Virus genome (UHGV): UHGV-0293664
DNA length: 64,000 bases
Reading direction: 5' to 3' (one strand)
Origin: a virus
In this document: piece by piece, positions 1 to 64,000 of the stretch
How the letters are laid out: the number at the start of each line of letters is the position of its first letter
Position numbering within the stretch: position 1 is the first letter of the stretch
Position numbers and translations under genes: made by a program
The notes under the pieces: model-generated
What the model was told of the DNA's origin: nothing
The model's database searches: none
The model's input: the letters and a program-made list of their open reading frames with translations, nothing else

Positions 1-1
1 T

Positions 2-625
2 ATTGGCCCAGATAAGACAACTCTTGACTTTGGGTTAAGTGATAATATTGGGGCGTTCGATGATGGTGGCACATCTACAGTGGATGCGTTCCGTTGGAGA
101 TTCCAGCCAACTCAGCCGGACATTAATCCAGAGTTCACTTTAATGTACCTGAACGCAATCACGGCTAATCGTGCGTTGTTGAAAGTGGTGGGCAATGTTG
201 AAGTTGTTGATAACATGCGGTGTAATAACCTCACCATTAGTAGCACAGCAACATTCACTAACTGCAATGTAGCCAGTCAGTTGACAGCTGGGTCAGTATA
301 TGTCAATGGCGGTGCAAGTTGTGATAGTATGGTTGTAAGAAGCCAGCATTGTGTTGTCGGTAACAGAAATGTGGTGCGCTCTGTGAATGGAGTGACGGCT
401 AACGGCAACGGCGATGTAACGATCACCATCCCACAGACAGGTGTACAGGATATCAGAATCGGTGCAAGACTTGTTGATGGCGTTTCTGAATCTCCAATCC
501 GCAACGGATACGTTGTCACAGGTTGGCATTTTGGTGACAAAAAAGAGATGCGTGGTTCAACTTACTGGGCAGGACCTTTACAAAAACTTGTAAATGGTCA
601 ATGGATCACTGTTAATTATGCATAG
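2..625 (+). CDS. tail fiber protein, C-terminal part (5' end upstream of window)
   Basis: Frame open from window start to TAG 623-625; last ~130 aa paralogous to C-terminus of ORF 1640-2683 (FRWRFQP, NAITANRA, KLVNGQWIT.NYA). Confidence 0.7.
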   Translation: MGPDKTTLDFGLSDNIGAFDDGGTSTVDAFRWRFQPTQPDINPEFTLMYLNAITANRALLKVVGNVEVVDNMRCNNLTISSTATFTNCNVASQLTAGSVYVNGGASCDSMVVRSQHCVVGNRNVVRSVNGVTANGNGDVTITIPQTGVQDIRIGARLVDGVSESPIRNGYVVTGWHFGDKKEMRGSTYWAGPLQKLVNGQWITVNYA

Positions 626-639
626 ATCGGAGGACTAGC

Positions 640-1224
640 ATGAAAATACTTCAAGAGTTTAAACTTTACCAACCGGGATCTGGCGAATACCACGCCAACA
701 AGGAAACCAAGGAGCTGACCCCTCAAGAGGTTGAGGACTACACCGCATACACTGGGTATTTTTTACGTAATGATGATGGCGATTGGTATGTGCAGTCACG
801 AACATTACGACAAGAAAATCCGGGTTGTATCTTCCTACTTGTTGACGAGAAAGGAATTCTTAAGACATCTACAGAAGAACCTGATGCCTTATGGCCTGCT
901 CCAGGTCTTCGTGTGGTTATCGCCAAAAAAGAAGAGGTACCAGAAAACATTATGCTTCACCACGACGCTTTGCGTTTAGTTGGTGATGAATTTGTCACAG
1001 ATAATGAATTCTTTGTTCAACAGGCAGAGGGTGTCATAGAGACAGAACTTGCTTGGGCTACTGCTAGACTTGGTGCCTATCAAGACATGATTGACCTTGA
1101 ATATGATCTTACTGATGACCAGAAACGTAACATCAGAGATTTGAAAATGTACAGGGTAAAACTTCTTGAAATAGATACATCTAAAGCCCCTGACATTTTC
1201 TTCCCGGAGCGACCTACCCTCTAA
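640..1224 (+). CDS. hypothetical protein between tail fiber genes (possible fiber assembly factor)
   Basis: 194-aa ORF; ATG 640 preceded by GGAGGA; starts 14 nt after upstream stop. Confidence 0.7.
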   Translation: MKILQEFKLYQPGSGEYHANKETKELTPQEVEDYTAYTGYFLRNDDGDWYVQSRTLRQENPGCIFLLVDEKGILKTSTEEPDALWPAPGLRVVIAKKEEVPENIMLHHDALRLVGDEFVTDNEFFVQQAEGVIETELAWATARLGAYQDMIDLEYDLTDDQKRNIRDLKMYRVKLLEIDTSKAPDIFFPERPTL

Positions 1225-1235
1225 GAGGAGGTGTT

Positions 1236-1550
1236 GTGGAGTTGGATTTGGCGGCATTGTACGGTATCTGTATGGGTACCGTTGTCCCGATCTGTGTATG
1301 GGCTTTCAACCAGTGGCACACCAAATGGAAAGGCATTTCCCAGAGGTTGGATGAACTGGAGAAAGACCTCATCTTAGTGAAAAATAGTATGGTTACAAAA
1401 GATAGACTTGATTCCGTTATCGAGACCCGGTTAAGCAAGCTAGAGGCCGATATTAACGACCTTAAGCAGGATGTCAGGACAGATGTCTCCGGCATCCGAG
1501 CTGATGTACAAAAGATTTTGCACATGCTCGTAGAGCATAGTAAAAGGTAA
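1236..1550 (+). CDS. small membrane/coiled-coil protein
   Basis: 104-aa ORF with GTG start after GAGGAGG; hydrophobic N-terminus then heptad-like region; terminator follows. Confidence 0.55.
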   Translation: MELDLAALYGICMGTVVPICVWAFNQWHTKWKGISQRLDELEKDLILVKNSMVTKDRLDSVIETRLSKLEADINDLKQDVRTDVSGIRADVQKILHMLVEHSKR

Positions 1551-1559
1551 ACAAAGGTC

Positions 1560-1595
1560 AGAACGGAAAGGACTCCGTTCTTGCATTTTGTTCTC
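1560..1595 (+). terminator. intrinsic terminator
   Basis: Hairpin GAACGGAAAGGACTCCGTTC followed by T-rich tract. Confidence 0.6.
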
Positions 1596-1639
1596 TAAAG
1601 TGTTAAAATAGTCCTAAGGAATTTTCTCAGGAGAACGCG

Positions 1640-2683
1640 ATGACTAAACCAGTTATCCCTCTTGATATTTGGGCCAATCAGGATGTTGTGCTTGAAAATA
1701 CGGGAGAGTTGAATAAATCTCAACCAAAAAAAGAAGAGAGATTGAAAGGTTGGGATATGACACAAAGAATGGCATGTGAAGTTGTTAACTTTGAACTTCA
1801 CATGCTTTCTGCGTGGTTGAAGCATTTAACAGAAGATGTTGTCCCAGGATGGGATAATAGATTCTTAAGGGTCACTAATAACCTAGCAGACGTTCCAGAC
1901 AAAGCTGCTGCACGTCAAGTTCTCAATGTATACTCACCTGAAGAAATGGACGATCTATATGTTGACAAGTCTGGAGACATAATGACTCAGACTCAAACTT
2001 TAGGTCTTCAAAGAATCGAGTTTGCATCTGCGTCAACAGACAGTGCGGCAATATACACCACCATAACTCCAGACAAGACGACGATGGATTTCTGGATTAT
2101 GGACAACATCGGTGGTGCTGACGGCACAGACCTTGATGATCCTTCTCACCAAATAGACGGGTTCCGTTGGAGATTTCAACCTTCTGGTGGGCAGCCTGTG
2201 TTTTCGGCTATGAAGCTCAATGCTATAACTGCCAACCGTGCAAGACTGGCTATCCAAGGAAATCTTGAATGTAACGATGCAAAAAGTTCCTCTGCAAATG
2301 CCAATGCGGTCACGATACCAAGAGCCACTGTTAACGGACAACAATCCTGCGGAAGCGCTCAAATAGGTGGAAGAGTTGATTGTAACGATGAAACCGTTAG
2401 GGGCCAATATGCAACCGTTGGTGGAAGAAACGTGGTCCGCAGGGTAAATGGTAACAGCGCAGACGGTAGTGGTAACCTTACTATCCCTATGCCTAGCAGA
2501 GGGGTTGATGATGTAAGGATAGCGAACCGTTTCAAAACCACCTACAGAGAGTCAAGAGTCTACCCTGGACATGTGATGTGCTCTGGTAACTACGCCTATA
2601 AACACCCTTATCAAGGTGATTACTGGACAGGTGCTATCCAAAAACTTGTAAATGGTCAATGGATCACTATATCTTATGCTTAA
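1640..2683 (+). CDS. tail fiber protein
   Basis: 347-aa ORF; SD AGGAGAA; C-terminal domain paralogous to upstream partial fiber gene. Confidence 0.8.
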   Translation: MTKPVIPLDIWANQDVVLENTGELNKSQPKKEERLKGWDMTQRMACEVVNFELHMLSAWLKHLTEDVVPGWDNRFLRVTNNLADVPDKAAARQVLNVYSPEEMDDLYVDKSGDIMTQTQTLGLQRIEFASASTDSAAIYTTITPDKTTMDFWIMDNIGGADGTDLDDPSHQIDGFRWRFQPSGGQPVFSAMKLNAITANRARLAIQGNLECNDAKSSSANANAVTIPRATVNGQQSCGSAQIGGRVDCNDETVRGQYATVGGRNVVRRVNGNSADGSGNLTIPMPSRGVDDVRIANRFKTTYRESRVYPGHVMCSGNYAYKHPYQGDYWTGAIQKLVNGQWITISYA

Positions 2684-2694
2684 AAAGAGGGTAA

Positions 2695-2961
2695 ATGAAA
2701 CTAACTCAGTTTTTATGGGGACTGGTTGCGGCATCTGATGACCCTACGAAAGTGTCCCAATCTAAGCTATGGTCGAACATAGGTATGGCGGTGATGACTG
2801 GGGTGTTTATTCATATGGGGTATAATGATACGCTTCCTGAATGGTATGCGTGGATATACGCGCCTTCAGTAGCTTGCCCCCAGCTTATTAGCAAATTCAT
2901 CTCGCTCCGGTGGGGTTGCCAGCACCCTGACCACGTTAAAAACGAAGAGCAAAAAGCTTAA
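2695..2961 (+). CDS. hypothetical protein (tail fiber associated)
   Basis: 88-aa ORF; SD AGAGGG; 11 nt after upstream stop. Confidence 0.6.
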   Translation: MKLTQFLWGLVAASDDPTKVSQSKLWSNIGMAVMTGVFIHMGYNDTLPEWYAWIYAPSVACPQLISKFISLRWGCQHPDHVKNEEQKA

Positions 2962-2970
2962 GGAGAAATC

Positions 2971-4716
2971 ATGGCGCAAGACATGACAAGCTTTGAGCAG
3001 GCGGTAGATCAAGTAATTGTTGATTCTGAACGTTTGCACCTGATTGTCAACGGTAACGCTGTGGATGAAGTTGTCGTAGAGGATGGGACCACCATCCCTA
3101 CGGTACGAAAAGCCATGCTTGACACCCTTTATTTTAAAACGCCACCGATCCCTTGGGCGTATGGTGCATCCACAACAGTTTTTAACCAGCTGTACGAGTT
3201 TAAGGGGGACACAGGCCCTCAGTGGTGGTACGCTCCCGCAGCATCAAAATCTAACCCGGTTAGAATGCCAGCAGATCCTTCACAATCTCCAAACTGGAGA
3301 TTATATACAGATTCTGCAGTAATGGCAAAATACTACGCAAAACTTAACAGTCCGAGGTTCGAAGGTGACCCGCGAGTACCGACACCTCCAATGGACGACA
3401 AATCCGAGTCTATAGCAAACACAGAGTTTGTTGTTGACTACGTGGATAGCATATTTGAAGCCATGGAGGGGATGAAAGTTACTGTAGGGTCTTTGGTGGT
3501 AAAAGGTCTTACAGAACTTGCTAACACCATAGTTGGTGGCACACTCACCCTACATGGGCCTGTTAATGGAGCAGATTCTACTGCACGCTTCAGGAACCTA
3601 ATCCTCACGGCAAACACTTCTACACTTACTTTTGCGTGGAGCGATCCTAAGCATGCAGACTGGAGAAGTACAGAGCTGCAGCCTCATGAAGTGTCCACCC
3701 ACAGGATTATAGCTGACACTATAACTTCTGGGAAACCAGTGGCTAATAATAACGATGTGCATTTTGATGGTCTAGGTAATAACTTTTTTGACTACGTGTA
3801 CATTCGTGGTAATGCCATGAAGGCAGCAACCGAACCGACATTGCAGGTAGATGGAACCACCAGGGTTAAGAACCTTGAGGTGACAGGTACTGTTACAGGA
3901 ATAACCTACTCTGTCGATGGCACCATGATCTACCCTAGCTATATTGAAAGCACGGGGGACGCATTAATAAATGGTGATTTAGAAGTTGGCGGATCTGTAG
4001 TTATTCGAGGTACAGCCTCTATCCAAAACATAGCTCTGAATACCTTAAGAGTCAATGAGCGTGCAACTTTTGAAGGAGAAGGGCTTGCAGCCAATAAAGG
4101 TACAATTACCGAGCTGACCACCACCACTCTAACTGCAACAACTGCAAACTCTGAAAACTGCAACGTTACCAGAAACTTGCAGGTAAATGGGGATGTTAGT
4201 TTAAACGCAGCAGGTACTGGCACCACCTACCTGCACAACCTTGAAATATCCGGCACAGTGACTGGGTGGCTGCCAGACTTCTCTAATGTCAACTTTGTTT
4301 GTAATGGCATTAACTCTAGCGGTAAGATAACCACCTCTCAAGGAATTGAAGCTGGTAAAACCATTACTGCCCCTACTTTCCACGCAGGGAAGGTAGATTT
4401 TGATTTAGAGGAGGTTGACGCGTCCAGTGGGACATGGACACCTAACGGGCAGGCCAGTATGTATGTTGTCCACGCGAAAGGGGATTTTACAATAGGACAG
4501 TGGCCTGGGACATCAGCGGAAGATAAACCTTATCCATTCACTGCAGTTATCTATGTAATTCAGGATGCTGTAGGTCACAACGTGACTTTGCACGATAAGT
4601 ATGCCATCCTGTCGGCAACACCTGTTATTAACAACAAGGCTAACAGTGTTACCTTGCTGCAATTAACGTATTGTGGTGTTGGTGATATTGTAGACGTAGT
4701 AATTGCACAACGTTAA
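2971..4716 (+). CDS. tail fiber/tail spike-like structural protein
   Basis: 581-aa ORF; SD AAGGAG; Thr/Gly/Asn-rich repetitive beta-type sequence typical of fibers. Confidence 0.8.
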   Translation: MAQDMTSFEQAVDQVIVDSERLHLIVNGNAVDEVVVEDGTTIPTVRKAMLDTLYFKTPPIPWAYGASTTVFNQLYEFKGDTGPQWWYAPAASKSNPVRMPADPSQSPNWRLYTDSAVMAKYYAKLNSPRFEGDPRVPTPPMDDKSESIANTEFVVDYVDSIFEAMEGMKVTVGSLVVKGLTELANTIVGGTLTLHGPVNGADSTARFRNLILTANTSTLTFAWSDPKHADWRSTELQPHEVSTHRIIADTITSGKPVANNNDVHFDGLGNNFFDYVYIRGNAMKAATEPTLQVDGTTRVKNLEVTGTVTGITYSVDGTMIYPSYIESTGDALINGDLEVGGSVVIRGTASIQNIALNTLRVNERATFEGEGLAANKGTITELTTTTLTATTANSENCNVTRNLQVNGDVSLNAAGTGTTYLHNLEISGTVTGWLPDFSNVNFVCNGINSSGKITTSQGIEAGKTITAPTFHAGKVDFDLEEVDASSGTWTPNGQASMYVVHAKGDFTIGQWPGTSAEDKPYPFTAVIYVIQDAVGHNVTLHDKYAILSATPVINNKANSVTLLQLTYCGVGDIVDVVIAQR

Positions 4717-4725
4717 TATATCTAA

Positions 4726-4750
4726 CCGCTCCTGACGGGGCGGTTTTCTT
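4726..4750 (+). terminator. intrinsic terminator
   Basis: ACCGC...GCGGT stem followed by TTTTCTT. Confidence 0.55.
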
Positions 4751-4764
4751 ATCTGGAGAACACA

Positions 4765-7700
4765 ATGCTTCCAATCCCTTTGCTAAAACTTGGTCGTCAT
4801 TTCCTCGATAAGAGGGGTGGAATTAAGGAACTTGCTGTTCTGTCATACCCAATAGACAACAGTGATGGCACAAGCACTACAGTATCCTATGTAAATAGTT
4901 TAGCTATACTTTTTGATGATGGTCAACTCAATATCACGGGCTATAACAGGTTCGGAGAGTGCCGCACTGGGGGTCTTGACACGATAAACTACCCCAACGA
5001 GGCTGCCTGGAACGTTGATCATGTGTGGAGAGCAGACCGTGCGTTTGTGATCCGAACTTTTGATAACCAGTTTTTCTACATCGGCTGCACTGCAGGGCTT
5101 ATTGGGTCTGATGCTGCAGGCGGTAATGATGTTTGTGTAAGAGAGTGGACACCTCTTCCTGAACAGATCGTTAAAGGGTTGCACCTTGACACCCACCCAG
5201 AGCGCCTTATTGAAGTAATGGGCGGTATTAACAACACTATCTGGGTTATTGCAGAGGCAGAAGGCACTGGCATACTTAACCTGTATGGATCTGGTAACAA
5301 CACCTACGGATCTTTGCATGTAGATAAAAATCAGCATGCAACCCCTGTAAAGATCGGTGAGACATCGGAAAATCCTGAAACAGGCCCTTGGAAAAACCCA
5401 AGCATCAACTGCGAGGTGCATGACAACTCTGTTATTTTCGGTGGTCCTAGAGGTTTCTGGATTGCTGGATACGACTTTCTGAGAAATAACAGTAGAAACG
5501 ATCTTGTTTGGCCTCCTGTGCAGATTACTCGTAACGATTTGAGGGGCATTCCTGCAGATGAGGAGTGGAAAGGGTTTATGTGTGGTCCTAACGGGGCAAT
5601 AATTGCCACACAGAGGATGCATAGACCCGATGACCAGCAGCTTGTTAACGTATTCTACGGGCAAGACGTTTGGGGAGATGACACATGGCGTTCCTTAAAT
5701 ATCACCTACACCCATGAGGTAATAATGGCTCGTGGGTACGGCACAAGTGGCATTTTCTTCAATAATGGCACTAAGCAGTATCGTGGATTCTCTCGCAACT
5801 TGTGTAATGATATTGGCGCACAATCTGCAAACAATAGCCCTAGGGCCAATTTTATCCACTATCAAGCTCTTGCTACAGCTAAATATGTTGAGCAACGCCT
5901 GCCAGTTAGCTGGACAGAGAGTGTTTATTTCCAAGGCATCCACAGGGAAGGTTTCTTAGGAACCTTTACTGTTGTTAATGGTAAACTTTGGTGGTCAGGC
6001 ATCCCAAGGGGGAGTTTTGCAGGCTCTAACAACCTGTTTGGCGGCAGACTTAATAGTCAGGGGTTCACAGAGGTTCCTGAGAATTGGTATAAAAATGTCC
6101 CAGTAGACAGTTGGGATGTTGATGATATTTTCGACGTTAACGGTGTTAGCAGCGTTAGCAATATTTACATTGGTGACACGGTCAAGATGAAATTGAAGCC
6201 TCAGCCAGAAGGGGCTACGTTCATTATTGACAAGATTGAACTGGTAAATGCTGCAGGCACGGTTGTTACAGATGCAAATTACCAATTCTCCACCAACTGG
6301 AACCACGGCGGGGCCAATGAAGTTGTTGTTACCCAGTATAACAGAAATGTTAACAGACGTGGCCTGTACTCTGTAAAAATAACTTATCATGACAAGCATG
6401 GCACAGGCAGAACCCATACGACAAGGACTTTGAACTGGAACACCATAGTTCCTGCGTATCCGTCTAACGGCAAGTGGCATACCGTTGGTAGAAACAAGCA
6501 GTTCCATGTTAACGATACTGTATACTTTGGGCTGAATGGTACTCAGCCTGCAGTAGAAGGTGATACATCATATATGGTCCGACTCCACAGAATGGATGCT
6601 GGATCAGTCACTTACGATGTTACCCAAGAGATTTATGATCAGAGAAGAAATACCTACAACAACTTGGTGCAGACACAGGCCGTATGGGAGTTCAACCCTA
6701 ACGGCAGAGGTGGTAAAATGTTGCAGGTTAACGAGCAAAACGGAACGTCGTTAACTGTCCACAAACACCCAGACCCTTGGCCTGATCCTGGAAAACCTCA
6801 CCCAGGCGCTCGTACGCTGAAAATTGTCAGCCATGATGTAGGATATTTCGGAATACGCTGGGAAGCTACAGTAAGGTATGCCGACGGGACAACAAACAAC
6901 ATAGGGATTACACTTGGTGGCACCAGTGAAGATAACTCGCTGAAAATTGCCTACACTCCTAGAGGTATATCTATTGACAATATGGATGTTGTTCGCAATG
7001 GTTACGGCGATGTGAATGTCAAAGTTACTCTTGGCGAACATCTTGGTGGGGAAAGGATCATCATGTATGCTTTTGATCATGACCCGCGTACCAACGGAAC
7101 TTATGCAAATCAGGCATGGAGTTACCTGATAAATGCACCTGGGCCGAATACTAAAGAGTTCTACTACGGCATGAAGCGAGATGTGTGCAAGAAAACAGGA
7201 ACACATGACTGGATTGCTATCTGCGTTAAAGATGAGCGCACAGCTTGGGATGAGCCTGTTAACAGATGGTTCATAGGTATTCCTACCAGAAGTGATAAGT
7301 ATGTCGCAGAATATATTGTATGCATGGGCGGTACCAACCTGAACATGTGTTGGAACGAGGATGCAAACAAATACTCTGATTATGACTATATGAGGGACTA
7401 CTCTTGTAATCAGTGGTTTAACCAATCAACAGGATACCCTCCACGTCAGGCGAGAGTAAACCCTGCAATCTTCACAGATACGCAGGTTTTCTTGACAAAA
7501 CAGGCCAACAAGGTTCAGACCTTCAAGAATAAATACGATCCTAACAAGTGGTTCTACAACTGTTACGGCGCATTTTTCTGGGGACCTGGTGAGTTACCTG
7601 GTGGAGGATCTTGCTTGAATGAGGCAACTTACGCCAGTGACTACATCATGGGGCAGGTCAAGAAGTATAAGATAATCCCCGGTCCTGAGACTCTGGGCAA

Positions 7701-10392
7701 TGCCGTTGACCCTTATATCATCATGACTGCACTGAGATCAAACATGGACGGGACATCCATGTCTATGCAAATTCCGGTAACAAACGGGTACAAACGTGTT
7801 GTGATGATCATTAAGTGCGACTTAATAGGTAAACAAGTTCTTGCAGAAAACGGGACATCCACACATCCTTTTGAGATTGCTCTGCACTATCAGTTTGCTG
7901 ACTCGCCTTTTGCAGGTGATAAGAGAATATCTGATACAGATGCACAGCGTTGTAAGAAAGTATTGTTGGGTGCAGGTTGGTGGTGGTATGAGTTTGATTT
8001 AACAGACAAATTCACCGACACGTCTAAAGTTGTAACAGGACTTCGTCTAGACCTTGGCGAGAACATGCACAAAGCTGTTTGTGATGGCACCTATGGTGAC
8101 CCTACAATATACCTAAAATATATTTCTTTTGAGCATCCGGAAGATGTTGTCTACGGTCCAAAACTGAGATTGTTTGGCAGTTGGATTGCAAAAGATAGGG
8201 TAGGCATGGGTAAGAAGGTGAGAGGGTTCTTGGTTGATGCAGGAACAGAAGACATGCTGGTTAATGCAGTATGGCCTGAATTACCTGGGACTCAGTGGAA
8301 CAACTCAGCCAAATCTATAAACTGGTTTAACATCCACAGGGCTATGTGGACCACTAACTGCTACTTGTGGAGAGAGCTTAACGATCAGGCTTTTGGCTTC
8401 AGTGATGGCAGGAGGATGGCGATCATTTGCTGGACAACGCTGCAAAGATGCTATGACCATGACTACGAGATTGGTGGTAGGGCATGGAAAAATATCAGGG
8501 ACAGAATCATAACCAATTTTGCAGACGACAACGGTGGTGGAGCACATAACTTTGGCACAAGCCGACTTATCCATTTGAATGGATCCTCGGCCTACAAGAA
8601 AGAAGGTTACTCAGGGTCCATGATCGAGTGGGGTCTGGTGAAAGATGCTCGCGTATTGATGGGCCAGCAACTTGCTGCCGCAATAGGCCCAAGCGCAGTG
8701 CAGTCGGTTAAACCAGCGTGGTTCGATATCCCATTGTGGTCACCAGGAACACCGGGAACTGCTGCAATCAACCCTACCACTGGGGATCTAGAAATATCCT
8801 GGGAGGACTTGAAGCAGGTCGGTGGTTGGGATAAAACGGGGTATCAGGTCCAGTGGTGGAGGGCTGATGGATCTTTAGCCTCTGATGAGTTTGTTAAGGA
8901 CAATTTCTACACCATGTCCTCTGCAAAAGCACAGCAATTATTTGGTCAGGCCACTCCGTCAACGATCACCATGTCTATGTGCTGTAAAGACAACAGGACT
9001 GGAGCTTTGGGGCCAAGGGTTGCTAAGGTTTTCTCAGGTATTAAATGGAATCTCCCTGTTCAAAGTGTTTCATGGAAGCAAATAGGTGATAACAAGCTGC
9101 TGGTTACCCCTGCCTGTCAGTTCAACGCAACTCTTAACGTTGATCCTGCTGTTGCGGCAAACTCAGCTAAAGCTTCTGACTTCTCTGTGTCTAACACTGC
9201 TATGGCAGATGTGAGGAAGATTGACACACTGAACGCCAGAATTACCTGTAAAAACACTTATGGCACATTCCAAATCATCAACAACTTCACAGATGCTGAT
9301 TCTAAGGTAGTAAGGACAGCAAGCCAGACTCTGAGTTTAGGGACTCTGGCCTATGCGGCCCTGATCACCGAACAGTCGGCAACACTCCAAGGAGGCGGTG
9401 TAGGCAAGTCCATTGCAACACCTGTGTGGAAGCCGAATGAGTGGGTTGTGTTTGATTTGACTGTGGACTTCTCCAGTGATAATAACTGGACATGGGTAAG
9501 GAATTGTTTGTCACAGTTGATGGGCGGTCCAAGCTCCATTAGCGATAGTCACGACTCTACTGACCCGAGCGTGTTCCAGGTGGGTAAAACTCACCCAGAG
9601 ACTGGAGAAACGTTGCCTGACAGGAAGTATGCTTTGGTTTGCATCTCTTACGGGAAGGCAGATGTCACCTTCTCAGGGACACACACTTATAACGGAACCT
9701 ACAACTTCTCAAGGAAGTATAGTCTCAAAGCAGGGAACATTGTAGACGAGGTTGGTGTGCTGTATAATCCAGGTAACGGCATAGGGATTGTGGGTGGTCA
9801 ACTGCAGATGCAGGAACCTTCTATTACACCTTCCAACGTATCCGGGATTAGAAAGACTTGGGAAAGTAGTAATACCAACATTGCAACAGTGGATGCCACC
9901 ACAGGACTGGTAACATTTAAAGCCACTGGGAATGTCACCATAAAGTTTGTAGTTACAGATGATGCAGGCCGCAAAACGTCTTCAACATCATTCACTGTCA
10001 AACAGATGGCACCTCAGTGGTTTATTTGGGAAGGAAATCCTCTTGACGGGGCTTACCCTAGACCTGCAGGAACGTCTAATATGAGGGTCTTTACCGGTCC
10101 GGTCATGAACAATCCGACCACAACCACCAACCCTACATTTTTTGGTGCTTACATACCTGAAATCATTGGCCTACCAAGGAACCAGATACAACTGCTTTTC
10201 GGAGCAGGTGTTGATGGTCTAGCCACCTTTGGGTACAGTGACAACATTGATGCAGCCAGAAGCTCGGGTTGGATTGGATTTAAGTTCCAGTGGAACCCTG
10301 GTGGTAGAACATTAGGTCTTGCAAGCATAGGTGTTATGCTACCTGGTAACCAGCAATACCATCTCGAAGCTTATACAAACTTCCCTAGTTAA
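4765..10392 (+). CDS. giant tail fiber/adhesin-like structural protein with Ig-like (Big_2-type) domain
   Basis: 1875-aa uninterrupted ORF; SD GGAGAA; Big_2-like segment ITPSNVSGIRKTWESSNTNIATVDATTGLVTFKATGNVTIKFVVTDDAGRK. Confidence 0.85.
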   Translation: MLPIPLLKLGRHFLDKRGGIKELAVLSYPIDNSDGTSTTVSYVNSLAILFDDGQLNITGYNRFGECRTGGLDTINYPNEAAWNVDHVWRADRAFVIRTFDNQFFYIGCTAGLIGSDAAGGNDVCVREWTPLPEQIVKGLHLDTHPERLIEVMGGINNTIWVIAEAEGTGILNLYGSGNNTYGSLHVDKNQHATPVKIGETSENPETGPWKNPSINCEVHDNSVIFGGPRGFWIAGYDFLRNNSRNDLVWPPVQITRNDLRGIPADEEWKGFMCGPNGAIIATQRMHRPDDQQLVNVFYGQDVWGDDTWRSLNITYTHEVIMARGYGTSGIFFNNGTKQYRGFSRNLCNDIGAQSANNSPRANFIHYQALATAKYVEQRLPVSWTESVYFQGIHREGFLGTFTVVNGKLWWSGIPRGSFAGSNNLFGGRLNSQGFTEVPENWYKNVPVDSWDVDDIFDVNGVSSVSNIYIGDTVKMKLKPQPEGATFIIDKIELVNAAGTVVTDANYQFSTNWNHGGANEVVVTQYNRNVNRRGLYSVKITYHDKHGTGRTHTTRTLNWNTIVPAYPSNGKWHTVGRNKQFHVNDTVYFGLNGTQPAVEGDTSYMVRLHRMDAGSVTYDVTQEIYDQRRNTYNNLVQTQAVWEFNPNGRGGKMLQVNEQNGTSLTVHKHPDPWPDPGKPHPGARTLKIVSHDVGYFGIRWEATVRYADGTTNNIGITLGGTSEDNSLKIAYTPRGISIDNMDVVRNGYGDVNVKVTLGEHLGGERIIMYAFDHDPRTNGTYANQAWSYLINAPGPNTKEFYYGMKRDVCKKTGTHDWIAICVKDERTAWDEPVNRWFIGIPTRSDKYVAEYIVCMGGTNLNMCWNEDANKYSDYDYMRDYSCNQWFNQSTGYPPRQARVNPAIFTDTQVFLTKQANKVQTFKNKYDPNKWFYNCYGAFFWGPGELPGGGSCLNEATYASDYIMGQVKKYKIIPGPETLGNAVDPYIIMTALRSNMDGTSMSMQIPVTNGYKRVVMIIKCDLIGKQVLAENGTSTHPFEIALHYQFADSPFAGDKRISDTDAQRCKKVLLGAGWWWYEFDLTDKFTDTSKVVTGLRLDLGENMHKAVCDGTYGDPTIYLKYISFEHPEDVVYGPKLRLFGSWIAKDRVGMGKKVRGFLVDAGTEDMLVNAVWPELPGTQWNNSAKSINWFNIHRAMWTTNCYLWRELNDQAFGFSDGRRMAIICWTTLQRCYDHDYEIGGRAWKNIRDRIITNFADDNGGGAHNFGTSRLIHLNGSSAYKKEGYSGSMIEWGLVKDARVLMGQQLAAAIGPSAVQSVKPAWFDIPLWSPGTPGTAAINPTTGDLEISWEDLKQVGGWDKTGYQVQWWRADGSLASDEFVKDNFYTMSSAKAQQLFGQATPSTITMSMCCKDNRTGALGPRVAKVFSGIKWNLPVQSVSWKQIGDNKLLVTPACQFNATLNVDPAVAANSAKASDFSVSNTAMADVRKIDTLNARITCKNTYGTFQIINNFTDADSKVVRTASQTLSLGTLAYAALITEQSATLQGGGVGKSIATPVWKPNEWVVFDLTVDFSSDNNWTWVRNCLSQLMGGPSSISDSHDSTDPSVFQVGKTHPETGETLPDRKYALVCISYGKADVTFSGTHTYNGTYNFSRKYSLKAGNIVDEVGVLYNPGNGIGIVGGQLQMQEPSITPSNVSGIRKTWESSNTNIATVDATTGLVTFKATGNVTIKFVVTDDAGRKTSSTSFTVKQMAPQWFIWEGNPLDGAYPRPAGTSNMRVFTGPVMNNPTTTTNPTFFGAYIPEIIGLPRNQIQLLFGAGVDGLATFGYSDNIDAARSSGWIGFKFQWNPGGRTLGLASIGVMLPGNQQYHLEAYTNFPS

Positions 10393-10406
10393 CAAGAGGA
10401 AAATAA

Positions 10407-10434
10407 AAAGGGGCCGTTTGGCCCCTTTCTTTTT
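10407..10434. terminator. bidirectional intrinsic terminator between convergent gene blocks
   Basis: AAAGGGGCCGTTTGGCCCCTTT hairpin flanked by A-run and T-run. Confidence 0.75.
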
Positions 10435-10438
10435 ATAA

Positions 10439-10639
10439 TTAGTAATATTCCCAACACGACCCATCTTCAGACGGCTGGACACGCTTACCTTCATGATCGA
10501 CATAGGTGTAACCACAGCCTTCACAGATAACAGGTGCCGCATAACCTTCCTTCCACTGCTTCTCCGTGATCAATCCTTTCAGATCTCCGCAGTCACGACC
10601 AAACAACTCTTCAGAACAGTCTTTACAAAAATCAGCCAT
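10439..10639 (-). CDS. small Cys-rich zinc-ribbon-like protein
   Basis: 66 aa; two CxxC pairs (CKDC...CEGC); GGAG upstream. Confidence 0.65.
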   Translation of the reverse strand: MADFCKDCSEELFGRDCGDLKGLITEKQWKEGYAAPVICEGCGYTYVDHEGKRVQPSEDGSCWEYY

Positions 10640-10708
10640 CTCTATCAGTCTCCATATTTAACCAATCTGTATTACATATTGCCGAAGAAACAGTATTTCA
10701 TTTCATCA

Positions 10709-10927
10709 TTACAGATCTCCAACAACTTCCCAAATACCCCAGTGAGCATCCATATCCTTGATAAAGTATCTTTCTCCACGGTTTGTCCACACACCTATCC
10801 CAACTTTACCATCTATCCCATTGTATACATCTGCCTCATACTCTTTGCCCGGTGTAAAGTGTACACCCATCATAAGGGCTGTTATTCCGTTAGGATTTTT
10901 AAATTTAACAAATTTTACTTTGCTCAT
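10709..10927 (-). CDS. hypothetical protein
   Basis: 72 aa; AAGGA SD upstream; minus-strand operon. Confidence 0.6.
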   Translation of the reverse strand: MSKVKFVKFKNPNGITALMMGVHFTPGKEYEADVYNGIDGKVGIGVWTNRGERYFIKDMDAHWGIWEVVGDL

Positions 10928-10928
10928 A

Positions 10929-11258
10929 TTACTTAATCCTTGCAGTTACAGTAGCGCTATACCCCATGTAGTTATGAGACATAAAGAATGTAAGCCCTTT
11001 AAGTTCAGGATTCTTTCTAAGAAATCGTTTCAATTTTCGAATGCAATTAACACCATGATCATAGTTTGAGAAATTAAATTTAATACCCTGCTCTATCATA
11101 GTGCACACTTCTTCATGGGTATGCCATTGTCTATCGTGGTCACAAAACCAGTAACCAATACTTTCTTTTTCTTGGATATGCAACCCCCAAAATACTTTAT
11201 GCATTGGATATTTTGGTTTTCTACCATGATAATGTAGTTTAATATTCACATGTGCCAT
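10929..11258 (-). CDS. hypothetical protein
   Basis: 109 aa; GGAGT SD upstream; abuts downstream gene. Confidence 0.6.
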   Translation of the reverse strand: MAHVNIKLHYHGRKPKYPMHKVFWGLHIQEKESIGYWFCDHDRQWHTHEEVCTMIEQGIKFNFSNYDHGVNCIRKLKRFLRKNPELKGLTFFMSHNYMGYSATVTARIK

Positions 11259-11428
11259 TTTTTTGTTACTCCGTTCTGTATCTGTGATAATGAGAATAGC
11301 AAACTGGAGTGTGTGCTGTCAACAACATTTTTTAAGCGTTTTGGGGAAGTTTTTTGAAAGGTGGGTGTAATCACAAGAGGGGGTAGAGTTATTGAAGGCA
11401 CAGGCCTCGTTTGAGGCCTTAAAACAGA

Positions 11429-11809
11429 TTATGATGCTTTGACGTAGCGCTCTGACAAAGCTGGGAAGCCAAAAGCAGCACCTACACTGCCGTACGCTAT
11501 CCACCATTGAAGTTCATCGTGACACCATTTTCCGATCAGAAAGGTGCTGGGGTAGCGGGTCAATATTTTGGCATAAGCTTTAGGGTCTGCATCCTCTGGG
11601 ATAATGATGCTTGGAACATCTTTGTTATGACCACAGCAGCAGTTTAGAGTTTTCAATCCTGCCGCCCATAGACTCATGATAGGCTTAGCCATGCACTTAT
11701 CAAGGCACACACGTTTTTTGCCGTCTCGAAGTTTTTTAGGCACATCAACGATAACATTTGGATGCTTGGCACCTTTCACTTTCCAATTATAGGATTTACA
11801 CTTGCACAT
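11429..11809 (-). CDS. hypothetical Cys-rich protein
   Basis: 126-aa ORF, several Cys clusters (CLDKC, CCCGH). Confidence 0.55.
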   Translation of the reverse strand: MCKCKSYNWKVKGAKHPNVIVDVPKKLRDGKKRVCLDKCMAKPIMSLWAAGLKTLNCCCGHNKDVPSIIIPEDADPKAYAKILTRYPSTFLIGKWCHDELQWWIAYGSVGAAFGFPALSERYVKAS

Positions 11810-11935
11810 TTAATCAGTCTCCGTCTAGAAAGCTCTGTAACTAAAATGATGCACAAAACTACCTAGCAATGCAATCTTATGCCTGCGGTGAGTTAAGTGC
11901 GCTACAGGGACTCCTGTTGCGTTTTAAGGCATATT

Positions 11936-12106
11936 TTACTTAAAGTCTTTATCACCTGCCACGATTGCATGAATCCACTCATTGTGATGCTTAATAGCGG
12001 TGAGATGTAACATGATGTAGTGATCGTCATTGCCAAACATGGTATGATAGGCTTTGGCAGCATTTTGATATAACTTCCACATCAGGTAATAATATCTTCG
12101 CCTCAT
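11936..12106 (-). CDS. possible small protein (56 aa)
   Basis: Hand-translated ORF MRRRYYYLMWKLYQNAAKAYHTMF..., starts 5 nt after stop of upstream gene; not in ORF track (<60 aa). Confidence 0.3.
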   Translation of the reverse strand: MRRRYYYLMWKLYQNAAKAYHTMFGNDDHYIMLHLTAIKHHNEWIHAIVAGDKDFK

Positions 12107-12111
12107 GGCTC

Positions 12112-12582
12112 TTACTCCGGTTCAGGATCTGGGTAATCTTCAATAATAAAGGGCCATCCGTTCCGCTTAGCCTCAGACTTATACTCGATCTCCTTCATTG
12201 CAAACTCTAACTGATTCTTAGCCGGAATACATGCCGGAGAATCATCAATCCAGATATCTGGGTAGATATCAAACTGCGCCAGATAGGCTGCCTTCTGAAC
12301 ACCCCCAGTATAAAACACACCAACATCAAGCTCCTTGCGCCAATACTCAATGTCTACATTGTCTTGAGTAATGAATCGGGAAGTCACAAGGTAGACTGTC
12401 CACCCCTCCTTCTTCAGATCCCTGATCAGGCGGGAGAAGATGAAAGGGCTCGCATTAAACGTTCCATCAAAGTCAATGGCAATGATGTGCGTGCCGTGGC
12501 GAGTCTCATATGGATTGCTCGTGGTAAGATTGCTGTAGTTAAAAGGAACTTCTTCCCCGCAGTAGCTGTAGTCCATATTCAC
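12112..12582 (-). CDS. HAD-superfamily phosphatase-like protein (possible nucleotidase)
   Basis: 156 aa; HAD motif I-like IAIDFDGTF near N-terminus. Confidence 0.75.
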   Translation of the reverse strand: MNMDYSYCGEEVPFNYSNLTTSNPYETRHGTHIIAIDFDGTFNASPFIFSRLIRDLKKEGWTVYLVTSRFITQDNVDIEYWRKELDVGVFYTGGVQKAAYLAQFDIYPDIWIDDSPACIPAKNQLEFAMKEIEYKSEAKRNGWPFIIEDYPDPEPE

Positions 12583-12854
12583 ACCTTCTCGTTGATAAAT
12601 TTACGGGCGGTTTGGTGAGTTGTTTCTGCTGTCTTCAGAATGATGTTAATTTTATTGTCAAGATCATTCATCTCTGCAGTTAATTCAGGAATCTCTCCGG
12701 CGTGCATAGTGAAATCATACATAGACATGCCCAGAATCTCATTGATGCGGCGGTTGCATTCTGCAGCACGCTGGTTCATTTTCCAAGCTAACACCAAAGC
12801 CTCCTGCGTAGCCTCTAGTGCAAAATCTAATACGTCGGCCTCTTCTTTCGTCAT
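12579..12854 (-). CDS. hypothetical protein
   Basis: 91 aa; 4-nt overlap with downstream gene. Confidence 0.65.
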   Translation of the reverse strand: MTKEEADVLDFALEATQEALVLAWKMNQRAAECNRRINEILGMSMYDFTMHAGEIPELTAEMNDLDNKINIILKTAETTHQTARKFINEKV

Positions 12855-12911
12855 GTCAGTCTCTCCTGTTGTATTGTTGGTAGGTGTATGAATACCTTAT
12901 AACTCACCTTT

Positions 12912-13478
12912 TTATTCAAACTGCAATAGTAAATCCACCACCGCGCTAGGTCTGTCAACAAATTCCCCTGGTCCACATGCCCATAAAGGGTATCCGTCTA
13001 CATACCGCCAAATCCAACCTGCAGTGTGGAGTTCGAGCAGGGCAGTACCGTCCTTACTGTCAACCACTCTTTCCCACAGTGTCGGGCAGCGAAGCTTGAG
13101 GATCGGATCCCCTCCCTTATACCCGTCCATGTAGATACCCATTGCAAAGTTCAGCATCATCTTTTTGTGCACCGATCTCTTACTGAGAGTGCTCATCACT
13201 TCCTCTTTGTGAATGTTTGTAAGCTTCTCCTTGGCTATCCGCAGATCGTTGCAACCATTGTTCAGCAAATCTTCTAGACACCTGATCCGAAGGTCGTGAA
13301 TGTCTTTGTCGTGTACCGTTGGCACAGGGTCGTAGCGGTATAGCACTGTTGATACAAGGTTGCTCGGGTGTGGGTCTGACAGCAACCCATAACCCCAATA
13401 CTCTTCTGTATCTGAAAGGACAAGACACCCAATGTCTCTGTCAAGCTTTCCTGTGTTGTAAGCCACATTGACCGCCAT
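12912..13478 (-). CDS. hypothetical protein
   Basis: 188-aa ORF in minus-strand operon. Confidence 0.7.
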   Translation of the reverse strand: MAVNVAYNTGKLDRDIGCLVLSDTEEYWGYGLLSDPHPSNLVSTVLYRYDPVPTVHDKDIHDLRIRCLEDLLNNGCNDLRIAKEKLTNIHKEEVMSTLSKRSVHKKMMLNFAMGIYMDGYKGGDPILKLRCPTLWERVVDSKDGTALLELHTAGWIWRYVDGYPLWACGPGEFVDRPSAVVDLLLQFE

Positions 13479-13480
13479 GA

Positions 13481-13726
13481 CTATAGCTCCACTAGCAAAG
13501 TGCTTTCAAAGTGCCGTTCATGCAGACCGTTGTAAGGGACCACCTCCACAACGCCATCACGAACATATGGGGTCATCATAGTGGTATAATCTCCAAACGG
13601 GTTGGTATTGTCACTAACCACAACCACCTTCTGCCCTTCCTTGGCAGAGTGCCAAATAGATCTGCACTTCATCAGGTGTTCGAGAGCTCCAGGTAAAATT
13701 TTGTTACGTTCTTTACGGGTCTTCAT
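13481..13726 (-). CDS. hypothetical protein
   Basis: 81 aa; tightly packed. Confidence 0.6.
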   Translation of the reverse strand: MKTRKERNKILPGALEHLMKCRSIWHSAKEGQKVVVVSDNTNPFGDYTTMMTPYVRDGVVEVVPYNGLHERHFESTLLVEL

Positions 13727-14172
13727 AACAGGTATAGCTCCTTATGAAAGTGATCTTTTAATTTCTCACTGAGAAACTTCTTGATACCTTCCTCTAAAGT
13801 GTTTTCGATGTAGTCCAGCTTAACTGCTTCGATAGACATATCATAGATCGCCAGCTCTAAGCTGTCAAGTCCCATCATAGCATGAACCATAAGATTTTCA
13901 TCTTCAGATACATTCAGGGGACTTCCTATAACATCTGGAGGCAGAATAGTTTCCCAATTATTCTGGGTGGTAGTTCTCCCCCCCTCTGCTTTACGGCGCA
14001 GTTCGAATGTGTTCTTAGTATAGAACACTTCATAAGAAACGATACGACTGTCGCTCTCATAATAAACGAAGTTCAGGTAGGAGCCTAGCCGCAGTCGGCA
14101 AACTTCCACCCCAAACCATTGTTTCTTATAAGAATTCAGGCTAATGCTGTCGCATTCACGTTTGCTCAACAC
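13723..14172 (-). CDS. hypothetical protein
   Basis: 149 aa; 4-nt overlap with downstream gene. Confidence 0.7.
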   Translation of the reverse strand: MLSKRECDSISLNSYKKQWFGVEVCRLRLGSYLNFVYYESDSRIVSYEVFYTKNTFELRRKAEGGRTTTQNNWETILPPDVIGSPLNVSEDENLMVHAMMGLDSLELAIYDMSIEAVKLDYIENTLEEGIKKFLSEKLKDHFHKELYLL

Positions 14173-14188
14173 GGCTCTCTCCTTTTTG

Positions 14189-14422
14189 TTAATCTTCGTA
14201 AATCAGGATTTCTGCTTTAGGTTTTCGTGCTTTCAGATCCAGCTCTATCCAATGCACCATGGCTGTTTCAAGAAAAACAGCCTGGATGCATCCGTCCTCA
14301 GCGTGCCCTACCAACATAACAAGATCTTCACCTTCGTCATCTGCATCACGAACATACAGAATCTCTCCAGATTCAAAGTCTTTCACAACCTGATTGCTGG
14401 ATAATTTACGAATTTTTGCCAT
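14189..14422 (-). CDS. hypothetical protein (distant member of the 87-aa paralog family)
   Basis: 77 aa; adjacent to three tandem paralogs. Confidence 0.65.
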   Translation of the reverse strand: MAKIRKLSSNQVVKDFESGEILYVRDADDEGEDLVMLVGHAEDGCIQAVFLETAMVHWIELDLKARKPKAEILIYED

Positions 14423-14423
14423 A

Positions 14424-14687
14424 TCAGAAACCCTCTAAAAAGCTCTTGTAGAAAACAATCTCAGTGTCCACACCAGTCACAATCTTGTCGTTCCTGATTT
14501 CATCGGTAAGATAGGTGTCAAAACGCAGAACCTGTGTGGTGTTGTCACACATCCACTCAGCTGTGACCATTGCGAAAATCTTAGCATCTTCATTATCCGG
14601 TGTAAATGTTACCACCTCACCGCATTTAAACTTTTCGATAGGTTGAGTGTTAGCTTTCGGCTCTGCGATAGTGATTTTTGTGGTCAT
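14424..14687 (-). CDS. small paralog family protein, copy 3
   Basis: 87 aa, 264 nt; shares CGxVV / FD...L pattern with copies 1 and 2. Confidence 0.7.
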   Translation of the reverse strand: MTTKITIAEPKANTQPIEKFKCGEVVTFTPDNEDAKIFAMVTAEWMCDNTTQVLRFDTYLTDEIRNDKIVTGVDTEIVFYKSFLEGF

Positions 14688-14950
14688 TATTCTCCTCCTT
14701 GTTTTGAATAGCTTGTCTCTCCAAGGATGGTAATTTTGGTATCAAGCTCTGTAACTTTCATGTTTGGTGGCAGATCGTACAACTCCTTATTTTCTAAATC
14801 GAACCCCCACACACAATGTTCTCCTGTTTTGACAATCATAACTATGTTTTGAATGCCGTCTCCGTCGCAACTTACCACGGTCCCACACGGAAAACTATCT
14901 GCACGCTTTTTGTTCTTCACCTTAGAATTGAATACAATGCTAGTAGCCAT
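14687..14950 (-). CDS. small paralog family protein, copy 2
   Basis: 87 aa, 264 nt; MAT...KKR...PGTVV...FDL...ILGE shared with copy 1. Confidence 0.7.
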   Translation of the reverse strand: MATSIVFNSKVKNKKRADSFPCGTVVSCDGDGIQNIVMIVKTGEHCVWGFDLENKELYDLPPNMKVTELDTKITILGETSYSKQGGE

Positions 14951-15213
14951 TATTGTTCCTCCACCATAACTTCGCCAAGAATTTCTATGCAGGCATCCAT
15001 TTCTGTAACAACCAAGGTGTGAGGTAGTTCTGCAAACACCTTTCTGAACAGGTCAAATACCCCAACATATATGTTTGCAGGATGTGATTTTACAACAAGT
15101 GCTGTATTCACATCCCCAAGTTCATCAACAAACATCACCACAGTGCCTGGAGCTACTGAAGACAGATACTTCTTAGTTTTACGGTTTGATGCAAATTTTA
15201 ACTCTGTTGCCAT
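14950..15213 (-). CDS. small paralog family protein, copy 1
   Basis: 87 aa, 264 nt; start/stop abut the next copy. Confidence 0.7.
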   Translation of the reverse strand: MATELKFASNRKTKKYLSSVAPGTVVMFVDELGDVNTALVVKSHPANIYVGVFDLFRKVFAELPHTLVVTEMDACIEILGEVMVEEQ

Positions 15214-15228
15214 AAATAATCTCCTCCT

Positions 15229-16710
15229 TTATTTAGCGTACTCGATTAATTCCACAGTTTTCCCAAAGCTCGGGATATAATTTTTATTATACCCCTCGGT
15301 GAGAACCCATAAAGTATCGTACTTTTTCCACTTGTTGTCAACAGCCTTTTGTTCAAAGTTATGCTCAAAGTATAGGTCGGTCAGGACGATGACATCTTTT
15401 GCATTCGGTATATTGGCATCCAGATACTCGAACACGCAAGCAGCTGTTGTGCCCCATGTTGAGTGGACCTCATAGTTGATCATCTCATCTATGTTACCGC
15501 GAGTGTATACTTTAACCTCTCCAACCTCAGTTGACCAACAGAACATTGTAACCTTAAACTCTTTATACAGATTGCACAATCCGGTGATTTCATTGAACAT
15601 TTTCTTTAAAGTTCTTTGAGAGATCGAGCCAGAAACGTCTAAAGCCACCACAATATCTATGGTGTTTTCCGGATTACGACCAGGAACAATAACGTGCTGG
15701 TTCTTGTTTATAGCCCCAACTTTTCGCATTGTGCTGGTCAAAGACCCAGATCGGCGACCAGGTTTTCTGTAGGTCAGTTCAGCCTTTCGTTTAGACAACA
15801 TGCGTTGCTTAATGATATCTATATAGTTGATTACAGGCTTGCCTCTGTTCTTGACAAACTCACGCACCGCCTCAGGGCAACGACCTCCGGAAGCTTGCAT
15901 TGCTGCCTCCAGCATGTCACCAGAATCCTGCATGGCCTGATCTTTATCAGATTGGCTGATTACAGGTTGTGGCCGATCATACCCCATAGCCTTCCCAAGA
16001 TCATCGCTGGTGCCACCGTTCCCGCTCATGTGATCATCGGTTTGTCGCTTATCTCCTTGGGAGTTATCACCTTTACCGCTCTTACTTTTACCGTTATTTT
16101 GATCTCTTTGCCTATCAAGAACTGCATAGACGTTCTCAGCAATCCATCCATGAAACTTCATGTCGCAGTAGCAGCTGGCTAAGAAACCAAAAGGCTTACC
16201 TTTTACGAACGTAGTGCTTTTCCCCTTCGGGAAGAAAACACAAGGGGGCTTGCTAAAGTCAACCACAAGACCTGTGTTGATAACGTGATCACAAGCAATA
16301 TTGAACAGTTCCGGCTCAAAGCTTTTGCCACGGACCAGGTGATCACAGATAATATGCCCCACCTCATGTGACAGAAGGAAAGCCACCTCTTTCACAGATT
16401 TGGGGGAATAGAAAACTTCAGCCATCTCAAACTGCTCTCCAGTTAGAGAGGCCTTGAGAATAGCCTTGCGTTCATCAGCCAACCCCATAATGAACTCAGG
16501 ACTGTAATAGATGCGTTTATGGTCGGTTGCCATGGTGGAGCACCATGTGTGGTTTTCTACGAACTGTAACCCTGACAGCAGTGTGCCATAAAACGGCAGC
16601 TTTTCAAGGAGATACATACGTGCAGCCTGTAACATTCTCAGGGCATCATCTTTCTGTGAGGCAATGATTTCTGAACTTCTGCTATCCATTAAAACTCCAG
16701 AAGGGGCCAT
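15229..16710 (-). CDS. vWA domain protein with N-terminal putative metallopeptidase-like domain (partner type of MoxR ATPases)
   Basis: 493 aa; HExxH-like HEVGHIICDH; MIDAS motif VVALDVSGSIS. Confidence 0.85.
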   Translation of the reverse strand: MAPSGVLMDSRSSEIIASQKDDALRMLQAARMYLLEKLPFYGTLLSGLQFVENHTWCSTMATDHKRIYYSPEFIMGLADERKAILKASLTGEQFEMAEVFYSPKSVKEVAFLLSHEVGHIICDHLVRGKSFEPELFNIACDHVINTGLVVDFSKPPCVFFPKGKSTTFVKGKPFGFLASCYCDMKFHGWIAENVYAVLDRQRDQNNGKSKSGKGDNSQGDKRQTDDHMSGNGGTSDDLGKAMGYDRPQPVISQSDKDQAMQDSGDMLEAAMQASGGRCPEAVREFVKNRGKPVINYIDIIKQRMLSKRKAELTYRKPGRRSGSLTSTMRKVGAINKNQHVIVPGRNPENTIDIVVALDVSGSISQRTLKKMFNEITGLCNLYKEFKVTMFCWSTEVGEVKVYTRGNIDEMINYEVHSTWGTTAACVFEYLDANIPNAKDVIVLTDLYFEHNFEQKAVDNKWKKYDTLWVLTEGYNKNYIPSFGKTVELIEYAK

Positions 16711-16722
16711 TGGCCCCTGTTA

Positions 16723-17712
16723 TTATTTAACGTGTTTGAAAATACCTGCCAACTCGGTCATTGTCATGCGGGTGGTCTTCATAAGATCTGTCATAGCTTT
16801 CTCCATAATTGGGGATACTACCATAAAGTTTCCTTTAGTGAAACCTTTATTCCAGTCGGTCACCAACAGTGGTTTAAGTCCAGCTCCGAGACGTTCACCA
16901 GTTAAAGCACAACATTTTCGAATGTATGTGCTCTTAAACTGGCTGAATGACAGATCCACTTTCATACCTGCATCGTAGAACGTCTGGCAATAGAAAGTGT
17001 AAGCTTTGGCAATCTCAACATCGTCAGGCAGTGCAGGAACCTCTTCTGTAAGCTCTTCTTCGACCCCTTGAGGCTCTTTTTCCTCTTCGTAAGCCTGTTG
17101 CGTCATCTCTTCAATCTCCTCTACTACAGGCTCGTTTACAATGTCAGAAATGTGCTTGTTGGCTCCACGATTAGCCATGAAGTTTTTAAAATCCTGCATT
17201 GGTGACATATCTTCCTCCCATTCTTCGTCAAAGAGTGCCAGTTTATCCTCTTCCGTTCCATATTGCAAGATGAAATCTTCAAAAGTGTAATCACCTTTCA
17301 ATTTCTCCATACGCTCTTCGCTCAGGTGGAGCATCATCTGCTGGACAATTTTTCGATCAGTTTTGTCTTTAATCAAGACTGCGGTCTTTTTATCTACCAG
17401 ACAGTCCTTTAGAGAGTTGCATCTCAACCCTACCACACAACAGTTATCAACCGCATAAGGGCCTTCATCATCTATCCGCTCTAGAGATGGGTAGAAAGGA
17501 TTTCCCAGTCCGTTTTCATCCGTGTGCATGTCGAAAGGTATAAGGGTATAGTCGCATACTCCATCTCCTAAAAGTTTTTTACCAAATAGGAGATATTCTT
17601 CCCATGACAGGTTGAACTCTATATCTCGTTTCCGTGCATTATTCTGTTTGCGTCTGTATTTTTTGAGCAAGCGCTCTAACTCTTCTGGTGTATAATATTT
17701 TTCAAGATTCAT
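16723..17712 (-). CDS. hypothetical acidic protein
   Basis: ORF track start at 17778 is TTG and overlaps a minus-strand promoter; ATG at 17712 (MNLEKYY...) lies downstream of that promoter. Confidence 0.7.
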   Translation of the reverse strand: MNLEKYYTPEELERLLKKYRRKQNNARKRDIEFNLSWEEYLLFGKKLLGDGVCDYTLIPFDMHTDENGLGNPFYPSLERIDDEGPYAVDNCCVVGLRCNSLKDCLVDKKTAVLIKDKTDRKIVQQMMLHLSEERMEKLKGDYTFEDFILQYGTEEDKLALFDEEWEEDMSPMQDFKNFMANRGANKHISDIVNEPVVEEIEEMTQQAYEEEKEPQGVEEELTEEVPALPDDVEIAKAYTFYCQTFYDAGMKVDLSFSQFKSTYIRKCCALTGERLGAGLKPLLVTDWNKGFTKGNFMVVSPIMEKAMTDLMKTTRMTMTELAGIFKHVK

Positions 17713-17743
17713 GAGTTGTCTCTTGTGCTCTGTGGGTGGAGAA

Positions 17744-17772
17744 ATCTTACCAAGGGCCTGGGAAGATGTCAA
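17744..17772 (-). promoter_or_regulatory. sigma70-like promoter for minus-strand operon
   Basis: TTGACA-17 nt-TAAGAT on minus strand. Confidence 0.6.
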
Positions 17773-17785
17773 CCTCAAAAACGTG

Positions 17786-17814
17786 TTGACTTTACTCTAA
17801 ATCCTCGATATAGT
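17786..17814 (+). promoter_or_regulatory. sigma70-like promoter for plus-strand replication module
   Basis: TTGACT-17 nt-TATAGT, 40 nt upstream of ATG 17855. Confidence 0.65.
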
Positions 17815-17854
17815 GCACCCATTCGAAAGAAAACTAGCATAGGAGTACTTATTC

Positions 17855-18754
17855 ATGGCAAATCTTAACAGTTTTAGCACCAGGTGGCAACAGGATATAA
17901 CAACCAATCTTTCAGCTGGAGATATCCTTTCTGCAATTTACGAGGCTTTGGATGATAAAGCTACTTCAAGATCGGTTTGTACTAATCCGCTAATTCCTAT
18001 AGTGATGAAGGTAATTGAGCGGAGGTTGGTATCCGGGTCTGATAAGTGGACATACCTTGATAATGGAGGGCATACTTACTCCAACGGATATGTTGATATA
18101 AAAGTGGAATACGCAGTATCATACCGCCGGAGCGGTTCTGTAACTTTCAACTTCTCTGGAGGTTTTCGATCTCTGGCTACTTCACCTTTTGTTTCCTCAG
18201 AGGAGAAGTATGAGCTGCCATTTCTTTGGATGATGGCTAACGCGACAGGAAAAACCCCCGTTAGCATCCGAGTAAAATACAACTACAACGGATCTAGTAA
18301 GATCTATGCCGAAAGTGCCTCAGCAAGTTTTTATTTTGTGATGGGGGATGGAATCCTCAAACATATAAAGATGTGCGATATGCATGATGTTATAAATGAA
18401 GTGACTGATAAGAATGTTCTAGTGAAAGACCTCAATAATTTTTATACACCTGGAGACTATTACGTCAACCGCCCACTGTGCATCTTTAATGCCGCACACC
18501 CTTTAGGTGAGTATTTGATCGCCAATAGCGATATTGCCAATAACCGCTTCGAGGTAGCAAGAGTACAGAATGAGGTATTGACATCTTGCAAGAGCGGTGA
18601 TAAGTTTACCGAAGAAGAGATGGGTGTTTTAGAAATGATGGGATATAAGTGTAGCCTTTGGGTAGATGAGGTGTTTAATGACTGCATCTATGGACAGGAT
18701 ATTTACCCGTTAAAGAAGTATACTGATTCCAGTTTAATTTACGCGGAGATTTGA
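17855..18754 (+). CDS. hypothetical protein
   Basis: 299 aa; AGGAG SD 9 nt upstream. Confidence 0.8.
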   Translation: MANLNSFSTRWQQDITTNLSAGDILSAIYEALDDKATSRSVCTNPLIPIVMKVIERRLVSGSDKWTYLDNGGHTYSNGYVDIKVEYAVSYRRSGSVTFNFSGGFRSLATSPFVSSEEKYELPFLWMMANATGKTPVSIRVKYNYNGSSKIYAESASASFYFVMGDGILKHIKMCDMHDVINEVTDKNVLVKDLNNFYTPGDYYVNRPLCIFNAAHPLGEYLIANSDIANNRFEVARVQNEVLTSCKSGDKFTEEEMGVLEMMGYKCSLWVDEVFNDCIYGQDIYPLKKYTDSSLIYAEI

Positions 18755-19029
18755 CTATGATGAAGTCATGTGGTAGTGTATATTATGTTGGTGAGAATGT
18801 TCAGGCAGACAGCGTGTGGAAATCCATTAAGTCTACCACCGACGATGCCTTCTTGAGCGGGTTATGTTTTCCCAGCCCTGGGGACACTCTCCCTTACCCT
18901 GGAGATTTTGTTGTCAACAAGATGGACGGTTATACCGTGTGCCTGATGGTTGAAAAAATCTTTTTAGACACTAGACACAATCACCGTCTTGTGTTAAAAT
19001 TTCAAGAATGTAAAATGACAATTGCCTAA
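18751..19029 (+). CDS. hypothetical protein
   Basis: 92 aa; start overlaps upstream stop. Confidence 0.6.
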   Translation: MTMMKSCGSVYYVGENVQADSVWKSIKSTTDDAFLSGLCFPSPGDTLPYPGDFVVNKMDGYTVCLMVEKIFLDTRHNHRLVLKFQECKMTIA

Positions 19030-19042
19030 GGAGGCCTTGCCT

Positions 19043-19399
19043 ATGTCTAAAGTTACGTATCGTGCAGCTATTTACTGCAATGAACACCCAATCAATAATG
19101 ATGGTCACTGCCTTTTTAAAGAAAATCAGTTGGGCTGTATTGTCCTCCCTGATGAAGGGAAAGGTTATCTGATTGCATTGACAGGGTTTGAGCCTGAAGC
19201 TTTGGAAGCCAATCTGGACTACCTGGTAGAAGAGGGTGCTGCAGACCTGGTTGCCAATGGCCTCTCCATAAACCTTGACGAAGTGGAGCGCTTCATGGGC
19301 AATTACCGTGTAGTGCGTGAGTTTACTATCGAGGTGGAAACTCCAGAGTGGGGTAGCCCTGAAACTAATACCGAAGAAAAAGAAGAGGAGGTAGAATAA
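19043..19399 (+). CDS. hypothetical protein
   Basis: ATG 19043 preceded by AAGGAGG; track start 19022 is TTG. Confidence 0.7.
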   Translation: MSKVTYRAAIYCNEHPINNDGHCLFKENQLGCIVLPDEGKGYLIALTGFEPEALEANLDYLVEEGAADLVANGLSINLDEVERFMGNYRVVREFTIEVETPEWGSPETNTEEKEEEVE

Positions 19400-19656
19400 T
19401 GAAAGTGCAGATTTTGACTAATGCCGAGAAGATGTTTATTGAAGATACACCTTTTGAAGCTGGTGAGCTACAGTTCGTTTATTTTGTTGACTTAGATAAG
19501 GTGTTCCCTGCACTGAATCTGGGTCTGGATGAAGTTCCTCATAAGGTTTTGTGCCAAGTTGTTCGTGCTTTAGCGGCAGATGGGGAGTTCCACACTCTTG
19601 AAGATATCCAGACCTACGGGTATCTTGAACTACAACGAGAAGAAGAGGTGGATTGA
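19399..19656 (+). CDS. hypothetical protein
   Basis: 85 aa; GAGGAGG SD; start overlaps stop. Confidence 0.75.
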   Translation: MKVQILTNAEKMFIEDTPFEAGELQFVYFVDLDKVFPALNLGLDEVPHKVLCQVVRALAADGEFHTLEDIQTYGYLELQREEEVD

Positions 19657-19658
19657 TA

Positions 19659-20039
19659 ATGGCCCGATGGAAGACAACGGTTGACCTGCATGATCAGTGG
19701 TTAGGACGCATCACTGAAGACGGGAAACTAGTAGAGTGGGACAATAAACATGTCAGCGAGTTGGCAAGTATTGTGGCTGGCAAGTTACGCTCCAAGTTCC
19801 CTGAACAACTGGATCCTGATAATTCAAAGTTCGATCCTGAGTTGGAGGATGTTGTATACTACTTCGATACCGTGGATGACTACGATGCGTGGTTTGCAGC
19901 ACGGGAGCTTTACCCACAAGGCTCCGCTATGCGTCAGATGGAAGAAGATTATCCTCCGTGCGAGCAATTCAATAGCGCAATGACTTGCCTCTATGATTGG
20001 GCAGATAAGAACCTTGTCTGGATCCGGACTGCATTCTAG
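19659..20039 (+). CDS. hypothetical protein
   Basis: ATG 19659 after AAGAGGTGG; track start 19653 is TTG. Confidence 0.7.
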   Translation: MARWKTTVDLHDQWLGRITEDGKLVEWDNKHVSELASIVAGKLRSKFPEQLDPDNSKFDPELEDVVYYFDTVDDYDAWFAARELYPQGSAMRQMEEDYPPCEQFNSAMTCLYDWADKNLVWIRTAF

Positions 20040-20054
20040 CAGGCTGTGGCAAGG

Positions 20055-20348
20055 ATGCCACTTAAAAGAGTAATAAGCATGTTATACCAGAAACACAAAC
20101 TTTGTGCAGAAAAAGAGTTAAATTTTGACAAAGTTATCCACAGATATTGTTATGGGAAAACCGGAAGACAACTAAGAAGGTGTACCCCAACATTCTTTCA
20201 CCCCAGTAGACGGCTAAGTCCTGAAGAAGCAACAGCAGAAAGGGTTGCATACAACTGGGAAGTTGTGTACGATATTGACAGATCCGATGTGGCATCTGTT
20301 TTGGAAAACTTTGAAAACACTTACACACAAGTAGAGGACTTTTACTAA
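20055..20348 (+). CDS. hypothetical basic protein
   Basis: 97 aa from ATG 20055; stop overlaps ATG of next gene (TAATG). Confidence 0.5.
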   Translation: MPLKRVISMLYQKHKLCAEKELNFDKVIHRYCYGKTGRQLRRCTPTFFHPSRRLSPEEATAERVAYNWEVVYDIDRSDVASVLENFENTYTQVEDFY

Positions 20349-21532
20349 TGTCAAGAAACGTATTTGAAAGTGGTCAAATCACTGTCCGTGAGTTGCCAGC
20401 TATCATTCAGTTTGCCCAGCGTCATAACCGATCTGTCCTGATTTTAGGACCAATGGGCGTGGGGAAGAGCCAGGTGATGAAGCAGATTGCCGATAATATG
20501 TTCGGTGAGCGAGATGACAACCTGGTTGACGTGCGACTGTCAGATAAAGATCCTGCCGACTTATCTGGGCTACCTATCCCTGTAGAAGCGGATGGAACTA
20601 CACGTACAGTGTTTGCAATTCCAGAATTCTGGCCTGCAGATCCAGACTGGAGCGGGATTATCTTTCTGGATGAGCTTACTCATGCAGATAACTATCTACA
20701 AAAGGTTGCAATGCAGATTATGCTCGACCACAAGTGCGGCACCTATGCATTCCCTAAAGGCTCTGTTTTTGTGGCTGCGGGTAACCGTTCTACAGATGGT
20801 GCGGTTCTTTCGGCGCTCGAAGCCCCTCTGGCTAACCGTTTTATCATTGTAGAAGTTACAAGCAATGCAGAGGTGTTTATTGAGGACTACGCATTCCTTA
20901 ATGGGGTGCATTCCTCTGTAATTGGGTATCTGAAAAGAGTTCCATCAGCTATCGATAATTATGAGGCTATGGCTGAGATTAATTGTCCATCTTTTGCCAC
21001 ACCGCGATCTTGGGTTGCTGCATCTGACATCTTGCACGATTTTGACAGCGGTATTATTTCTGACGCTATGGCCCGTGTTCTTCTGCAAGGTGCTATTGGT
21101 CACACTGCAGCGGTAGAGATCTGGACCTACCACACCAAGAAACGCAACTTACCGGAAATCGGTCGGATTATGGCAGGGGGTTGCAAAGAATACGTAGGTC
21201 CTAAACAGCCAGACATTTTGTGGATTCTTGGATCTGAAGGTTGTATCGCTATTCGTAATATGATGGAAAATGCAAGTATCTCCGACGAAGATCTTGTCAG
21301 CTGCGTGGCAAACTTCCTCGATTTCCTTTGGGAAAACTTCAAAGACGAGAACCGAGATTTTGTATTCTCAGTCTTTATGGCGATGATGAAACCTAATGCC
21401 TTAGGAAATGCCTTGCTTATCGGTAAAGGGCGTGACAAGATTGTTGCTCAGCTGATCAAAGCATACCCAAACCTGATGAAGATTGTAAAAGAGTTTGGTG
21501 AAGAGTTTAGCGCCATTTTGGCTAAAGCTTAA
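20348..21532 (+). CDS. MoxR-like AAA+ ATPase
   Basis: 394 aa; Walker A LILGPMGVGKSQ; Walker B IIFLDELTHA; AAGNRS and LANRF motifs. Confidence 0.85.
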   Translation: MSRNVFESGQITVRELPAIIQFAQRHNRSVLILGPMGVGKSQVMKQIADNMFGERDDNLVDVRLSDKDPADLSGLPIPVEADGTTRTVFAIPEFWPADPDWSGIIFLDELTHADNYLQKVAMQIMLDHKCGTYAFPKGSVFVAAGNRSTDGAVLSALEAPLANRFIIVEVTSNAEVFIEDYAFLNGVHSSVIGYLKRVPSAIDNYEAMAEINCPSFATPRSWVAASDILHDFDSGIISDAMARVLLQGAIGHTAAVEIWTYHTKKRNLPEIGRIMAGGCKEYVGPKQPDILWILGSEGCIAIRNMMENASISDEDLVSCVANFLDFLWENFKDENRDFVFSVFMAMMKPNALGNALLIGKGRDKIVAQLIKAYPNLMKIVKEFGEEFSAILAKA

Positions 21533-21541
21533 GGGGGTTGT

Positions 21542-21922
21542 ATGGCTAAAGTAGGTAAGCGGGGAAACTACCTGGTGGTATTGACCGAGGAGCCAGAGAA
21601 GGAGTACGAATGCAGCTCCACTTGCGTGATCGATATCCGAGAAAAAGATGTAGATGAAATCTGGTTTGAAATATTAGACGCTTGCGACAGCAGTGATTAT
21701 TTCTTCATCTATGTCAACGATAAGGCTGGGTTCTTCCATGACGACGGAGAGTTGCCGTATGAAATCTATGAACTTGTAGAGGCTTGCCATCGCGGAGATG
21801 CGGAGTTGTTTGGCCTACGGCTGAAAAGCGGTAAATTCTTCTATCAAGATGAGTGCATGAATCTTCATAACTTTGTAGAGGGAACTTGCAACGATGGAGA
21901 GATTTTGGCACACTACGATTAA
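21542..21922 (+). CDS. hypothetical protein
   Basis: 126 aa; SD AAGGGGG. Confidence 0.75.
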   Translation: MAKVGKRGNYLVVLTEEPEKEYECSSTCVIDIREKDVDEIWFEILDACDSSDYFFIYVNDKAGFFHDDGELPYEIYELVEACHRGDAELFGLRLKSGKFFYQDECMNLHNFVEGTCNDGEILAHYD

Positions 21923-21933
21923 TTTCTAAGACA

Positions 21934-21960
21934 CCCCGCTTCGGCGGGGATTTTCTATTT
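21934..21960 (+). terminator. intrinsic terminator
   Basis: CCCCGC-TTCG-GCGGGG hairpin then ATTTTCTATTT. Confidence 0.7.
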
Positions 21961-21969
21961 GGAGTTATT

Positions 21970-22470
21970 GTGAAAATTAAGATCTTTGCTATTATTTTGA
22001 GCGCATTTTTATCGCTGCCTGTTGTTGCAGCACCAAAACAAAAAGTATATCATACTTGCAAGCCCTCAGATACTAAGGAAAACATTCTGGCATGCAATAT
22101 CTACAGGGAAGCTAGAGGGGATGGCACGATGGGTATGCTGGCATCTGGGTTTGCCACACTAAACAGGAAATCTCACCCCAAATACCCAGACACTATAAGA
22201 AAGATCGTCTACCAACCTAACCAGTTTTCGTGGACAAACCACGGCAAAACTTTTAAGGTGACAGAAAAAGATTCATGGGATCACGCTAAAAGTCTTGCAA
22301 AGATGCTTCTAAAGGTCTATAATAACAACCATGTTGCATACATGGCTATGGATATAACAGGTGGAGCAACACACTACCATACAACCAAAGTACGACCGAA
22401 ATGGGCAAAAAAGATGCAGAGGACAGCTCAATTCGGGAACCATATCTACTACAAGGAGCGCAATAAATGA
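21970..22470 (+). CDS. SleB-like cell wall hydrolase with N-terminal signal peptide
   Basis: GTG 21970 after GGAG; MKIKIFAIILSAFLSLPVVAAPK signal-like N-terminus; YREARGDG...LNR...YQPNQFSW matches Hydrolase_2/SleB pattern. Confidence 0.7.
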   Translation: MKIKIFAIILSAFLSLPVVAAPKQKVYHTCKPSDTKENILACNIYREARGDGTMGMLASGFATLNRKSHPKYPDTIRKIVYQPNQFSWTNHGKTFKVTEKDSWDHAKSLAKMLLKVYNNNHVAYMAMDITGGATHYHTTKVRPKWAKKMQRTAQFGNHIYYKERNK

Positions 22471-24449
22471 TCGTAAACAGTAATGAAACTAAAGCGGTAC
22501 TGACCGGGAATATGGAGGTCACCAGGGGCTCAATTTCTCTGAACAAAGAGACTTTTGGGCTAATCATTAAAGGGATTTACGAAGATAAGGTGCTGGCAAG
22601 CTGCCGTGAACCAATCTTCAATGCTGTGGACTCCCATGTTGAGTCTGGACGGGGTGATGTACCGATCATCATTCACTCTCCTACAGACCTTGAACCATAC
22701 TTCTTTGTGCAGGACGTTGGATTGGGCATGTCAGAAGAGATGGTCCGTAACACTTTCATGAACCTCGGGGAGTCAACCAAGCGCAACAGCAACGCCCTGG
22801 TTGGCAATAAAGGTGTTGGTTCAAAGGCCCCGTTCAGCATGGTGGACACTTTCGATGTGATCAGTGTGCACAATGGGGTTGAAAGCACATATCTATTGTT
22901 CTTGGATCAGGGTATCCCAAACGTTACCAAGATCCGCGAGCGGAAGACCGAAGAGCACAATGGGGTAAAAGTTCAGTTCCATGTTAAGAAAGAGCATGTT
23001 CTGAAATATCGCACTGCTATTGCGTCATGCCTACGCTATGCAAAGTTTCCGTTTACCGTTACCGACCCTATGACCAGTAAGATGCTGGAAGGTGACAAGG
23101 TTGAGGCGCAGTATCACTACGAGAAGGATGGTTGGAAAATGACCATCCTGAAAGGTTATACCAGCTCTGATGAGAGCCGTGTGGTGATGGGACACCAACC
23201 TTACCGCTCTAAGTTCCTGGAAACATTGACAGACTACCCTGCAATCTGTGTGGAGATCCCTATCGGGGATTGCAATATTAACCCTGGGCGCGAATGGACC
23301 ATAGAGGGTCACGACGATGGTGGATTCCAAGAGCGTCTGGAGGCTTTTGTCAAAGAGGGTATCCGTCTTCGTGGGGCAGAAGTTGTTGCGGAATTGGAAA
23401 CAGCAAAAACATCCTCAGAAGCACGCGAAATGATGAAGAACAGCGGAGTGTTCGGGCACATCTTCGGTAAGAATTTTATGTGGGAACGATGGGAAGAGAC
23501 AGGCCTAGGAAATTTGGGGGACTGTGAGATCTTCGCTGGCGGCTTAAATAAAGGCCGCATAGGTTACGCTTGTTACGGAAAGGTAGAATTCTTACGGGGA
23601 GTCTATTTAGTATTTAACGACGGAGACGGCAAATATAACCGAAATAAGTGTAACTACTTAAGCGAGATCACCGGACGCAACGTTTTCTATTGCCGGAACA
23701 CGGATCTGGTGAAAGAGTTTAAAGAGGCGGCACACCATCCGTTCTTTGCAGATACGATCAAATTGTTATCAGAGCTCCCTCGCCGACCTGCGAAGAAAGG
23801 TGAAACAAAAACTCATTATGAGCCAGGCTATTGGGTTAAAAAACTTGAGGATGATGGTTACTTCCGTCGTGAGCGTATTACTAAGGCAGAGTTCAAGAAG
23901 ATTAAGCACTGCATTCCTTATGAGGGCGATATCCAACGTGGAAGTTGTTGGCTGGGACAGCTGAGTAACATCTACCAGCAAAATTATGACCGTGTGCGTG
24001 CGGCACTCCAAATTCCTGAAGGTGAAGATCTGTACTTGGTATCAGAATCTCGTCTGCTTTGGACTGATCCTGATTGCCAGTATGTTACAGAGAAGAGTGT
24101 GGAACATTTGTTGAAAGAGGATGCTTGGAAATTCTTACTGACTCGCGCAGCAAATGAAACCTCATATGACAGCCTGTATAGACAATTAGGGAAAATTATC
24201 CCCATGCAAGATTTTGGAAATTATCGGCCACATTTCCACAAGTGGGAAGGTAACACCGCGTGGAAGCACAGTGAGCTAAATCATCGTGCCAAAATCTTAA
24301 TCGCCAACCGAGTTAAGTGCGGGAAGGCCTATATTGCAAGATTGGAAAAGAAATATCCACTTTTGAAGCATGTGGGCTTGAAATATTGGGACACTCCTGC
24401 TATGATTGAATACCGTGAACTGATTGATACAAAGAATAACACCAACTAA
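22467..24449 (+). CDS. GHKL-type ATPase domain protein
   Basis: 660 aa; Bergerat-fold motifs: N box E..FNAVDS, G1 VQDVGLGMS, G2 GNKGVGSKAPFS. Confidence 0.8.
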   Translation: MIVNSNETKAVLTGNMEVTRGSISLNKETFGLIIKGIYEDKVLASCREPIFNAVDSHVESGRGDVPIIIHSPTDLEPYFFVQDVGLGMSEEMVRNTFMNLGESTKRNSNALVGNKGVGSKAPFSMVDTFDVISVHNGVESTYLLFLDQGIPNVTKIRERKTEEHNGVKVQFHVKKEHVLKYRTAIASCLRYAKFPFTVTDPMTSKMLEGDKVEAQYHYEKDGWKMTILKGYTSSDESRVVMGHQPYRSKFLETLTDYPAICVEIPIGDCNINPGREWTIEGHDDGGFQERLEAFVKEGIRLRGAEVVAELETAKTSSEAREMMKNSGVFGHIFGKNFMWERWEETGLGNLGDCEIFAGGLNKGRIGYACYGKVEFLRGVYLVFNDGDGKYNRNKCNYLSEITGRNVFYCRNTDLVKEFKEAAHHPFFADTIKLLSELPRRPAKKGETKTHYEPGYWVKKLEDDGYFRRERITKAEFKKIKHCIPYEGDIQRGSCWLGQLSNIYQQNYDRVRAALQIPEGEDLYLVSESRLLWTDPDCQYVTEKSVEHLLKEDAWKFLLTRAANETSYDSLYRQLGKIIPMQDFGNYRPHFHKWEGNTAWKHSELNHRAKILIANRVKCGKAYIARLEKKYPLLKHVGLKYWDTPAMIEYRELIDTKNNTN

Positions 24450-24459
24450 GGAGACCAAG

Positions 24460-25665
24460 ATGATTTTCATCTACGAACATTTCAAAACTCGTAAAGAAGC
24501 ACGTGACCGCCGTGCAGAACTTGAGAAGAAGGGTTTCACATGTGCCATTGAGAAAGGTGATACAACCTGGACACTAGCAGTTGGTGCCCCAGAGCTGTTC
24601 GATCCTGACCGTGACAGCGTCTGCTACACCCGTGAGGATTTTGAAACCCGTGAAGAGGCCCGTTTATTTCGATATGGGCTGGAAGATAACGGTAAGTACG
24701 CCATGATCTTAGACTTAGGCGAAGGTTCCGTTAAACGTTGGGGCGTGGTATACCCACTGTGTGTTGTTCACGGTGTGGGGTTCACTGGTGTAGCAATCAA
24801 GTCAGAAGAACCTTTAGTAGAAGTCAAAGATCCGGTGCTGGAGGTGGTGAGCAGTGTGTCTCAGCAACAGACTCGAAGCATCGAGCCTTTGGTAGTTATT
24901 TGCGGAGAACTCCTCCAGATCACCTGCAACGAAGGCATTTTTGAAATTCGCCGCAGTGAAAGTGAGGAAGTTTACCAGAAAGTCTTTGACCATATCTCTG
25001 TTCAGGAATATGACGAGGCAATTGGTGAAATCCTTGTCTGGCTGGAACGCAAGAATGAGTTCACCACACTTGCAGACAACTTGATCATGAAAGATGGCAA
25101 GCTCTACTACTACGGCGTAGAGATGCGATCCACTATTGCAAAGAAAATTGAGAAAGACTATGCAGACGGAACATTGGATGACCGCTATGTGAAATTCCTC
25201 GTTCGACTGCTACGCAATCCATCTGCAAAATCTGTAAACATGCTCTACGATTTTATGCAGGCCAATGATATTCAGATTGCAGAAGATGGTCGAATCATTT
25301 GCTACAAAGGCGTTCAGTTTAACGGCAGCAAGTGGGTGGATTGGCACAGTGGTAAAGTCCCACAATACCAAGGTGCTTTTGTATCCATGCCTCGTAACTT
25401 TGTAGAGGATGATCCTGAAGCTGCGTGCTCCTATGGCTTACACTGCGCCAGCAAAGAGTATGCAAAGAGCTACGGCACTGTAATGACTGTTATGGTTGAC
25501 CCTGCAGATGTGGTTAGTGTGCCATACCAACACAATAGCGCTAAGTGCCGTGCATGCCGCTATGAGATTGTGGTAGCTCCGGAAGCACGCAAGGACGGCG
25601 ACCCGATTGAATACGTGGTTGACCGAGACGGTAACACTATCGACATTCTTTACGAGGAGGCGTAA
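24460..25665 (+). CDS. hypothetical protein
   Basis: ATG 24460 preceded by AAGGAG (track start 24424 is TTG inside upstream gene); 401 aa. Confidence 0.8.
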   Translation: MIFIYEHFKTRKEARDRRAELEKKGFTCAIEKGDTTWTLAVGAPELFDPDRDSVCYTREDFETREEARLFRYGLEDNGKYAMILDLGEGSVKRWGVVYPLCVVHGVGFTGVAIKSEEPLVEVKDPVLEVVSSVSQQQTRSIEPLVVICGELLQITCNEGIFEIRRSESEEVYQKVFDHISVQEYDEAIGEILVWLERKNEFTTLADNLIMKDGKLYYYGVEMRSTIAKKIEKDYADGTLDDRYVKFLVRLLRNPSAKSVNMLYDFMQANDIQIAEDGRIICYKGVQFNGSKWVDWHSGKVPQYQGAFVSMPRNFVEDDPEAACSYGLHCASKEYAKSYGTVMTVMVDPADVVSVPYQHNSAKCRACRYEIVVAPEARKDGDPIEYVVDRDGNTIDILYEEA

Positions 25666-27035
25666 TGGAAAAAGGGCAGTATGATGTAGGCACAGATGCT
25701 GCCCTTGTTGCAATCATGAGCGGTGAGAATGTCTTCGTTTCAGGACCCGCAGGTTGTGGGAAGACGTACCTCATCAACATGATCCAGTCAATGTATGGAG
25801 ACTCTTGCATAACGGTTGCCCCGACAGGGGTAGCCGCTTTAAACGTTAATGGAGCAACAGCACACCGAACCTTCGATCTTGCAGCAGGTGTGAGCATGGA
25901 GTCAGACTGGACCGCAATAAGGGCAAAAACAGCAAAGCCTTTGAAAAGCAAGGCATTTACCATCCTAATTATCGATGAAATCTCTATGATCCGTGCTGAT
26001 AAGTTTATAGAGATGGATAGGAAACTCCGCTTCCTTCGAAAAAATGACAAACCTTTCGGAGGCATACAGGTCATATTGTTTGGCGATTTTTACCAGGCAC
26101 CTCCTGTTGTCTCTTCTATGGAGAAGGAGGCCTACTTCAACTTCTACCACACAGACCTATGTTGCTATACCGAATCTTGGAAAGAGCTTGACCTTCACAA
26201 CATAGCCCTAATAGACCAGTTCCGACAGGAGTCTATTCGATTTGCCACAATGCTCAACTGTGTTCGTGAGGGTCGTCGCATAAAAGAGGTTGTAGCAGAA
26301 CTTAATGCTCGCTGTTACAAAGGCGGTGTACCAACAGACGCTCTCACAATTTGCGCCACCAACAAACAAGCAGAGGAAGTGAACAGAAGGTTCTATGATG
26401 CCATCAACGCCCCAGAGAAGGTATACACTGGTGAAATGAAGGGTAAGTTTCCCTCCACCCTGCCAGTGGAGCAGGAGATGAAGTTGAAAATTGGCATGAA
26501 AGTTATGATAACCGCCAACGATGTTGACCCGACGCACAAAGTACCTTATTATGTTAACGGAACACGTGCCACAATTGTTAAATTTAAGAACAAGGCGGTG
26601 GTGGTAGAGCTTGAAGATGGAACACAGGTTGACATAGAGCAGAGGTTGTGGGAGAATAACGAGTATAAGCCATCTCAGAGATACAACATTGCAGAAAGGA
26701 AGATGGAGAAGTTTATAGAGAGGGTAGTGATTGGGTCATACAAGCAACTTCCTCTGAAATCTGGGTACGCCGTAACATCTCATAAAAGTCAAGGACTTAC
26801 GTTAGATTGTTACAACCTAGACCTTGGAAAGAACGGAGCTTTCTCTCCTGGTATGACGTATGTTGCTTTGAGTAGAGTTAAGACAATACAAGGAATAAAC
26901 TTGTTGCGTCCACTAAGAGAGGTTGACATTATTGTTGACCCGCGAGTCGTAGAGTTTTACAATACAACATTCCCTGACTTAGACAAAATTGTCAGGAAAG
27001 ATTTTGAAACCAGAGCAGAAGAGGGGGACGTATGA
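25665..27035 (+). CDS. SF1B DNA helicase (Dda/RecD/Pif1-like)
   Basis: 456 aa; Walker A GPAGCGKT; Walker B IIDEISM; TSHKSQG motif. Confidence 0.9.
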   Translation: MEKGQYDVGTDAALVAIMSGENVFVSGPAGCGKTYLINMIQSMYGDSCITVAPTGVAALNVNGATAHRTFDLAAGVSMESDWTAIRAKTAKPLKSKAFTILIIDEISMIRADKFIEMDRKLRFLRKNDKPFGGIQVILFGDFYQAPPVVSSMEKEAYFNFYHTDLCCYTESWKELDLHNIALIDQFRQESIRFATMLNCVREGRRIKEVVAELNARCYKGGVPTDALTICATNKQAEEVNRRFYDAINAPEKVYTGEMKGKFPSTLPVEQEMKLKIGMKVMITANDVDPTHKVPYYVNGTRATIVKFKNKAVVVELEDGTQVDIEQRLWENNEYKPSQRYNIAERKMEKFIERVVIGSYKQLPLKSGYAVTSHKSQGLTLDCYNLDLGKNGAFSPGMTYVALSRVKTIQGINLLRPLREVDIIVDPRVVEFYNTTFPDLDKIVRKDFETRAEEGDV

Positions 27036-27373
27036 GTTTGTGGAGAAATATCGTTAACTACGTGTGTGGCAATCCAACCCCTGAAGAGAAGGATGTTGTG
27101 ATTCACGATTTTACTAAAAGATCTCGTGAAAAAGATCTACTGCTAACAAAGGTGACTGATAAAGATCCCGCAGTAGGGGACTGGGCAGGTTTTGCATTTA
27201 CATCGGACAAATACACCTTTAACAAAGGTGACTACCTTGTTGTGGATTTTAACGAAGACATTGAGGGTGCTGAACCTTACTATCAGACCCTTATTGTTGC
27301 AGGGTGTGTTGATCTCTCTGCAGGTATGCACAGTTTGATTCTTTTTGAGCTTGACTCTGAAGACCTTGAGTAG
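27032..27373 (+). CDS. hypothetical protein
   Basis: 113 aa; start overlaps helicase stop. Confidence 0.7.
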   Translation: MSLWRNIVNYVCGNPTPEEKDVVIHDFTKRSREKDLLLTKVTDKDPAVGDWAGFAFTSDKYTFNKGDYLVVDFNEDIEGAEPYYQTLIVAGCVDLSAGMHSLILFELDSEDLE

Positions 27374-27433
27374 TAAGATGTGAGTCTAAAGGGGAGGCAC
27401 TCCTCCCCACAAAAACTAAGGAAGCACTAAACG

Positions 27434-27736
27434 ATGAAACGTTATAAACCATACACTTTTGAAATCGATTTCGAACTTGACGATATGTTTACTGTGGAGG
27501 CTCAGGCAGTTGTCCAGTTGCCAGACCCGGAGTGCCGTGATTCTGATGTTGACTATTACGGATTTAGACAAATTACCGATGTGCATGTTTACCACAACGG
27601 TGAAGAGGTGGACTTCTACAAATTGCCAAACGATATGCGCCACTCAATTTACAAACGTGCAGCCCGTGAACTAGATTCCTATCTGGATGCAGCGACGACA
27701 GCAGCTGCATTTGCCGAAGAAGTGGGAGGTTTCTGA
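27434..27736 (+). CDS. hypothetical protein
   Basis: 100 aa; SD AAGGAAG. Confidence 0.7.
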   Translation: MKRYKPYTFEIDFELDDMFTVEAQAVVQLPDPECRDSDVDYYGFRQITDVHVYHNGEEVDFYKLPNDMRHSIYKRAARELDSYLDAATTAAAFAEEVGGF

Positions 27737-28131
27737 TGATTACAGGTGTGAAGATTATCCAATACCACTTAACTAAATTGGAAGATGCTGAAAAAGAGCT
27801 TGCAGAAGTTCTGAACAGTGGATATACTTTGCTATCATGCGCCTGCTCAGACACCTACGCTGTGTGGACACTTACCCGGAAGGAAGAGCCTGCATGGATC
27901 TTGGTGCCAAACCCTAAGATTATTAGTGAGGTGGATGACTACCCCCAGGACGGCCTGCCAGAAGGCTGGGAAGTATGGGAAGGTGGTGAAAACCCTGCAC
28001 CAGGTAAGTGGGTAAAATACAAACTACGTAGTGGTGCACAGTACGCTGACTACTCTGATGACCTAGACTGGAGTCATTCTTCACCAGGATCATCTGCAAG
28101 TTCATATGATATCGTTGCTTTTCAGGAATAA
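27736..28131 (+). CDS. hypothetical protein
   Basis: 131 aa; start overlaps stop. Confidence 0.7.
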   Translation: MITGVKIIQYHLTKLEDAEKELAEVLNSGYTLLSCACSDTYAVWTLTRKEEPAWILVPNPKIISEVDDYPQDGLPEGWEVWEGGENPAPGKWVKYKLRSGAQYADYSDDLDWSHSSPGSSASSYDIVAFQE

Positions 28132-28143
28132 GGAGAGAGCGCT

Positions 28144-28626
28144 ATGTCAGATTTTATGTGGAAAGTAGGCTATGCCACTCCTGAAATGTGTGAGGCTTGC
28201 TTTGTGAAAATAGGCCGCGAGGATATCGACAAAGTGATCCTTAAGTTTCGTGATGTAGCTGTGATCGGCAACCGAGTGCTTAAGCACTTAAAGAATCTGA
28301 AGCTAACCAAAAAGAAGTTCTTCGGACTTTTCGAAGAGAAAGTTGATGCTTGGACCCATTGCATTCAGGAAGCGAAATCTCACTACAGTGCTATCGTTAC
28401 TCCAGAACGGGTAGCTAAGATGGAAGGATTCATCAACAGCACAGAATTTGAGTGTCTGAAAGCTGCACTCGATAGTTATCCGAAATGCCTCAAGCACTTG
28501 GACAAGTATGTAGAAAAGGATGGGGAAATGTATCTCACCCTAGACGCATATTATGAGATGCAAGAAATTTTAAATTTAGATTTGACATTGGTATCCACCG
28601 AGTATACAATAGGTATCCGGGTTTAA
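28144..28626 (+). CDS. hypothetical protein
   Basis: 160 aa; SD AAGGAGAG. Confidence 0.75.
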   Translation: MSDFMWKVGYATPEMCEACFVKIGREDIDKVILKFRDVAVIGNRVLKHLKNLKLTKKKFFGLFEEKVDAWTHCIQEAKSHYSAIVTPERVAKMEGFINSTEFECLKAALDSYPKCLKHLDKYVEKDGEMYLTLDAYYEMQEILNLDLTLVSTEYTIGIRV

Positions 28627-28633
28627 CACTAGG

Positions 28634-28659
28634 CCCTGCCCGAAAGGGTGGGGCTTTTT
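28634..28659 (+). terminator. intrinsic terminator with GAAA tetraloop (copy 1 of 2)
   Basis: CCCTGCCC-GAAA-GGGTGGGG then CTTTTT; same hairpin at 39347. Confidence 0.75.
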
Positions 28660-28677
28660 GCATTAGGAGACAGCAAA

Positions 28678-29289
28678 TTGAAATTTATATACAAAGAACA
28701 CTACCACAAAGGTGTTGTGTGGAGTCTATTTGACGGGTCTGGTGGTGCAGTCATTGACTGGGCAAAAGCTGGGTACCTGTGCCTGTGCTTTAATGCAGAA
28801 GGTGCTGATCACGGCAGTTATGCAGAGGTGATCACCGATCATCCCAACATTCACTATGTTGATTATTGGATTGACCCATGGTTCCCTCAGGAAACTTTTT
28901 GCATGTACCCAGCTCCAGACTTTATTCTTGCATTTCCTCCGTGCACGCATTTAGCGGTGTCAGGTGCTGCACATTTTAAGAAAAAGCTGGCTAAGGACCC
29001 CCTGATCCAAATTAATGCTGTAAAGGATGCTCGGGTTGCGGAAGAGCTGGGAGAGATTTACGATTGCCCGTGGCATGTAGAGAATCCTGTGGGTGTTATG
29101 TCCACACTGTGGCGCAAACCTGTCCCGCAAATAGTTGACGTGGTTAGCGGGTATTCCATGCAACACGCCAAGCTGGGTGGAAAGAGTGCAAGAACGAAGA
29201 TGATTCGAAGCCTCACACCACGTGGCTGGGCAAAAGCCGTATTCTTAGCAAACGAGCCTGTAGTAAGGAGCAGAATTAATGGGAAGTAA
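28678..29289 (+). CDS. DNA cytosine-5 methyltransferase-like protein (catalytic core only)
   Basis: Motif I LFDGSGG...AG; motif IV FPPCTHLAVSG (PC dipeptide); motif VI HVENPVG; start uncertain (TTG 28678 after AGGAG; track start 28648 lies inside terminator). Confidence 0.7.
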   Translation: MKFIYKEHYHKGVVWSLFDGSGGAVIDWAKAGYLCLCFNAEGADHGSYAEVITDHPNIHYVDYWIDPWFPQETFCMYPAPDFILAFPPCTHLAVSGAAHFKKKLAKDPLIQINAVKDARVAEELGEIYDCPWHVENPVGVMSTLWRKPVPQIVDVVSGYSMQHAKLGGKSARTKMIRSLTPRGWAKAVFLANEPVVRSRINGK

Positions 29290-31357
29290 ATTTATGGCAT
29301 CTGCATACAACCGTTTCGGCGAGCCAAACCCGAAAGCAACTAAGTATAAAAGTGGGGGAAGTGTGAAACGAGACTATCGTGATGAAAAAGAAGTTGAAAC
29401 TGTAGAGACTGTTTTAGAAAATACTAAAATTGTCCCTGTCCCACAACAGAATATCGGTCTGATGGCTGCACAATATTTTGGTGTGCGATCAGCATTGTCC
29501 CAAGAAGACGGTGTGACAGTCACTGCAACATATTTCCCATATTACGACCGCTACGGAAATCTGTCCGGTTTCAAAAAGCGTGACTGGACTATTCCTAAAG
29601 AGCAAAGGGGCCATTTCTCCGTTGTTGGCATCGTAAAGGCCAACTCCCAGATGTTTGGTCAAAAGCTGTGTGCATCTTCCAACAACCGTAAGCAGATCAA
29701 CGTTTGTGAGGGAGAAGGTGATGTTATTGCAGCATGGCAGGCTGCATATCAGATACAAGTAAAAGGGATTCTCACCAATGCTAAAGCCCCGGCAAAGGTG
29801 AAGCAGTGGGCTAAAGAGGTCCAGGACGGGATCGATGCAGTTATCAACGGCGGTGATCTGGCAGGAAAACCCTGCCTGCCTTTTGTTGGAATTAACTGTG
29901 GATGTGCAAACGCAGTAGATACTTTTGCAAACAATGAGAAGTTTATCCGTAGCTATGGAACAGTTGTGCTGGCAATGGATAACGATGCAGCTAACGAGGT
30001 AGAGAAGCAAAAACACGTCATTAAAGGTGTTGAGGCCACGCACAATATCGCAGCATTTTTAATGGCTGATAACGTTTACCACGTAGAATACCCTGGTGAA
30101 GTAAACGACCCTGACGGTGTAAAAGATATCCGAGACATGCTGAAGGCTAAAAAGCTGGAAGATATTGTCAACATGTTCCGGCATCCTGTTAAATATGTGC
30201 CTGATGCTGTGTCGGATTTAGAAGACTTCTCTATCGAGTCTTTGCGGAAAAAGACTTCCAACGGGGTAGATATCAGTGCAGAGTTCCCAAAACTGCAAAA
30301 AATGCTAAAAGGCTTGCACAAAGGGACACTTGTAATGCTTACAGGTCCATCAGGCGGCGGTAAAACAACCGTGGCTAAAAAACTGGAACACTGTATTGCA
30401 AGATACCTAATGGACCCGACATGCCAGAAGGCTGATGACTATGAAGAGGATGATCGTCTATGTATGATCCATCTTGAGGAGGACCCAGAGGAAGCAATTA
30501 ACTCCTTGTATGCAAACCAGTTAGGGTTTGATGTTAAAGAGTTTGTTGAAGATCCTAGCCAGTTTTTAACTGATCAAGAACACGCAGAGATTCACCAATC
30601 ATGGGCAAAAGCTGGAAAAATCAAAGTGTTCAAACATTTCGGATCTATTCCGGTGGACGAGTTGATTACCAAGCTTAAGCAAATGGTTTGCCTGTACCAT
30701 TGCCGTTATATTGTGCTGGATCACCTGTCCATGGTAATTTCAGGGCTTAATGTTAAGGATGAGCGAAAAGAACTGGACATGGCTATGACTCAGCTGGCTG
30801 CGTTTTGTAAGCAGTTTAACGTGTTTATCTTGGTGATCGCTCACCTCAAACGTACAGAGATTGTGCCTCCTAAGGACAAGGATGGTAACCCGTTACCTTT
30901 CTGGTATCCTGTGCGAAAAGAGAATTTGCGAGGATCGGCGGGGCTTGAACAGTTGAGTTGGGTAGTCATAGGTGTCGAGGCCGAAGAAATGGTGGATCGT
31001 TCTCGTGGACGTGTCCGTCTGGTAGGTCTTAAAAACCGTCCAGCAAAAACTCTAGGTATTGCTGACACTTTGGTTATGGACCCGCACACAGGTAAGTTCC
31101 ATGATGCCAGTAATTGGTACTGGGACAAAGAAATGCAAATGTTTACAGACGGAGAAGGTGGGGAGGTTGTTTGGAGACCTCAGGCTATGTTTGAGGATCA
31201 GGAGCATGCAGTTGTAGAAACACCTATGGGCAAGGTTGTGGCTGATAAGGTTGTAACTCCTACTGTTAAGTCTGTTGACACGCAGGAAGACCTCCAGTAC
31301 GATGATCCATCCTCTGACCCGGTCCCCGGTTTTGAGGATGATGAAACGCCTTTTTAA
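29279..31357 (+). CDS. bifunctional DNA primase-helicase (TOPRIM primase + DnaB-like helicase)
   Basis: 692 aa; TOPRIM-like CEGEGD and MDNDAANE; Walker A TGPSGGGKTT. Confidence 0.9.
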   Translation: MGSKFMASAYNRFGEPNPKATKYKSGGSVKRDYRDEKEVETVETVLENTKIVPVPQQNIGLMAAQYFGVRSALSQEDGVTVTATYFPYYDRYGNLSGFKKRDWTIPKEQRGHFSVVGIVKANSQMFGQKLCASSNNRKQINVCEGEGDVIAAWQAAYQIQVKGILTNAKAPAKVKQWAKEVQDGIDAVINGGDLAGKPCLPFVGINCGCANAVDTFANNEKFIRSYGTVVLAMDNDAANEVEKQKHVIKGVEATHNIAAFLMADNVYHVEYPGEVNDPDGVKDIRDMLKAKKLEDIVNMFRHPVKYVPDAVSDLEDFSIESLRKKTSNGVDISAEFPKLQKMLKGLHKGTLVMLTGPSGGGKTTVAKKLEHCIARYLMDPTCQKADDYEEDDRLCMIHLEEDPEEAINSLYANQLGFDVKEFVEDPSQFLTDQEHAEIHQSWAKAGKIKVFKHFGSIPVDELITKLKQMVCLYHCRYIVLDHLSMVISGLNVKDERKELDMAMTQLAAFCKQFNVFILVIAHLKRTEIVPPKDKDGNPLPFWYPVRKENLRGSAGLEQLSWVVIGVEAEEMVDRSRGRVRLVGLKNRPAKTLGIADTLVMDPHTGKFHDASNWYWDKEMQMFTDGEGGEVVWRPQAMFEDQEHAVVETPMGKVVADKVVTPTVKSVDTQEDLQYDDPSSDPVPGFEDDETPF

Positions 31358-31415
31358 TGTTTAACAAAGAGTGGGAGGGGTAGTACAACCGCCTCCCCTT
31401 TAAGGAGAACACTTC

Positions 31416-32150
31416 ATGAACGAGTTCAGAGATCACTGTGTAGCCAATCACTTGTGGTCAGAGATATTGGAGTATGACGGTCAAAATCTTTTTTGGAAGA
31501 TAGACATTCTGGCAGGTAGCGGTGTAGGATATGTTAAAACTTCAGCAGGCTCTAGAGCTGACAAGGGGCAAGATGCTGATGGCAGGCCTGTGGTCAGTCT
31601 AGGAAAGCATTGCACTAAAGGTGCCCACGTCATAATTTGGGAAATGTTTAACGGTCCTGTACCGGAAGGGTATGAGGTTGACCACATCAAGGAGATAAGA
31701 GAAACAGGTGGTGTGGCTGATAACAGTATTCAAAATTTGCAACTGCTCGAGCCTACAGATAACAAAAAGAAAAGTTGCAAGATACCTCGTAGTAACAACA
31801 AGTCTGGTAGGGTCGGGGTGCACTATTCTGAAGAAAGAGAGGCATGGATAGCTCAAGGCACAGATTCTGCAGGTGAAAGAGTCTGGCTAGGCCAGTACAG
31901 AACTTTTGAAGAGGCAGAGTGGGCAAGAAAGTTCTTCGAAGATAATGGTTTTTCGCACAAGAGTGGAAGAGCCGTGCAGTATAATAACACCAGCGGTTGC
32001 TCAGGGGTGAATTGGGATAAAACCCATGAAAGATGGGTAGCCAGAATTTATGTAGATGGTAAAAGGAAATGCCTTGGGTATTTCAAGAACAGAGAAGATG
32101 CAATAGCTGCAAGAAAGAGTGCTGAGAAGAAACAGGAGGAGACAGTATGA
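31416..32150 (+). CDS. HNH homing endonuclease with AP2-like DNA-binding domains
   Basis: 244 aa; HNH core EVDHIKE...N..NLQLL; two AP2-like repeats (GVHYSEEREAWIAQ..., GVNWDKTHERWVARIYVDGKRKCLGYF). Confidence 0.85.
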   Translation: MNEFRDHCVANHLWSEILEYDGQNLFWKIDILAGSGVGYVKTSAGSRADKGQDADGRPVVSLGKHCTKGAHVIIWEMFNGPVPEGYEVDHIKEIRETGGVADNSIQNLQLLEPTDNKKKSCKIPRSNNKSGRVGVHYSEEREAWIAQGTDSAGERVWLGQYRTFEEAEWARKFFEDNGFSHKSGRAVQYNNTSGCSGVNWDKTHERWVARIYVDGKRKCLGYFKNREDAIAARKSAEKKQEETV

Positions 32151-34924
32151 GTAATTGGTGCTTCGACTTGGAGGCCTCCGGGCTTTTGGAAGACCCAGAT
32201 CTTTATTATCACTGCGGTCTGTTTAAAGAGCTGAATAAGAACCGTTTTATGCTGTTCCTTCCTCTAAATGACCGCACACACTACTCCGAGGAGGATATAG
32301 AGAAGGCTAAGAACTTTATTCTGGCAAAGAAAACTCTTTATAAAGATTTTGAAGTTCGCATAGCAGATTTTTCGGAGTTGGAAGGTTGGCTTACAGGCAA
32401 TTCCGACTGGTCACCAACAGCTTTGAACTGCCATAACTGCTACAGTTATGACTTTATGCTAATGGAAAGATTGTCCGGTATTCATTTTGATATGTTCCGT
32501 GATCCTAAATGCATGGGGACTATCAACGACCACCAGGTTAACCTGTTTGATACGTTGGCGATGAGCCGAATCTTGTGGCCTGATCGCCCTTTACCAAAAG
32601 GTTGTCCGGACTCTGTATTCAACCCGGTTACTAAGAAAATGCAGCCTGTTGGTCCTCACGGCCTTATGGCATGGGGCTACGCCCTTGGTAACCAGAAAGT
32701 TCAAATTGATGACTGGCGTGATCTTCCGTTGTGGAAGTATGTGGATCGTGTATTCGAGGACGTTATCATCCAAGAGCTGCTCTGGAAAGAGCTGGTAGCG
32801 GAATCAAAAGGTGTATTCTACGGCAAATCTGACATGCAGAACTTTATGTACGATCCTGCCAAAGAGAAGCCGAAAGGGTTCAAGAAGATCACCTGGAAGA
32901 ACGCATTACGCCGAGGCATGCTGCAGCACTTCCTGATGGAGCTGCAGGCCCGTCAGGGTGTGTATTTCGACATAGATGGAGCTATTGCTTTACGTGACCG
33001 TTGCGATGCGTGGATGAAAGAGATCGCTGATCGTGTTGAACCTCAACTTCCTTTAAAAGAGTTGTCAATGTCTCAGCGGCCCAAGTTCCCTGAAAAGCCG
33101 TTTAACCAAGATGGGACAATCTCCAATAATGGTTGGAAATGGTTAAAAGATAAGCTTGGCTATCCTGTGGACATGAGCGCTTTAGAGTTCAAAGCCCCGC
33201 CTAAGCGAGCATTTACCTCCACAGGGGATGTCAGTAAGATGGGGATAAAGTGGTGTGAAGAGATGGGCTGCAAAGACCCAGATAAGATGGCTGATTTCTT
33301 GAGAGGCTATATTAAGGGCACCTCCACACCACAACCTTTACCTAAAGAGCTAATGGATCAGGCAATAAGTGATCTACAGCAGAAGCGAATGCCGGACTGC
33401 AAGATACCTATGAAAATCAGCAATCAGGACGACATTAAGAGATACCTGATCAGTGCTGGTTGGCTTCCGACAATGTGGAGAACTAAGGATGTAACTAAAG
33501 ACAGCAAGAAGAAAGCTCTACCTGATGCAGATGTTGATGCACGAGTGTATGCATATATGGACGAGCTTTTAGAGTCAGAGTATTGTGACCTAATTATCAA
33601 CTTCTGGAACAAAACTGATGCTAAGTTCCAGACAACCGTGCACAAGTTCCGAAGCTTTCCTAACTCTGAAAGGATTAAAAAGGAAGTATTCGGGAAAATA
33701 CGTAGAAAAGCTAGGACACTTATTACTTCTCCGCAGCTGAAAGATACGTTTGGACACCTATGCCCGAATCTTGAAAAATTGAACGGGGAGATGGCTAAAG
33801 ATATCGTCTTGTGGTTATCATTGCGAAACCGCAGATCGGTCCTTGATCCAATCAAGGAGGATAAGGTTGATACTGGTCTTCTTAATCACCCACGTTTGAA
33901 GATTGACCATAAGCTTCCGGCTAAAAGCTCTGGATTAACAAACACTTCCAGACAGAAACACAGTATTTGTGCAAACATGCCTAAACCATCTCCTAAAGTG
34001 GTTATGGGTAAAGAGATGCGCAGTCTGTGGGGTGTTCCTCCAGGATACTTTGAGATCGGTATTGACGGGTCCAACTTAGAGCAGCTTATCGGGGCTTGGG
34101 GTGCCTTTGAGTTCGACAACGGCTTGTATTATGATGTTGTAAGTAACGGGGACGCACACCAAAACAATGCTGAGGCATATACAAAAGTAGCAGGCAGAGA
34201 GGTGTCTCGTAACGACGGTAAACCTATCACGTATGGGGTTATGTATGGGGCACAAAAAGACAAAGTTGCAGACATGCTGGATATCTCCCCAGAGTTGGGA
34301 CAAAGGGTAATCGATGCACTTTGGGATGCCAACCCCGGTCTTAAGGGGCGTAAAGAAGATCTGGAGAAATTCTGGGAAGCAACGGGTAAGAAGTTTATCT
34401 ACTCTTTTGATGGTCATGCTATCTGGACCCGATCTAAACACTCTTTACTTAATGCATACCAACAGAATGGTGGTGCATCGTTGTGTGACTTAGTTGGGAT
34501 ACTCATGCACCACCAAATGGTGAAGCGCGGGTGGTACGATGAAGGTGTTCGTCGTATTATTTATTACCATGACGAATATCAGCTTCAAGTCCCTGACACA
34601 CCTAAGTATAAGACTGTGTACACCTTCGACACAATTGAAGAACTGGAAGCATTTAAGGCAGAGCAGGAGGCCAAACTTCATGTGTTCGACGGTCATAAGT
34701 ACAAAAAGGCACGCAAGGATGAGGACGGAAACGAAGTGGTTGACAGAGACGGAAACACGGTGTACGATCCTATCCTGAACGATGACGGAAAGCTTGAACT
34801 TATCTGGAGCCCTGTGGGTGAAATGGTGGTGCATTGCTTCTGGCAAGCTTCTAAAATGATGGGAGTCCCGTTCCAGATCACAGGTGAATACTTGTGCGGT
34901 CGTAATTGGGGTGATTGTCACTAA
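32147..34924 (+). CDS. DNA polymerase, family A, with 3'-5' exonuclease domain
   Basis: 925 aa; exo I-like FDLEASG; motif A-like IDGSNLEQL; O-helix-like KPITYGVMYG; motif C YYHDEYQL. Confidence 0.9.
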   Translation: MSNWCFDLEASGLLEDPDLYYHCGLFKELNKNRFMLFLPLNDRTHYSEEDIEKAKNFILAKKTLYKDFEVRIADFSELEGWLTGNSDWSPTALNCHNCYSYDFMLMERLSGIHFDMFRDPKCMGTINDHQVNLFDTLAMSRILWPDRPLPKGCPDSVFNPVTKKMQPVGPHGLMAWGYALGNQKVQIDDWRDLPLWKYVDRVFEDVIIQELLWKELVAESKGVFYGKSDMQNFMYDPAKEKPKGFKKITWKNALRRGMLQHFLMELQARQGVYFDIDGAIALRDRCDAWMKEIADRVEPQLPLKELSMSQRPKFPEKPFNQDGTISNNGWKWLKDKLGYPVDMSALEFKAPPKRAFTSTGDVSKMGIKWCEEMGCKDPDKMADFLRGYIKGTSTPQPLPKELMDQAISDLQQKRMPDCKIPMKISNQDDIKRYLISAGWLPTMWRTKDVTKDSKKKALPDADVDARVYAYMDELLESEYCDLIINFWNKTDAKFQTTVHKFRSFPNSERIKKEVFGKIRRKARTLITSPQLKDTFGHLCPNLEKLNGEMAKDIVLWLSLRNRRSVLDPIKEDKVDTGLLNHPRLKIDHKLPAKSSGLTNTSRQKHSICANMPKPSPKVVMGKEMRSLWGVPPGYFEIGIDGSNLEQLIGAWGAFEFDNGLYYDVVSNGDAHQNNAEAYTKVAGREVSRNDGKPITYGVMYGAQKDKVADMLDISPELGQRVIDALWDANPGLKGRKEDLEKFWEATGKKFIYSFDGHAIWTRSKHSLLNAYQQNGGASLCDLVGILMHHQMVKRGWYDEGVRRIIYYHDEYQLQVPDTPKYKTVYTFDTIEELEAFKAEQEAKLHVFDGHKYKKARKDEDGNEVVDRDGNTVYDPILNDDGKLELIWSPVGEMVVHCFWQASKMMGVPFQITGEYLCGRNWGDCH

Positions 34925-34973
34925 TGTAAACTATCAACACATGGAAGTGTTGTTGAGCAAAGAGGAGACTTTT

Positions 34974-35258
34974 ATGGTAGTAGAACCAACAAAAACATTT
35001 ACATCCATGACTATTCCTGTTATTATGCAGGTGGAGTGTGTTCAGGTATCTCAAGTGTGGCCTGGCACCAAAATCCCGACAGGGCCTGATTTCTTTCAGG
35101 TTGGCAAAGTGTACAATGTCTGGAAGGCACCAGATTGTTACCCTTTCATCAAAGATGACCGTGGGATGCTGTGGTATCTTGGAAATGATTTGACACTGCA
35201 CCTTGGGAATGCTATTATTGCAGTATTCAGACTTAACAAGAAGGAGACTGATCAATGA
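34974..35258 (+). CDS. small hypothetical protein (paralog triad member)
   Basis: ATG 34974 after AGAGGAG; VYNVW...IKDDRGMLWYLGND similar to next two genes. Confidence 0.6.
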   Translation: MVVEPTKTFTSMTIPVIMQVECVQVSQVWPGTKIPTGPDFFQVGKVYNVWKAPDCYPFIKDDRGMLWYLGNDLTLHLGNAIIAVFRLNKKETDQ

Positions 35259-35482
35259 CGACTTTGGTTAAAGCTACCTTTGTAGAAGAAAAGATGACAG
35301 ACCTGTCATTCTTTAAAGAAGGAAAGACCTACGAGGTTTATTACGATAAAGCTCGTGCAAATAAAATGATTAAAGACGAGGAAGGGGTTGCCTGGCTTAT
35401 CTCCCATCTGGCAAACGGTGAGTATCATATCTACGGAACCACCCTGCTTGCCAAGTTTGTAGCTGTTGAAGAGGACCTATGA
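35255..35482 (+). CDS. small hypothetical protein (paralog triad member)
   Basis: 75 aa; SD AAGGAGA; YEVYYD...IKDEEGVAWLISHLANGEYHIY. Confidence 0.75.
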   Translation: MTTLVKATFVEEKMTDLSFFKEGKTYEVYYDKARANKMIKDEEGVAWLISHLANGEYHIYGTTLLAKFVAVEEDL

Positions 35483-35673
35483 AAGTAAAGTATCTGGCTG
35501 AGGGTATGAGTAGGTATTTCACCCTTGGTGAAGAATATTGGCCATTTACAAGCAACGGCGATGTCTACGTGAAAGATAATTTCGGCACGCCATGGTTTTT
35601 GCACTCTAACGGGTTAGGGTATTCTATTTATCGCAGTGCAATGAGCGACACAACCCTTGCAGAGTTTGTATAG
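35479..35673 (+). CDS. small hypothetical protein (paralog triad member)
   Basis: 64 aa; DVYVKDNFGTPWFLHSNGLGYSIY. Confidence 0.7.
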   Translation: MKVKYLAEGMSRYFTLGEEYWPFTSNGDVYVKDNFGTPWFLHSNGLGYSIYRSAMSDTTLAEFV

Positions 35674-35683
35674 AGGAGGTAGA

Positions 35684-36055
35684 ATGTTAGTAAAAGGTAC
35701 TCACACAGTCAAACAGCGTATTGAAGTTGAGATTGATGATTGTGAGCTGAAGCATATTCTACGGTCATGCTCCAACGTTTTGCTCCTTGGTATTCTCCAG
35801 GAGCGAGCGGAGAACGAGTTCTTAAATGCATTGGCAGGCCGCCCTGGTGACTTCTGTGTGCGTAAGCGTGGTGACAACAAGTCATGGCTGTGGGAGATAG
35901 ACGCAGAATGGGATTACCACAAAAATGAGGGTATAGATGAGCCTATTCGTGAATTGACAGACAAAGAGATTCAGATGTACAATGAAGTTTGTCATTGGGC
36001 AAGACGTCAACAAATTTACCTCGACCCTGTGTGGATGATTGAAAATAGCCATTGA
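35684..36055 (+). CDS. hypothetical protein
   Basis: ATG 35684 after GAGGAGG; 123 aa. Confidence 0.7.
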   Translation: MLVKGTHTVKQRIEVEIDDCELKHILRSCSNVLLLGILQERAENEFLNALAGRPGDFCVRKRGDNKSWLWEIDAEWDYHKNEGIDEPIRELTDKEIQMYNEVCHWARRQQIYLDPVWMIENSH

Positions 36056-36080
36056 CAAGAAGTAAGATTAGATATAAGAT
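36052..36080 (+). promoter_or_regulatory. sigma70-like promoter
   Basis: TTGACA-17 nt-TAAGAT. Confidence 0.55.
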
Positions 36081-36131
36081 GCTTCACACAAACAGAGCGT
36101 TGATTTTTAAATAACTAAGGAGACTGCCAAG

Positions 36132-36386
36132 ATGAAAATTACTTTGAAGCCAGAATGCGTTGCAAATGACCGAGCTTTTAAAGATTGCACAGTCGGTGCA
36201 ATTTATGAAGCGGAGTTTTGTGAGAACCCTCTGGTAAAAGCCCTTCTGGAAGAAGGGGCCCCTTTATCACAAGAAGAGATTGATGAGCTGGAAAACTCAG
36301 CACAGTGCCTTACCTTTAAAGATGACGAAGGAGATTCTGTCTGGTGCACTGTTAATGAAGTAGTTTTTGTAAAACCTGAACATTAA
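36132..36386 (+). CDS. small Cys-containing protein (paralog pair member)
   Basis: 84 aa; SD AAGGAGA; KPECVANDRAFKDCT...DDEGDSVWCT matches next gene. Confidence 0.75.
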   Translation: MKITLKPECVANDRAFKDCTVGAIYEAEFCENPLVKALLEEGAPLSQEEIDELENSAQCLTFKDDEGDSVWCTVNEVVFVKPEH

Positions 36387-36389
36387 TAC

Positions 36390-36418
36390 TTGACAACAGT
36401 GATGGGGCCTAATATAAT
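36390..36418 (+). promoter_or_regulatory. consensus sigma70 promoter
   Basis: TTGACA-17 nt-TATAAT; -10 sits in loop of GGGCC/GGCCC inverted repeat. Confidence 0.65.
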
Positions 36419-36449
36419 GGCCCTATCGAAACGAAAGGGGACCACAGCA

Positions 36450-36710
36450 ATGACCAAACAATATCAACGAATTAAAGCCAAGGTTAAGCCAGACTATCTG
36501 GAAAAGGACTCTGCTTTTCGGGACTGCACAGCCGACAAAGTTTACACAGGGGCTGTCCTGTTGAACGATAAACTTGAAGTAGATGTGCTGGGTAAAGAGG
36601 CCGTTATCGAGGATGACAACGGTGACTGTGTTTTCTGCACCACACGGGAGCTAGAAGTCTTAGAATACTTCGGTGAAATCTTCAACTCCTTAGACGACGA
36701 GGAAGCGTGA
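36450..36710 (+). CDS. small Cys-containing protein (paralog pair member)
   Basis: ATG 36450 downstream of promoter; KPDYLEKDSAFRDCT...DDNGDCVFCT. Confidence 0.7.
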   Translation: MTKQYQRIKAKVKPDYLEKDSAFRDCTADKVYTGAVLLNDKLEVDVLGKEAVIEDDNGDCVFCTTRELEVLEYFGEIFNSLDDEEA

Positions 36711-37099
36711 TGAAAAATATTTGGGATATTGATATCTTTGAAGCCTCTAAGCTTGACGGTGCTGATGGAGTGATTATGGTGTCTGACGGCAAGGCAACAC
36801 TAACTTCCGGAGATATCATCTATGCCTTGGACGAGCTGGCGCTTCTGAAATCTACCGGTAACACTTTGGAGGAGCGTCTTCAAGGCTTCGCTTTCAAAGA
36901 AGGTACAAATACCGCCATGATGTGCACCACACGGACAGTTCAGGTTGGTAACGGTGTCTATATGATCATTGCGGTGTGTCCTAAATTCAGCAACGTCAAC
37001 AAAGATGATGCTGACGCTGTCAACGATGTGGTTGTTCTCTTCGTGGGTGACGCTATGGCAGATCTGATGAATGCAGGAGAAGCAGCAAATGAAGACTGA
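36707..37099 (+). CDS. hypothetical protein
   Basis: 130 aa; SD GAGGAAG. Confidence 0.75.
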   Translation: MMKNIWDIDIFEASKLDGADGVIMVSDGKATLTSGDIIYALDELALLKSTGNTLEERLQGFAFKEGTNTAMMCTTRTVQVGNGVYMIIAVCPKFSNVNKDDADAVNDVVVLFVGDAMADLMNAGEAANED

Positions 37100-37391
37100 A
37101 AACATCACCCCCGCAGGGTTCTTAAAAGTATACCGTGAACTGCTATATACTACAGAGGACAGCGTTCTAGAGTATCCAGAATATCTTTTGCTGTATAAGT
37201 ATCTGCAGGAGGCTGGTGAAAATCTGCCAGTTAGTGCAGAAGGTGGTCCGAACTGGATATACAGCGCATGGAGAAAGGTTGACATTCTCCCAGACCCAGG
37301 TAAAGATATGGTAGTTTGGCAGCTTATCAACAACATCGGGATTCCAATCTTTGATGAAGCTGTTAAAATCTATTTTGAACTTGACGATTAA
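37089..37391 (+). CDS. hypothetical protein
   Basis: ATG 37089 after AGGAG; 100 aa. Confidence 0.65.
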   Translation: MKTENITPAGFLKVYRELLYTTEDSVLEYPEYLLLYKYLQEAGENLPVSAEGGPNWIYSAWRKVDILPDPGKDMVVWQLINNIGIPIFDEAVKIYFELDD

Positions 37392-37408
37392 TATCAGGAG
37401 ACCTTAAG

Positions 37409-37654
37409 ATGACTGAAGTAGTTGCTCGCGCAGGACAGAAAGTACGTTGTGTTGAAGTAGGTTTTGGTGGCAAAGGGTGTCAAAACTTGACTCAAGGTAA
37501 GGAATACGCTGTTATTTCTGGTGGTGGCGACGAAAGTATTGTGTTCGAGGGCCACATCCTGGATGCTGAAAACTTTGAAATCTTTGACGACGATGGGGAT
37601 CCGATCACCTGCCTGCTGGACGGGAATTGGGGAACTTTTGAAGTGATTGGCTAA
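37409..37654 (+). CDS. hypothetical protein
   Basis: 81 aa; SD CAGGAGA. Confidence 0.75.
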   Translation: MTEVVARAGQKVRCVEVGFGGKGCQNLTQGKEYAVISGGGDESIVFEGHILDAENFEIFDDDGDPITCLLDGNWGTFEVIG

Positions 37655-37737
37655 CAAATACCTATTGTAATTTGCAGAAGGGGATGCTAAAATAGTGTCT
37701 CCTTTTATGTTGTTCAAATAAAATCGGAGATTCCATA

Positions 37738-38103
37738 ATGGAACAAATGAACGATCAAACGTCGGTTGCGATGAACGAGCAAGAACAACCTCAAGAATTT
37801 TTCTTAGGGTTAAGTAAAGATCAAGTGTCTCTTCTGCTAGTGCTTTCTTCTTTCATGGGAAGACTTCAGGAGCTTACACAACAGCCAGAGGCTGAACAAT
37901 TATTCCAGGCTCTGCGTGAAGAAGAAAAATATCGTCGTTTGGACTATGCCTTAGGTTGGGTAGCTCAACAACGAGATATGCTGATGGCCCTCTCTGGGAC
38001 CACAAGTTTTGCAATGGGCCTGTTGGCTCAAGTTCAGGACAAATTAATTCAAGCAGGGTTTGCACACACGGCAAACACTAACGAAGAACAAGGAGACAAA
38101 TAA
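37738..38103 (+). CDS. hypothetical protein
   Basis: 121 aa; SD CGGAGA. Confidence 0.7.
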   Translation: MEQMNDQTSVAMNEQEQPQEFFLGLSKDQVSLLLVLSSFMGRLQELTQQPEAEQLFQALREEEKYRRLDYALGWVAQQRDMLMALSGTTSFAMGLLAQVQDKLIQAGFAHTANTNEEQGDK

Positions 38104-39329
38104 TGAGCGTTATTCAACAATTCGCTAACCCGATGAATCCGCGTGAAACTGTTTTACTGGCTCACGGCATGATTAAACGTGTCAGCATCAAGCCTATCAA
38201 GGGTGCTGATCCTACAACAGGTATTAAAACCACTGTGTGGCAAGGTAAGAAAATTGAATCCAGCCACACCATCTCTTTACTGATTTCTGAACTGGATTCC
38301 TCTGATAACCTGCTTCAAGGTGGTGAAGAAGTTTGGATCAGTATGGGTGATAAGCTGCTTAAACCTGGTCATCAAGACTCTGTCTCTGTTAAAATTGATG
38401 ACAAGTGGGAAACCGTAACGCCGGGATGGATCGTAAATATCCCTTTGAAGGCAAACGAGCATAAAGGTAAGACCTATTACAAAGGCTCACTGGCTAAGAT
38501 GGTCAAGCTGGGTGCAGGAGAGGCTCCAGCAGCGACTCAGCAGCAAAAACAGCAACAAGGTGCACAATCACAAGGCCAGAAGCAGAAACCTCAGCAGAAT
38601 GCCAATCAGGACGTTTTACGCATCTATGGTGATGTGACTCAGATTGTTGGCAACGTGGTTACTGTTAATGACCACAAGATTGGCGAAGGTGCTATGGTTG
38701 TCACTGATGAGCAGCTTAAAGACCTGGTGGTAGGTGGTCGTGTTGCAGCCATTGTTGACAAAGACACCGGAAACATTATCAGTGGTTTCAAAGCCTACCC
38801 ACCTAAGGAAGAGAACGGCACTCAAGGCTCTGGTGGCAAGCGTAAATCCTCTTACGACCCTATCGGTGTGGAAACGGGGCATAGCATCAATGCGTTGCAG
38901 ATCATCCTGGATCGCGGGTTTAAGGTAGACGACCCACTGGGCGTGGCTAAAACACTGCACGTAGTCACCATTGAGCTTAAGAAAGAGTATGCTCAAGCCA
39001 CCAACCGAACTGAAGATGAAGTAGGTGCCAGTGTCGGTAATGCGGTGTTGAACGCTTGTCGCCGTATTGACAAGAAAACGAAAGTTGATGATTTTGCAGC
39101 GGCAATTACTGCAGAAGCAAAAGATGTCTTGACTAATCTGGCTGAGCCGTTGTACGATTGGATCAAGAACGGTGCTGGGTCAACTGACCATCAAGAACCT
39201 CAGGCTGCCAAACAGGAAGCAGCTCCACAGCAAAACACTGTAGACGCTCCTCCTGTAAATGATGAGGAAGATGACCCAATGGATCAGAATCCAGCACAGT
39301 ACGCCTTTGATGATGACATCCCTTTTTAA
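38103..39329 (+). CDS. single-stranded DNA-binding protein-like, with bacterial SSB-type C-terminal tip
   Basis: 408 aa; ends ...AQYAFDDDIPF (same acidic tip as E. coli SSB); Gln-rich linker; N-terminal region OB-fold-like. Confidence 0.8.
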   Translation: MSVIQQFANPMNPRETVLLAHGMIKRVSIKPIKGADPTTGIKTTVWQGKKIESSHTISLLISELDSSDNLLQGGEEVWISMGDKLLKPGHQDSVSVKIDDKWETVTPGWIVNIPLKANEHKGKTYYKGSLAKMVKLGAGEAPAATQQQKQQQGAQSQGQKQKPQQNANQDVLRIYGDVTQIVGNVVTVNDHKIGEGAMVVTDEQLKDLVVGGRVAAIVDKDTGNIISGFKAYPPKEENGTQGSGGKRKSSYDPIGVETGHSINALQIILDRGFKVDDPLGVAKTLHVVTIELKKEYAQATNRTEDEVGASVGNAVLNACRRIDKKTKVDDFAAAITAEAKDVLTNLAEPLYDWIKNGAGSTDHQEPQAAKQEAAPQQNTVDAPPVNDEEDDPMDQNPAQYAFDDDIPF

Positions 39330-39345
39330 CAATTAGTTAACATAG

Positions 39346-39373
39346 CCCTGCCCGAAAGGGTGGGGCATTTTTG
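39346..39373 (+). terminator. intrinsic terminator with GAAA tetraloop (copy 2 of 2)
   Basis: Same CCCTGCCC-GAAA-GGGTGGGG hairpin as 28634, then CATTTTT. Confidence 0.75.
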
Positions 39374-39391
39374 TACAAGGAGATCTGAAAA

Positions 39392-39808
39392 ATGACATTA
39401 GAAGATATCATTGTTAAACCTGAGAACTATGACCAATACAACCTGTCAACTCAATCTGTAGACCTCGGATGCGCCACAGTCAGTGCATGGCTGGTTAACG
39501 GAAAAGAGCTTGACGAGTGCCTGGAAGCACACATGTCGGTGAATAAATTTCTTGATGAAAATACCCACTGGCTAGAGGGTGCAGGAGTATATGCTTCATG
39601 GTTGGAGAGTATGGGATTCGACTACCAATCTGAAGAGGGGTGGTGGAGCTATTTAGCTATCTGCCCAGAGACGCTGCAATGCTTCATGAAATACTCTGAA
39701 GATTTGGAGTACCGGGCGGTGGTTGATAGTGCTATTGCCCGTTATAGCCGTAAACCTTTTTCCCACGACATTAAAACTGTGGAAGAATTTGTTGAAGTTT
39801 TCTGTTGA
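39392..39808 (+). CDS. hypothetical protein
   Basis: 138 aa; SD AAGGAGA. Confidence 0.75.
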   Translation: MTLEDIIVKPENYDQYNLSTQSVDLGCATVSAWLVNGKELDECLEAHMSVNKFLDENTHWLEGAGVYASWLESMGFDYQSEEGWWSYLAICPETLQCFMKYSEDLEYRAVVDSAIARYSRKPFSHDIKTVEEFVEVFC

Positions 39809-39904
39809 CACAGGTTGAAAGGCGTGCAATTATAACTTCATATAACGGGAGGACGCGATGAACGAAGAAAACTGGGATGTATAACTAACAGGAGGCCACT
39901 GCCC

Positions 39905-40102
39905 ATGATTTATCGAATCCGTGTAAGAGAAGATGCACCAGGCTGTTACTTTGACTGGCGTGGGTGGTGGTTTCTCCACCCGATGGATGGACTCACAGAT
40001 AGAATGCTGGATGCTGCCCTTTATACAGATACCGACATAGAATATAATCTCTATCTGAAGGACGGTATAGATAACGGTCTATTTGAAGCAATTCCTGTGT
40101 AA
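39905..40102 (+). CDS. hypothetical protein
   Basis: 65 aa; SD CAGGAGG. Confidence 0.7.
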   Translation: MIYRIRVREDAPGCYFDWRGWWFLHPMDGLTDRMLDAALYTDTDIEYNLYLKDGIDNGLFEAIPV

Positions 40103-40170
40103 GAGACTGTGATAGCCATGTTTTATGATCTTCCTGTAGCACCACCACCTGTTGAACCCGGAGAACTAAG

Positions 40171-40596
40171 ATGACCTATGAAATGCCAAAACTGATTCGT
40201 GACGATGCCCAAAACGCCCACACCTTTATCATGGGCAAACGCATGGATATTATTTGTCATAAAGATTTCTGGGAAGGAAGTTACTTCACAGAGTATTTTG
40301 GTAAACTGGACAATGGTCTGCTGATCCAGTTCTACACCGATGCGGAAAACAACATTCACTGGGAGTTCGAAACTGAAGATATCCATAAACTTTTCACCTT
40401 CCTCGGTATTAAGGTTGAGGCCAAGTTTGAAGAAGGTGAGTGCGACGATTGTGGATTCTATGAGGTAACAGATTTCTATCTCCCGAGTGGTGAGAACCTT
40501 TACTATGAAAGCCACTTCGGTAACTCCAATATGCCACAGTGCTGGACTGAGTTTTTTGAAATTGCGGAAGAGGAGCTGGCATACCGTGATTATTGA
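40171..40596 (+). CDS. hypothetical protein
   Basis: 141 aa; SD CGGAGAA. Confidence 0.75.
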   Translation: MTYEMPKLIRDDAQNAHTFIMGKRMDIICHKDFWEGSYFTEYFGKLDNGLLIQFYTDAENNIHWEFETEDIHKLFTFLGIKVEAKFEEGECDDCGFYEVTDFYLPSGENLYYESHFGNSNMPQCWTEFFEIAEEELAYRDY

Positions 40597-41044
40597 TACT
40601 GTAGAGGGGGATTTAATCTCCCTTTTTAAGAGCGGTGCTGGTCACCTGATCCACGGTTGCAACTGCTTCCACACAATGGGCAAGGGGATAGCAAAACAGA
40701 TCGCCCGTGAGTTCCCTCAAGCACTGGCAGCTGACAAAGAGACCAGACATGGTTGCCTAAGTAAACTGGGCGCGTTCTCAAGATGGGAGCACTTATCTCC
40801 GATAGGTATTGTCTACGGAATAAATCTGTATACTCAGTTCTACCCAGGGCCTAATGCTGAATATTTCTCAATCCTGAAAGGCTTTGAGCGAGTCAATGAG
40901 GTATTCGAGGGATCGACTTTACCATTCTACATCCCTAAGATCGGGTGCGGCATAGGCGGTTTGAAGTGGGAACACGTAGAGGACGTTATTAACCTTGCCA
41001 CTTTCGACATAGATATTGTCGTGGTGGAGTACAAAAAGTGTTGA
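40586..41044 (+). CDS. macro domain protein, TARG1/OARD1-like (ADP-ribose processing)
   Basis: GTG 40586 after AGGAG; GDLISLF...HLIHGCNCFHTMGKGIAKQIAREFP and IPKIGCGIGGLKWEHVEDVI match TARG1-type macro domain pattern. Confidence 0.75.
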   Translation: MIIDTVEGDLISLFKSGAGHLIHGCNCFHTMGKGIAKQIAREFPQALAADKETRHGCLSKLGAFSRWEHLSPIGIVYGINLYTQFYPGPNAEYFSILKGFERVNEVFEGSTLPFYIPKIGCGIGGLKWEHVEDVINLATFDIDIVVVEYKKC

Positions 41045-41069
41045 CGACAATCTTCTGAGGTGATATAGT
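41041..41069 (+). promoter_or_regulatory. sigma70-like promoter
   Basis: TTGACG-17 nt-TATAGT. Confidence 0.55.
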
Positions 41070-41098
41070 TTCCACAACAACTAAGAGAGGAGAGCACT

Positions 41099-41269
41099 GT
41101 GGAGACTAAAATCTTAATTCTTGCTGTGGTAGATACAACCGAAGGAGCTATATTCGAATCTGCAGGAGGGTATTTCTACCTACCATACGGAAAAAGAACT
41201 TCCGAGCCAAGTAAAGATTCAATCCTCAAAGTGTTCCCGTGTGCTTTCTGGCTGGAGATTTTGGTATAA
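41099..41269 (+). CDS. possible small protein (56 aa)
   Basis: GTG start after GAGAGGAGAG; hand-translated VETKILILAVVDTTEGAIFE...; not in ORF track. Confidence 0.3.
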   Translation: METKILILAVVDTTEGAIFESAGGYFYLPYGKRTSEPSKDSILKVFPCAFWLEILV

Positions 41270-41295
41270 GATTGCAGAGGATTTGGGAGAGAATT

Positions 41296-41490
41296 ATGAG
41301 AAACAAGAAAGAACTTTACTCTGGTGAGTGGATCAACGATCAACAGGTGGGAGAGGTAACCTGCTTCCGATGTTTTACCAGGTACAATCTTAAAACTGCA
41401 CCAAAAAGTGTTCCAAAGACTGACGGTTATTACATAAAAGAACCTCATTGCCCAAAATGTAAATGCCGATTGTACTGGAGCAATCTGTAA
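41296..41490 (+). CDS. small zinc-ribbon-like protein
   Basis: ATG 41296 after GGGAGAG; CFRCF...CPKCKC. Confidence 0.6.
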   Translation: MRNKKELYSGEWINDQQVGEVTCFRCFTRYNLKTAPKSVPKTDGYYIKEPHCPKCKCRLYWSNL

Positions 41491-41494
41491 GAGG

Positions 41495-41522
41495 TTGACA
41501 TCTGAAAACTGCAGTGTATAAT
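41495..41522 (+). promoter_or_regulatory. consensus sigma70 promoter
   Basis: TTGACA-16 nt-TATAAT. Confidence 0.65.
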
Positions 41523-41756
41523 ATACGCATAAACTAACAGAGAGCGATGTATTATGGTAATTTTTAACCGGGATGGTATCATAGTTAGACAGCACCCGTT
41601 CCTTGAATACTATCAAATTGAGCAATGGTGCTACGGGGATTGCAGTCACTCCTATGGACAAAGTTGGGGGGTATCGCACAGTTTTTGAATCAACAGATCT
41701 TGACAAAGTAAGACAGAAAGTTTTAGAACTTCTTAACAACAAGTGAGTATCGTGCC

Positions 41757-42089
41757 ATGGTAACATTGGAAAGACGTAAAGCTATCGCCGCCACACTGGC
41801 AGACATCTTTTGGGATTGCAACTTAAAAGATACCCGAAATTGTGGCGCATCTGTAGATGTATTATTCCCACGGCCCACCATTGTTGCAATGGGCAACCTG
41901 CTCGATGTGGTATATGGAGCATGGGACAAGGAAGGTGGATTCTATATCTGGCAACCTGACTACGGGACCTGGAAAGAGGTTAGTGGTTCTGCGGACTTCA
42001 CTCCTGCAGAGGCTAAAATGGATGGCTGGAAAATCTATGTCGGTAACGACATGGAACTGAAAGGCGAAATTGTTTACTGGTTACCTTAA
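41757..42089 (+). CDS. hypothetical protein
   Basis: 110-aa ORF; weak SD. Confidence 0.6.
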   Translation: MVTLERRKAIAATLADIFWDCNLKDTRNCGASVDVLFPRPTIVAMGNLLDVVYGAWDKEGGFYIWQPDYGTWKEVSGSADFTPAEAKMDGWKIYVGNDMELKGEIVYWLP

Positions 42090-42109
42090 GAAAGTGCAGG
42101 AGATAAAGT

Positions 42110-42355
42110 ATGAACAAAGGGTGGACATTTGTAGACGGCGTTAAAAACATGCCTCTAGGAAAGTATATTGTAGCCATGGCAGATGAGAATGGCAAGGTGG
42201 ATTTCGGAGTTTGCGAGGTTGTTCTTGCAGGATCTGGTGACTATGCTCACAAAACTGGGATAATTAACGGTCATTTCTACTTTGATTACAACCCTGTTGT
42301 GGCGTATATGGCTATGCCAGAGTTAGAGCTCCCAAAGGAGGGTGCAGATGTTTAA
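42110..42355 (+). CDS. hypothetical protein
   Basis: 81 aa; SD CAGGAGA. Confidence 0.75.
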   Translation: MNKGWTFVDGVKNMPLGKYIVAMADENGKVDFGVCEVVLAGSGDYAHKTGIINGHFYFDYNPVVAYMAMPELELPKEGADV

Positions 42356-42545
42356 GCTTAAATCTGCATGGAACATCGCTGTGGGGGACGAGATCCGTAT
42401 CCCAGGTGGAAAGACCATTATGAAGATATCTCGTATCGAGTACGAAGGTGATCGTGTATTTCATATCTTTGCAGAAGATGGTCGAGAAATTTATATACAG
42501 GCAGGCTCTCACATCTATATCTGTAAGAAAGGGGACGACAAATGA
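42348..42545 (+). CDS. hypothetical protein
   Basis: ATG 42348 after AAGGAGG; 65 aa. Confidence 0.7.
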   Translation: MFKLKSAWNIAVGDEIRIPGGKTIMKISRIEYEGDRVFHIFAEDGREIYIQAGSHIYICKKGDDK

Positions 42546-42874
42546 CAGAGATCATCGTTTCAACTGCAGGGTATGTATTCCTGACAATCATTGCGTTGGC
42601 TATTCTGGTGGCGGTGTATGGATTTGTTATCCTGCCTATTCTTGAGACATTTAGTTTGTGTCGGTGTTGGAGAAAAGCTTACGGACCACAACCGTGGAAA
42701 GACTGGTTCCATTTGGTGCGTATAGCGTTCTCTTATGCCTATGACCACTCTAGCAGTGCATGCGTAACTGGGTACCATGCCTACAACTGGAACTGGGAAG
42801 GGCTGGGGAGATGGACTGTTACAAAAACTATACCCTTACGGTTGTACAAAGGAAAGAACACACTGGGAGCCTGA
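42542..42874 (+). CDS. putative membrane protein
   Basis: 110 aa; hydrophobic N-terminal segment; SD AGGGGA. Confidence 0.7.
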   Translation: MTEIIVSTAGYVFLTIIALAILVAVYGFVILPILETFSLCRCWRKAYGPQPWKDWFHLVRIAFSYAYDHSSSACVTGYHAYNWNWEGLGRWTVTKTIPLRLYKGKNTLGA

Positions 42875-43182
42875 TATTTTAAGTTATCAGGTTGCCAGAG
42901 ATCAGGAGGATTTCTAAAATGGATTTCCTCCTTTTGATATTTTACCTGCCAGGATATTTTAAAATCCTTAGAAAATCAGAAAATGGATCGAAAACTAAAA
43001 TGGATTTTTCAGGGCAGGCACGACGAGATGAACCACTCATCCTGTCGTTTGCACCATATTCCAGACCACCATTACAGATTTCCCGCACATGCTTACATCC
43101 TTCTACTGGAACTTCCTCCGCTTGCCCTTGACCTTTTATGGTAATAATCCAACCACTATCTTGAAGTTGCGATGCAGCTTTT

Positions 43183-43372
43183 CAGGTACTCGATCTGTTT
43201 TTCGTTTCAAAGATTGAATTTTCTGAAAATTTTTCTCGATAAATTTCTCAGTACTCGATCTGTTTTTCGTTTTCTGAATCGGATTTTCTGGAAATCGTTC
43301 CGGCTCTCGACCTGAAATTTTTGGGGACGAAATCGATTTTTCGTTTTCAGAAATGGATTTTTAAAATTTCTA
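43183..43372. repeat. degenerate tandem direct repeats (~65-bp unit, about 2.5 copies), iteron-like
   Basis: TACTCGATCTGTTTTTCGTTT at 43187 and 43252, partial third CGATTTTTCGTTTTC at 43333; GATTTTCTG/GAATTTTCTG sub-repeats. Confidence 0.6.
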
Positions 43373-43477
43373 TATGGGAATATTTTATGGGATACTGTTT
43401 TATAGGAAATTGTTACGGAGGGTAATTAGCGTGCTAATTAAATTTATGAAATGCGAGGAGTTCTCATTTAGAATTTT

Positions 43478-43700
43478 GAATGATAATCATTCTCGTTTGC
43501 AGAATAACGGGCACCCCCGGTGATTGTCTCCCGGCCCCTGTTGCCCCGGCTTGTTATTATAGTATCACACAGGACAAAGAAAGCAAGGACTTTTTGCATA
43601 AATTTTTAGACGATAATGATAATCGTTCTCATTTCATGCAGCGCCCATCCCCGGTGGTTGTCTCCCCCGTCACCGGTGCCTGCCGTCCTTTCGATATGTA
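43478..43700. repeat. tandem duplication (~120-bp unit) each carrying a GC-rich box ...CCGGTG(A/G)TTGTCTCCC...
   Basis: Both units start GATAATC.TTCTC.TTTC; boxes at 43510-43550 and 43641-43688. Confidence 0.6.
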
Positions 43701-43838
43701 TATTGTGCCACCTGGCGGGGCCGCTGTCAACACTTTTCAAAAAATTTTTCTAACCTGATGCGCTAACCGTTGCAACCTGGCGGGGCCAGCCTGGCAGGTC
43801 CGCGTTATAAAGTAAACAGCTACGGAAGAGGTACAAAA

Positions 43839-43988
43839 ATGAAAGGTAATGCTACTCGCCTGGAAAATGTAGTAATTGATGATACGGAAGCTATCGCCCT
43901 GGTCGAGAAGGTTGAAACGGAAGCGCGGGAACATAAAGAAGAGTACGAAAAAATGGTAGTTAACCTGGCGGGGGCGATTCTATCATAA
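43839..43988 (+). CDS. small hypothetical protein (49 aa)
   Basis: ATG 43839 after GGAAGAGG; the longer track ORF from 43770 starts inside repeats. Confidence 0.5.
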   Translation: MKGNATRLENVVIDDTEAIALVEKVETEAREHKEEYEKMVVNLAGAILS

Positions 43989-44088
43989 AAATAATTTAAA
44001 ATAATCGTTGACAGCTCGGACAGCTATTGTTATTCTTATCCTCGCAAGGTGAACAACACCACACCAATTAACAGAGAGGATAAAAATC

Positions 44089-44286
44089 ATGAACGCCTAC
44101 GGAATTAAAGTACGTCGCAACACCCGCCAGGTGGTCACCGATCAAATGGTTTGCCGGGTGGATGTAACCATCAACAACGGGCAAGGCCTTTATAAATTTC
44201 GTCGCGGTCATAGCTATACCCTGCAGCAGCTTAATCGTTGCGCCCTGACAAAAGGTCAGATCAACCACTGGTTTAATAAAAAATAA
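44089..44286 (+). CDS. early small protein
   Basis: 65 aa; SD GAGAGGA. Confidence 0.75.
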   Translation: MNAYGIKVRRNTRQVVTDQMVCRVDVTINNGQGLYKFRRGHSYTLQQLNRCALTKGQINHWFNKK

Positions 44287-44289
44287 ATA

Positions 44290-44318
44290 TTGACATGTAG
44301 TCTGAAACAAAATATACT
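44290..44318 (+). promoter_or_regulatory. sigma70-like promoter
   Basis: TTGACA-17 nt-TATACT. Confidence 0.65.
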
Positions 44319-44350
44319 GAAAGCACAAAAGACACTAAGAGGATAAAATC

Positions 44351-44749
44351 ATGAAAACCACAACCTTTAATTTTGACAATGCTAACTTCTCTTTTTCTGA
44401 TGTTAAAAGCTGCCGCCGTGATCGCGGATTCTACAAGGCCTATAATCTGGTTGTCTTGGACGATGATAATAATTTGCACGAAGTAGCGGAGATCCGGTAC
44501 TATGCCGCCGCCAGCGGTAACACTCACTACTGTGTATTTTGGATTCACGACAACAAGAACAATAAGTACGGTTATACTGGCGGCAAGGCGAGCGGTCACG
44601 GTTATGATAAAGCCAACGCTGCACTTGAAAGCGCATTAAGTGCCATGGGAATCACTGCCGACGGCTGGATCTATGAAGAAGAGTTTTTGGCGGCACTTGC
44701 TAACCGCTTGGGCTATAAAAAGCACATTGTAACGTGCGCCCACGAATAA
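44351..44749 (+). CDS. early protein
   Basis: 132 aa; SD AAGAGGA. Confidence 0.75.
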   Translation: MKTTTFNFDNANFSFSDVKSCRRDRGFYKAYNLVVLDDDNNLHEVAEIRYYAAASGNTHYCVFWIHDNKNNKYGYTGGKASGHGYDKANAALESALSAMGITADGWIYEEEFLAALANRLGYKKHIVTCAHE

Positions 44750-44838
44750 AAAAAAAAAATTATTGACACGCTGCAAAATTAAAGTAAACTAGACACAAAA
44801 GGCGGGAATATTTCCCGCCAACACAAAGGAAAAAGATC

Positions 44839-45243
44839 ATGAATAAGAACGTACGCCGCATCATGAACGAGTTGGCAAACGATGAAAAAATTATTGACAT
44901 GCATTTGATCAACATTTGCCGCCGTTGTGTAACATATAACAACCGCGCCGCAAAAGCGCGTGAGATGAACGCAAAAGGTACCTTAAAGCCATTCCAGGTG
45001 GTGGTAAAGGCCATTAAAGATGTAACTAATACGGCAAACCAGGTACAGGGGAACACCAACGAGAGTACCAATATTGATCCGTCTTACGTAATGAAACGGA
45101 TCCGGACTTGCAAGAATAAAGAGCAGGTGTATAACGTCATAGATTGGCTGGACTCCCTGGGTGATGTGGTTTACAATAGGTTTTCTGCAGCTATCGAGAT
45201 CCAGCTTGACAGATTAGACGGGAAAGTACTAAAAACTTATTGA
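44839..45243 (+). CDS. early protein
   Basis: 134 aa; SD AAAGGAAAAAGA; preceded by TTGACA box and GGCGGGAAnnTTCCCGCC leader hairpin. Confidence 0.75.
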   Translation: MNKNVRRIMNELANDEKIIDMHLINICRRCVTYNNRAAKAREMNAKGTLKPFQVVVKAIKDVTNTANQVQGNTNESTNIDPSYVMKRIRTCKNKEQVYNVIDWLDSLGDVVYNRFSAAIEIQLDRLDGKVLKTY

Positions 45244-45290
45244 GTTTATTTTTAGATGGCCTTGACTTCAGGGCCATCAATAAAGTAAAC
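45244..45290 (+). repeat. conserved post-stop hairpin element, copy 1
   Basis: TTTATTTTTAGATGGCCTTGACTTCAGGGCCATCAATAAAGTAAAC; 7-bp stem GATGGCC/GGCCATC. Confidence 0.6.
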
Positions 45291-45323
45291 TAACCACAAT
45301 TGAGCGGAAAAGGAGGCTTAAAG

Positions 45324-45443
45324 ATGAGCACTACACGCCAGCACACAAAGGTAACTATTATCGTTTGCATCATTGGTTACATCCTGGCGCAAATGTTGAT
45401 GAGTAGCGCCAACAGTTTTGCAAAATTTTTCTTAAATTTTTAA
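45324..45443 (+). CDS. possible small hydrophobic peptide (39 aa)
   Basis: ATG after AAGGAGG; MSTTRQHTKVTIIVCIIGYILAQ...; not in ORF track. Confidence 0.45.
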   Translation: MSTTRQHTKVTIIVCIIGYILAQMLMSSANSFAKFFLNF

Positions 45444-45471
45444 TTGACAAGCTAACCCAAATCGGTATACT
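45444..45471 (+). promoter_or_regulatory. sigma70-like promoter
   Basis: TTGACA-16 nt-TATACT. Confidence 0.65.
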
Positions 45472-45522
45472 TAAACACGTAAACGGGAAAACTTCCCAAA
45501 ACACACAAAAGGAGAAAACACC

Positions 45523-45864
45523 ATGACTACTATGACCGCCGAAGAAAAAGCCCTGCAGATCGCCGCTCTGAAAAAACAGATCGCAGACCTTGAGAATAAG
45601 ATCGATAACTTTGAAATCGACGAGGACAAGTACGACGAAAACTATGATGAATGGCTAGACGAGGTTTATGGCGAAATTATGATCGGAAACATTTCTTTTC
45701 TTCCGTCGCGTATCCTCAAGGAGTTAGATCCTATCGCTTACCGCTGCGGATTTAGCGACTACATCGACAGCCTGGATATTGAGGACGATGAAGAGTACCA
45801 AGAATTGCAGACAGAGATTGAAGAAGTGAAAGAAGAGCTTTCAAAGCTGGAAGAAAACGAGTAA
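45523..45864 (+). CDS. early acidic protein
   Basis: 113 aa; SD AAAGGAGAAAA. Confidence 0.75.
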   Translation: MTTMTAEEKALQIAALKKQIADLENKIDNFEIDEDKYDENYDEWLDEVYGEIMIGNISFLPSRILKELDPIAYRCGFSDYIDSLDIEDDEEYQELQTEIEEVKEELSKLEENE

Positions 45865-45912
45865 AATTTATTTTTAGATGGCCTTGACTCCAGGGCCATC
45901 AATAAAGTAAAC
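45865..45912 (+). repeat. conserved post-stop hairpin element, copy 2
   Basis: AAATTTATTTTTAGATGGCCTTGACTCCAGGGCCATCAATAAAGTAAAC. Confidence 0.6.
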
Positions 45913-45954
45913 TTTATACTGTTAACACTGAACTACTGCAAAGGAGTTAAAACC

Positions 45955-46200
45955 ATGGCAGCACTAATCACCAAGTATTATGCCCCTACTAACACCAAAA
46001 GCGCCCGTATCATGGTAAAAGGCTTCGGACGTAAAAAGGTTTACACCTGGGATTATGCCTTAGATACGGAAGACAACTACACCAACGCGATGACCGATTT
46101 TATTAATGAGCTGAACACGCGGATCTTGACAAATTATAAAATTACCGATATTGCCTATATAGGGGAAGGCGGGATCTGTTTTGTCGGTATCGTCAAATAA
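45955..46200 (+). CDS. early protein
   Basis: 81 aa; SD AAAGGAG. Confidence 0.75.
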   Translation: MAALITKYYAPTNTKSARIMVKGFGRKKVYTWDYALDTEDNYTNAMTDFINELNTRILTNYKITDIAYIGEGGICFVGIVK

Positions 46201-46275
46201 ACTATTTTTTCGGTGGTCCTGGCTGCAGGGCCATCTATAAAGATAATTTATTAACACCGTGAAAGGAGAAAGTAC

Positions 46276-46629
46276 ATGATCAGCGGGGCTAGTTTTATTA
46301 TTGGCGCTATTGCTACGGCTTTAATTGTAAACAAGATCCAATCTAAAAACGAAAAAGATAGCAACGCGCTCACAGAATACCCATTTTGGGTATTCAACGA
46401 CAACGAAGACTACATAATCAAGTACAAGAATGAGAAGGGCGACCAGGTAACACCGCGACCGATCCCGGCTTACAAAATGCAAGAAACACTATACCGCCTA
46501 AAGGCTGGAGGCGCAAAAATCGTAGACTTTTGGGGATATGATTGCAAGGATCAGGAGGTTATAAAACGGCGTATCCGGGCGATTCAGGCAAATATCGAGA
46601 TCAGTAAGGGGGGAAGTTATGAAAATTAA
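46276..46629 (+). CDS. early protein with N-terminal hydrophobic segment
   Basis: 117 aa; SD AAAGGAGAAAG. Confidence 0.75.
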   Translation: MISGASFIIGAIATALIVNKIQSKNEKDSNALTEYPFWVFNDNEDYIIKYKNEKGDQVTPRPIPAYKMQETLYRLKAGGAKIVDFWGYDCKDQEVIKRRIRAIQANIEISKGGSYEN

Positions 46630-46816
46630 TTTCGAAAAAATTGTAAAGCGCCCCCACGATTCCGAAGAGCTGCCGGAACGCCGCCAGCGCAACAATAAAC
46701 TGAATAAACCGAAAAGATTTGGGAAGATCTGGCGGAATCATTATGATCGTAAACTGCCTGGCCTACTCTTGGAACGTGAACGACAGGCGGAACGATACCG
46801 CCACAAAGGCAAATAA
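46619..46816 (+). CDS. small basic protein
   Basis: 65 aa; SD AAGGGGGGAAG; overlaps upstream stop. Confidence 0.6.
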   Translation: MKINFEKIVKRPHDSEELPERRQRNNKLNKPKRFGKIWRNHYDRKLPGLLLERERQAERYRHKGK

Positions 46817-46824
46817 CAACCAAC

Positions 46825-46853
46825 GCCCCGCCATTGTGCGGGGCTTTTTATTT
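46825..46853 (+). terminator. intrinsic terminator
   Basis: GCCCCGC-CATTGT-GCGGGGC then TTTTTATTT. Confidence 0.8.
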
Positions 46854-46997
46854 CTATCCTACGAATAGCGCCCCTGGTTGGTCCCACAAACGCCACAAAA
46901 GCCCCTACCTATGCAATCCCCTTTCTTAGTCTGAAAACATCGCCCAGGGCCGTTTTATGGTGTTAAAAATAGCATTGACAGTGATTTTATTTAAAGC

Positions 46998-47026
46998 TTG
47001 ACACCTTGGAATAGCCCAGATATACT
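46998..47026 (+). promoter_or_regulatory. sigma70-like promoter
   Basis: TTGACA-17 nt-TATACT. Confidence 0.65.
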
Positions 47027-47061
47027 AACCACATCAAAGCAAGAAGGAAGGAGTAAACGCC

Positions 47062-47322
47062 ATGCGTAAATTAAAAAATTTTGATAAAGTCGATATTGTC
47101 CTGAATAATTTTTACTACTGCAATAATAAAGCCGTTTGGTGGCGTGATAGTTCCACCGATAAAGTTAAAGCGCGCTTTCTCCAGGGGCACTGGCAAGGCC
47201 GCCCAGTGATTAAGATCCTGGGGCAATCGGTAGCGTTTAAAAATTGCCGCCGTGTTGATGACGTTGAAGAGATTCTAAACATTTTACGCCACAATAATTT
47301 AAAAAATAGTGTTGACAAGTAA
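47062..47322 (+). CDS. early protein
   Basis: 86 aa; SD GAAGGAAGGAG. Confidence 0.75.
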   Translation: MRKLKNFDKVDIVLNNFYYCNNKAVWWRDSSTDKVKARFLQGHWQGRPVIKILGQSVAFKNCRRVDDVEEILNILRHNNLKNSVDK

Positions 47323-47339
47323 ATCTTGATAAGTATACT
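47312..47339 (+). promoter_or_regulatory. sigma70-like promoter
   Basis: TTGACA-16 nt-TATACT; followed by GGCGGGAAAACTTCCCGCC leader hairpin. Confidence 0.65.
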
Positions 47340-47396
47340 TAAACACACAGGCGGGAAAACTTCCCGCCACTAACAAAGAAAATAGGAGAAAATATC

Positions 47397-48020
47397 ATGA
47401 CCACCGTTAACATTACCGCAGGTTACAATTTATCTTTCGACGTGCTGACCGACGAACAAAAAGAAAAAGCTATTGAAATGGTCCGCGAAAGAGAAGAACA
47501 CAGCGGAGAGGATTTTTTCGCAGAAAGTGTAATTGAATATTATAAAGAACAAGTTTTTCCAGAGTACGGCCTTGAAGATACCGAAGTACATTGGTCCGGA
47601 TTTTGGTGTCAAGGCGATGGCGCGTCAATTAGTGCTGAAAATGTAGACTTAGAAAAATTCTTGCGTAAAGTAAAGGCCCTGACCAAGTTCCGATCAATTC
47701 GTCACTTGTTCGGCACAATGCACGATGGCGAGTTATCAGCCAGTATTGAACGCGACAAGTACAGCCATTACAGCCATGAAAACACTGTAAACGGATACAT
47801 TGATACCACCTGGATAAATCTGACCGCCAAACAAGAAAACAAAGTGGAAGACCTGGAAGAGCTGATCACCGAGACGGCACGGGAGCTATCCCGTAAGGTT
47901 TACGTAGACCTGGAGGAGGCCTATCTAGAACAGTTCACTACCGAAAACCTGATCGATCTTATTAAGGCTAATGATTGGCGGTTTGATGTAGATGAACATG
48001 GCGAGATGACTTTTTCATAA
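47397..48020 (+). CDS. early acidic protein
   Basis: 207 aa; SD AAATAGGAGAAAA. Confidence 0.8.
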   Translation: MTTVNITAGYNLSFDVLTDEQKEKAIEMVREREEHSGEDFFAESVIEYYKEQVFPEYGLEDTEVHWSGFWCQGDGASISAENVDLEKFLRKVKALTKFRSIRHLFGTMHDGELSASIERDKYSHYSHENTVNGYIDTTWINLTAKQENKVEDLEELITETARELSRKVYVDLEEAYLEQFTTENLIDLIKANDWRFDVDEHGEMTFS

Positions 48021-48109
48021 ATAAAGTGTTGCAATAACCTAAAAACCTGCTATATTAAAACTCAAGGGGCAAGACGTTTGCCCCCACACAAAACAAAGAG
48101 GAAAACATC

Positions 48110-48490
48110 ATGAAAAACACTACTAAAGCTATTGACACCGTTATGTTTAACCTGGTTACCTTTCGCGAGGATATGAAAGATCTTCCGCGTGAAACAGTGT
48201 GCGACCATATCGAAAACTATCGCAAACTAATCAAAAAGTTGCCTTTAAAACGTGATCAGTATGCGGCTAACGCCATGCTTAATGCCATGATCAAAAAGAT
48301 GATCCAGTGTGATTTAACTCTGGCCTATGATTATGCAGGTGGTCGTTTTGCAGTATACAATCAGCCCGTGCCTGGTATGAGCACCACAGAAGAATTGCAC
48401 GCGTTAAATCTAAAACAAGACGTGTGGGATAGCATGCCTCGCGTGGTGGTATGGGTAGAAAGCGGGAAGATTTACGGCGATAATTTTTAA
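48110..48490 (+). CDS. early protein
   Basis: 126 aa; SD AAAGAGGAAAA. Confidence 0.8.
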   Translation: MKNTTKAIDTVMFNLVTFREDMKDLPRETVCDHIENYRKLIKKLPLKRDQYAANAMLNAMIKKMIQCDLTLAYDYAGGRFAVYNQPVPGMSTTEELHALNLKQDVWDSMPRVVVWVESGKIYGDNF

Positions 48491-48500
48491 TCAGATAACA

Positions 48501-48532
48501 GGCGGCGGCATATTTGCCGCCGCCTTATTGTT
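48501..48532 (+). terminator. intrinsic terminator
   Basis: GGCGGCGGC-ATATTT-GCCGCCGCC then TTATTGTT. Confidence 0.75.
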
Positions 48533-48560
48533 AAACAGAACTGCAAAAGAGGTACATAGA

Positions 48561-48932
48561 ATGGAATTTATTATTTTGGCTGTATTGGTTGCCTTGTTTA
48601 ACGCCTGGATTGCTGGCAAGATGGGCAGATCCGCCTTTTTATGGTTTATTATATCTATTTTCCTGGGGGTGGTTGCAACTATTGTATTGGTTATCCTTGC
48701 AATTGTTGACAAGGGGAATAATAGAAAGGGTAAAGTATTTTCAGACCTGTACGACGCTCAAACGTTTGTCAACGCATATTATAGTGATCTTCCAGTCTCC
48801 CTACGCTGCAGCCTGGCACAACAAGTTTTCGATGAGGCTAAAACCAGAGATCAAGCCCATGAGATATGTTTAACTGAGGCGGATCGCCTATTTGAGAGGA
48901 ATAGAAAATATGTGGGCCAACCGTTTAAATAA
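48561..48932 (+). CDS. membrane protein
   Basis: ATG 48561 after AAAGAGG; two hydrophobic helices. Confidence 0.7.
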   Translation: MEFIILAVLVALFNAWIAGKMGRSAFLWFIISIFLGVVATIVLVILAIVDKGNNRKGKVFSDLYDAQTFVNAYYSDLPVSLRCSLAQQVFDEAKTRDQAHEICLTEADRLFERNRKYVGQPFK

Positions 48933-49155
48933 TGCCACGTTAATTAATCCCTTTAGTGAAGATTTGAAGCCAGCCGCCTGGCGTGATGGATTCAATACCG
49001 AACGCTTTATTTTCAGGCCTGATCTTGAGGAATTTTATAACAATGGATCGAACAACGACAGAGATAATTTTTCTTGTGATGTGCGTGGTGATGGTACTCC
49101 TGGGGGCCATTGTAAACCACGTCACTACTACCAGGGGGAAAGGGGGAGACGATGA
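48910..49155 (+). CDS. hypothetical protein
   Basis: ATG 48910 after GAGAGG; overlaps upstream gene end. Confidence 0.5.
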   Translation: MWANRLNNATLINPFSEDLKPAAWRDGFNTERFIFRPDLEEFYNNGSNNDRDNFSCDVRGDGTPGGHCKPRHYYQGERGRR

Positions 49156-49271
49156 CACCCAAGGATAAGCCACGCACCAATAAGGCGCGCCGTGTTATGG
49201 TGTGGCTGGAGATCATCGCCCTTGAAATATTGCTAGGCGTAGGGATGTACTTTATCGCTGTAAGTAACTAA
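49152..49271 (+). CDS. possible small membrane peptide (39 aa)
   Basis: ATG after GGGGGAGA; MTPKDKPRTNKARRVMVWLEIIALEILLGVGMYFIAV; terminator follows. Confidence 0.45.
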   Translation: MTPKDKPRTNKARRVMVWLEIIALEILLGVGMYFIAVSN

Positions 49272-49275
49272 GAAC

Positions 49276-49303
49276 GGCCCCCCGATCATGGGGGCCTATC
49301 TTT
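49276..49303 (+). terminator. intrinsic terminator-like hairpin
   Basis: GGCCCCC-GATCAT-GGGGGCC then TATCTTT. Confidence 0.55.
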
Positions 49304-49326
49304 AAAAAAATTTTTCTTCCGGGGTG

Positions 49327-49354
49327 TTGCAATCCGGTCCGGAATGTGGATAAT
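49327..49354 (+). promoter_or_regulatory. sigma70-like promoter
   Basis: TTGCAA-16 nt-GATAAT. Confidence 0.55.
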
Positions 49355-49409
49355 AACAATCAACGGGGAGCTAATCCCACCACCACAAAAACCAGAAAGG
49401 AGAAACAAA

Positions 49410-49610
49410 ATGAGCAACAATATCCGCGTTATTAACTTCAAAAAAGAAGAAAAAATTGCCGTGCTGATTGACGGTCAAGAAATCTTCAAGGGCGACTATG
49501 AAGATCATCAAACGGCGATTAGTATCACCCGCGTGATTGGTTACCATAATTTCTACCCCCAAGGTGCTGAGGCAGCAGTTAAACGAATCAAAGAGATTGT
49601 AGGCCTGTAA
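49410..49610 (+). CDS. early small protein
   Basis: ATG 49410 after AAAGGAGAAAC; 66 aa. Confidence 0.7.
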   Translation: MSNNIRVINFKKEEKIAVLIDGQEIFKGDYEDHQTAISITRVIGYHNFYPQGAEAAVKRIKEIVGL

Positions 49611-49658
49611 AATTTATTTTTAGATGGCCTTGACTCCGGGGGCCATCAATAAAGTAAA
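49611..49658 (+). repeat. conserved post-stop hairpin element, copy 3
   Basis: AAATTTATTTTTAGATGGCCTTGACTCCGGGGGCCATCAATAAAGTAAAT. Confidence 0.6.
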
Positions 49659-49702
49659 TTTAAACCCTGTTAAAATAATCAGTGCAAAAAGGAGTAATGA
49701 TC

Positions 49703-50002
49703 ATGTTTATACCCGCCAATAATCTTTATTTCTTTGATGGTCAAATCGTAGACGGCGTGGAAGTTGAGATCACCGGGTGCCCTGGTGGTCAGGCTATGAC
49801 TTTTCGGAATAATGCTTTTGATGATTCTCATATCGTTATGAGAATGGAAGTTACGAAGCTGGACGACAAGAAAACACTTATTGACTATTCTGTGAAAGAT
49901 CATCCAGACTACCGCATGATCCATGGCGATTTGTGCAGTGTTGACCGTGACAAGGTGGGCGGCATTGTGATCGCTATTGTGAACGATGTTTTCTCAAACT
50001 AA
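49703..50002 (+). CDS. early protein
   Basis: ATG 49703 after AAAGGAG; 99 aa. Confidence 0.7.
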   Translation: MFIPANNLYFFDGQIVDGVEVEITGCPGGQAMTFRNNAFDDSHIVMRMEVTKLDDKKTLIDYSVKDHPDYRMIHGDLCSVDRDKVGGIVIAIVNDVFSN

Positions 50003-50019
50003 TTTCAGCAGGTGATTTT

Positions 50020-50370
50020 ATGAAAGTCAAACTATATTACCTTAATGAGCTTAACCCCCTTGCCCAGGTCCGCGCCCTGGCTAATACCTTGATTTGTGAG
50101 AAATCTGCATATTGTGTTGAGCTTAACGCCATGCGTGAACGTCTCAAAGGGGGTTACTTCGACATCCATGCTGCAATCAACGGCCTGAATATGGAATTTA
50201 TACGCTTACGTAACAGCCGCCGGAATCTGGCAAGAATGGAACAAGATCCGGCCCACCTTCGTAAGCTGGTTATTGAAAATCATCTGATGTTTAATGCCGA
50301 GGGTGATTATTACCATTTTCACCGCAAACGCTGGTACCGTGGCGGCAATACAGGCAAGAATGCAAAATAA
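50020..50370 (+). CDS. early protein
   Basis: 116-aa ORF; weak SD. Confidence 0.65.
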   Translation: MKVKLYYLNELNPLAQVRALANTLICEKSAYCVELNAMRERLKGGYFDIHAAINGLNMEFIRLRNSRRNLARMEQDPAHLRKLVIENHLMFNAEGDYYHFHRKRWYRGGNTGKNAK

Positions 50371-50571
50371 GGCCCCAGGCAGGGCCTGCAGCGATATAAT
50401 CACATAAAGGCTATGCGGTTGCATGGCCTTTATTATTTTAGCGTTACAGCGACCCCCAAGGCGCTTAAAAAAATTTTAAAGAAGTACTTGCATCAAGCCC
50501 TACAATATGGATAATAGGACGTGTCGGGGGGCGGCCCCCAATCATTAACCGGATAGATAGGAGTTAAAACC

Positions 50572-50856
50572 ATGGCTATTGTTACCGCTGGCGATGTAGT
50601 AGAAATGGAAGCAAAATACTTAAAAGCGGGTATGCATATCCTACGCAACGATCTTGAACTGGTCCTGACAATGGTTGACTATAACCCAGGGCAAGATTAT
50701 CCAAGTGTTGACTACTTTTTTAGGTATGTTGATGAAGAATTAAAAGAGGATGAGGCTTATCAGGGCGAATTCTGTAATTTCTTTTGCTCTGATGAGGTTG
50801 TAAAAGTTATCTATCAACCTGGCGTACCTTTCCCGTTGCACGCTATCAATAAATAA
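50572..50856 (+). CDS. early protein
   Basis: 94 aa; SD ATAGGAG; TTGCAT-17 nt-ATAATA box upstream. Confidence 0.75.
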   Translation: MAIVTAGDVVEMEAKYLKAGMHILRNDLELVLTMVDYNPGQDYPSVDYFFRYVDEELKEDEAYQGEFCNFFCSDEVVKVIYQPGVPFPLHAINK

Positions 50857-50911
50857 ACCTGGCGGGGCCGAAAAGGCCCCCAATTATGAAAATAAAGAGA
50901 GGTAAATCATC

Positions 50912-51145
50912 ATGATGGAACAAATTAAACGCGCTGAGGCTATTAATGGCAATGTGATCTACTTTGTCAGCAAAAACGAAAAAGGCGTACCATATGCGGC
51001 GGTAATAGTACAGCCTGACGGTGATTATTGGTTTACTGTGTACGGCGCTTATTCTTTCGGGCGTCCGGTGCATGATAGAATTTTGAAAGTAGCGAACCCC
51101 ACCGGGAAGAATATCACGGCAGAAAAATTTTTTGAAAATAATTGA
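50912..51145 (+). CDS. early protein
   Basis: 77 aa; SD AGAGAGG. Confidence 0.75.
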   Translation: MMEQIKRAEAINGNVIYFVSKNEKGVPYAAVIVQPDGDYWFTVYGAYSFGRPVHDRILKVANPTGKNITAEKFFENN

Positions 51146-51169
51146 CAACGTTTTAAATTAGTTTAAGAT
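51142..51169 (+). promoter_or_regulatory. sigma70-like promoter
   Basis: TTGACA-16 nt-TAAGAT then conserved GTATCACGTAGGG start region. Confidence 0.6.
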
Positions 51170-51226
51170 GTATCACGTAGGGGAGACAAGCGCCCTATTA
51201 AACGCAACAGGAAGAGGATAAACACC

Positions 51227-51466
51227 ATGAAAAGCAATAAAGGTTATAACGGTTACAAAAACAAAACTCATTGGAATGTAAGCCTTTGGATTAATAACGA
51301 TGAGTCATTGTACCGGTTGGCCCAAGGCTTTATCAACGCTAATGCTAATCGTAATGATGCGGCGCGGGATATGATGCTTTTTCTGGAGCTAACCGGACAA
51401 GATAAGACCCCGGACGGCTTCAAGTACAGCACTACGGCGATCCGTGCCGCGATGGTTGGAATGTGA
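51227..51466 (+). CDS. early protein
   Basis: 79 aa; SD GAAGAGGA. Confidence 0.75.
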   Translation: MKSNKGYNGYKNKTHWNVSLWINNDESLYRLAQGFINANANRNDAARDMMLFLELTGQDKTPDGFKYSTTAIRAAMVGM

Positions 51467-51475
51467 TAAAATAGC

Positions 51476-51503
51476 TTGACACTGTTTTTTATTCTGGTAT
51501 AGT
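51476..51503 (+). promoter_or_regulatory. sigma70-like promoter
   Basis: TTGACA-16 nt-TATAGT. Confidence 0.6.
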
Positions 51504-51645
51504 TTATCACATAGGACGGCACGACAGAGTACTACGGATTCGAGGGTGTCCGGTGCGGTGAACTTGCTCGCGACCTTAAGGAAGATCCAGACCTGGAAGA
51601 TCTGCCCATCACCGTAAACGGGAAAACTTACGTAAACCGTTAACC

Positions 51646-51780
51646 ATGAGAAAGATAATCATCACCTTGGGGATTGTGGCGGGATCGCTGGCGCTCTTTC
51701 CCCTTATGGTTAGATATGTGCTGATCAGTATTGTCCTGATAGTTAGTGATTTATTGGAAACGGTTGGCACCTTGTTTTAA
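51646..51780 (+). CDS. possible small membrane peptide (44 aa)
   Basis: MRKIIITLGIVAGSLALFPLMVRYVLISIVLIV...; no clear SD; not in ORF track. Confidence 0.3.
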   Translation: MRKIIITLGIVAGSLALFPLMVRYVLISIVLIVSDLLETVGTLF

Positions 51781-51792
51781 AGAGCGGTAAAA

Positions 51793-51984
51793 ATGAATAT
51801 CGAACAAGTTAGAAAGGTATTGGCGGTACTGCGTTATCATAATCATAGAAAGGTCATAGACGATCCTGATTATGTCGATTCAAGCCTGGAAGGGGATACA
51901 CTACAAGCCATAAGCAACATGCAAGAATTGCTAAAGCGCATGACAGAGAAAAACAGATCTGATTATATAGGTGACGAGATCTAA
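51793..51984 (+). CDS. early small protein
   Basis: 63-aa ORF; weak SD. Confidence 0.6.
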   Translation: MNIEQVRKVLAVLRYHNHRKVIDDPDYVDSSLEGDTLQAISNMQELLKRMTEKNRSDYIGDEI

Positions 51985-51990
51985 AATAGC

Positions 51991-52018
51991 TTGCACAATG
52001 TATCTGATAGTGTAAGAT
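51991..52018 (+). promoter_or_regulatory. sigma70-like promoter
   Basis: TTGCAC-16 nt-TAAGAT then GTATCACGTAGGG as at 51170. Confidence 0.6.
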
Positions 52019-52068
52019 GTATCACGTAGGGCGGCAATAGTGCCGCTCACAACTGGAAGGAAAACACC

Positions 52069-52272
52069 ATGACTACAGCTAACCGCCTGATCGCCGTCCT
52101 GAACAAAGCAAAGGCTAACCGCCTGGATGTTCAAATCAAAGAGCAAGCAAATGGCGAGATCCTTGCTACGGTGTCCGATGGCGGTTATGTATCGGAATCA
52201 TTTTTATCAGGGAGCTTAGATCATCTTGTTTGGAAATTAGAAATTATCGTGGAGGATATGCAGATCATCTAA
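52069..52272 (+). CDS. early small protein
   Basis: 67 aa; SD GGAAGGAAAA; terminator-like hairpin follows. Confidence 0.75.
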   Translation: MTTANRLIAVLNKAKANRLDVQIKEQANGEILATVSDGGYVSESFLSGSLDHLVWKLEIIVEDMQII

Positions 52273-52326
52273 TCTTTACAAAACAGGGCTTGTTTTTATC
52301 CTGTTTTTTGTTATACTTGTTTCACG

Positions 52327-52372
52327 GCAGGCACCTGGCGACGGGGGGAGACAATCACCGTGGGTGCCTGTC
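52327..52372 (-). repeat. inverted copy of the GC-rich box found at 43510 and 43641
   Basis: GGGGGGAGACAATCACCGTGGG is the reverse complement of CCACGGTGATTGTCTCCCC-type box; flanked by CAGGCACC/GGTGCCTG. Confidence 0.6.
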
Positions 52373-52476
52373 ATGTAAGAACTATAAAAACCGTTGACAT
52401 CTGCCAGGGGGTGGGGTAACATTTATCTTGAAGGGGCAAAAGTGCCCACACAACAACCAGAAGAGAGGAAAACATT

Positions 52477-52749
52477 ATGTCAAGCTGGATTAATCAAGAA
52501 GTCGAATCACGTTTTAATGCTATTTGGGATCTCATCGAAAAAGAGGACGGAACATCAAGCCCCTACCTCAACAATTTGGAATTCCATTTTGTGGAAGCGA
52601 TGAACGCAGAACATGATCACGAAGGTGGTGCGGATGAATTCGCTAAAGGATATGGCTTCAACAATGCCAACGAAATGATCGAGGCGGTTGTACTCCAGGC
52701 TGAGGAAGATTATCAATTAAAAACGCTTGAATTCTGCCGCCGTAAGTAA
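52477..52749 (+). CDS. early protein
   Basis: 90 aa; SD AGAGAGGAAAA. Confidence 0.75.
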   Translation: MSSWINQEVESRFNAIWDLIEKEDGTSSPYLNNLEFHFVEAMNAEHDHEGGADEFAKGYGFNNANEMIEAVVLQAEEDYQLKTLEFCRRK

Positions 52750-52811
52750 TAAGATAATGACACGGGCCAAAAGGCCCACTAAACAAAAACCACATAAAGA
52801 GGAAAAACATC

Positions 52812-53075
52812 ATGAAACGCCTTGATCAGCTCAAATTAGTTCAATATATGGCTTATCGTGTTCTTGAAGTCCAGAAAGGTAGCAAAAAAGAGGTTTGCGA
52901 GAAAGCTTATAAGATCTTCACTCGCAAAAAAGATGACTGGATGCTACGCCAGACCAAAAAGGCTGACATCTTGGGGTACCTGGAAGAAGAGATCCGACTT
53001 GAAGAGCAAGAAGAGATCCGCCGTAGTGAGGCAGATTATCAGGCCGCTTGGGAAAACTGGATGAGCAACAAATAA
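52812..53075 (+). CDS. early protein
   Basis: 87 aa; SD AAAGAGGAAAAA. Confidence 0.75.
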   Translation: MKRLDQLKLVQYMAYRVLEVQKGSKKEVCEKAYKIFTRKKDDWMLRQTKKADILGYLEEEIRLEEQEEIRRSEADYQAAWENWMSNK

Positions 53076-53140
53076 TACAACAAGGTGCACGGTCAGGGGC
53101 TTAAAGCCCCTTGATCACATAAAAATTATGCTATCCCTGG

Positions 53141-53169
53141 TTGACAGGGATCGGCAGTTTTGCTATATT
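53141..53169 (+). promoter_or_regulatory. sigma70-like promoter
   Basis: TTGACA-17 nt-TATATT; -35 embedded in CCCTGG...CAGGG inverted repeat. Confidence 0.6.
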
Positions 53170-53218
53170 CTTTTTTGAAGGGAAGTTGTAAGAAAATTAA
53201 CTAAGAGGTAAAAACACC

Positions 53219-53638
53219 ATGAACATTAAATCTAATAATCCGGCATATAGCTTTGATAACGCTTTTTGTCACGGTCCGGCGGCGAAAGGATTCGAAATCG
53301 ATGGTAAACTAATTATTGTCAATGTTGACGGGGAAGAGGTTGCAGTATATCCGGTGGCAGACGTAAAAAGCCGTTTACAATGCCGCATGGATGTTACCGC
53401 CTATCAGCTTGATCCGGTCCGCATAGTTGCCCTGGTCCTGGAGGAAGAAATTAAAGCCATGCACCATAGCAACAGGTTTATTGGTGACGCTCAGGATAAT
53501 ATGAAGGTGTGCCGCCATAAAGTTAATGAAGTGCTTAAAGAGTACGGCTATAAGGATTTAATGATCAAGCGTGATGAAAAATTCCGCTACCGTAACGACC
53601 TGGCAAATCGGATTTTTGAAATATACGAATCATTATAA
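53219..53638 (+). CDS. early protein
   Basis: 139 aa; SD TAAGAGG. Confidence 0.8.
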   Translation: MNIKSNNPAYSFDNAFCHGPAAKGFEIDGKLIIVNVDGEEVAVYPVADVKSRLQCRMDVTAYQLDPVRIVALVLEEEIKAMHHSNRFIGDAQDNMKVCRHKVNEVLKEYGYKDLMIKRDEKFRYRNDLANRIFEIYESL

Positions 53639-53656
53639 TTTCTTAACTGAATTATC

Positions 53657-53685
53657 AAGGGGCTTAAAGGCCCCTTTCTTTTTGT
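53657..53685 (+). terminator. intrinsic terminator closing the plus-strand early block
   Basis: AAGGGGC-TTAAA-GCCCCTT then TCTTTTTG. Confidence 0.8.
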
Positions 53686-56201
53686 CTGCTCTTCTCCTAC
53701 CATAAACGGCCCTACCTGGCAAGTGGAATAATTGACTAGCCATCAATCCCACACACTGTACAAATATACATGGAAAATAACTATTGCATAATTTTTCATT
53801 GTGTGGTAGCAAGTCCATTTTTACCCGTTTTCTCTCCCAAAATTGCACGTAATGCCGCTATTGCACAAATTTTAACCTGATGCACATCTCCAATATCTTG
53901 TCAACAACTAAAAATCTTTATAAGTCATACACTTACACAGCATCGAAAGCGTGTTCTACGCGAAAAATCGAGTATAACTATAGCCGCCAGATCTCAGAAT
54001 TCACGTACGCACACCATTCTATAGTCCGCTAAGTATTTATTCCAACCACAGAATAACGGAATAGTCAATACCTGTACAAAATAATTATTCGTATAAACTG
54101 CATAACATAAACCTGTCCAGGTGTCAACATTTTTCGTAAACAGTCTGAAATTGTCACGATAGGTTACTATAATCAGAGAAATCTTTAGTCGTCTAATGTT
54201 TACTGCACATAACTATACTGACTGGAATCATTAGATGACTAATAGAAAGATAAGAAATAGTTAACAATGTAATTGTTTTACCTGTAACAATAAGGCAACT
54301 ATGCAAACGAATGTCATGGCGCGACGGAGTCGCGACATAATATAAAAGCAGTAACCATCACCCCCGTGATAGTTTGTCTGCAAACTATTAATCAGATCAT
54401 AGTTGCCTTGTATTTAGTTAATCATGACATAACAAGCAAGGCAACTATAGATCTGCTAATAGTTGCCCTGCTTTTATATTATGTCATATATTATTAACCT
54501 GTTAATTGTCAGCTTGTTGGATGTTAGCTTGTCAATTATTAACTTGCTAATTGTTTTCATGCAAACGAATGTCATGGCTGATTATTTCTATGTAAATGGT
54601 TTGTTCGTAAACAGTTTATTCGGGAACAGTTTATTCGGGAACAGTGAGGCATGCAATAGTAACAATTGTTATTGTATCCAGTGTGTTGAGTATGCCCAGT
54701 GTGTCCAGTATGTCAGACAAGTTTTTCCTCTCTTTGTCAAGTGCCGCATTAAAAATTTACAAACTGGTATGGTAGCATTTTTGCGGCCCTGTTTACATTC
54801 AGCAGTGTATGTATAACCCTTGTTGTGTGGGCGTTTAGACGTCTAGACGGTTGGAAGTCTACAGGTCAATATCTAATCTATTGGCTGCTAACTATATCCC
54901 ACACAAATAGTAAGAAATATGATTGTTATATGCGTAAACTGTAACTCATGTTATCAATCCCTGTATGTATCGCCAGTGGTTCGCATAATGGGTATTATGT
55001 TAAATTGCCAGTAATGATAACGATTCTCACAATGATAGGTATTCTCATTCATCCACACAAAATAGTTTGCAAATGTTGTGCCACTGTGTGAACGGCCTGG
55101 CCTATTAATTTCTCTCACTGCCTCGATATTTGAGAATTGTTATAAGAATGAGAAGTATTCCCATTCCGTCCGCCTGGCAGCGCTCCTGTAGGTCCTGCAA
55201 GGACTCTAGCTGAAAGCTAGACCCTTCGGGCCTCCCTGTAGGTCAGGTCAAAATCGTGGTAGAATTGGGCCTGTTCAGATATTTCTGGCTGACTCTTCAG
55301 GTCTGTGTGGGAAAAGCCAACCTCTCCGGCGGGGCAGGGGGTCATGACGGTAAAATTGCAGGTCAATTAAAAAATTTACGTGGTGTATGAAGCGCTCTTC
55401 AGGTAAGGCAGGTATTATGGGATGAAACCCTCTTCAGGCAATGATATTTGTGGGTGTGATATTTGCTGGAAAGCCAGATATGACGGGACTCCCGGCGGGG
55501 CAGGGGTAGTACAGACAGGGGAAATATGGGGGATGTGGTTGGGGAAATTGATCAGGCAGGAAGAGTATGGAATATGTTACAGATATGTTAAATATGAAGG
55601 TAGGATATTTGTAGGATTTGTGTGTAAAATCAAAGACTTAAGTGGTGTTGTGGTATTTTCTATAAATAATTCAAGTTTAATAGGCAATATTTGTCTCTAT
55701 CCGCTTTGTGTGGTAAACAGATTCAGATGAGATTGGTTTACAGGTGTATACATAATATACAAATTAAAGATACAAGAAACCCCCCTCCCCCTTCGGCTAC
55801 CATTCACCTTTTCCTCTGACTGGTACTTAAACACTTATTCAGACTCTTCAGGTTATCACCCATATATCATATGGCAGTGACTGGTGTCCTCCGGCCCCTC
55901 TTTCGTCACCCGTCCGCTTCGCCATGCTAATGCCATAGCCAAATGTTCGGTTGTTCACCCTGTTCACTCAGGTGTATCTCCATACCCCTTCAAACCGAAG
56001 AGAACAGAAAACCCGAATTACTCGGTAAAAGAAAAGAGAAGAACTTAATTTTATCAGGATAGGCAAGAATGTCAAGGCATGACTGCTCACTAAACAAGCA
56101 AACAGTCATGTGTGGGAGGTAAGTGATTGTGGTGGTAGGAAATTTAGTTGAAAGATGTGTTATAGGTGCTCCAGCACTTTATCCAGGCAGCTAATTGTGT
56201 G
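53686..56201. other. 2.5-kb non-coding, AT-rich, repeat- and palindrome-rich region at convergence of plus and minus transcription
   Basis: No convincing ORF; direct repeats, large inverted repeats and tetraloop hairpins (see findings). Confidence 0.7.
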
Positions 56202-56417
56202 TCAGTCCAGCGGTTCATCCTCTACTTCACTGAAATCAATGTTCATGGTCTCCTCCCAACCATCGATCTCAGCACAAGAGTGGAGTTCTTTAGGGTTTAC
56301 CCCCAAAGCCTCAGCAACAGAGTCTATATTTAACACCTCTGGCAGGTATGATTCATCGAATTCAAGGTAAATCAGGCCACGAGTGTTGTCAGCTCCACCA
56401 AATATCTCTATCTTCAT
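56202..56417 (-). CDS. small acidic protein
   Basis: 71 aa; GAGGAG SD 6 nt upstream. Confidence 0.75.
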   Translation of the reverse strand: MKIEIFGGADNTRGLIYLEFDESYLPEVLNIDSVAEALGVNPKELHSCAEIDGWEETMNIDFSEVEDEPLD

Positions 56418-56538
56418 TGAATCTCCTCTGGAAATGAGAGTGTGAACAGGGTTTCATACGTTACAACACGCTGGAATTATGCACGTTTGCCTCTTCAGGC
56501 CATGCTCTAGCATGAGGAACCTGTGTGGGCTCGGTGCT

Positions 56539-56943
56539 TCATAGTCTACCACCTCTGAACTCTTCGTGCTCAGGCATAATAGAGAACCAGATATCTACGA
56601 TGTCTCCCCACGTCAAGTCATCAGCCTCAGGATCTACCTGGAGCGAAGATGGAGAATCTTCAGAATCGAAGTTTTCCCCTTTCACTGGCTCAGCCAGGCT
56701 ACATATGGTCGTCACTCCTTCAGATGCATGTATGTTGATCATGTTCCACCCGTGAGTATTCCGGCAACAGCCGCTATGGACGTAATGATCATCAGGATCA
56801 CCACTAAAACCTCGGATAATGTTCTCATTGTGTATTCCATATTCTCCAAACGATGTGTGGATACTATCACGAGAGCGGTAATGTGTCAACAGAAACGCCG
56901 CGAGGGTTTGGTTAAAATCCGAGCGTATGGTGATTTTGGTCAA
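56539..56943 (-). CDS. possible acidic protein (start uncertain)
   Basis: 134-aa ORF with TTG at track start; lies downstream of a minus-strand terminator; competing plus-strand ORF looks low-complexity. Confidence 0.35.
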   Translation of the reverse strand: MTKITIRSDFNQTLAAFLLTHYRSRDSIHTSFGEYGIHNENIIRGFSGDPDDHYVHSGCCRNTHGWNMINIHASEGVTTICSLAEPVKGENFDSEDSPSSLQVDPEADDLTWGDIVDIWFSIMPEHEEFRGGRL

Positions 56944-57049
56944 AACGGACGTGCGTTCTCGCTACGCTCGAAATAGAGAGTTGCTTGTAAGCCGCCCTTA
57001 AACGCTCTGTAATGAGATTAACTGCTTAAGGTATGGAATCGTTCACCGG

Positions 57050-57078
57050 ATAAAGAAAAGGACGCCACAGAGCGTCCT
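57050..57078 (-). terminator. intrinsic terminator (minus strand)
   Basis: On minus strand AGGACGC-TCTGTG-GCGTCCT then TTTTCTTTA. Confidence 0.7.
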
Positions 57079-57102
57079 ATGTGCCTTAAATTTGATACTT
57101 TG

Positions 57103-57402
57103 CTATACCCATGAAGGCTTGTCTAGGTTTGAGTAACTAAAAGGTGTCAAAAGGTGACTGTCAAAATCTTTCAAACTATCCAGATCTTTTTCCTCGTCTT
57201 GACACCATCTGTGCCTACATTTATTGTTGTAGTGCATGGAGTGCATAGCGTTCTGCAACTTAACAGGTACAAGGGATTCAGGAGTAGATAGTATTGTTGG
57301 GTATGCCAGAACCACCTCAAACAATGGAAACACATCGAAACTGAAGTTTATTTCTGCTGAGGTTGCTGGCATATAGGAGTATTTAGCTGTCGTTGTAGAC
57401 AT
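57103..57402 (-). CDS. hypothetical protein
   Basis: ATG at 57402 after GAGGTGG; track start 57414 is GTG. Confidence 0.65.
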   Translation of the reverse strand: MSTTTAKYSYMPATSAEINFSFDVFPLFEVVLAYPTILSTPESLVPVKLQNAMHSMHYNNKCRHRWCQDEEKDLDSLKDFDSHLLTPFSYSNLDKPSWV

Positions 57403-57410
57403 AATCCACC

Positions 57411-57794
57411 TCACACAGGCTTGATAATACCTTCACCGAATAACTCTTCATATTTAATCTTATCAGGATCCCACTCTTGGATAATTTCGAAGACAATGTC
57501 CAGCCCAGGGATAATCACTTCTCCAGTATCAAGTCTGGCAAGAACAAAACCGGAAGGTTGAATGGTTTCCCAGTTGCGACGATTAGAATAGAGAACTTCG
57601 AAAATATCGCCAACCGCAATCTGCTGATCAAGATGTTCAAGATTTTCTTTCATATAGACGCAGCGGATTTTTCGTGCAGGCCATAGACCGCCTGCATCAC
57701 GTTCATTTAGCTCTTTTACAGTAATCGGTATACCCATCTCAAAATCTCCTTCATAGATAGTAAAAAGAGGGGCCCAAGCCCCTCTCTTTGTCAT
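57411..57794 (-). CDS. hypothetical protein
   Basis: 127-aa ORF with ATG overlapping upstream stop; alternative internal ATG 57737 has AAGGAG SD. Confidence 0.7.
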   Translation of the reverse strand: MTKRGAWAPLFTIYEGDFEMGIPITVKELNERDAGGLWPARKIRCVYMKENLEHLDQQIAVGDIFEVLYSNRRNWETIQPSGFVLARLDTGEVIIPGLDIVFEIIQEWDPDKIKYEELFGEGIIKPV

Positions 57795-58099
57795 TATTCT
57801 ACAGAGCGTTTGAACAGAATGTCTGCTTCAGACATGTGCTCAACCTCTTCTTCGATTTTAGCTCGACGTTTTTCAGCTTCGTAGCGGATATCGAATTCGG
57901 TAGCCACCAATGACTTGATAAACTTAGGAGAATACAGGTGATCCTGTTTCTCGACAAGAATAATATCCTTGATAGCGTCTTTCAGATCTTTAATCTGAAG
58001 CTGAAGTTCCACCAGCTCTTCAATTGTTTTACGGAGGCGATCACGCTCTGCAGTGTCAGAAGGCAGAGAGGTGAACAGTTCAACTTTAGATTTAGCCAT
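57794..58099 (-). CDS. coiled-coil protein
   Basis: 101 aa; AAGGAG SD; Glu/Lys-rich heptads. Confidence 0.75.
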   Translation of the reverse strand: MAKSKVELFTSLPSDTAERDRLRKTIEELVELQLQIKDLKDAIKDIILVEKQDHLYSPKFIKSLVATEFDIRYEAEKRRAKIEEEVEHMSEADILFKRSVE

Positions 58100-58127
58100 A
58101 GTAAGAGTCTCCTTATATTGTTTTAAA

Positions 58128-58379
58128 TTAACGTTCTACAAAAATACCGTTCAGTTCGATAACCAGGAATTTCTGGTCTTCACTATCGTCACGTGCCAGC
58201 ACCTCACAGACGTAACGGTCATCTCCGTCATCATCGCAGTCAAATACAAGGCTGAGGACTTTATCATGATAAACCTTCGCCACTACCGCCTCGTAAGTGT
58301 TGCCGATTGTGAATCCAAGATAGTCCCCGATGCATTTGACAACAACATGGTCGCCAGCATTTAAGTCAATCTTCGTCAT
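58128..58379 (-). CDS. small acidic protein
   Basis: ATG 58379 after AAGGAG; track start 58445 lacks SD. Confidence 0.7.
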   Translation of the reverse strand: MTKIDLNAGDHVVVKCIGDYLGFTIGNTYEAVVAKVYHDKVLSLVFDCDDDGDDRYVCEVLARDDSEDQKFLVIELNGIFVER

Positions 58380-58534
58380 TACTGTGCTCCTTGGGTGATA
58401 ATATGGTATGTAAAACTTTAACCAGAGATGTGAATAACGCCCCAAAACACACAGATAGCGCTAAAACGGATAAGGCCATCATTAAAGCTTCAGTAAAATC
58501 AGTCATTCCTCACCTCTTGTTAGTAACTATACTA

Positions 58535-58798
58535 TCATTTGTCTTTGCCGTCAAGAACTTTTTTAAATCTCTCAGGAATATCTCCTGTTCTTAGATAGTT
58601 CATGACCTCACAAGGTTCCCACTTAAACTTCTTACACAGCAGGGCGGCTGAGATTGTCTCATTGCGAAAAGAAAGGATATTAATATCCCACTCTGAGAAC
58701 CCTAATTTCCGAAGAGTGGCTATAGAAATCCTCACAGCAACCCAACAAGAGAGGCACGCAACAAACGCTACTGCTACAACCCACACCAAGATGTTCAT
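58535..58798 (-). CDS. membrane protein
   Basis: 87 aa; hydrophobic N-terminus; AAGGGGG SD. Confidence 0.7.
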   Translation of the reverse strand: MNILVWVVAVAFVACLSCWVAVRISIATLRKLGFSEWDINILSFRNETISAALLCKKFKWEPCEVMNYLRTGDIPERFKKVLDGKDK

Positions 58799-58887
58799 AC
58801 AGCCCCCTTAATGAAATACAAGACATAGTGCCAAGGTCACTATCCAGCAAATAATTAACAGTGCCGTTGCAACCTTGGCAAGATTTA

Positions 58888-59175
58888 TCATAGCGTCTCT
58901 AAAATTTCATACCCTTCGGGTCGGAAAACAAGCCACTCAGGTGCTCCATTTGGTCGATACGCTTTATACAGAACAACCTGATCTCGGCACATACACATTG
59001 CTACATAGTTTTCATCCACACCTGCAGCCTGCATTGCATCTTCTTCTCCGGCAACCGCTTTGCTTACAACTTCCTTGGTAGGCAGGTGGGCGATCAGTTC
59101 GTCACCATCGTTAATTCCAAAATGGCTGAGTTCTCCATTGGTGTCTTTAATCTTGATCTTAACCAAATCTTTCAT
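58888..59175 (-). CDS. small acidic protein
   Basis: 95 aa; start overlaps upstream stop. Confidence 0.75.
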   Translation of the reverse strand: MKDLVKIKIKDTNGELSHFGINDGDELIAHLPTKEVVSKAVAGEEDAMQAAGVDENYVAMCMCRDQVVLYKAYRPNGAPEWLVFRPEGYEILETL

Positions 59176-59504
59176 TAGTCTTCCCCCAAGTTCAAAGGCC
59201 CTAAGATCTCATATGCCAGATTAGAGGTTACCAGGGGATCTTCTGCATCTTTAGTATTATACCACCCGTGAATAACCAGAGTCCCACTTTGCTTCATGTC
59301 TAACTGGAACTGTTCTGCCGTTTCCTCATCCATCTCCAAGATCTCCATGAGGTATTTGATGTTAGGAAGGTATGCAGCTGTTACAGTCCCCTCTACCAGG
59401 CCTTCAGGCCAACCTACATCCGGATGACAAGTAGGGACCAGAGAGGTCAGCTTGATAGTGTATGCTTTTTCTGCACGAGCCTTCAGTAACGGATCAATTT
59501 TCAT
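59175..59504 (-). CDS. small acidic protein
   Basis: 109 aa; translationally coupled. Confidence 0.75.
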   Translation of the reverse strand: MKIDPLLKARAEKAYTIKLTSLVPTCHPDVGWPEGLVEGTVTAAYLPNIKYLMEILEMDEETAEQFQLDMKQSGTLVIHGWYNTKDAEDPLVTSNLAYEILGPLNLGED

Positions 59505-59854
59505 TATTCTTCCTCCTCTGCGGTGCCTGCTTCCAGTAGTAAGTTAAGAACATCTTCAGCAGAAGGTTCGTAGAACTCTTGGCCTTCGTTGTCGATGACA
59601 CGATAGTCATCACCACGAATAATCAGAGGATCGTTATCAAAACCTTCAAGACCTTTAACAACGACAACACGGTCGATTGCCATCATTGTAAGAACTTTAT
59701 CAACACCTTCCTCTGCCACACCATACTGCAGCAGAATGTCTTTGGTAGGAGGAACAGCATCAACCACAACACCGTTACCAAAACCTTCCGGAAGTTTAGC
59801 TAAAATATCTTCCGGAACCGCATTCATATCAAAACCTGTGATCTCTACTTTCAT
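59504..59854 (-). CDS. small acidic protein (related to family B)
   Basis: 116 aa; poly-Glu C-terminus; MKVEITG...PEGFGNG. Confidence 0.75.
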   Translation of the reverse strand: MKVEITGFDMNAVPEDILAKLPEGFGNGVVVDAVPPTKDILLQYGVAEEGVDKVLTMMAIDRVVVVKGLEGFDNDPLIIRGDDYRVIDNEGQEFYEPSAEDVLNLLLEAGTAEEEE

Positions 59855-60115
59855 TTACAGCACCTCTTCGTCAACTACTTCATAAAAATGGCTCGGGATT
59901 GCAATAGCGTTCTCACCTTCACCTACAAACACAGTCCCGTCAAGGATCAACATCATAAGAATGTCTGTAATATCCTCCTCCGGAACGTTGCCAAAACCTT
60001 TAATCAACTTACATGTCGGGACATTCGCCTCTAGGATGTCTCCATCTTTAGAACGGAAATCAACACCTTCCTGAATCTCTGCCGTTTCAAGGTTTTTCAA
60101 TTTAATCTTCATCAA
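59855..60115 (-). CDS. small acidic protein, family B
   Basis: 86 aa; AGGAG SD; MKIKL...FVGEGENAIAIPSHFYEVVDEE paralogous to 61280-61549. Confidence 0.75.
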   Translation of the reverse strand: MMKIKLKNLETAEIQEGVDFRSKDGDILEANVPTCKLIKGFGNVPEEDITDILMMLILDGTVFVGEGENAIAIPSHFYEVVDEEVL

Positions 60116-60191
60116 TCGGTCTCCTATCTTGTTAAGATGAAGGTATTATTGCACACAGGGTTGGTGTTGTCAACACCTGTGTGGCATAAAA

Positions 60192-60587
60192 TTACTGAAA
60201 CAGTGCAGATAAATTACCTTCTGGTGGGAACTTATCTGCCAGGAATGGGGTTAGAACAGTGGCCTTCTGAAGATCAGGGGTCCACTCATTGTTCAGAACA
60301 TCCCAGTAGTACGCAATGTTGCTGTGTGGGTGCCGCATTACGAACTTTTTCCCTTCGTAGTCGGTTGAAACCTCTACAGAAGAAATAACAACAGAATCTT
60401 CGAGGGTTTCTTCATAGAAAGATCCGCCCTCAAATTTCCAACGAGATGCAAGAGCTCCTGCCTTGAACGCTGCAGATAACGGACTATCTGCAAGAACATA
60501 CATTTCTTGCACTCTATCACTGCGATCTTTGCTTCTTACGTTGTATACAGTATCCGAGCTATACTCAACACGGTATAGACTTACCAT
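60192..60587 (-). CDS. hypothetical protein, family C
   Basis: 131 aa; RHPHSNIAYYWD...WTPD paralogous to 62396-62794. Confidence 0.75.
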   Translation of the reverse strand: MVSLYRVEYSSDTVYNVRSKDRSDRVQEMYVLADSPLSAAFKAGALASRWKFEGGSFYEETLEDSVVISSVEVSTDYEGKKFVMRHPHSNIAYYWDVLNNEWTPDLQKATVLTPFLADKFPPEGNLSALFQ

Positions 60588-60919
60588 TACCGAACCTCCT
60601 CAATAACTTCCACATCTGAACCCACCACAAATGCAAAAGGACAGGTTTCATGAAAGATATCCGGATCTCCACCAAGCTTGCTAACTATCTCTCCACCACT
60701 AATAAACACAAGCTCACCAATATTCATCAGATTGCTAAAATAGTAGCCATAATGATTGAAGAATGCAGCTGGGTCAGGCAGACTGGTGGCCTCAAGCTCT
60801 ACATTGCTTGAGATCACTTTCTTATCATACCCTCTCGCCTTTTGAGATGCAAGATCTGCAGAGTCTTCAGGAGACCGGAGATGCACAGGAATTGTTTCAC
60901 CAATAAAGCGTACTTTCAT
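60587..60919 (-). CDS. small protein, family A
   Basis: ATG 60919 gives MKVRFIG... matching family A N-termini; track start 60946 overlaps upstream gene. Confidence 0.7.
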   Translation of the reverse strand: MKVRFIGETIPVHLRSPEDSADLASQKARGYDKKVISSNVELEATSLPDPAAFFNHYGYYFSNLMNIGELVFISGGEIVSKLGGDPDIFHETCPFAFVVGSDVEVIEEVR

Positions 60920-60923
60920 ATTC

Positions 60924-61187
60924 TTACCCCACAACCATAGCTTCAAAAGGTGTCATAAACGAATAAACAGCATCATCATCTGCTTCAGGGAATGCCCCCA
61001 AAGACTTTATGTCTGATCCCTTGACAAATACAAGGTTTTGATCAAAAGCTTCTTGTGGATCAATCCGATACATATCTCGTAGGATACCACTTACCTCCTC
61101 ATCAAGAGGCGAGTATGCTGTGCACGTTTTTCCAATCAAGCTTTGAGAATCAGGGTATCCACCTGAAGTTTTAAAATAAACAATCAT
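60924..61187 (-). CDS. small protein, family A
   Basis: 87 aa; KGSDIKSLGAFPEADDDAVYSF resembles GSDLIAAGAPE...YYAF. Confidence 0.75.
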   Translation of the reverse strand: MIVYFKTSGGYPDSQSLIGKTCTAYSPLDEEVSGILRDMYRIDPQEAFDQNLVFVKGSDIKSLGAFPEADDDAVYSFMTPFEAMVVG

Positions 61188-61279
61188 ATAGTATCACCTC
61201 TGGTAAGAGATGGGGATTCCTTTCCCACAAATAATTATAAACCTTTCTTGTCGAGGAAAGTATTCCAACCCAAGCAGGA

Positions 61280-61549
61280 TTACTCTTCTACAACCTCATA
61301 CACATCCGGAGTTACAATCAACTCCTCTCCATTACCTGGAGCAACAAACACTACCAAACCTTCCGGTGTGTGCTTTTTAGCCATCTCTATGACATCTTCT
61401 CGCAGAGCCGGCTCCATCAGATCAAAACCTTCACCCAGGGCATCACGAACCACCTTCATGTAGTCAACTGGTTGTGCTTCAACGATCATGCCTTCAACCA
61501 GTCCACAGTTTTTGTCTGCCAGCTCAGTTTGGAATAATTTAATTTTCAT
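61280..61549 (-). CDS. small acidic protein, family B
   Basis: 89 aa; MKIKL...VFVAPGNGEELIVTPDVYEVVEE. Confidence 0.75.
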   Translation of the reverse strand: MKIKLFQTELADKNCGLVEGMIVEAQPVDYMKVVRDALGEGFDLMEPALREDVIEMAKKHTPEGLVVFVAPGNGEELIVTPDVYEVVEE

Positions 61550-61692
61550 TTAGAGGTCTCCTCAATTATTTGATATTAATAGCCGTAACCTAACACATTA
61601 ACTACAACTGCGATTGCAAACATAATTTCAAAGCATGCAATCTCTACATTTGGGACTAATTTTTTAATCATGCCTATTGTAGCACCTTAATC

Positions 61693-62004
61693 TCAAAAGT
61701 CAATCTTTACTTTACCTTTTCCCTTACCTTTCTTTCCACCGCATTTAGCCAACTGGCGTGCTGCAACATCTACCATACGGTCAGTTGCCTCGTAAGCATC
61801 ACTACCTTTAGCTTTGGCGATAACTTCTTTCCCAGAATTGTCAAAAATGAAAGCCATAACTTCCTGGTGATCATTTTCAACTTTTACACTCACACGTGCA
61901 TAGTTGGCAGAGGGGTGCAAACGCTCCAGCTTGGACATTTTGTTGGAAATGAAAGACACCATACCTTCAGTGATCTCCACGTTGCCAGTAATTTCAATTT
62001 GCAT
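61693..62004 (-). CDS. hpf: ribosome hibernation promoting factor / RaiA (YfiA) family protein
   Basis: 103 aa; MQIEITGNVEITEGM...KLERLHP...VSVKVEND...KAKGSDAYEATDRMVDVAARQLAK aligns end to end with bacterial HPF pattern; extra Lys/Gly-rich tail. Confidence 0.8.
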   Translation of the reverse strand: MQIEITGNVEITEGMVSFISNKMSKLERLHPSANYARVSVKVENDHQEVMAFIFDNSGKEVIAKAKGSDAYEATDRMVDVAARQLAKCGGKKGKGKGKVKIDF

Positions 62005-62087
62005 AATGTGTTCCTTTTAAAGAAGAGGGAACCAAACCCTCTTTGAAAACAATGATACTAAATCTGAAGCGTTGTGTCAACAGTTTT

Positions 62088-62378
62088 TTACAGCTTGTTG
62101 TCAATAGTATCTAAAATATCTACAGCAAGATCTGCCATTTTTCGAACATACTCTGCAAACTCAACAGGATCCTTGATCAAAGAATTCACAGGGTCGTACC
62201 CTAGAGCGTTCAAAATGGCTGCAGCATCTACAACCTTCTCATCATTTGCGAAGATCTCTCCGTCAAACTTGTAGGTCCATTTTGAGTCAATCTTGGCAGG
62301 GAAGGATTGGTCAATGCTTATTGCACCATCGTCTTTAAACTCTCCTGTGTTATCAATATTCAGAACTAAATCCATCAT
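62088..62378 (-). CDS. small acidic protein
   Basis: 96-aa ORF in operon. Confidence 0.75.
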   Translation of the reverse strand: MMDLVLNIDNTGEFKDDGAISIDQSFPAKIDSKWTYKFDGEIFANDEKVVDAAAILNALGYDPVNSLIKDPVEFAEYVRKMADLAVDILDTIDNKL

Positions 62379-62395
62379 AGTGGCACCTCACTGTT

Positions 62396-62794
62396 TCAGT
62401 TTAGCTTTTCTTCAACAACCCCATAGCTCGGGGCAGAGTCAAGAGCTTTTTGGTTTAAAAGTGGTGTAGCAGAATCTGCAAACGGTGTCCAAGTTTTTGT
62501 TCTGGCATTCCAATAATGTTTCACTCTGGAATCTGGATGCACTATAACAAAAACTTTTTCACTTGTCAACACATTAATTTCTTCCACACCCCTGCTGATA
62601 ATTTCTCCGTCATAGCCACCAGTCTGGTATCCTTCGTACCAGGTTCTTGCATAGGCATAGCCAGCCTGCCAGCATGCAGCCTCTTCAGAGGTGGAGACTA
62701 CGTAGAAGTCTTTCTCAAATTCTGGGATACGCCCTTGCTTTACGCTCCAAGCTCCGCGAATTTTCATTGTAACTTTGAACAGTTTATTTTTCAC
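62396..62794 (-). CDS. hypothetical protein, family C
   Basis: 132 aa; VHPDSRVKHYWNARTKTWTPF. Confidence 0.75.
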   Translation of the reverse strand: MKNKLFKVTMKIRGAWSVKQGRIPEFEKDFYVVSTSEEAACWQAGYAYARTWYEGYQTGGYDGEIISRGVEEINVLTSEKVFVIVHPDSRVKHYWNARTKTWTPFADSATPLLNQKALDSAPSYGVVEEKLN

Positions 62795-62806
62795 AACAGT
62801 TCCCCA

Positions 62807-63064
62807 TCACAGCTCTAAAATATCTGCATCTGATCCTACCCCAAAGGCATAATACGATTCCTCTCCGAAATAATATTCTGGGGCACCAGCCGCAATCAGG
62901 TCTGATCCTAAGATGAACACCACATTGTGGCCTACATATCCGCGAAAATTTTGCCGCACAGGATCATCCCACGGCAACCCTTCAAAGTATACAGCAGGTA
63001 CGACCTTTCCTTTCAGGAAGGATTGTCCCAAGTAGACGTTAGAGTCAAGAATTTTAACCTTCAT
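62807..63064 (-). CDS. small protein, family A
   Basis: 85 aa; MKVKILDSNVYLGQ...GSDLIAAGAPE. Confidence 0.75.
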   Translation of the reverse strand: MKVKILDSNVYLGQSFLKGKVVPAVYFEGLPWDDPVRQNFRGYVGHNVVFILGSDLIAAGAPEYYFGEESYYAFGVGSDADILEL

Positions 63065-63281
63065 GATCGTCCTCCACTATCTCCACATCCTCCCCTAGGG
63101 CAAAGTTGTAGGTCCACTGACTGTCAAAGCATTCCTGGGATGCACCAGCGGCAATAAGATCTGCACCTTTTATTTTTAAAAGGTCAGGATAATCTTCGTT
63201 AGGGATAGCGGTAAACACTTTCCCCACTAAGGGCTCCTGACCAATATAGAAGCTTGAATCTAAAACTTTAACTTTCATCAA
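63054..63281 (-). CDS. small protein, family A
   Basis: 75 aa; MMKVKVLDSSFYIGQ...GADLIAAGASQE. Confidence 0.7.
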   Translation of the reverse strand: MMKVKVLDSSFYIGQEPLVGKVFTAIPNEDYPDLLKIKGADLIAAGASQECFDSQWTYNFALGEDVEIVEDDHEG

Positions 63282-63562
63282 CGGTCTCCCTCAGGCGGTT
63301 GTGGAACGTAAACACTGTTACGAATCTCGTCAGCAGTGTAGTAACAAGTTTTCCCCTCTCTGTCCCTGGCAGCAATGTATTCAGCTATACCAATAAGTGC
63401 CATAGCCTTGGTGGCGTATCTCTTAAGCTCGTTAGCTCCCCAGCAAAATCTCTGCCAAAACGGTATGAAACCGAATAGGTACACCTTCTGTTTCACTATC
63501 CAATAAGTTCCTTTACAGATCACTTTAAACTCTGCAGCACTATTGCTAACACCATTGCTCAT
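63278..63562 (-). CDS. hypothetical protein
   Basis: 94 aa; start overlaps upstream stop. Confidence 0.7.
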   Translation of the reverse strand: MSNGVSNSAAEFKVICKGTYWIVKQKVYLFGFIPFWQRFCWGANELKRYATKAMALIGIAEYIAARDREGKTCYYTADEIRNSVYVPQPPEGDR

Positions 63563-63574
63563 TATCTTCTCCTT

Positions 63575-63859
63575 TTATTTTTCTGGGTTTGGCAGATATT
63601 GCACATTGGCAGGAGGAACACCGGATAGCTCCCAAACAACCATAGTGCTGTACCCTGGCACACTTCTAACATTTAAAAGAGTAGGAGCACCAACACATTT
63701 AAACTTCCTTTTCCCAAATCCGTTCTCCATCATAACCCAGTATCCGGTATCCTGATCACCGGGAATTTGTGTTCCATCATCGTCCACCCAGCGGACGGTC
63801 CATTTCGATACAGCAACGGCTCGGTATTTAAACTTTTTAAACCACTCGAACAGTTTCAT
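63575..63859 (-). CDS. hypothetical protein
   Basis: 94-aa ORF, first complete gene of the visible minus-strand block. Confidence 0.7.
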   Translation of the reverse strand: MKLFEWFKKFKYRAVAVSKWTVRWVDDDGTQIPGDQDTGYWVMMENGFGKRKFKCVGAPTLLNVRSVPGYSTMVVWELSGVPPANVQYLPNPEK

Positions 63860-64000
63860 AATTCAGCCTCGCATAGCCATAATAACTATAAACAGACAAA
63901 TAATGAATCCGAATGCCACGCCACCCATAAACGTTAATATTGATGCGACCATAATCAATCAGCCTCGTTTGGCAGCTCTTCCATTTTGACATACCGGAAA

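What the first reader, a model, noticed from the sequence alone, without database searches (positions are those of the whole stretch)
22467..24449. Large GHKL-type ATPase inside the replication module
The N-terminal ~130 aa carry Bergerat-fold motifs (N box E..FNAVDS, G1 DVGLGMS, G2 GNKGVGSKAPF) in the correct order, followed by ~500 aa without features I recognise. It is flanked by the SleB-like hydrolase and the Dda-like helicase. It does not look like a type II topoisomerase subunit, as I find no TOPRIM or gyrase-A-like partner nearby. GHKL ATPases of the MORC/Hsp90 type are unusual in phage replication modules.
Basis: partly seen in the sequence, partly recalled or inferred. Interest (0 to 1): 0.5.

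Follow-up and report, generated by a model that had tools for sequence, protein, structure and literature searches.

The report
Phage rIIA gene, an Hsp90-like ATPase
The "large GHKL ATPase" is the well-known phage gene rIIA of an rV5-like coliphage; with the overlooked rIIB gene next to it, it lets the phage grow on bacteria carrying the lambda RexAB suicide defence, so the finding is real but ordinary.

Summary
The ORF at 22467-24449 (+, 660 aa) is real and its Bergerat/GHKL motifs are genuine: Pfam HATPase_c_3 scores 35 bits against a cut-off of 25. It is not an unknown enzyme. It matches the PHROG family "RIIA" end to end (E 5e-124). It is annotated rIIA in most of about 120 Vequintavirus (rV5-like) genomes at 92-98% nucleotide identity. 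It is 98% identical in protein to phage EdH4 gp63. Knockdown of EdH4 RIIA or RIIB was published to lower plating only on RexAB-expressing E. coli.

- Residues 1-190 form a GHKL domain.
- Residues 192-310 form an S5-fold "middle/transducer" domain.
- Among solved families the closest by sequence is Hsp90; all 60 listed PDB profile hits are Hsp90, TRAP1, GRP94 or HtpG.
- The invariant R275-E276 aligns with the Hsp90 catalytic loop "SRE".
- Residues 311-660 have no solved relative but share their fold with T4-type RIIA models.
- All ATP-site residues are 100% conserved in 172 divergent relatives.

Verdict: already known gene. It is most likely an ATP-driven Hsp90-like clamp working with RIIB. How it blocks Rex is still unknown.

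The parts
21934..21949 (+). Terminator-like GC hairpin (CCCCGCTTCGGCGGGG followed by a T-run). It probably marks the upstream edge of the transcription unit that holds the SleB-like gene, rIIA, rIIB and the helicase.
   Evidence: Found by the consensus scan. A terminator is annotated at the same place in phage EdH4. Sequence read. This is pattern evidence only.
21970..22470 (+). SleB/CwlJ-like cell-wall hydrolase gene, upstream neighbour. It starts at a GTG behind a GGAG site, and its stop overlaps the rIIA start as ATGA.
   Evidence: Pfam Hydrolase_2 at E 9.5e-20. The start is set by the annotated 501-nt orthologues and by the sequence. The Bas54 orthologue tolerates transposon insertions.
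22467..24449 (+). rIIA, 660 aa, about 75.7 kDa, with no transmembrane segment. This is the gene of the finding.
   Evidence: ORF. phrog_612 'RIIA' at E 4.9e-124 over residues 1-657. Annotated rIIA in most Vequintavirus records. 98% identical (647/658) to EdH4 gp63. Maximum 19-residue hydropathy is 0.93.
22542..23036 (+). GHKL (Bergerat-fold) ATP-binding domain, residues ~26-190. N box R47-E48...N52...D55 at 22605-22631. G1 box D83-G85-G87 at 22713-22727. Lid S103-T104-K105 at 22773-22781. G2 box G113-G116-G118 at 22803-22820.
23040..23396 (+). Second domain, residues ~192-310, with a ribosomal-S5-domain-2-like fold. It corresponds to the 'transducer' of GyrB/MutL/MORC or the 'middle' domain of Hsp90. 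It carries invariant Y246 and R275-E276 (23289-23294), the proposed gamma-phosphate sensor loop.
23397..24446 (+). C-terminal region, residues 311-660. The predicted secondary structure runs from a helical stretch through mixed helix/strand and strand-rich stretches to a helical end. It is specific to the rIIA family and its function is unknown. I propose dimerisation and/or RIIB or target binding.
24460..25665 (+). rIIB, 401 aa, ATG start 7 nt after an AAGGAG site and 10 nt after the rIIA stop.
   Evidence: phrog_609 'RIIB' at E 1.4e-61. BLASTP to T4 RIIB gives 37% identity over residues 172-371, E 4e-39. Its cluster carries PF26926 Phage_T4_rIIB. Start site read. Annotated rIIB in relatives.
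25665..27035 (+). PIF1/Dda-like SF1 helicase. Its start overlaps the rIIB stop as TAATG. It is a neighbour in the same gene string and is not claimed as part of the rII function.
   Evidence: Pfam PIF1 at E 1.1e-32 and phrog_325 'Dda-like helicase' at E 6.4e-112. Overlap read. The order hydrolase-rIIA-rIIB-helicase is kept in a 39%-identical relative.

Best explanation
The gene is rIIA of a Vequintavirus (rV5-like) coliphage. It works with the adjacent rIIB as an anti-defence module. The module is dispensable on ordinary hosts. It is needed to plate on cells that carry the lambda RexAB abortive-infection system, in which RexA switches on the RexB membrane channel so that the cell depolarises.

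Biochemically, RIIA is a soluble two-domain ATPase built like the N and middle domains of Hsp90. It has a Bergerat-fold ATP pocket (E48 general base, N52 for Mg2+, D83 for adenine, and the glycine-rich lid G113-G118). It also has an S5-fold second domain whose invariant Arg275-Glu276 loop matches the Hsp90 catalytic 'SRE' loop.

The most likely mode of action, inferred by analogy with every characterised GHL ATPase, is this. ATP binding closes the lid and dimerises the N-domains. Arg275 docks on the gamma-phosphate. The ATP cycle opens and closes a dimeric clamp whose family-specific C-terminal 350 residues hold RIIB and/or the target.

The clamp, with RIIB, keeps RexAB-type sensors from firing. 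My preferred guess is that it sequesters or remodels the phage replication/recombination intermediate that the DNA-binding sensor RexA detects. It is not a topoisomerase, MutL or kinase.

Shown: gene identity, domain build, residue conservation, pairing with rIIB, and the published phenotype of a 98%-identical orthologue. Inferred: ATP hydrolysis, dimerisation, the role of R275, RIIA-RIIB contact, and the step at which Rex is blocked.
For: Identity:
- phrog_612 RIIA at E 4.9e-124, full length.
- About 120 Vequintavirus records at 92-98% nucleotide identity, mostly annotated rIIA.
- T4 RIIA: BLASTP E 3e-21 and hhalign 99.95% probability over residues 1-321.
- The C-terminal fold is shared with T4-type RIIA models.

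Partner:
- rIIB lies 10 nt downstream.
- The pairing is kept in relatives of 39% and about 23-30% identity.
- A natural RIIA-RIIB fusion exists in phage RB43.

Function:
- EdH4 RIIA is 98% identical to this protein.
- The Bas54 (Vequintavirinae) rIIA tolerates transposon insertions on K-12.

Enzyme:
- Pfam hit above its cut-off.
- ATP-site residues invariant in 172 divergent relatives.
- S5-fold second domain.
- All 60 listed PDB profile hits are Hsp90 family.
- HtpG hhalign E 7e-11 with the SRE loops aligned, against a weak MutL control.
- No transmembrane segment.

RexA is a DNA-binding protein (PMC11077077).
Against: - No ATPase assay, structure or interaction data for any RIIA turned up in the library. 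The recent papers read here state that the mechanism of Rex inhibition is unclear.
- In this Vequintavirus clade the loop reads P-G-R-E-W-T rather than the family and Hsp90 consensus S-R-E-x-L-Q.
- I could not inspect model coordinates, so the proximity of R275 to the ATP site is untested.
- The C-terminal 350 residues do not resemble the Hsp90 C-domain.
- The EdH4 result is a knockdown, and polar effects between rIIA and rIIB were not excluded in what I read.
- The rII family is far more widespread than lambda-like RexAB, so Rex may not be its main natural target.
Confidence: 0.85

Rival explanations
1. RIIA/RIIB inhibits the defence proteins directly. The ATP-driven clamp binds RexA or the RexB channel at the inner face of the membrane and keeps the channel shut, like a dedicated anti-defence inhibitor. 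It does not act on a phage-made trigger.
For: rII modules with less than 40% identity, from four phage subfamilies, all neutralise the same lambda RexAB. That fits a conserved target on the defence side. From my own knowledge of 1970s fractionation work, T4 RIIA and RIIB were found in membrane fractions. RIIB alone is sensed by a bacterial gasdermin system, the pattern seen for other anti-defence proteins.
Against: The family has 17,360 clusters at 50% identity, far beyond hosts known to carry lambda-type Rex. RIIA has no membrane segment, and RIIB has only one borderline hydrophobic stretch. No interaction data were found. A 660-aa ATPase plus a 401-aa partner is heavy machinery for a stoichiometric inhibitor.
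Confidence: 0.25
2. RIIA is a DNA-acting GHKL clamp of the MORC/MutL/topoisomerase-ATPase kind. It takes part in phage DNA replication or compaction, and Rex resistance is a side effect.
Against: There is no TOPRIM, GyrA-like, MutL C-terminal or CW/coiled-coil element in the protein or its neighbours. By sequence the family is closest to Hsp90, at E 1e-8 against no listed MutL, GyrB or MORC hit and a weak MutL hhalign. The gene is dispensable for growth on K-12 in T4, Bas54 and EdH4.
Confidence: 0.1
3. It is literally a 'lysis inhibitor', as many records label it. On this reading it controls the timing of lysis together with the overlapping SleB-like cell-wall hydrolase gene.
For: The database labels read 'RIIA lysis inhibitor'. 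The start codon overlaps the stop of a Hydrolase_2 gene. The classical r phenotype is rapid lysis.
Against: From my own knowledge (Paddison et al. 1998, Genetics 148:1539; the paper is not held in the library), T4 lysis inhibition depends on rI, rIII and the holin. The rII plaque phenotype reflects prophage-encoded exclusion. RIIA has no membrane or signal segment. Both the SleB-like gene and rIIA tolerate insertions in Bas54. The published phenotype is Rex-dependent plating.
Confidence: 0.03

Closest known systems
Bacteriophage T4 RIIA (NP_049616.1), the founding member of the rIIA family
   Same: The N-terminal ~320 residues are homologous: BLASTP 28% identity over residues 1-198 at E 3e-21, and hhalign 99.95% probability over 1-321. 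This stretch covers all the GHKL motifs and the (S/G)RE loop. In both phages an rIIB gene follows immediately downstream. The published phenotype is the same: needed only on RexAB hosts. The C-terminal fold is shared with T4-type RIIA models at the structure level.
   Different: Beyond residue ~320 there is no detectable sequence similarity to T4 RIIA itself. The protein is 65 aa shorter. The GHKL domain is more canonical here: Pfam 35 bits, above the cut-off, against 22.1 bits, below it, for T4. The loop reads PGREW here and PSREA in T4. The genomic setting differs: between a SleB-like hydrolase gene and a PIF1 helicase gene here, and next to topoisomerase genes in T4.
Hsp90 family (HtpG, TRAP1, GRP94, Hsp82)
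   Different: There is no match to the Hsp90 C-terminal dimerisation domain or to the later part of the middle domain. There is no charged linker. Identity is only ~17-23%. Matches to NCBIfam HSP90 and sacsin models lie far below their cut-offs. No chaperone activity is known. The protein has a dedicated partner, RIIB, that Hsp90 lacks.
Other two-domain GHL ATPases: MutL N-terminal domain, GyrB/ParE 43-kDa fragment, MORC2/3, Topo VI-B, SMCHD1
   Different: None of their effector parts is present: no TOPRIM, no GyrA/ParC or Topo VI-A partner, no MutL endonuclease domain, no CW zinc finger or coiled coil. Sequence similarity is much weaker than to Hsp90. The sensor residue is an Arg in an 'RE' loop, as in Hsp90. 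From my own knowledge, GyrB and MutL use a Lys at that position.

Membership tests
Phage rIIA family (PHROG 612; T4 RIIA orthologues) | Full-length match to the family profile | tested here: met
   phrog_612 at E 4.9e-124, residues 1-657 on profile positions 1-723 of 725. A profile built from this protein's relatives finds 13,422 representatives at E<=1e-30, and the best 150 nearly all span the whole profile.
Phage rIIA family (PHROG 612; T4 RIIA orthologues) | Significant similarity to T4 RIIA itself | tested here: met
   BLASTP E 3e-21 over residues 1-198. hhalign 99.95% probability, E 1.8e-37, over residues 1-321. The C-terminal half is related only at fold level, through other T4-type RIIA models.
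Phage rIIA family (PHROG 612; T4 RIIA orthologues) | Adjacent, co-oriented rIIB gene | tested here: met
   rIIB lies at 24460-25665: phrog_609 at E 1.4e-61, T4 RIIB at E 4e-39, and PF26926 Phage_T4_rIIB. The pairing is kept in distant relatives.
Phage rIIA family (PHROG 612; T4 RIIA orthologues) | Conditional requirement for growth on RexAB (lambda lysogen) hosts | not testable with these tools
   Published for the 98%-identical EdH4 orthologue by CRISPRi-ART knockdown (PMC11879866). The Bas54 orthologue is non-essential on K-12. Not tested for this phage.
GHKL (Bergerat-fold) ATPase superfamily | Motif I (E-x3-N-x2-D), motif II (D-x-G-x-G) and motif III (G-x2-G-x-G), in that order, on a Bergerat fold | tested here: met
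GHKL (Bergerat-fold) ATPase superfamily | ATP binding and hydrolysis | not testable with these tools
   Only inferred, from complete conservation of the catalytic residues across 172 representatives. No biochemical report was found.
Hsp90 family | Hsp90-type N-domain, closest to Hsp90 among GHKL families | tested here: met
   All 60 listed PDB profile hits are Hsp90, TRAP1, GRP94 or HtpG. hhalign to HtpG gives 96.8-97.1% probability, against 21-57% for MutL.
Hsp90 family | Middle domain with the catalytic Arg loop (consensus N-x-S-R-E-x-L-Q) | tested here: inconclusive
Hsp90 family | Hsp90 C-terminal dimerisation domain, and whole-protein match to curated Hsp90 models | tested here: not met
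Type II topoisomerase ATPase subunit (GyrB/ParE/T4 gp39) | TOPRIM domain and a GyrA/ParC-type (or gp52-type) partner | tested here: not met
   No TOPRIM or topoisomerase family hit in the protein. No such hit in the 20 neighbouring or large ORFs scanned. The similarity is confined to the ATPase plus transducer module.
MutL / MORC | MutL C-terminal dimerisation/endonuclease domain, or the MORC CW zinc finger and coiled-coil insert | tested here: not met
Known anti-phage defence proteins (PADLOC) | Match to a defence-system model | tested here: not met
   Only two hits, at E ~0.005-0.008 and 12.6-12.7 bits.

The most novel reading that the evidence does not exclude
RIIA may be a phage-encoded Hsp90-type molecular clamp. 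Its N-domain and middle domain would share the Hsp90 catalytic arginine loop, with R275 here equivalent to HtpG R336. They would be joined to a family-specific C-terminal module that engages RIIB. If so, the 70-year-old question of how rII defeats Rex becomes a question about an ATP-driven remodelling machine. It could then be attacked with standard Hsp90 tools: E48A 'trap' and R275A 'dead' alleles, AMPPNP-induced dimerisation, and Bergerat-fold inhibitors such as radicicol. I found no paper in the searchable library that links rIIA to Hsp90. The only statement I found is 'GHKL superfamily ATPase domain'.
Probability: 0.4. Interest if true: 0.5.

Novelty: already known. Interest (0 to 1): 0.2.

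Why it matters
As a scan finding it matters little. The gene is rIIA, it is annotated in over a hundred near-identical phage genomes, and its conditional anti-RexAB role was published for a 98%-identical orthologue.

The useful residue is mechanistic. rII is one of the most famous genes in genetics, yet its biochemistry is still unknown. The analysis here gives three points:
- The ATP site is perfectly conserved across thousands of divergent relatives.
- A second, S5-fold domain carries an invariant Arg-Glu loop.
- The nearest solved relatives by sequence are Hsp90 chaperones rather than topoisomerases or MutL.

These points yield concrete, cheap point-mutant tests. The work also corrects the local gene map by placing rIIB between rIIA and the helicase. 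It also flags that the common database label 'lysis inhibitor' is misleading.

Tried and rejected
- Topoisomerase, MutL or MORC identity: rejected. No effector domains or partners are present and the profile similarity is weak.
- Defence-system protein: rejected. PADLOC gave nothing meaningful.
- Integral membrane protein: rejected for RIIA, with maximum hydropathy 0.93. RIIB has one borderline stretch at residues 95-113, with a value of 1.69.
- Pfam DUF7003 (E 0.017) and SACS (E 0.0085) hits: below their cut-offs and not used as evidence. SACS is only consistent with Hsp90-likeness.
- RIIA-RIIB fusions among the closest rIIB relatives: none in the 120 listed. A fusion does exist in RB43.
- Fold search of the C-terminal region against AFDB: the library was not available. 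PDB gave no hit for residues 311-660.
- tRNA scan of the window: no tRNA genes.
- Promoter and terminator scan: counts were no higher than in shuffled sequence. Only the hairpin at 21934-21949, which matches an annotated terminator in EdH4, was kept.
- Literature search for an RIIA ATPase assay, structure or Hsp90 link: nothing found. Paddison et al. 1998 is not held.
- Two literature searches failed on a term-length rule.
Full report
**1. What is in the sequence**

The ORF exists exactly as stated: 22467-24449 on the + strand, ATG start, 660 codons. An AAGGAG site lies 8 nt upstream. The ATG overlaps the stop of the upstream gene as ATGA.

The three quoted motifs are present in the correct order:
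- REPIFNAVDS at residues 47-56
- DVGLGMS at residues 83-89
- GNKGVGSKAPF at residues 113-123

They are not chance matches. Pfam HATPase_c_3 matches residues 50-147 with E 1.8e-8 and 35 bits, above the curated cut-off of 25.

**2. What the gene is**

Against PHROGs the protein matches phrog_612, "RIIA lysis inhibitor". The match runs from residue 1 to 657 on profile positions 1-723 of 725, at E 4.9e-124.

Megablast finds the gene in 120 phage records at 90-98% nucleotide identity. Apart from sixteen records named "Campylobacter phage" and a few generically named ones, these are Escherichia phages; those whose taxonomy I checked are Vequintavirus (rV5-like), and most annotated records label the gene rIIA. 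The window therefore comes from an rV5-like coliphage; the best match is phage V18 at 98.1%.

Similarity to T4 RIIA itself is significant:
- BLASTP gives 28% identity over residues 1-198, E 3e-21.
- Profile-profile comparison gives 99.95% probability and E 1.8e-37 over residues 1-321, matched to T4 1-316.

**3.

The next gene is not the helicase. It is rIIB. It starts at the ATG at 24460, 7 nt after an AAGGAG site and 10 nt after the rIIA stop, and ends at 25665, giving 401 aa.

Evidence that it is rIIB:
- phrog_609 "RIIB" at E 1.4e-61.
- T4 RIIB at 37% identity over residues 172-371, E 4e-39.
- Its protein cluster carries Pfam PF26926, Phage_T4_rIIB.

The PIF1/Dda-like helicase follows at 25665-27035, with a TAATG overlap. 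Upstream lies a SleB/CwlJ-like hydrolase gene, 21970-22470, GTG start. It is preceded by a terminator-like hairpin at 21934-21949, which is annotated as a terminator in EdH4.

The order hydrolase, rIIA, rIIB, helicase is kept in a relative whose RIIA is only 39% identical. A relative of about 23-30% identity still has rIIB one small ORF downstream of rIIA.

No TOPRIM, GyrA-like or MutL-type gene is present among the 20 surrounding or large ORFs I scanned. These ORFs encode:
- tail fibres
- HNH endonucleases
- a MoxR-like ATPase
- a methyltransferase
- a primase-helicase
- a DNA polymerase

.

**4. Anatomy of the protein**

I collected 31 homologue clusters and aligned 24 sequences as A1. An AlphaFold2 model from A1 has mean pLDDT 83.5.

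(a) Residues ~26-190 are the Bergerat fold.

(b) Residues ~192-310 are a second domain.
- RIIA is therefore a GHL-type two-domain ATPase module, not a bare GHKL domain.

(d) Neither protein has a clear membrane segment. Maximum 19-residue hydropathy is 0.93 for RIIA and a borderline 1.69 for RIIB.

**5. Conservation**

A profile of A1, searched against 1.84 billion representatives, finds 17,360 proteins at E<=1e-3 and 13,422 at E<=1e-30. Nearly all of the best 150 span the whole profile, and most are 640-800 aa long.

In a MAFFT alignment of 172 of these with the window protein, median identity to the window protein is 22%. These residues are conserved in 100% of sequences:
- Y38, R47, E48, N52, D55, P72
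- D83, G85, S103
- G113, G116, G118
- Y246, R275, E276

This set includes the general-base glutamate, the Mg-binding asparagine and the adenine-binding aspartate, three glycines of the G1 and G2 boxes and the glycine-rich lid. The fourth box glycine, G87, is conserved in 92%. Such conservation is hard to explain unless the family binds and hydrolyses ATP.

**6. Which GHKL family it resembles**

By sequence it is closest to Hsp90.
- A PDB search with the A1 profile returns 138 matches. All 60 best are Hsp90, TRAP1, GRP94 or HtpG, with E from 8e-9 to 4e-5. For full-length HtpG the match runs into the middle domain: profile 81-321 on HtpG 78-376.
- hhalign of A1 against E. coli HtpG gives 96.8% probability and E 2.7e-10 over the N-domain. 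Against E. coli MutL it gives 21%.
- With the 173-sequence family profile, the HtpG alignment extends to 366 columns at 97.1% probability and E 7e-11. The family consensus "IGdLdIaaSRExLqY..T..I" aligns on HtpG "[22 protein letters not shown]" with posterior confidence 7-8 of 9. This pairs R275 with HtpG R336. The MutL control is weak (57%) and has no confident alignment in the second domain.

From established knowledge of Hsp90, which I did not test here, that arginine (R380 in yeast Hsp82) reaches from the middle domain to the ATP gamma-phosphate in the closed, N-terminally dimerised state.

Caveats:
- In the Vequintavirus clade the loop reads PGREWT, not SRExLQ.
- There is no Hsp90-like C-terminal domain.
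- Curated Hsp90 and sacsin models score far below their cut-offs.
- I could not read model coordinates to check the geometry.

My conclusion is that RIIA works like Hsp90 in its ATPase half but is not a member of the Hsp90 family.

**7. Function**

The literature in the library is consistent.
- rIIA and rIIB allow T4 to grow on hosts with lambda RexAB, an abortive-infection system that depolarises the membrane. The mechanism is described as unclear.
- Iyer et al. [quoted passage not shown] They call the system a poorly understood counter-defence (PMC7824862).
- EdH4 is a Vequintavirus. Its rIIA-rIIB region matches the window at 93.7% nucleotide identity (H55). Its RIIA is 647/658 identical to the window protein.
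- In the Vequintavirinae phage Bas54, rIIA (100 TA sites, mean ~416 reads) and rIIB tolerate transposon insertions on K-12.
- RIIB alone triggers a bacterial gasdermin/CARD defence.
- RexA is a DNA-binding protein.
- A natural RIIA-RIIB fusion of 1049 aa exists in phage RB43. This explains why the 'RIIB' profile phrog_609 also matches the GHKL domain of RIIA. It supports physical cooperation between the two proteins.

**8. Most likely mechanism**

Shown:
- The gene is rIIA.
- It has a two-domain ATPase build.
- Its ATP site and its R-E loop are invariant across the family.
- It is paired with rIIB.
- A near-identical orthologue has a Rex-dependent phenotype.

Inferred by analogy with all characterised GHL ATPases:
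- ATP binding closes the lid and dimerises the N-domains.
- R275 senses the gamma-phosphate.
- The cycle moves the C-terminal module, which I propose binds RIIB and/or the target.

Speculative: the point at which Rex is blocked. I favour masking or remodelling of the phage DNA-protein intermediate that RexA senses, for three reasons:
- The family is vastly wider than lambda-type Rex.
- The module sits among replication genes.
- RexA binds DNA.

Direct inhibition of RexA or RexB is a serious rival.

**9. Verdict**

The structural reading (GHKL, not a topoisomerase, Hsp90/MORC-like) is right. The claim of an unusual, unassigned enzyme is wrong: this is the already known rIIA gene with its partner rIIB.

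The Hsp90-type N plus middle-domain reading, with a conserved catalytic Arg loop, is a modest refinement. I did not find it in the searchable literature, and that library is incomplete. Interest as a scan finding is low. The refinement offers cheap, decisive mutant tests for an old open question.

Noticed in passing
window 24460-24760 (RIIB residues 1-100): The N-terminal part of this RIIB consists of two similar ~45-aa repeats (IYEHFKTRKEARDRRAELEKKGF... and CYTREDFETREEARLFRYGLEDNGK...). It has a sub-threshold Pfam SPOR match of 19.3 bits against a cut-off of 21. T4 RIIB instead has sub-threshold helix-turn-helix matches at its N-terminus. Only the C-terminal ~200 aa are shared between the two. 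The RIIB N-terminal module is therefore swapped between phage groups.
   Followed up: partly
BFVD entry Q56C47 (Escherichia phage RB43); PHROG phrog_609: Phage RB43 encodes a natural RIIA-RIIB fusion of 1049 aa, labelled 'RIIA-RIIB membrane-associated'. This probably explains why the 'RIIB' profile phrog_609 (1055 positions) matches the GHKL domain of RIIA at its N-terminus and RIIB at its C-terminus. It is a Rosetta-stone hint that the two proteins form one machine.
   Followed up: partly
GenBank MG065635-MG065690 ('Campylobacter phage' C2, A141, A13b, C15, A135, C5, C9, D1, C12 and others): Sixteen records named Campylobacter phage, with host given as C. jejuni for fifteen of them, carry this E. 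coli Vequintavirus rIIA-rIIB locus at 94-95% identity over its full length. They have no annotation. This looks like host mis-assignment or contamination in those submissions.
   Followed up: no
Vequintavirus GenBank records (V5 DQ832317, FV3, Murica, FFH2, JES2013 and others): Many records are linearised so that rIIA occupies bases 1-1983 on the minus strand, following the T4 map convention. rIIB then falls at the other end of the record, so the rIIA-rIIB pair appears as two separate 'places' in searches.
   Followed up: no
window 27373-27434, compared with L001 (phage isim) 12969-14294: Phage isim has a 1.3-kb 'putative adenine methyltransferase' gene between the small ORF after the helicase and the next small ORFs. 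In the window these ORFs are almost adjacent (27032-27373, then 27434-27736), so this phage lacks that methyltransferase. The second methylase ORF (28648-29289, 213 aa from a GTG) is also shorter than the 254-aa isim gene, and it matches its PHROG profile in two stretches.
   Followed up: no
phage BP9, PP488543.1, 122141-124994: The match to the rIIA-rIIB region covers only 89% of the query. The features under it include 'IS2 insertion element repressor InsA' (H63). This suggests an IS2 insertion at or near the 3' part of rIIB in that phage stock.
   Followed up: no
window 25665-27035 (helicase) and 21970-22470 (SleB-like); HIDEN-SEQ supplementary file 9: In the Bas54 transposon data, the helicase orthologue (bas54_0068) is strongly depleted in one comparison, at log2 fold change -6.3 with q = 0. 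The SleB-like hydrolase orthologue (bas54_0065) tolerates insertions, so it is probably not the essential endolysin. I did not work out which host comparison the table rows refer to.
   Followed up: no
L002 12-2189 (T4 rIIA): T4 RIIA, the founding member of the family, falls below Pfam's gathering score for HATPase_c_3 (22.1 bits against 25). The Vequintavirus protein passes at 35 bits. Automatic annotation can therefore miss the GHKL domain in T4-type RIIA.
   Followed up: yes
window 31416-32150 and 15229-17778: An HNH endonuclease ORF of 244 aa sits between the primase-helicase (29279-31357) and the DNA polymerase (32147-34924) and overlaps the polymerase start. It may be a homing endonuclease. 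Two minus-strand ORFs (15229-16710 and 16723-17778) are labelled 'HNH endonuclease' by PHROGs but 'metallopeptidase' and 'anti-sigma factor' in phage isim.
   Followed up: no
window 10001-18000 and 56001-64000: GC skew turns negative in these two blocks. In the first block the ORFs of 150 aa or more are all on the minus strand. The rII-replication block from 17.8 to about 56 kb is mostly on the plus strand. No tRNA genes occur anywhere in the window.
   Followed up: no

Follow-up and report, generated by a model that had tools for sequence, protein, structure and literature searches.

The window, that is the whole 64,000-nucleotide stretch of DNA analysed here, derives from a Vequintavirus (rV5-like) genome, to which many GenBank phages are 96-97% identical. 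The locus considered is a small forward-strand gene, which lies among the following genes and features (window coordinates):

20348-21532, + strand: MoxR-like AAA ATPase gene, upstream of the terminator
21542-21922, + strand: conserved 126-aa protein of unknown function, between the MoxR-like ATPase gene and the terminator
21934-21959, + strand: intrinsic-terminator-like hairpin CCCCGC-TTCG-GCGGGG (6 pairs, all G-C) with T-rich tail ATTTTCTATT
21961-21964, + strand: Shine-Dalgarno GGAG, 5 nt before the GTG at 21970, by reading of the sequence
21970-22470, + strand: coding sequence of the pre-protein (166 aa) of a predicted secreted SleB-type peptidoglycan hydrolase, GTG start, TGA stop at 22468-22470
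21970-22029, + strand: predicted signal peptide, aa 1-20 (n-region MKIK, h-region IFAIILSAFLSL, c-region PVVA, cut at VVA/AP)
22057-22095, + strand: Cys30 (22057-22059) and Cys42 (22093-22095), a periplasmic disulfide predicted from covariation
22108-22110, + strand: codon of Glu47, the putative catalytic glutamate, in the motif Y-R-E-A-R-G-D
22120-22452, + strand: Hydrolase_2 (SleB catalytic) domain, aa 51-161 according to Pfam; the structural domain covers about aa 28-163
22467-24449, + strand: rIIA homolog, 660 aa, with GHKL ATPase domain (HATPase_c_3; PHROG 612, E=5e-124)
24460-25665, + strand: rIIB homolog, 401 aa, from ATG 24460 (TTG 24424 in the mechanical ORF list; PHROG 609, E=1e-61; annotated in phage nomine)

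The reading frame at 21970-22470 is confirmed, with its GTG start, the GGAG 5 nt before it and its 166 codons, and it encodes a pre-protein of 19 kDa. A longer form starting at TTG 21886, as given by the mechanical ORF list, was rejected, since its first codons would fall within the upstream gene and it would then span the terminator; in annotated relatives the protein has 166 aa. Proteins with 98-99% identity occur in about 116 Vequintavirus records, under the names 'cell wall hydrolase (SleB)' or 'endolysin', and none of the Vequintavirus records matched, 116 with 95% identity or more, lacks the gene. The gene is already known as 'cell wall hydrolase SleB' in the annotations of rV5-like E. 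coli phages, and it occupies the same place, upstream of rIIA-rIIB, throughout the Vequintavirinae compared (rV5, FV3, PVP-SE1, CR3_087 and CB7_83; PHROG 938). Being a routinely annotated, putatively accessory muralytic gene of very commonly isolated therapeutic and biocontrol coliphages, its practical value is small.

Catalytic domain and relation to Bacillus SleB

In terms of molecular identity, the product is very probably a secreted, peptidoglycan-cleaving enzyme of the SleB family. Profile (HMM) search matched it to Pfam PF07486 (Hydrolase_2) with E=6.6e-20 and 72 bits, the cut-off being 27; the match covers positions 2-100 of the 100-position profile. The 166-aa protein also matched PHROG 938, labelled 'endolysin' (E=5e-28). 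Foldseek searches with the AF2 model (pLDDT 95) recovered two SleB structures, 4FET and 4F55, as the only significant PDB matches (E about 4e-5, TM 0.75-0.79); chain 4FET_A aligned with E=4e-5, a TM of 0.79 normalised to the target and an rmsd of 2.7 A.

Homologs were recovered by an exhaustive representative search, which gave 11,602 family representatives at E<=1e-3, and by a word-indexed homolog search, which gave 10 proteins. Three residues (E47, R66 and W145) are invariant in the 88 sequences aligned, and nine more (Y45, R49, G55, N65, Q85, F86, S87, H158 and Y161) are at least 90% conserved, all of them being present in the protein studied here. Glu47 aligns with the first Glu of YGESRGE in Bacillus SleB (4F55/4FET), the catalytic residue of that enzyme. 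This pattern suggests that the glycan strands of peptidoglycan are cleaved via Glu47, probably by a lytic transglycosylase activity as in SleB.

Despite the common catalytic-domain fold (TM 0.79) and the shared glutamate motif Y-x-E-(A/S)-R-G-(E/D), identity to Bacillus SleB is only 24%, and the PG_binding_1 domain of the Bacillus protein is missing from the phage protein, in which Hydrolase_2 is the sole Pfam domain. SleB proper depends on its YpeB partner and on muramic-delta-lactam, being directed at the muramic-delta-lactam cortex, whereas the target of the phage enzyme must be vegetative Gram-negative peptidoglycan. The phage protein also adds a short N-terminal strand and the predicted Cys30-Cys42 disulfide staple. 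Orthology to Bacillus SleB was discarded on account of the missing N-terminal PG_binding_1 domain and the non-sporulating enterobacterial host, so that the protein is regarded as a family member only.

Predicted export and the cysteine pair

The N-terminus was evaluated heuristically, by Kyte-Doolittle hydropathy and a scan for the -3/-1 rule. It shows the tripartite pattern of a signal peptide, with an n-region bearing 2 Lys, a 12-residue h-region, a Pro-containing c-region and a VVA/A site. Mean hydropathy is 2.6 over 15 residues of this segment, no second hydrophobic segment occurs elsewhere in the protein (best 19-residue window, 0.36), and the -3/-1 rule is satisfied only at the position after A20. 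In a scan of 160 family proteins (10 closer homologs and 150 representatives), about 80% had a segment of this kind. The signal peptides of the Seunavirus, phi92-like, Certrevirus, FBKp34 and T5 homologs are alike in form and different in sequence, and relatives have textbook AXA cut sites (SQA/S, VLA/K, AQA/E, AHA/K). SignalP calls have been published for the Certrevirus ortholog CB7_83 (PMC7344957) and for Cwh of Aeromonas phage ASG01 (PMC10975977). A lipoprotein was discarded, there being no lipobox and the first Cys being residue 30. Both protein features proposed in the earlier note, the signal-peptide-like N-terminus and the SleB/Hydrolase_2-type region, are thereby upheld, the former as a prediction.

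Alternatively, the N-terminus could stay uncleaved and act as a SAR domain or membrane anchor, tethering inactive enzyme until depolarisation. The uncharged stretch of 17-18 residues is compatible with this, as are the Pro at +1 of VAA/P, which would stop cleavage at that site, and the N-terminal TMD of the Pseudomonas PAK_P4 homolog, which has no positive n-region or obvious cut site. However, whereas SAR domains are rich in Gly/Ala/Ser, the h-region contains no Gly and is strongly hydrophobic, 10 of its 17 positions being I, F, L or V. The segment is also short, and its end is marked by a helix-breaking Pro and a compliant VVA/A site. Given also the AXA sites of relatives, and that no small membrane ORF adjoins the gene as a pinholin usually would, a tethered enzyme is highly improbable.

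Cysteines are strictly paired in the family alignment. The C30+C42 type occurs in 24 sequences, with 8 more in which the first Cys is shifted, and a C39+C77 type occurs in 51 sequences of the same alignment; 4 sequences have neither pair. Such strict pairing indicates a disulfide, predicted to form in the periplasm. In ASG01 Cwh, mutation of C34/C72 abolished or reduced lysis (PMC10975977). The covariation of the paired cysteines goes beyond the existing annotation of the SleB-like gene.

Expression signals and gene neighbourhood

The stem-loop at 21934-21949 lies 20 nt upstream of the hydrolase start, and about 2 nt separate the end of its tail from the ribosome-binding site. The 50-nt stretch containing it folds with an MFE of -14.6 kcal/mol. 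On the + strand of the window, only 8 terminator-like hairpins have a GC-rich, perfect stem, this one included. A hairpin just 5' of the ribosome-binding site was obtained in seven of the eight lineages folded, GC-rich and terminator-like in 6, and it occupies the same position before the homologous gene in KE22, F5M2A, FBKp34, PAK_P4, the metagenomic lineage L012 and T5, where it has no T-run. Also, the SleB-like gene starts with a non-ATG codon in 5 of 9 lineages. The conserved hairpin and the frequent non-ATG start are details that go beyond the existing annotation. Both the hairpin, which directly adjoins the ribosome-binding site, and the GTG start appear to limit the dose of the hydrolase; the hairpin may also be just the end marker of the upstream transcription unit.

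A sigma-70 promoter scan from the terminator to the start, plus 100 nt upstream, gave no site 5' of the start, and the one promoter-like site found (21968-21995) overlaps the GTG and first codons. Since the literature search gave nothing usable on Vequintavirus transcriptomics, the temporal class is taken from gene neighbours only.

The stop codon of the hydrolase overlaps the ATG of rIIA (ATGA), and the two genes are therefore translationally coupled. Downstream of rIIA, the order is rIIB, PIF1 helicase, methylases, primase and DNA polymerase. The order sleB-rIIA-rIIB-helicase is kept in three lineages, and no rII adjacency occurs in the phi92-like, FBKp34, T5 and PAK_P4 phages. Small membrane ORFs of the window yielded only 'unknown function' matches in PHROG scans. 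Three statements of the earlier note are substantiated by these data: a strong terminator precedes the gene (hairpin and T-rich tail at 21934-21959), the gene is located among genes of early/replication type, between the MoxR-like ATPase and the helicase/primase/polymerase block, and no holin adjoins it, as the stop overlaps the rIIA ATG and neither flank holds a small membrane ORF.

Seunavirus, Certrevirus and the L012 lineage do carry a holin-like ORF with two transmembrane domains (2-TMD) directly after the SleB-like gene, Vequintavirus being the only one of the four without it; this detail likewise exceeds the existing annotation. The three 2-TMD proteins have no detectable mutual similarity. 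Searches for a Vequintavirus counterpart by tblastn and phmmer gave no match with E<0.1, either among window ORFs of at least 30 aa or in the 141-kb relative WalterGehring (1-50 kb and 95-140.7 kb).

The position of the gene could reflect periplasmic wall remodelling for a purpose other than lysis, perhaps tied to rIIA/rIIB. The sacculus might, for instance, be altered so as to act on phages that superinfect, on stress in the envelope, on growth of the cell or on the turnover of muropeptides. This role is suggested by the early/middle block in which the gene resides and its coupling to rIIA-rIIB, by its retention in all 116 Vequintavirus records matched despite a separate endolysin, and by the action of the rIIA/rIIB of the close relative EdH4 against Rex in prophage competition (PMC11879866). 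Yet a secreted SleB-type enzyme takes part in no known exclusion or remodelling mechanism, the rII neighbours are missing in the four phage groups named above, and the conserved partner, where present, is holin-like, which points to lysis. A remodelling role is considered unlikely. Nothing in the analysis spoke for the superinfection control raised in the earlier note.

The earlier note had also considered an enzyme used at entry. A muralytic domain in a myovirus could belong to a virion-associated hydrolase that pierces the wall during DNA entry, but the Sec signal peptide would take the processed protein out of the cytoplasm, where virions are assembled, and the gene is a small, stand-alone one in the early/replication block, outside the structural module. 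Relatives moreover already own an annotated baseplate gp25-like lysozyme and a spike 'tail lysozyme' (also PMC7344957). An entry role is very unlikely, and a virion-associated hydrolase barely conceivable.

Proposed role in lysis

In complete genomes of the genus, a different gene encodes a 156-aa, lambda-R-like lytic transglycosylase that lacks a TMD. Its homology to a proven endolysin extends over the full length, and curators (e.g. Center for Phage Technology, phage LL12 gp90) designate it the endolysin. The i- and o-spanins lie beside the terminase in complete relatives; no lambda-R-like endolysin or spanin gene lies within the 64-kb window. In rV5-like phages, LL12 included, no holin gene is identified (PMC6658697). 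The proposal of the earlier note that the protein may be the endolysin does not hold as stated, the SleB-like protein being a second muralytic enzyme. The form in which that proposal fits better is an accessory Sec-exported lysin. A canonical holin-dependent endolysin in a lysis cassette was likewise rejected, given the export signal and neighbours consisting of a hypothetical gene and rIIA. Judged by its sequence features, the hydrolase is a putative holin-independent muralytic enzyme, distinct from the cytoplasmic lambda-R-like endolysin designated for the genus.

We favour, with moderate confidence, a role as a second, Sec-exported accessory lysin that is dose-limited and acts alongside the main endolysin. 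The hydrolase would be co-transcribed with rIIA-rIIB from the early/middle replication-side block, and the pre-protein would be exported by SecYEG and cut by signal peptidase I after Ala20. The predicted mature enzyme (146 aa, basic, pI about 10) would fold in the periplasm with the Cys30-Cys42 disulfide, so that the periplasm would be pre-loaded with it during infection. Once the membrane is de-energised, it may add to or back up wall degradation at lysis by cleaving glycan strands via Glu47, probably with the same lytic transglycosylase chemistry as SleB. An active wall hydrolase encoded in an early operon ought to be dangerous when exported continuously, which counts against an accessory lysin.

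Precedents for exported lysins exist in other phages. Lys44 of Oenococcus phage fOg44 has a signal peptide and needs no holin for export. The Kayvirus Tgl, likewise exported by a signal peptide and holin-free, is an extra lysin with an early-type promoter; it works jointly with the main endolysin and depends on de-energisation of the membrane (PMC7150955). Both differ from the Vequintavirus hydrolase in that their catalytic folds are unrelated and their hosts Gram-positive.

Closer comparisons are available within the family. Expression of ASG01 Cwh, which shares the architecture of signal peptide and Hydrolase_2, is alone sufficient to lyse E. coli, and it is weakened by mutations at residues (PMC10975977) that correspond, with an offset of 5, to E47, N65, R66 and S87 here. 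In contrast to the Vequintavirus protein, Cwh has its cysteine pair in columns C39/C77, the other disulfide class, and is reported as the only recognised lysin of its phage, whereas Vequintavirus has the lambda-R-like endolysin too. The Certrevirus ortholog CB7_83, also with a signal peptide, was described as toxic in E. coli, as 'data not shown' (PMC7344957). The T5 'cell wall hydrolase homolog' (T5p081 / T5.083) is about 40% identical over the catalytic domain and has a cleavable signal peptide (SQA/S); it is of the C39/C77 class, lies in the early region with no rII neighbours, and coexists in the genome with a separate endolysin/holin pair. In T5 CRISPRi-ART, T5.083 and the endolysin lys were each 'Not Fit' and the holin 'Fit' (PMC11879866). 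This speaks for an accessory or redundant role, but is a weak result, as several known important T5 genes were also 'Not Fit' and knock-down may be incomplete.

These comparisons also bear on whether the hydrolase could be the principal endolysin, holin-independent, Sec-exported and gated by membrane de-energisation, with the lambda-R-like protein as the accessory. Consistent with such an arrangement, the lambda-R-like enzyme would need the holin that rV5-like phages seem to lack, neither muralytic gene is in a lysis cassette, a signal-peptide-bearing homolog suffices to lyse E. coli, PHROG 938 bears the label 'endolysin', and sister genera attach their 2-TMD holin- or pinholin-like ORF to the SleB-like and not to the lambda-R-like gene (also PMC7344957). 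It is nevertheless distinctly unlikely: the lambda-R-like protein is the one with full-length homology to a proven endolysin and the curators' choice, T5 has a proven Lys/holin pair in addition to its SleB-like homolog, whose knock-down was neutral, and the weak expression signals (terminator, GTG) better fit an accessory enzyme.

If the hydrolase is indeed an accessory lysin, it bears on the mode of lysis of rV5-like phages, and on the retention by rV5-like, phi92-like and T5-like phages of a self-exporting SleB-type enzyme besides their endolysin. The cysteine covariation and the hairpin/weak-start architecture provide testable hints on localisation and dose control and leave the classification unchanged.

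Taken together, the SleB-type enzyme, the hairpin, the weak start and the 2-TMD protein of sister genera might also be the components of an ancestral second lysis pathway of the Vequintavirinae, which is very unlikely. In such a pathway the Sec-exported lysin could be gated by membrane potential, and Vequintavirus could have lost the 2-TMD partner, the pathway being wired to the membrane-integrity proteins rIIA/rIIB. If true, this would explain the missing classical holin of rV5-like phages, and the rII proteins would gain a concrete client, a lysin exported in advance that they would keep inactive until its time had come.

The SleB-type hydrolase gene and its locus

The open reading frame at 21970-22470 (+) comprises 166 codons, with a GTG start 5 nt past a GGAG and a TGA stop. 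A longer frame from a TTG at 21886, present in the mechanical ORF list, was rejected, as it crosses the terminator hairpin and overlaps the preceding gene, and annotated relatives carry the 166-aa form. The 7 kb around the gene are 96-97% identical to more than 80 GenBank genomes of Vequintavirus (rV5-like coliphages), and translated searches recovered the gene at ≥95% identity in 116 records. Its GenBank labels are 'cell wall hydrolase', 'cell wall hydrolase SleB', 'SleB' and 'endolysin', and its product matches Pfam Hydrolase_2 (PF07486; E=6.6e-20, 72 bits, cut-off 27) and PHROG 938, itself labelled 'endolysin'. The gene is real, correctly described and already known, being annotated in more than 100 nearly identical genomes, with a published signal peptide and a tested homolog. 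The present analysis adds the paired covariation of its cysteines, a hairpin at the RBS and weak starts recurring across lineages, and the apparent loss of a holin-like partner in Vequintavirus.

The hairpin CCCCGC-TTCG-GCGGGG, followed by the T-rich tail ATTTTCTATT, lies 20 nt 5' of the GTG. Only 8 hairpins of the terminator kind satisfy strict criteria on the + strand across the 64 kb, and this is the sole intergenic one within the ~17-kb co-directional gene block that holds the SleB-like ORF.

Gene order around the SleB-like gene
Upstream: MoxR-like AAA ATPase and a conserved 126-aa protein
21934-21959 (+): hairpin with T-rich tail
21970-22470 (+): SleB-type hydrolase
Downstream, in this order: rIIA, rIIB, PIF1-type helicase, methyltransferases, primase/helicase, DNA polymerase

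The rIIA ATG overlaps the hydrolase stop (ATGA), leaving no room for an intervening ORF. The term replication module is a fair description, since the neighbours include a helicase, a primase/helicase and the DNA polymerase; the most specific context is the first position in a translationally coupled sleB-rIIA-rIIB string. What the earlier note had observed (a signal-peptide-like N-terminus, a SleB/Hydrolase_2-type catalytic region, a strong terminator in front, a place in the replication module and no adjacent holin) is thus confirmed in every particular.

Other perfect GC-rich hairpins, flanked by T-rich tails on either strand, resemble bidirectional terminators and mark gene-block boundaries (10407-10428, 46825-46844 and 57766-57785). 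Separately, the first ~100 residues of the rIIB homolog (24460-24760) hold two tandem beta-alpha-beta-beta-like repeats (FKTRKEARDRRAELEKKGF...; FETREEARLFRYGLEDNGK...) with a sub-threshold Pfam SPOR match (E=0.0015, 19.3 bits vs a cut-off of 21), which may be mere fold resemblance. SPOR domains bind denuded glycan strands, a curious property beside a glycan-cleaving enzyme, yet the match lies under threshold.

Signal peptide, fold and paired cysteines

The N-terminus is tripartite (MKIK / IFAIILSAFLSL / PVVA|AP), with two Lys, a highly hydrophobic core of 12 residues (mean hydropathy 2.6) and a Pro-containing c-region. The -3/-1 rule is obeyed at one cut site alone, after Ala20; the alternative VAA|P would be blocked by Pro at +1. 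A scan of the 166-aa protein found no further hydrophobic segment, lipobox or twin-arginine motif. As is usual for signal peptides, the pattern is kept while the sequence has diverged in Seunavirus (...PVLA|KE), phi92-like phages (...VAQA|EA), Certrevirus (...ASALA|KE) and T5 (...SSQA|SH), likewise in many metagenomic relatives, and such a segment is present in ~80% of 160 family proteins scanned (150 representatives and 10 closer homologs). The make-up of the h-region argues against an uncleaved SAR or anchor domain, and so do the compliant cleavage sites of the window protein and its relatives. Use of the enzyme at entry, as proposed in the earlier note, is essentially incompatible with both the Sec signal and the gene position. 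In the Pseudomonas Pakpunavirus homolog, PAK_P4 gp154 (L006 3824-4384), the n-region of the N-terminal TMD is acidic instead of basic (METLEALVLSILLAFIGMFLDME...), and a cleavage site is not evident; this protein may represent an anchored or SAR-type form of the family enzyme.

From an alignment of 88 sequences, AlphaFold2 gave a model with a mean pLDDT of 95, whose only significant PDB matches are the Bacillus SleB catalytic domains 4FET and 4F55 (E ~4e-5, TM 0.75-0.79 normalised to target). Glu47, in the motif Y-R-E-A-R-G-D, is invariant in 88/88 homologs and aligns with the first Glu of the SleB motif YGESRGE, the catalytic residue of SleB. Arg66 and Trp145 do not vary either, and the window protein carries the family residue at each of the nine near-invariant positions.

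Cysteines are strictly paired across the family, at columns 30 and 42 in the clade of the window protein (24 sequences, plus 8 with an alignment shift) or at columns 39 and 77 (51 sequences); four sequences have neither pair. This covariation indicates a structural disulfide, which in turn implies an oxidising compartment, so that the alignment points to export independently. The Cwh protein of Aeromonas phage ASG01 combines a signal peptide with a Hydrolase_2 domain. By itself it lyses E. coli, and Ala changes at C34, C72, E42, N60, R61 and S82 abolish or reduce lysis (PMC10975977). With a constant offset of 5, these residues fall on columns 39, 77, E47, N65, R66 and S87 of the window protein. 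The Certrevirus ortholog CB7_83 has been reported to carry a signal peptide and to be toxic in E. coli, with homologs in all Vequintavirinae genera (PMC7344957).

Upstream hairpins and downstream membrane ORFs across lineages

A stable hairpin directly 5' of the Shine-Dalgarno of the homologous gene was found in seven of the eight lineages folded. It is GC-rich and terminator-like in six (Vequintavirus, Seunavirus KE22, Certrevirus F5M2A, Klebsiella phage FBKp34, where it is annotated as a terminator, PAK_P4 and the metagenomic L012), and in T5 a 10-bp hairpin without a T-run occupies the same place. The phi92-like phage alia is the sole exception, with a sigma-70-like promoter instead.

Upstream hairpins, and 2-TMD ORFs 3' of the hydrolase gene
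Window: hairpin with Shine-Dalgarno 21934-21964
L005 (Seunavirus KE22): hairpin 3965-3990; ORF 4536-4709 (57 aa)
L008 (Certrevirus F5M2A): hairpin 2457-2485; ORF 3028-3225 (65 aa)
L009 (compared genome): hairpin 2445-2470
L006 (Pseudomonas phage PAK_P4): hairpin 3782-3805
L012 (metagenomic): hairpin 3964-3985; ORF 4583-4813 (76 aa)
L004 (compared genome): hairpin 3899-3925

The hairpin recurs even though the SleB-like proteins are merely 33-53% identical between lineages, and chance is not the explanation, since strong hairpins occur about once per 8 kb. Five of nine lineages use a GTG or TTG start, that of KE22 being our reading, as the CDS on deposit starts further downstream and so leaves the signal peptide out. 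Together, hairpin and weak starts look like a conserved means of limiting the dose of a toxic secreted enzyme.

Directly 3' of the hydrolase gene, Seunavirus, Certrevirus and L012 carry a small 2-TMD ORF. The Certrevirus ORF overlaps the hydrolase gene, as noted for CB7_82 (PMC7344957); those of Seunavirus and L012 sit ahead of rIIA-rIIB-helicase and encode a charged C-terminal tail. Sequence searches found no similarity among the three proteins and no counterpart in Vequintavirus below E=0.1, at the locus or elsewhere, among ORFs of ≥30 aa in the window and in two stretches (1-50 kb and 95-140.7 kb) of WalterGehring. They are holin or pinholin candidates, their mutual dissimilarity being typical of holins but not proof, and the comparison suggests that a holin-like partner was lost in Vequintavirus.

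Relation to the lambda-R-like endolysin and proposed role

In the complete genome of the Vequintavirus relative WalterGehring, the i-/o-spanin genes adjoin the terminase, and a baseplate gp25-like protein and a spike 'tail lysozyme' are also encoded. A separate 156-aa 'endolysin' adjoins the DNA ligase; it is homologous over its full length to the lambda R transglycosylase (MKLDKNVQRKAFLDMIAYSEGTDNG...) and contains no hydrophobic segment. The corresponding lambda-R-like gene of LL12 is gp90, named endolysin in the announcement by the Center for Phage Technology, where no holin could be identified (PMC6658697). None of the spanins, gp25-like protein, 'tail lysozyme' or lambda-R-like endolysin is encoded within the window (~37-104 kb of WalterGehring). 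As relatives encode this separate endolysin outside the window, the SleB-type protein is best read as a second muralytic enzyme with its own export route, rather than as the Sec-exported endolysin proposed in the earlier note. That it is the principal endolysin would accord with the lack of a known holin and with the holin-like ORF attached to its gene in sister genera, and is less likely because of the intact lambda-R homolog and the T5 precedent.

Directly downstream of the lambda-R-like endolysin, a 68-aa ORF (L003, WalterGehring, 34862-35068 (-); bas51_0210; LL12 gp91) begins with a signal- or lipoprotein-like segment (MKDFLLAILFMAACLACG...). Since this ORF does not encode a 2-3-TMD holin, the canonical endolysin, too, has no obvious holin as its neighbour. 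In the window, small membrane-protein ORFs cluster behind a strong terminator hairpin (48501-48524), up to ~49300, and are a possible place to seek the rV5-like holin.

Membrane ORFs of the cluster
48528-48932: 2 TMDs, PHROG 13090
48983-49168: 1 TMD
49152-49271: 1 TMD, PHROG 13629

Just after the tail-fibre chaperone gene, a 104-aa protein (1236-1550 (+); PHROG 5345) with an N-terminal TMD and a long coiled-coil-like region resembles an i-spanin or type II membrane anchor in topology.

Sequence, fold and comparative evidence identify a secreted SleB-type enzyme, from which we infer the following course. The pre-protein would be exported by Sec and cut after Ala20, and the mature 16.9-kDa basic enzyme would gain a Cys30-Cys42 disulfide and cleave glycan strands. 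Its amount would be held low by read-through of the RBS-abutting terminator and by the GTG start, letting it build up in the periplasm during infection; at lysis, once membrane potential is lost, it would add to or back up the lambda-R-like endolysin. In logic, the nearest documented parallel is Tgl of Kayvirus, a lytic enzyme that has a signal peptide, lytic-transglycosylase motifs and an early-type promoter. Tgl lyses E. coli on expression; in S. aureus it requires a de-energiser that mimics a holin, and it has been proposed to work alongside LysK, the main endolysin (PMC7150955).

A genome-wide CRISPRi-ART screen of T5 gave 'Not Fit' for each of two genes, the SleB-like T5.083 and the endolysin lys (T5.040), and 'Fit' for the holin (T5.041) (PMC11879866, supplementary file 16). 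These scores are consistent with redundancy of two wall hydrolases or with incomplete knock-down, and they carry little weight, as 'Not Fit' was also the score of several genes expected to matter. A non-lytic periplasmic role, be it control of superinfection, remodelling of the envelope or some tie to rII, is conceivable but less likely, and only related lineages have the gene next to rII. In the Vequintavirus EdH4, whose hydrolase is 98% identical to that of the window, rIIA/rIIB are needed only against Rex (PMC11879866), so the downstream partners are likewise conditionally useful accessory genes.

Follow-up and report, generated by a model that had tools for sequence, protein, structure and literature searches.

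The window analysed here is a stretch of 64,000 nucleotides of a viral genome (UHGV virus genome UHGV-0293664), and the gene under study lies on its plus strand, directly upstream of the primase-helicase gene, which it overlaps (Table 1). Its reading frame is open from 28648, and the best start is the TTG codon at 28678, which gives a protein of 203 residues ending at the stop at 29289. This start is favoured by the GGAG sequence in front of it, and three related phages, WalterGehring, rV5_ev147 and bov10K2, are annotated with this TTG as their start. The protein carries motif I, motif IV with its Pro-Cys dipeptide and motif VI of C5-cytosine methyltransferases in canonical order. Both this order of motifs and the position next to the primase-helicase gene had been put forward in the original prediction, made from the letters of the window, and both held.

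Two further signals stand just 5' of the methyltransferase start. A match to a sigma-70-like promoter is followed, about 20 nt further on, by a strong hairpin with a T-run, and the hairpin is identical in WalterGehring, where the order of promoter match, terminator-like hairpin and gene is also kept. The pair could provide read-through control or could be two unrelated signals.

Table 1. Features at and around the methyltransferase gene (positions in the window).
Feature	Position	Strand	Remarks
Sigma-70-like promoter match, TTGACA, 17 nt, TACAAT (11/12)	28582..28610	+	Consensus scan only; inside 3' end of upstream ORF
G+C-rich hairpin and T-run, terminator-like	28631..28660	+	Between upstream ORF and methyltransferase gene; consensus match only
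Putative ribosome-binding site GGAG	28666..28669	+	9-12 nt 5' of TTG start; read from sequence
CDS, 203 aa, deletion allele of Vequintavirus Dcm-like C5-cytosine methyltransferase	28678..29289	+	
Motif I, LFDGSGG (residues 17-23), AdoMet-binding loop after strand beta-1	28726..28746	+	
Motif IV, FPPCT, catalytic Cys89	28933..28947	+	P87, P88, C89 and T90 invariant in family alignment
Motif VI, ENP (residues 135-137), Glu135	29080..29088	+	Invariant in family alignment
Deletion junction, sole remaining AAACCTG copy	29116..29122	+	Relatives have 153 bp more
Motif-IX-like block IRSLTPRG, retained near C-terminus	29203..29226	+	Conserved/invariant in family alignment
Primase-helicase gene, 692 aa	29279..31357	+	Overlaps methyltransferase stop by 11 nt

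The DNA around the gene was 96-98% identical to that of more than 100 rV5-like phages of the genus Vequintavirus, for example WalterGehring (Bas51), rV5_ev147, slur16, JES2013 and bov10K2, and the window is itself an rV5-like Vequintavirus. Synteny is kept: as in the other vequintaviruses, the gene stands between a gene for a hypothetical protein of 160 residues and the primase-helicase gene, overlapping the latter. In the relatives the gene is 765 bp long, encodes 254 residues and is annotated as 'Dcm-like C5 cytosine methyltransferase' or 'DNA cytosine methyltransferase'; the WalterGehring copy (bas51_0074 / QXV85584.1, 254 aa) bears the first of these names, and the second in PGAP. The original prediction had allowed for a novel enzyme, which is not supported in view of the Dcm-like annotation in phages 98% identical to this one and of the published 5-methylcytosine (5mC) activity of a member type of 54% identity, described below.

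A query of 2001 bases from the window mapped as two pieces onto 2154-2157 bases in every best match, and by tblastn the 203-aa protein spanned 762 nt in the relatives. Pairwise alignments of both protein and DNA showed a single clean gap of 51 codons after ...STLWR. The window copy thus shares with the Vequintavirus Dcm-like gene the locus, the TTG start, the upstream hairpin and 99% identity over the retained residues, but it lacks 51 internal codons. In four of the four relatives checked, the sequence AAACCTG occurs at nt 439 and nt 592 of the gene, exactly 153 bp apart, whereas the window gene has one copy, at nt 439. The missing codons read KPDYRF...IIPAT or equally DYRF...PATKP, because the repeat leaves the end points ambiguous. 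To judge from the sequence, this in-frame gap of 153 bp bounded by a 7-bp repeat is what a deletion between short direct repeats leaves behind. The protein had earlier been described as ending soon after motif VI; its C-terminus is in fact intact, and what is missing in comparison with every close relative is this internal block.

We searched for the deleted form elsewhere. NCBI and Logan each have a record of precisely this 203-aa product, on one contig of 138 kb. By tblastn, no phage record encoded a product at least 95% identical to it, and among the phage matches listed the junction was never found in one piece but always as two pieces 153 bp apart. A scan of plasmids for the junction gave no real match, the one matching plasmid record having the full-length gene, and nothing in the complete genomes of E. 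coli matched the gene region. Scans for the exact junction in IMG/VR and the JGI metagenomes returned nothing, and that of GTDB genomes returned only a single chance match of 20 nt, in an Acidobacteria MAG where the flanking sequence is unrelated. We take the 203-aa gene to be a real but rare allele. Presence on only one contig would also fit an error of assembly or sequencing, in a phage whose real gene has the normal 765 bp, but this is very improbable: the same product came from two sources, the gap measures exactly 153 bp, keeps the frame and has the direct repeat that marks slippage or microhomology, and a repeat of 7 bp is too short to confuse an assembler.

Between the window and its relatives, the retained codons showed 8-11 synonymous and 1-2 non-synonymous differences, and among four Vequintavirus relatives the block that is deleted in the window showed 0-4 synonymous and 0 non-synonymous differences. 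These counts indicate that the gene was under purifying selection until very recently and that the deletion is young.

Public assemblies also contain several alleles of this Vequintavirus gene that are truncated or frameshifted (P0124, P0127, P0129, P0130 and P0008; the region corresponds to 28678-29060 of the window). Two of them are frameshifted in an A-run coding KKK (residues 101-103) and one after INAV. These alleles could reflect homopolymer sequencing errors or recurrent natural inactivation.

Profile searches assigned the window protein to phrog_757, 'DNA methyltransferase', with E 3.9e-64 and a match split into two stretches, whereas full-length relatives matched the same family in one stretch (E 2.6e-86 and 3.1e-85). 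Because of this match, the resemblance in motifs reflects real homology and not chance. A search of 5.8 billion protein clusters gave 1583 homologues at E <= 1e-3; among the matches listed, the best 120 of the 1583, they were 225-258 residues long, fragments aside, and the architecture of the window protein was absent. Pfam and NCBIfam did not recognise the window protein. It had no match to PF00145, the full-length relative P0001 likewise had none, and NCBIfam gave nothing on full-length relatives. PF00145 was matched by 14 of 34 family members (E <= 0.1), and three of the five tested exceeded the gathering score of 22 bits; the match was limited to motifs I-IV, at profile positions 4-94. These matches and the published activity of a homologue, described below, support the family as a true C5-methyltransferase family.

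Comparison with canonical enzymes reached the same part of the protein. With hhalign, the family aligned with M.HhaI (sequence entered by hand) over motifs I-IV only, with E 0.054; motif I, which is conserved in the family, fell on DLFAGLGG, and Cys89 on Cys81. For this reason the deleted block cannot be placed on the canonical motifs by sequence. With phmmer, the PDB sequences yielded only a marginal match (E 0.43), between motif I and its counterpart in M.HaeIII; the family profile found no match among them.

Few parts of the family are as well conserved as the deleted block. In an alignment of 34 sequences, about 20 of its positions were at least 90% conserved, with the consensus PDxxFHPxEYGGYLPEDDxHPxFPEYIxPRDAYPKKTCLWxGNGF, which is absent from the window protein. 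Downstream of it, the window protein retains GGKS and, after it, IRSLTPRG, in which I, R, S, L, P and R are invariant in the same alignment. Motif IX had been described as missing; this block resembles motif IX and is largely invariant in the family. A GN motif X was not recognisable in the family sequences. No member of the family (225-258 aa) has a large target-recognition domain; there is only a short variable loop before GGKS, and this loop is retained in the window copy. The compactness that had been noted in the window protein, with no recognisable target-recognition half, is therefore in part a true trait of the family.

We examined structure models of both forms. The AlphaFold2 model of the full-length relative P0001 (pLDDT 89, pTM 0.89) showed a Rossmann-type sheet, to which the deleted block contributes strands at 150-152 and 184-189 and a helix at 154-160; the Lys182 counterpart lies within the block. 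From the order of strands we infer that the two modelled strands occupy the places of canonical beta-6 and beta-7 (motifs VII-VIII). The model of the window protein reached pLDDT 76, with residues 147-177, including GGKS...RSLTPRG, below 50, and with the cofactor-binding half (strands beta-1 to beta-5) retained at high confidence; AlphaFold confidence is not a measure of stability. In Foldseek, the full-length model ranked the catalytic domains of DNMT3A and DNMT3B first (E 2e-7). For the window model, the alignment with DNMT3A shrank to about 145 columns at the N-terminus (E 1e-4), and the scores of generic Rossmann enzymes were similar.

These results bear on whether the 203-aa protein is itself a functional minimal cytosine-modifying enzyme that does without motifs VII-VIII or a target-recognition domain. 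Motif I, the PPC cysteine, ENP and the conserved C-terminal block are all intact and in frame, and the N-terminal half is still predicted confidently. We nevertheless regard a working minimal enzyme as highly improbable, since the missing block is highly conserved, with no amino-acid change among the relatives, the architecture is missing from the best 120 of the 1583 homologues, fragments aside, and the predicted structure is lost after the junction. Moreover, there is almost no other difference from the full-length alleles, which leaves no time for adaptation. The original prediction had weighed a truncated or non-catalytic relative, and this came close to the truth, except that what was lost is an internal segment, removed in frame and in this genome specifically, and the protein does not represent a natural minimal architecture.

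A characterised homologue of the full-length protein is the KarlJaspers-type Dcm. A dcm gene of 711 bp from a KarlJaspers-like Drexlerviridae phage is the trigger of retron Ec86, and this dcm, of phage K42, raises 5mC on msDNA in vivo as measured by LC-MS (bioRxiv 10.1101/2023.08.16.553469). In the same study, CCTGG in the msDNA stem was needed for Ec86 defence, and a C82A/E128A/K175A/K176A mutant of dcm was inactive. Four of four Ec86 escapers carried lesions that disrupt or potentially disrupt dcm, namely a deletion of 2,262 bp, a frameshift at nt 451 and an upstream point mutation (bioRxiv 10.1101/2023.08.16.553469). Because escapers delete it, dcm of K42 is dispensable. A later paper also described Eco1 as activated by a phage cytosine methyltransferase (PMC12916289).

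The KarlJaspers gene (bas06_0055) has 711 bp and encodes 236 residues, and its product belongs to the same PHROG as the full-length Vequintavirus protein, with 54% identity over 235 aa (E 1e-86). Cys82 and Glu128 of KarlJaspers align with Cys89 and Glu135, both of which are retained in the window copy. K175/K176 align with K182/I183 of the vequintaviruses, inside the block deleted from the window; the published lysine changes were made jointly with those of Cys82 and Glu128, so that no weight can be assigned to either lysine by itself. The nt 451 frameshift of the escapers cuts the protein short about 10 residues beyond the site at which the deletion in the window starts.

Taking the evidence together, we consider it very probable that the gene is a recent, most likely inactive, in-frame deletion allele of a known, dispensable and compact phage C5-cytosine methyltransferase. 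The parent enzyme of 254 residues has a Rossmann-type AdoMet core, a PPC catalytic loop, ENP and only a tiny region for target recognition, and its homology with the KarlJaspers-type Dcm predicts that it methylates cytosine at C5 in double-stranded DNA. Slippage or recombination between the two AAACCTG repeats, 153 bp apart, then removed 51 codons, and with them the strands assigned to the beta-6/beta-7 position, about 20 near-invariant residues and the counterpart of the Lys-Lys pair (Lys-Ile in vequintaviruses). The remnant keeps the cofactor-binding half and the catalytic Cys but most likely cannot hold or flip a DNA substrate. It is probably inactive, because the substrate-side block and two core strands are lost, as judged from the alignment and the models. 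As the deletion is in frame, and motif I, the Cys, ENP and the C-terminal block survive, some residual or altered activity of the 203-aa protein is still conceivable. The reading as inactive concerns an allele from a single contig, and it takes the activity of the Vequintavirus orthologue from the homologue only.

An inactive remnant might still serve a non-catalytic role, such as binding AdoMet or a protein partner. The cofactor-binding half, beta-1 to beta-5, is still there and has a high-confidence model, and the deletion left untouched the reading frame, the signals for the start and the overlap with the primase gene. A random deletion preserves the frame one time in three, however; no evidence points to such a role in any member of the family, and the allele was not found in other lineages in the phage records or in the scans of IMG/VR, GTDB and JGI. 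We therefore think a retained role of this kind very unlikely.

A separate matter is why the allele exists. The deletion could have been positively selected, if loss of Dcm lets the phage escape a defence that senses methylation, either retron Ec86/Eco1 or a methylation-dependent nuclease. Selection of this kind is compatible with an inactive deletion allele as the main explanation. It would mean that the Vequintavirus Dcm is a liability in the wild, and that the phage lost the activity without disturbing the reading frame or the coupling of translation to the primase gene. In its favour, laboratory escapers of Ec86 disrupt or potentially disrupt the homologous dcm, one of them by the frameshift that truncates so close to the start of the window deletion, and PMC12916289 also refers to Eco1 being activated by phage Dcm. 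Public assemblies contain several alleles of the gene with truncations or frameshifts, and the window also lacks an N6-adenine methyltransferase cassette common to most relatives. On the other hand, the Ec86-sensitive phages were reported as Drexlerviridae, Siphoviridae and Demerecviridae, and vequintaviruses were not mentioned among them (bioRxiv 10.1101/2023.08.16.553469). The allele is on one contig only, and a dispensable gene can vanish neutrally during propagation. The truncated alleles lie partly in the A-run and may be sequencing errors, and the N6-methyltransferase cassette is also missing in 30 of 117 relatives, which makes its absence ordinary. On balance, selected loss appears unlikely, attractive though its likeness to the laboratory escapers makes it.

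The original prediction had also connected the gene with CCWGG-containing boxes that recur in the early region. The window contains 137 CCWGG sites against 111 +/- 9.8 expected, so that they are mildly in excess and not avoided. Nothing tied CCWGG to the gene; the count is uninformative as a clue to its function. The target of the full-length Vequintavirus enzyme may be CCWGG, and for the phage dcm that triggers Ec86 this specificity was assumed by analogy with the host Dcm (bioRxiv 10.1101/2023.08.16.553469). CCTGG is dense across 43700-53800 of the window, with, for example, six copies at 43711-43968 and runs in 47.8-49.1 kb and 53.1-53.7 kb; this density adds to the overall excess of CCWGG, and the stretch may be the repeated boxes that had been named. 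In the literature on vequintavirus methylomes and restriction we found no assay of the Dcm-like enzyme. Vequintaviruses were exceptionally sensitive to the restriction-modification systems tested in the BASEL study, so even the intact enzyme would be no broad shield.

Several features of the surrounding region were observed along the way. In WalterGehring and most relatives, a cassette of 1.33 kb for a putative N6-adenine methyltransferase of 441 residues (WalterGehring record L001, 1097-2429) stands between the homologues of the ORFs at 27032-27373 and 27434-27736; the window lacks it at 27373-27434, and tblastn found no copy of this methyltransferase elsewhere in the window. Since the insert is absent from the 30 relatives as well, the N6-adenine methyltransferase is an accessory gene. 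Between the primase-helicase and DNA polymerase genes, the window has an ORF of 244 residues (31416-32150; compare L001, 6570-8154), annotated in WalterGehring as 'putative homing endonuclease'. The polymerase CDS of WalterGehring is annotated as two joined pieces, which hints at an intervening element in some relatives. About 16 records of 'Campylobacter phage' (MG065654-MG065682; host Campylobacter jejuni) were 97-100% identical here to the vequintaviruses of E. coli, which suggests that these deposits are mislabelled or contaminated.

More than 100 near-identical phages already carry an annotation for this gene family, and for one member type both an activity and a role as retron trigger have been published. 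The locus also carries a caution: what appeared to be a minimal enzyme is a one-off deletion allele, revealed only by comparison with relatives. At the same time, it is a natural loss-of-function candidate in a gene whose loss in the laboratory defeats retron Ec86. This phage and a full-length relative form a ready pair for asking whether the vequintavirus Dcm is sensed and what site it methylates.

Among known enzymes, the canonical bacterial C5-methyltransferases M.HhaI, M.HaeIII and E. coli Dcm are about 100 to more than 200 residues longer than members of this family, which lacks their large target-recognition domain and GN motif X and has PCT in place of their PCQ. CmoX (PDB 8YF3) is a phage DNA cytosine C5-carboxymethyltransferase, marked by an SPPC motif, an Arg at the position of HhaI Asn304 (motif X) and, usually, CmoA as a neighbour (PMC12783734). 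The present family has FPPC, not the SPPC of CmoX, and no alignable motif X, and we did not assign the gene to CmoX. As modelled, the parent protein resembles the catalytic domains of DNMT3A and DNMT3B in its Rossmann core and very small target-recognition region, at 12-15% identity and with modest TM-scores of about 0.5, but the DNMT3 enzymes are eukaryotic, possess motif X and work as oligomers; the phage Dcm was likewise superposed on DNMT3A in the earlier study (bioRxiv 10.1101/2023.08.16.553469). The KarlJaspers Dcm has the same compact architecture as the Vequintavirus protein in a different genomic context. The loop before GGKS reads DNPGW in KarlJaspers and GYSMQH in vequintaviruses, and because of this difference the specificity may differ between the two subtypes.
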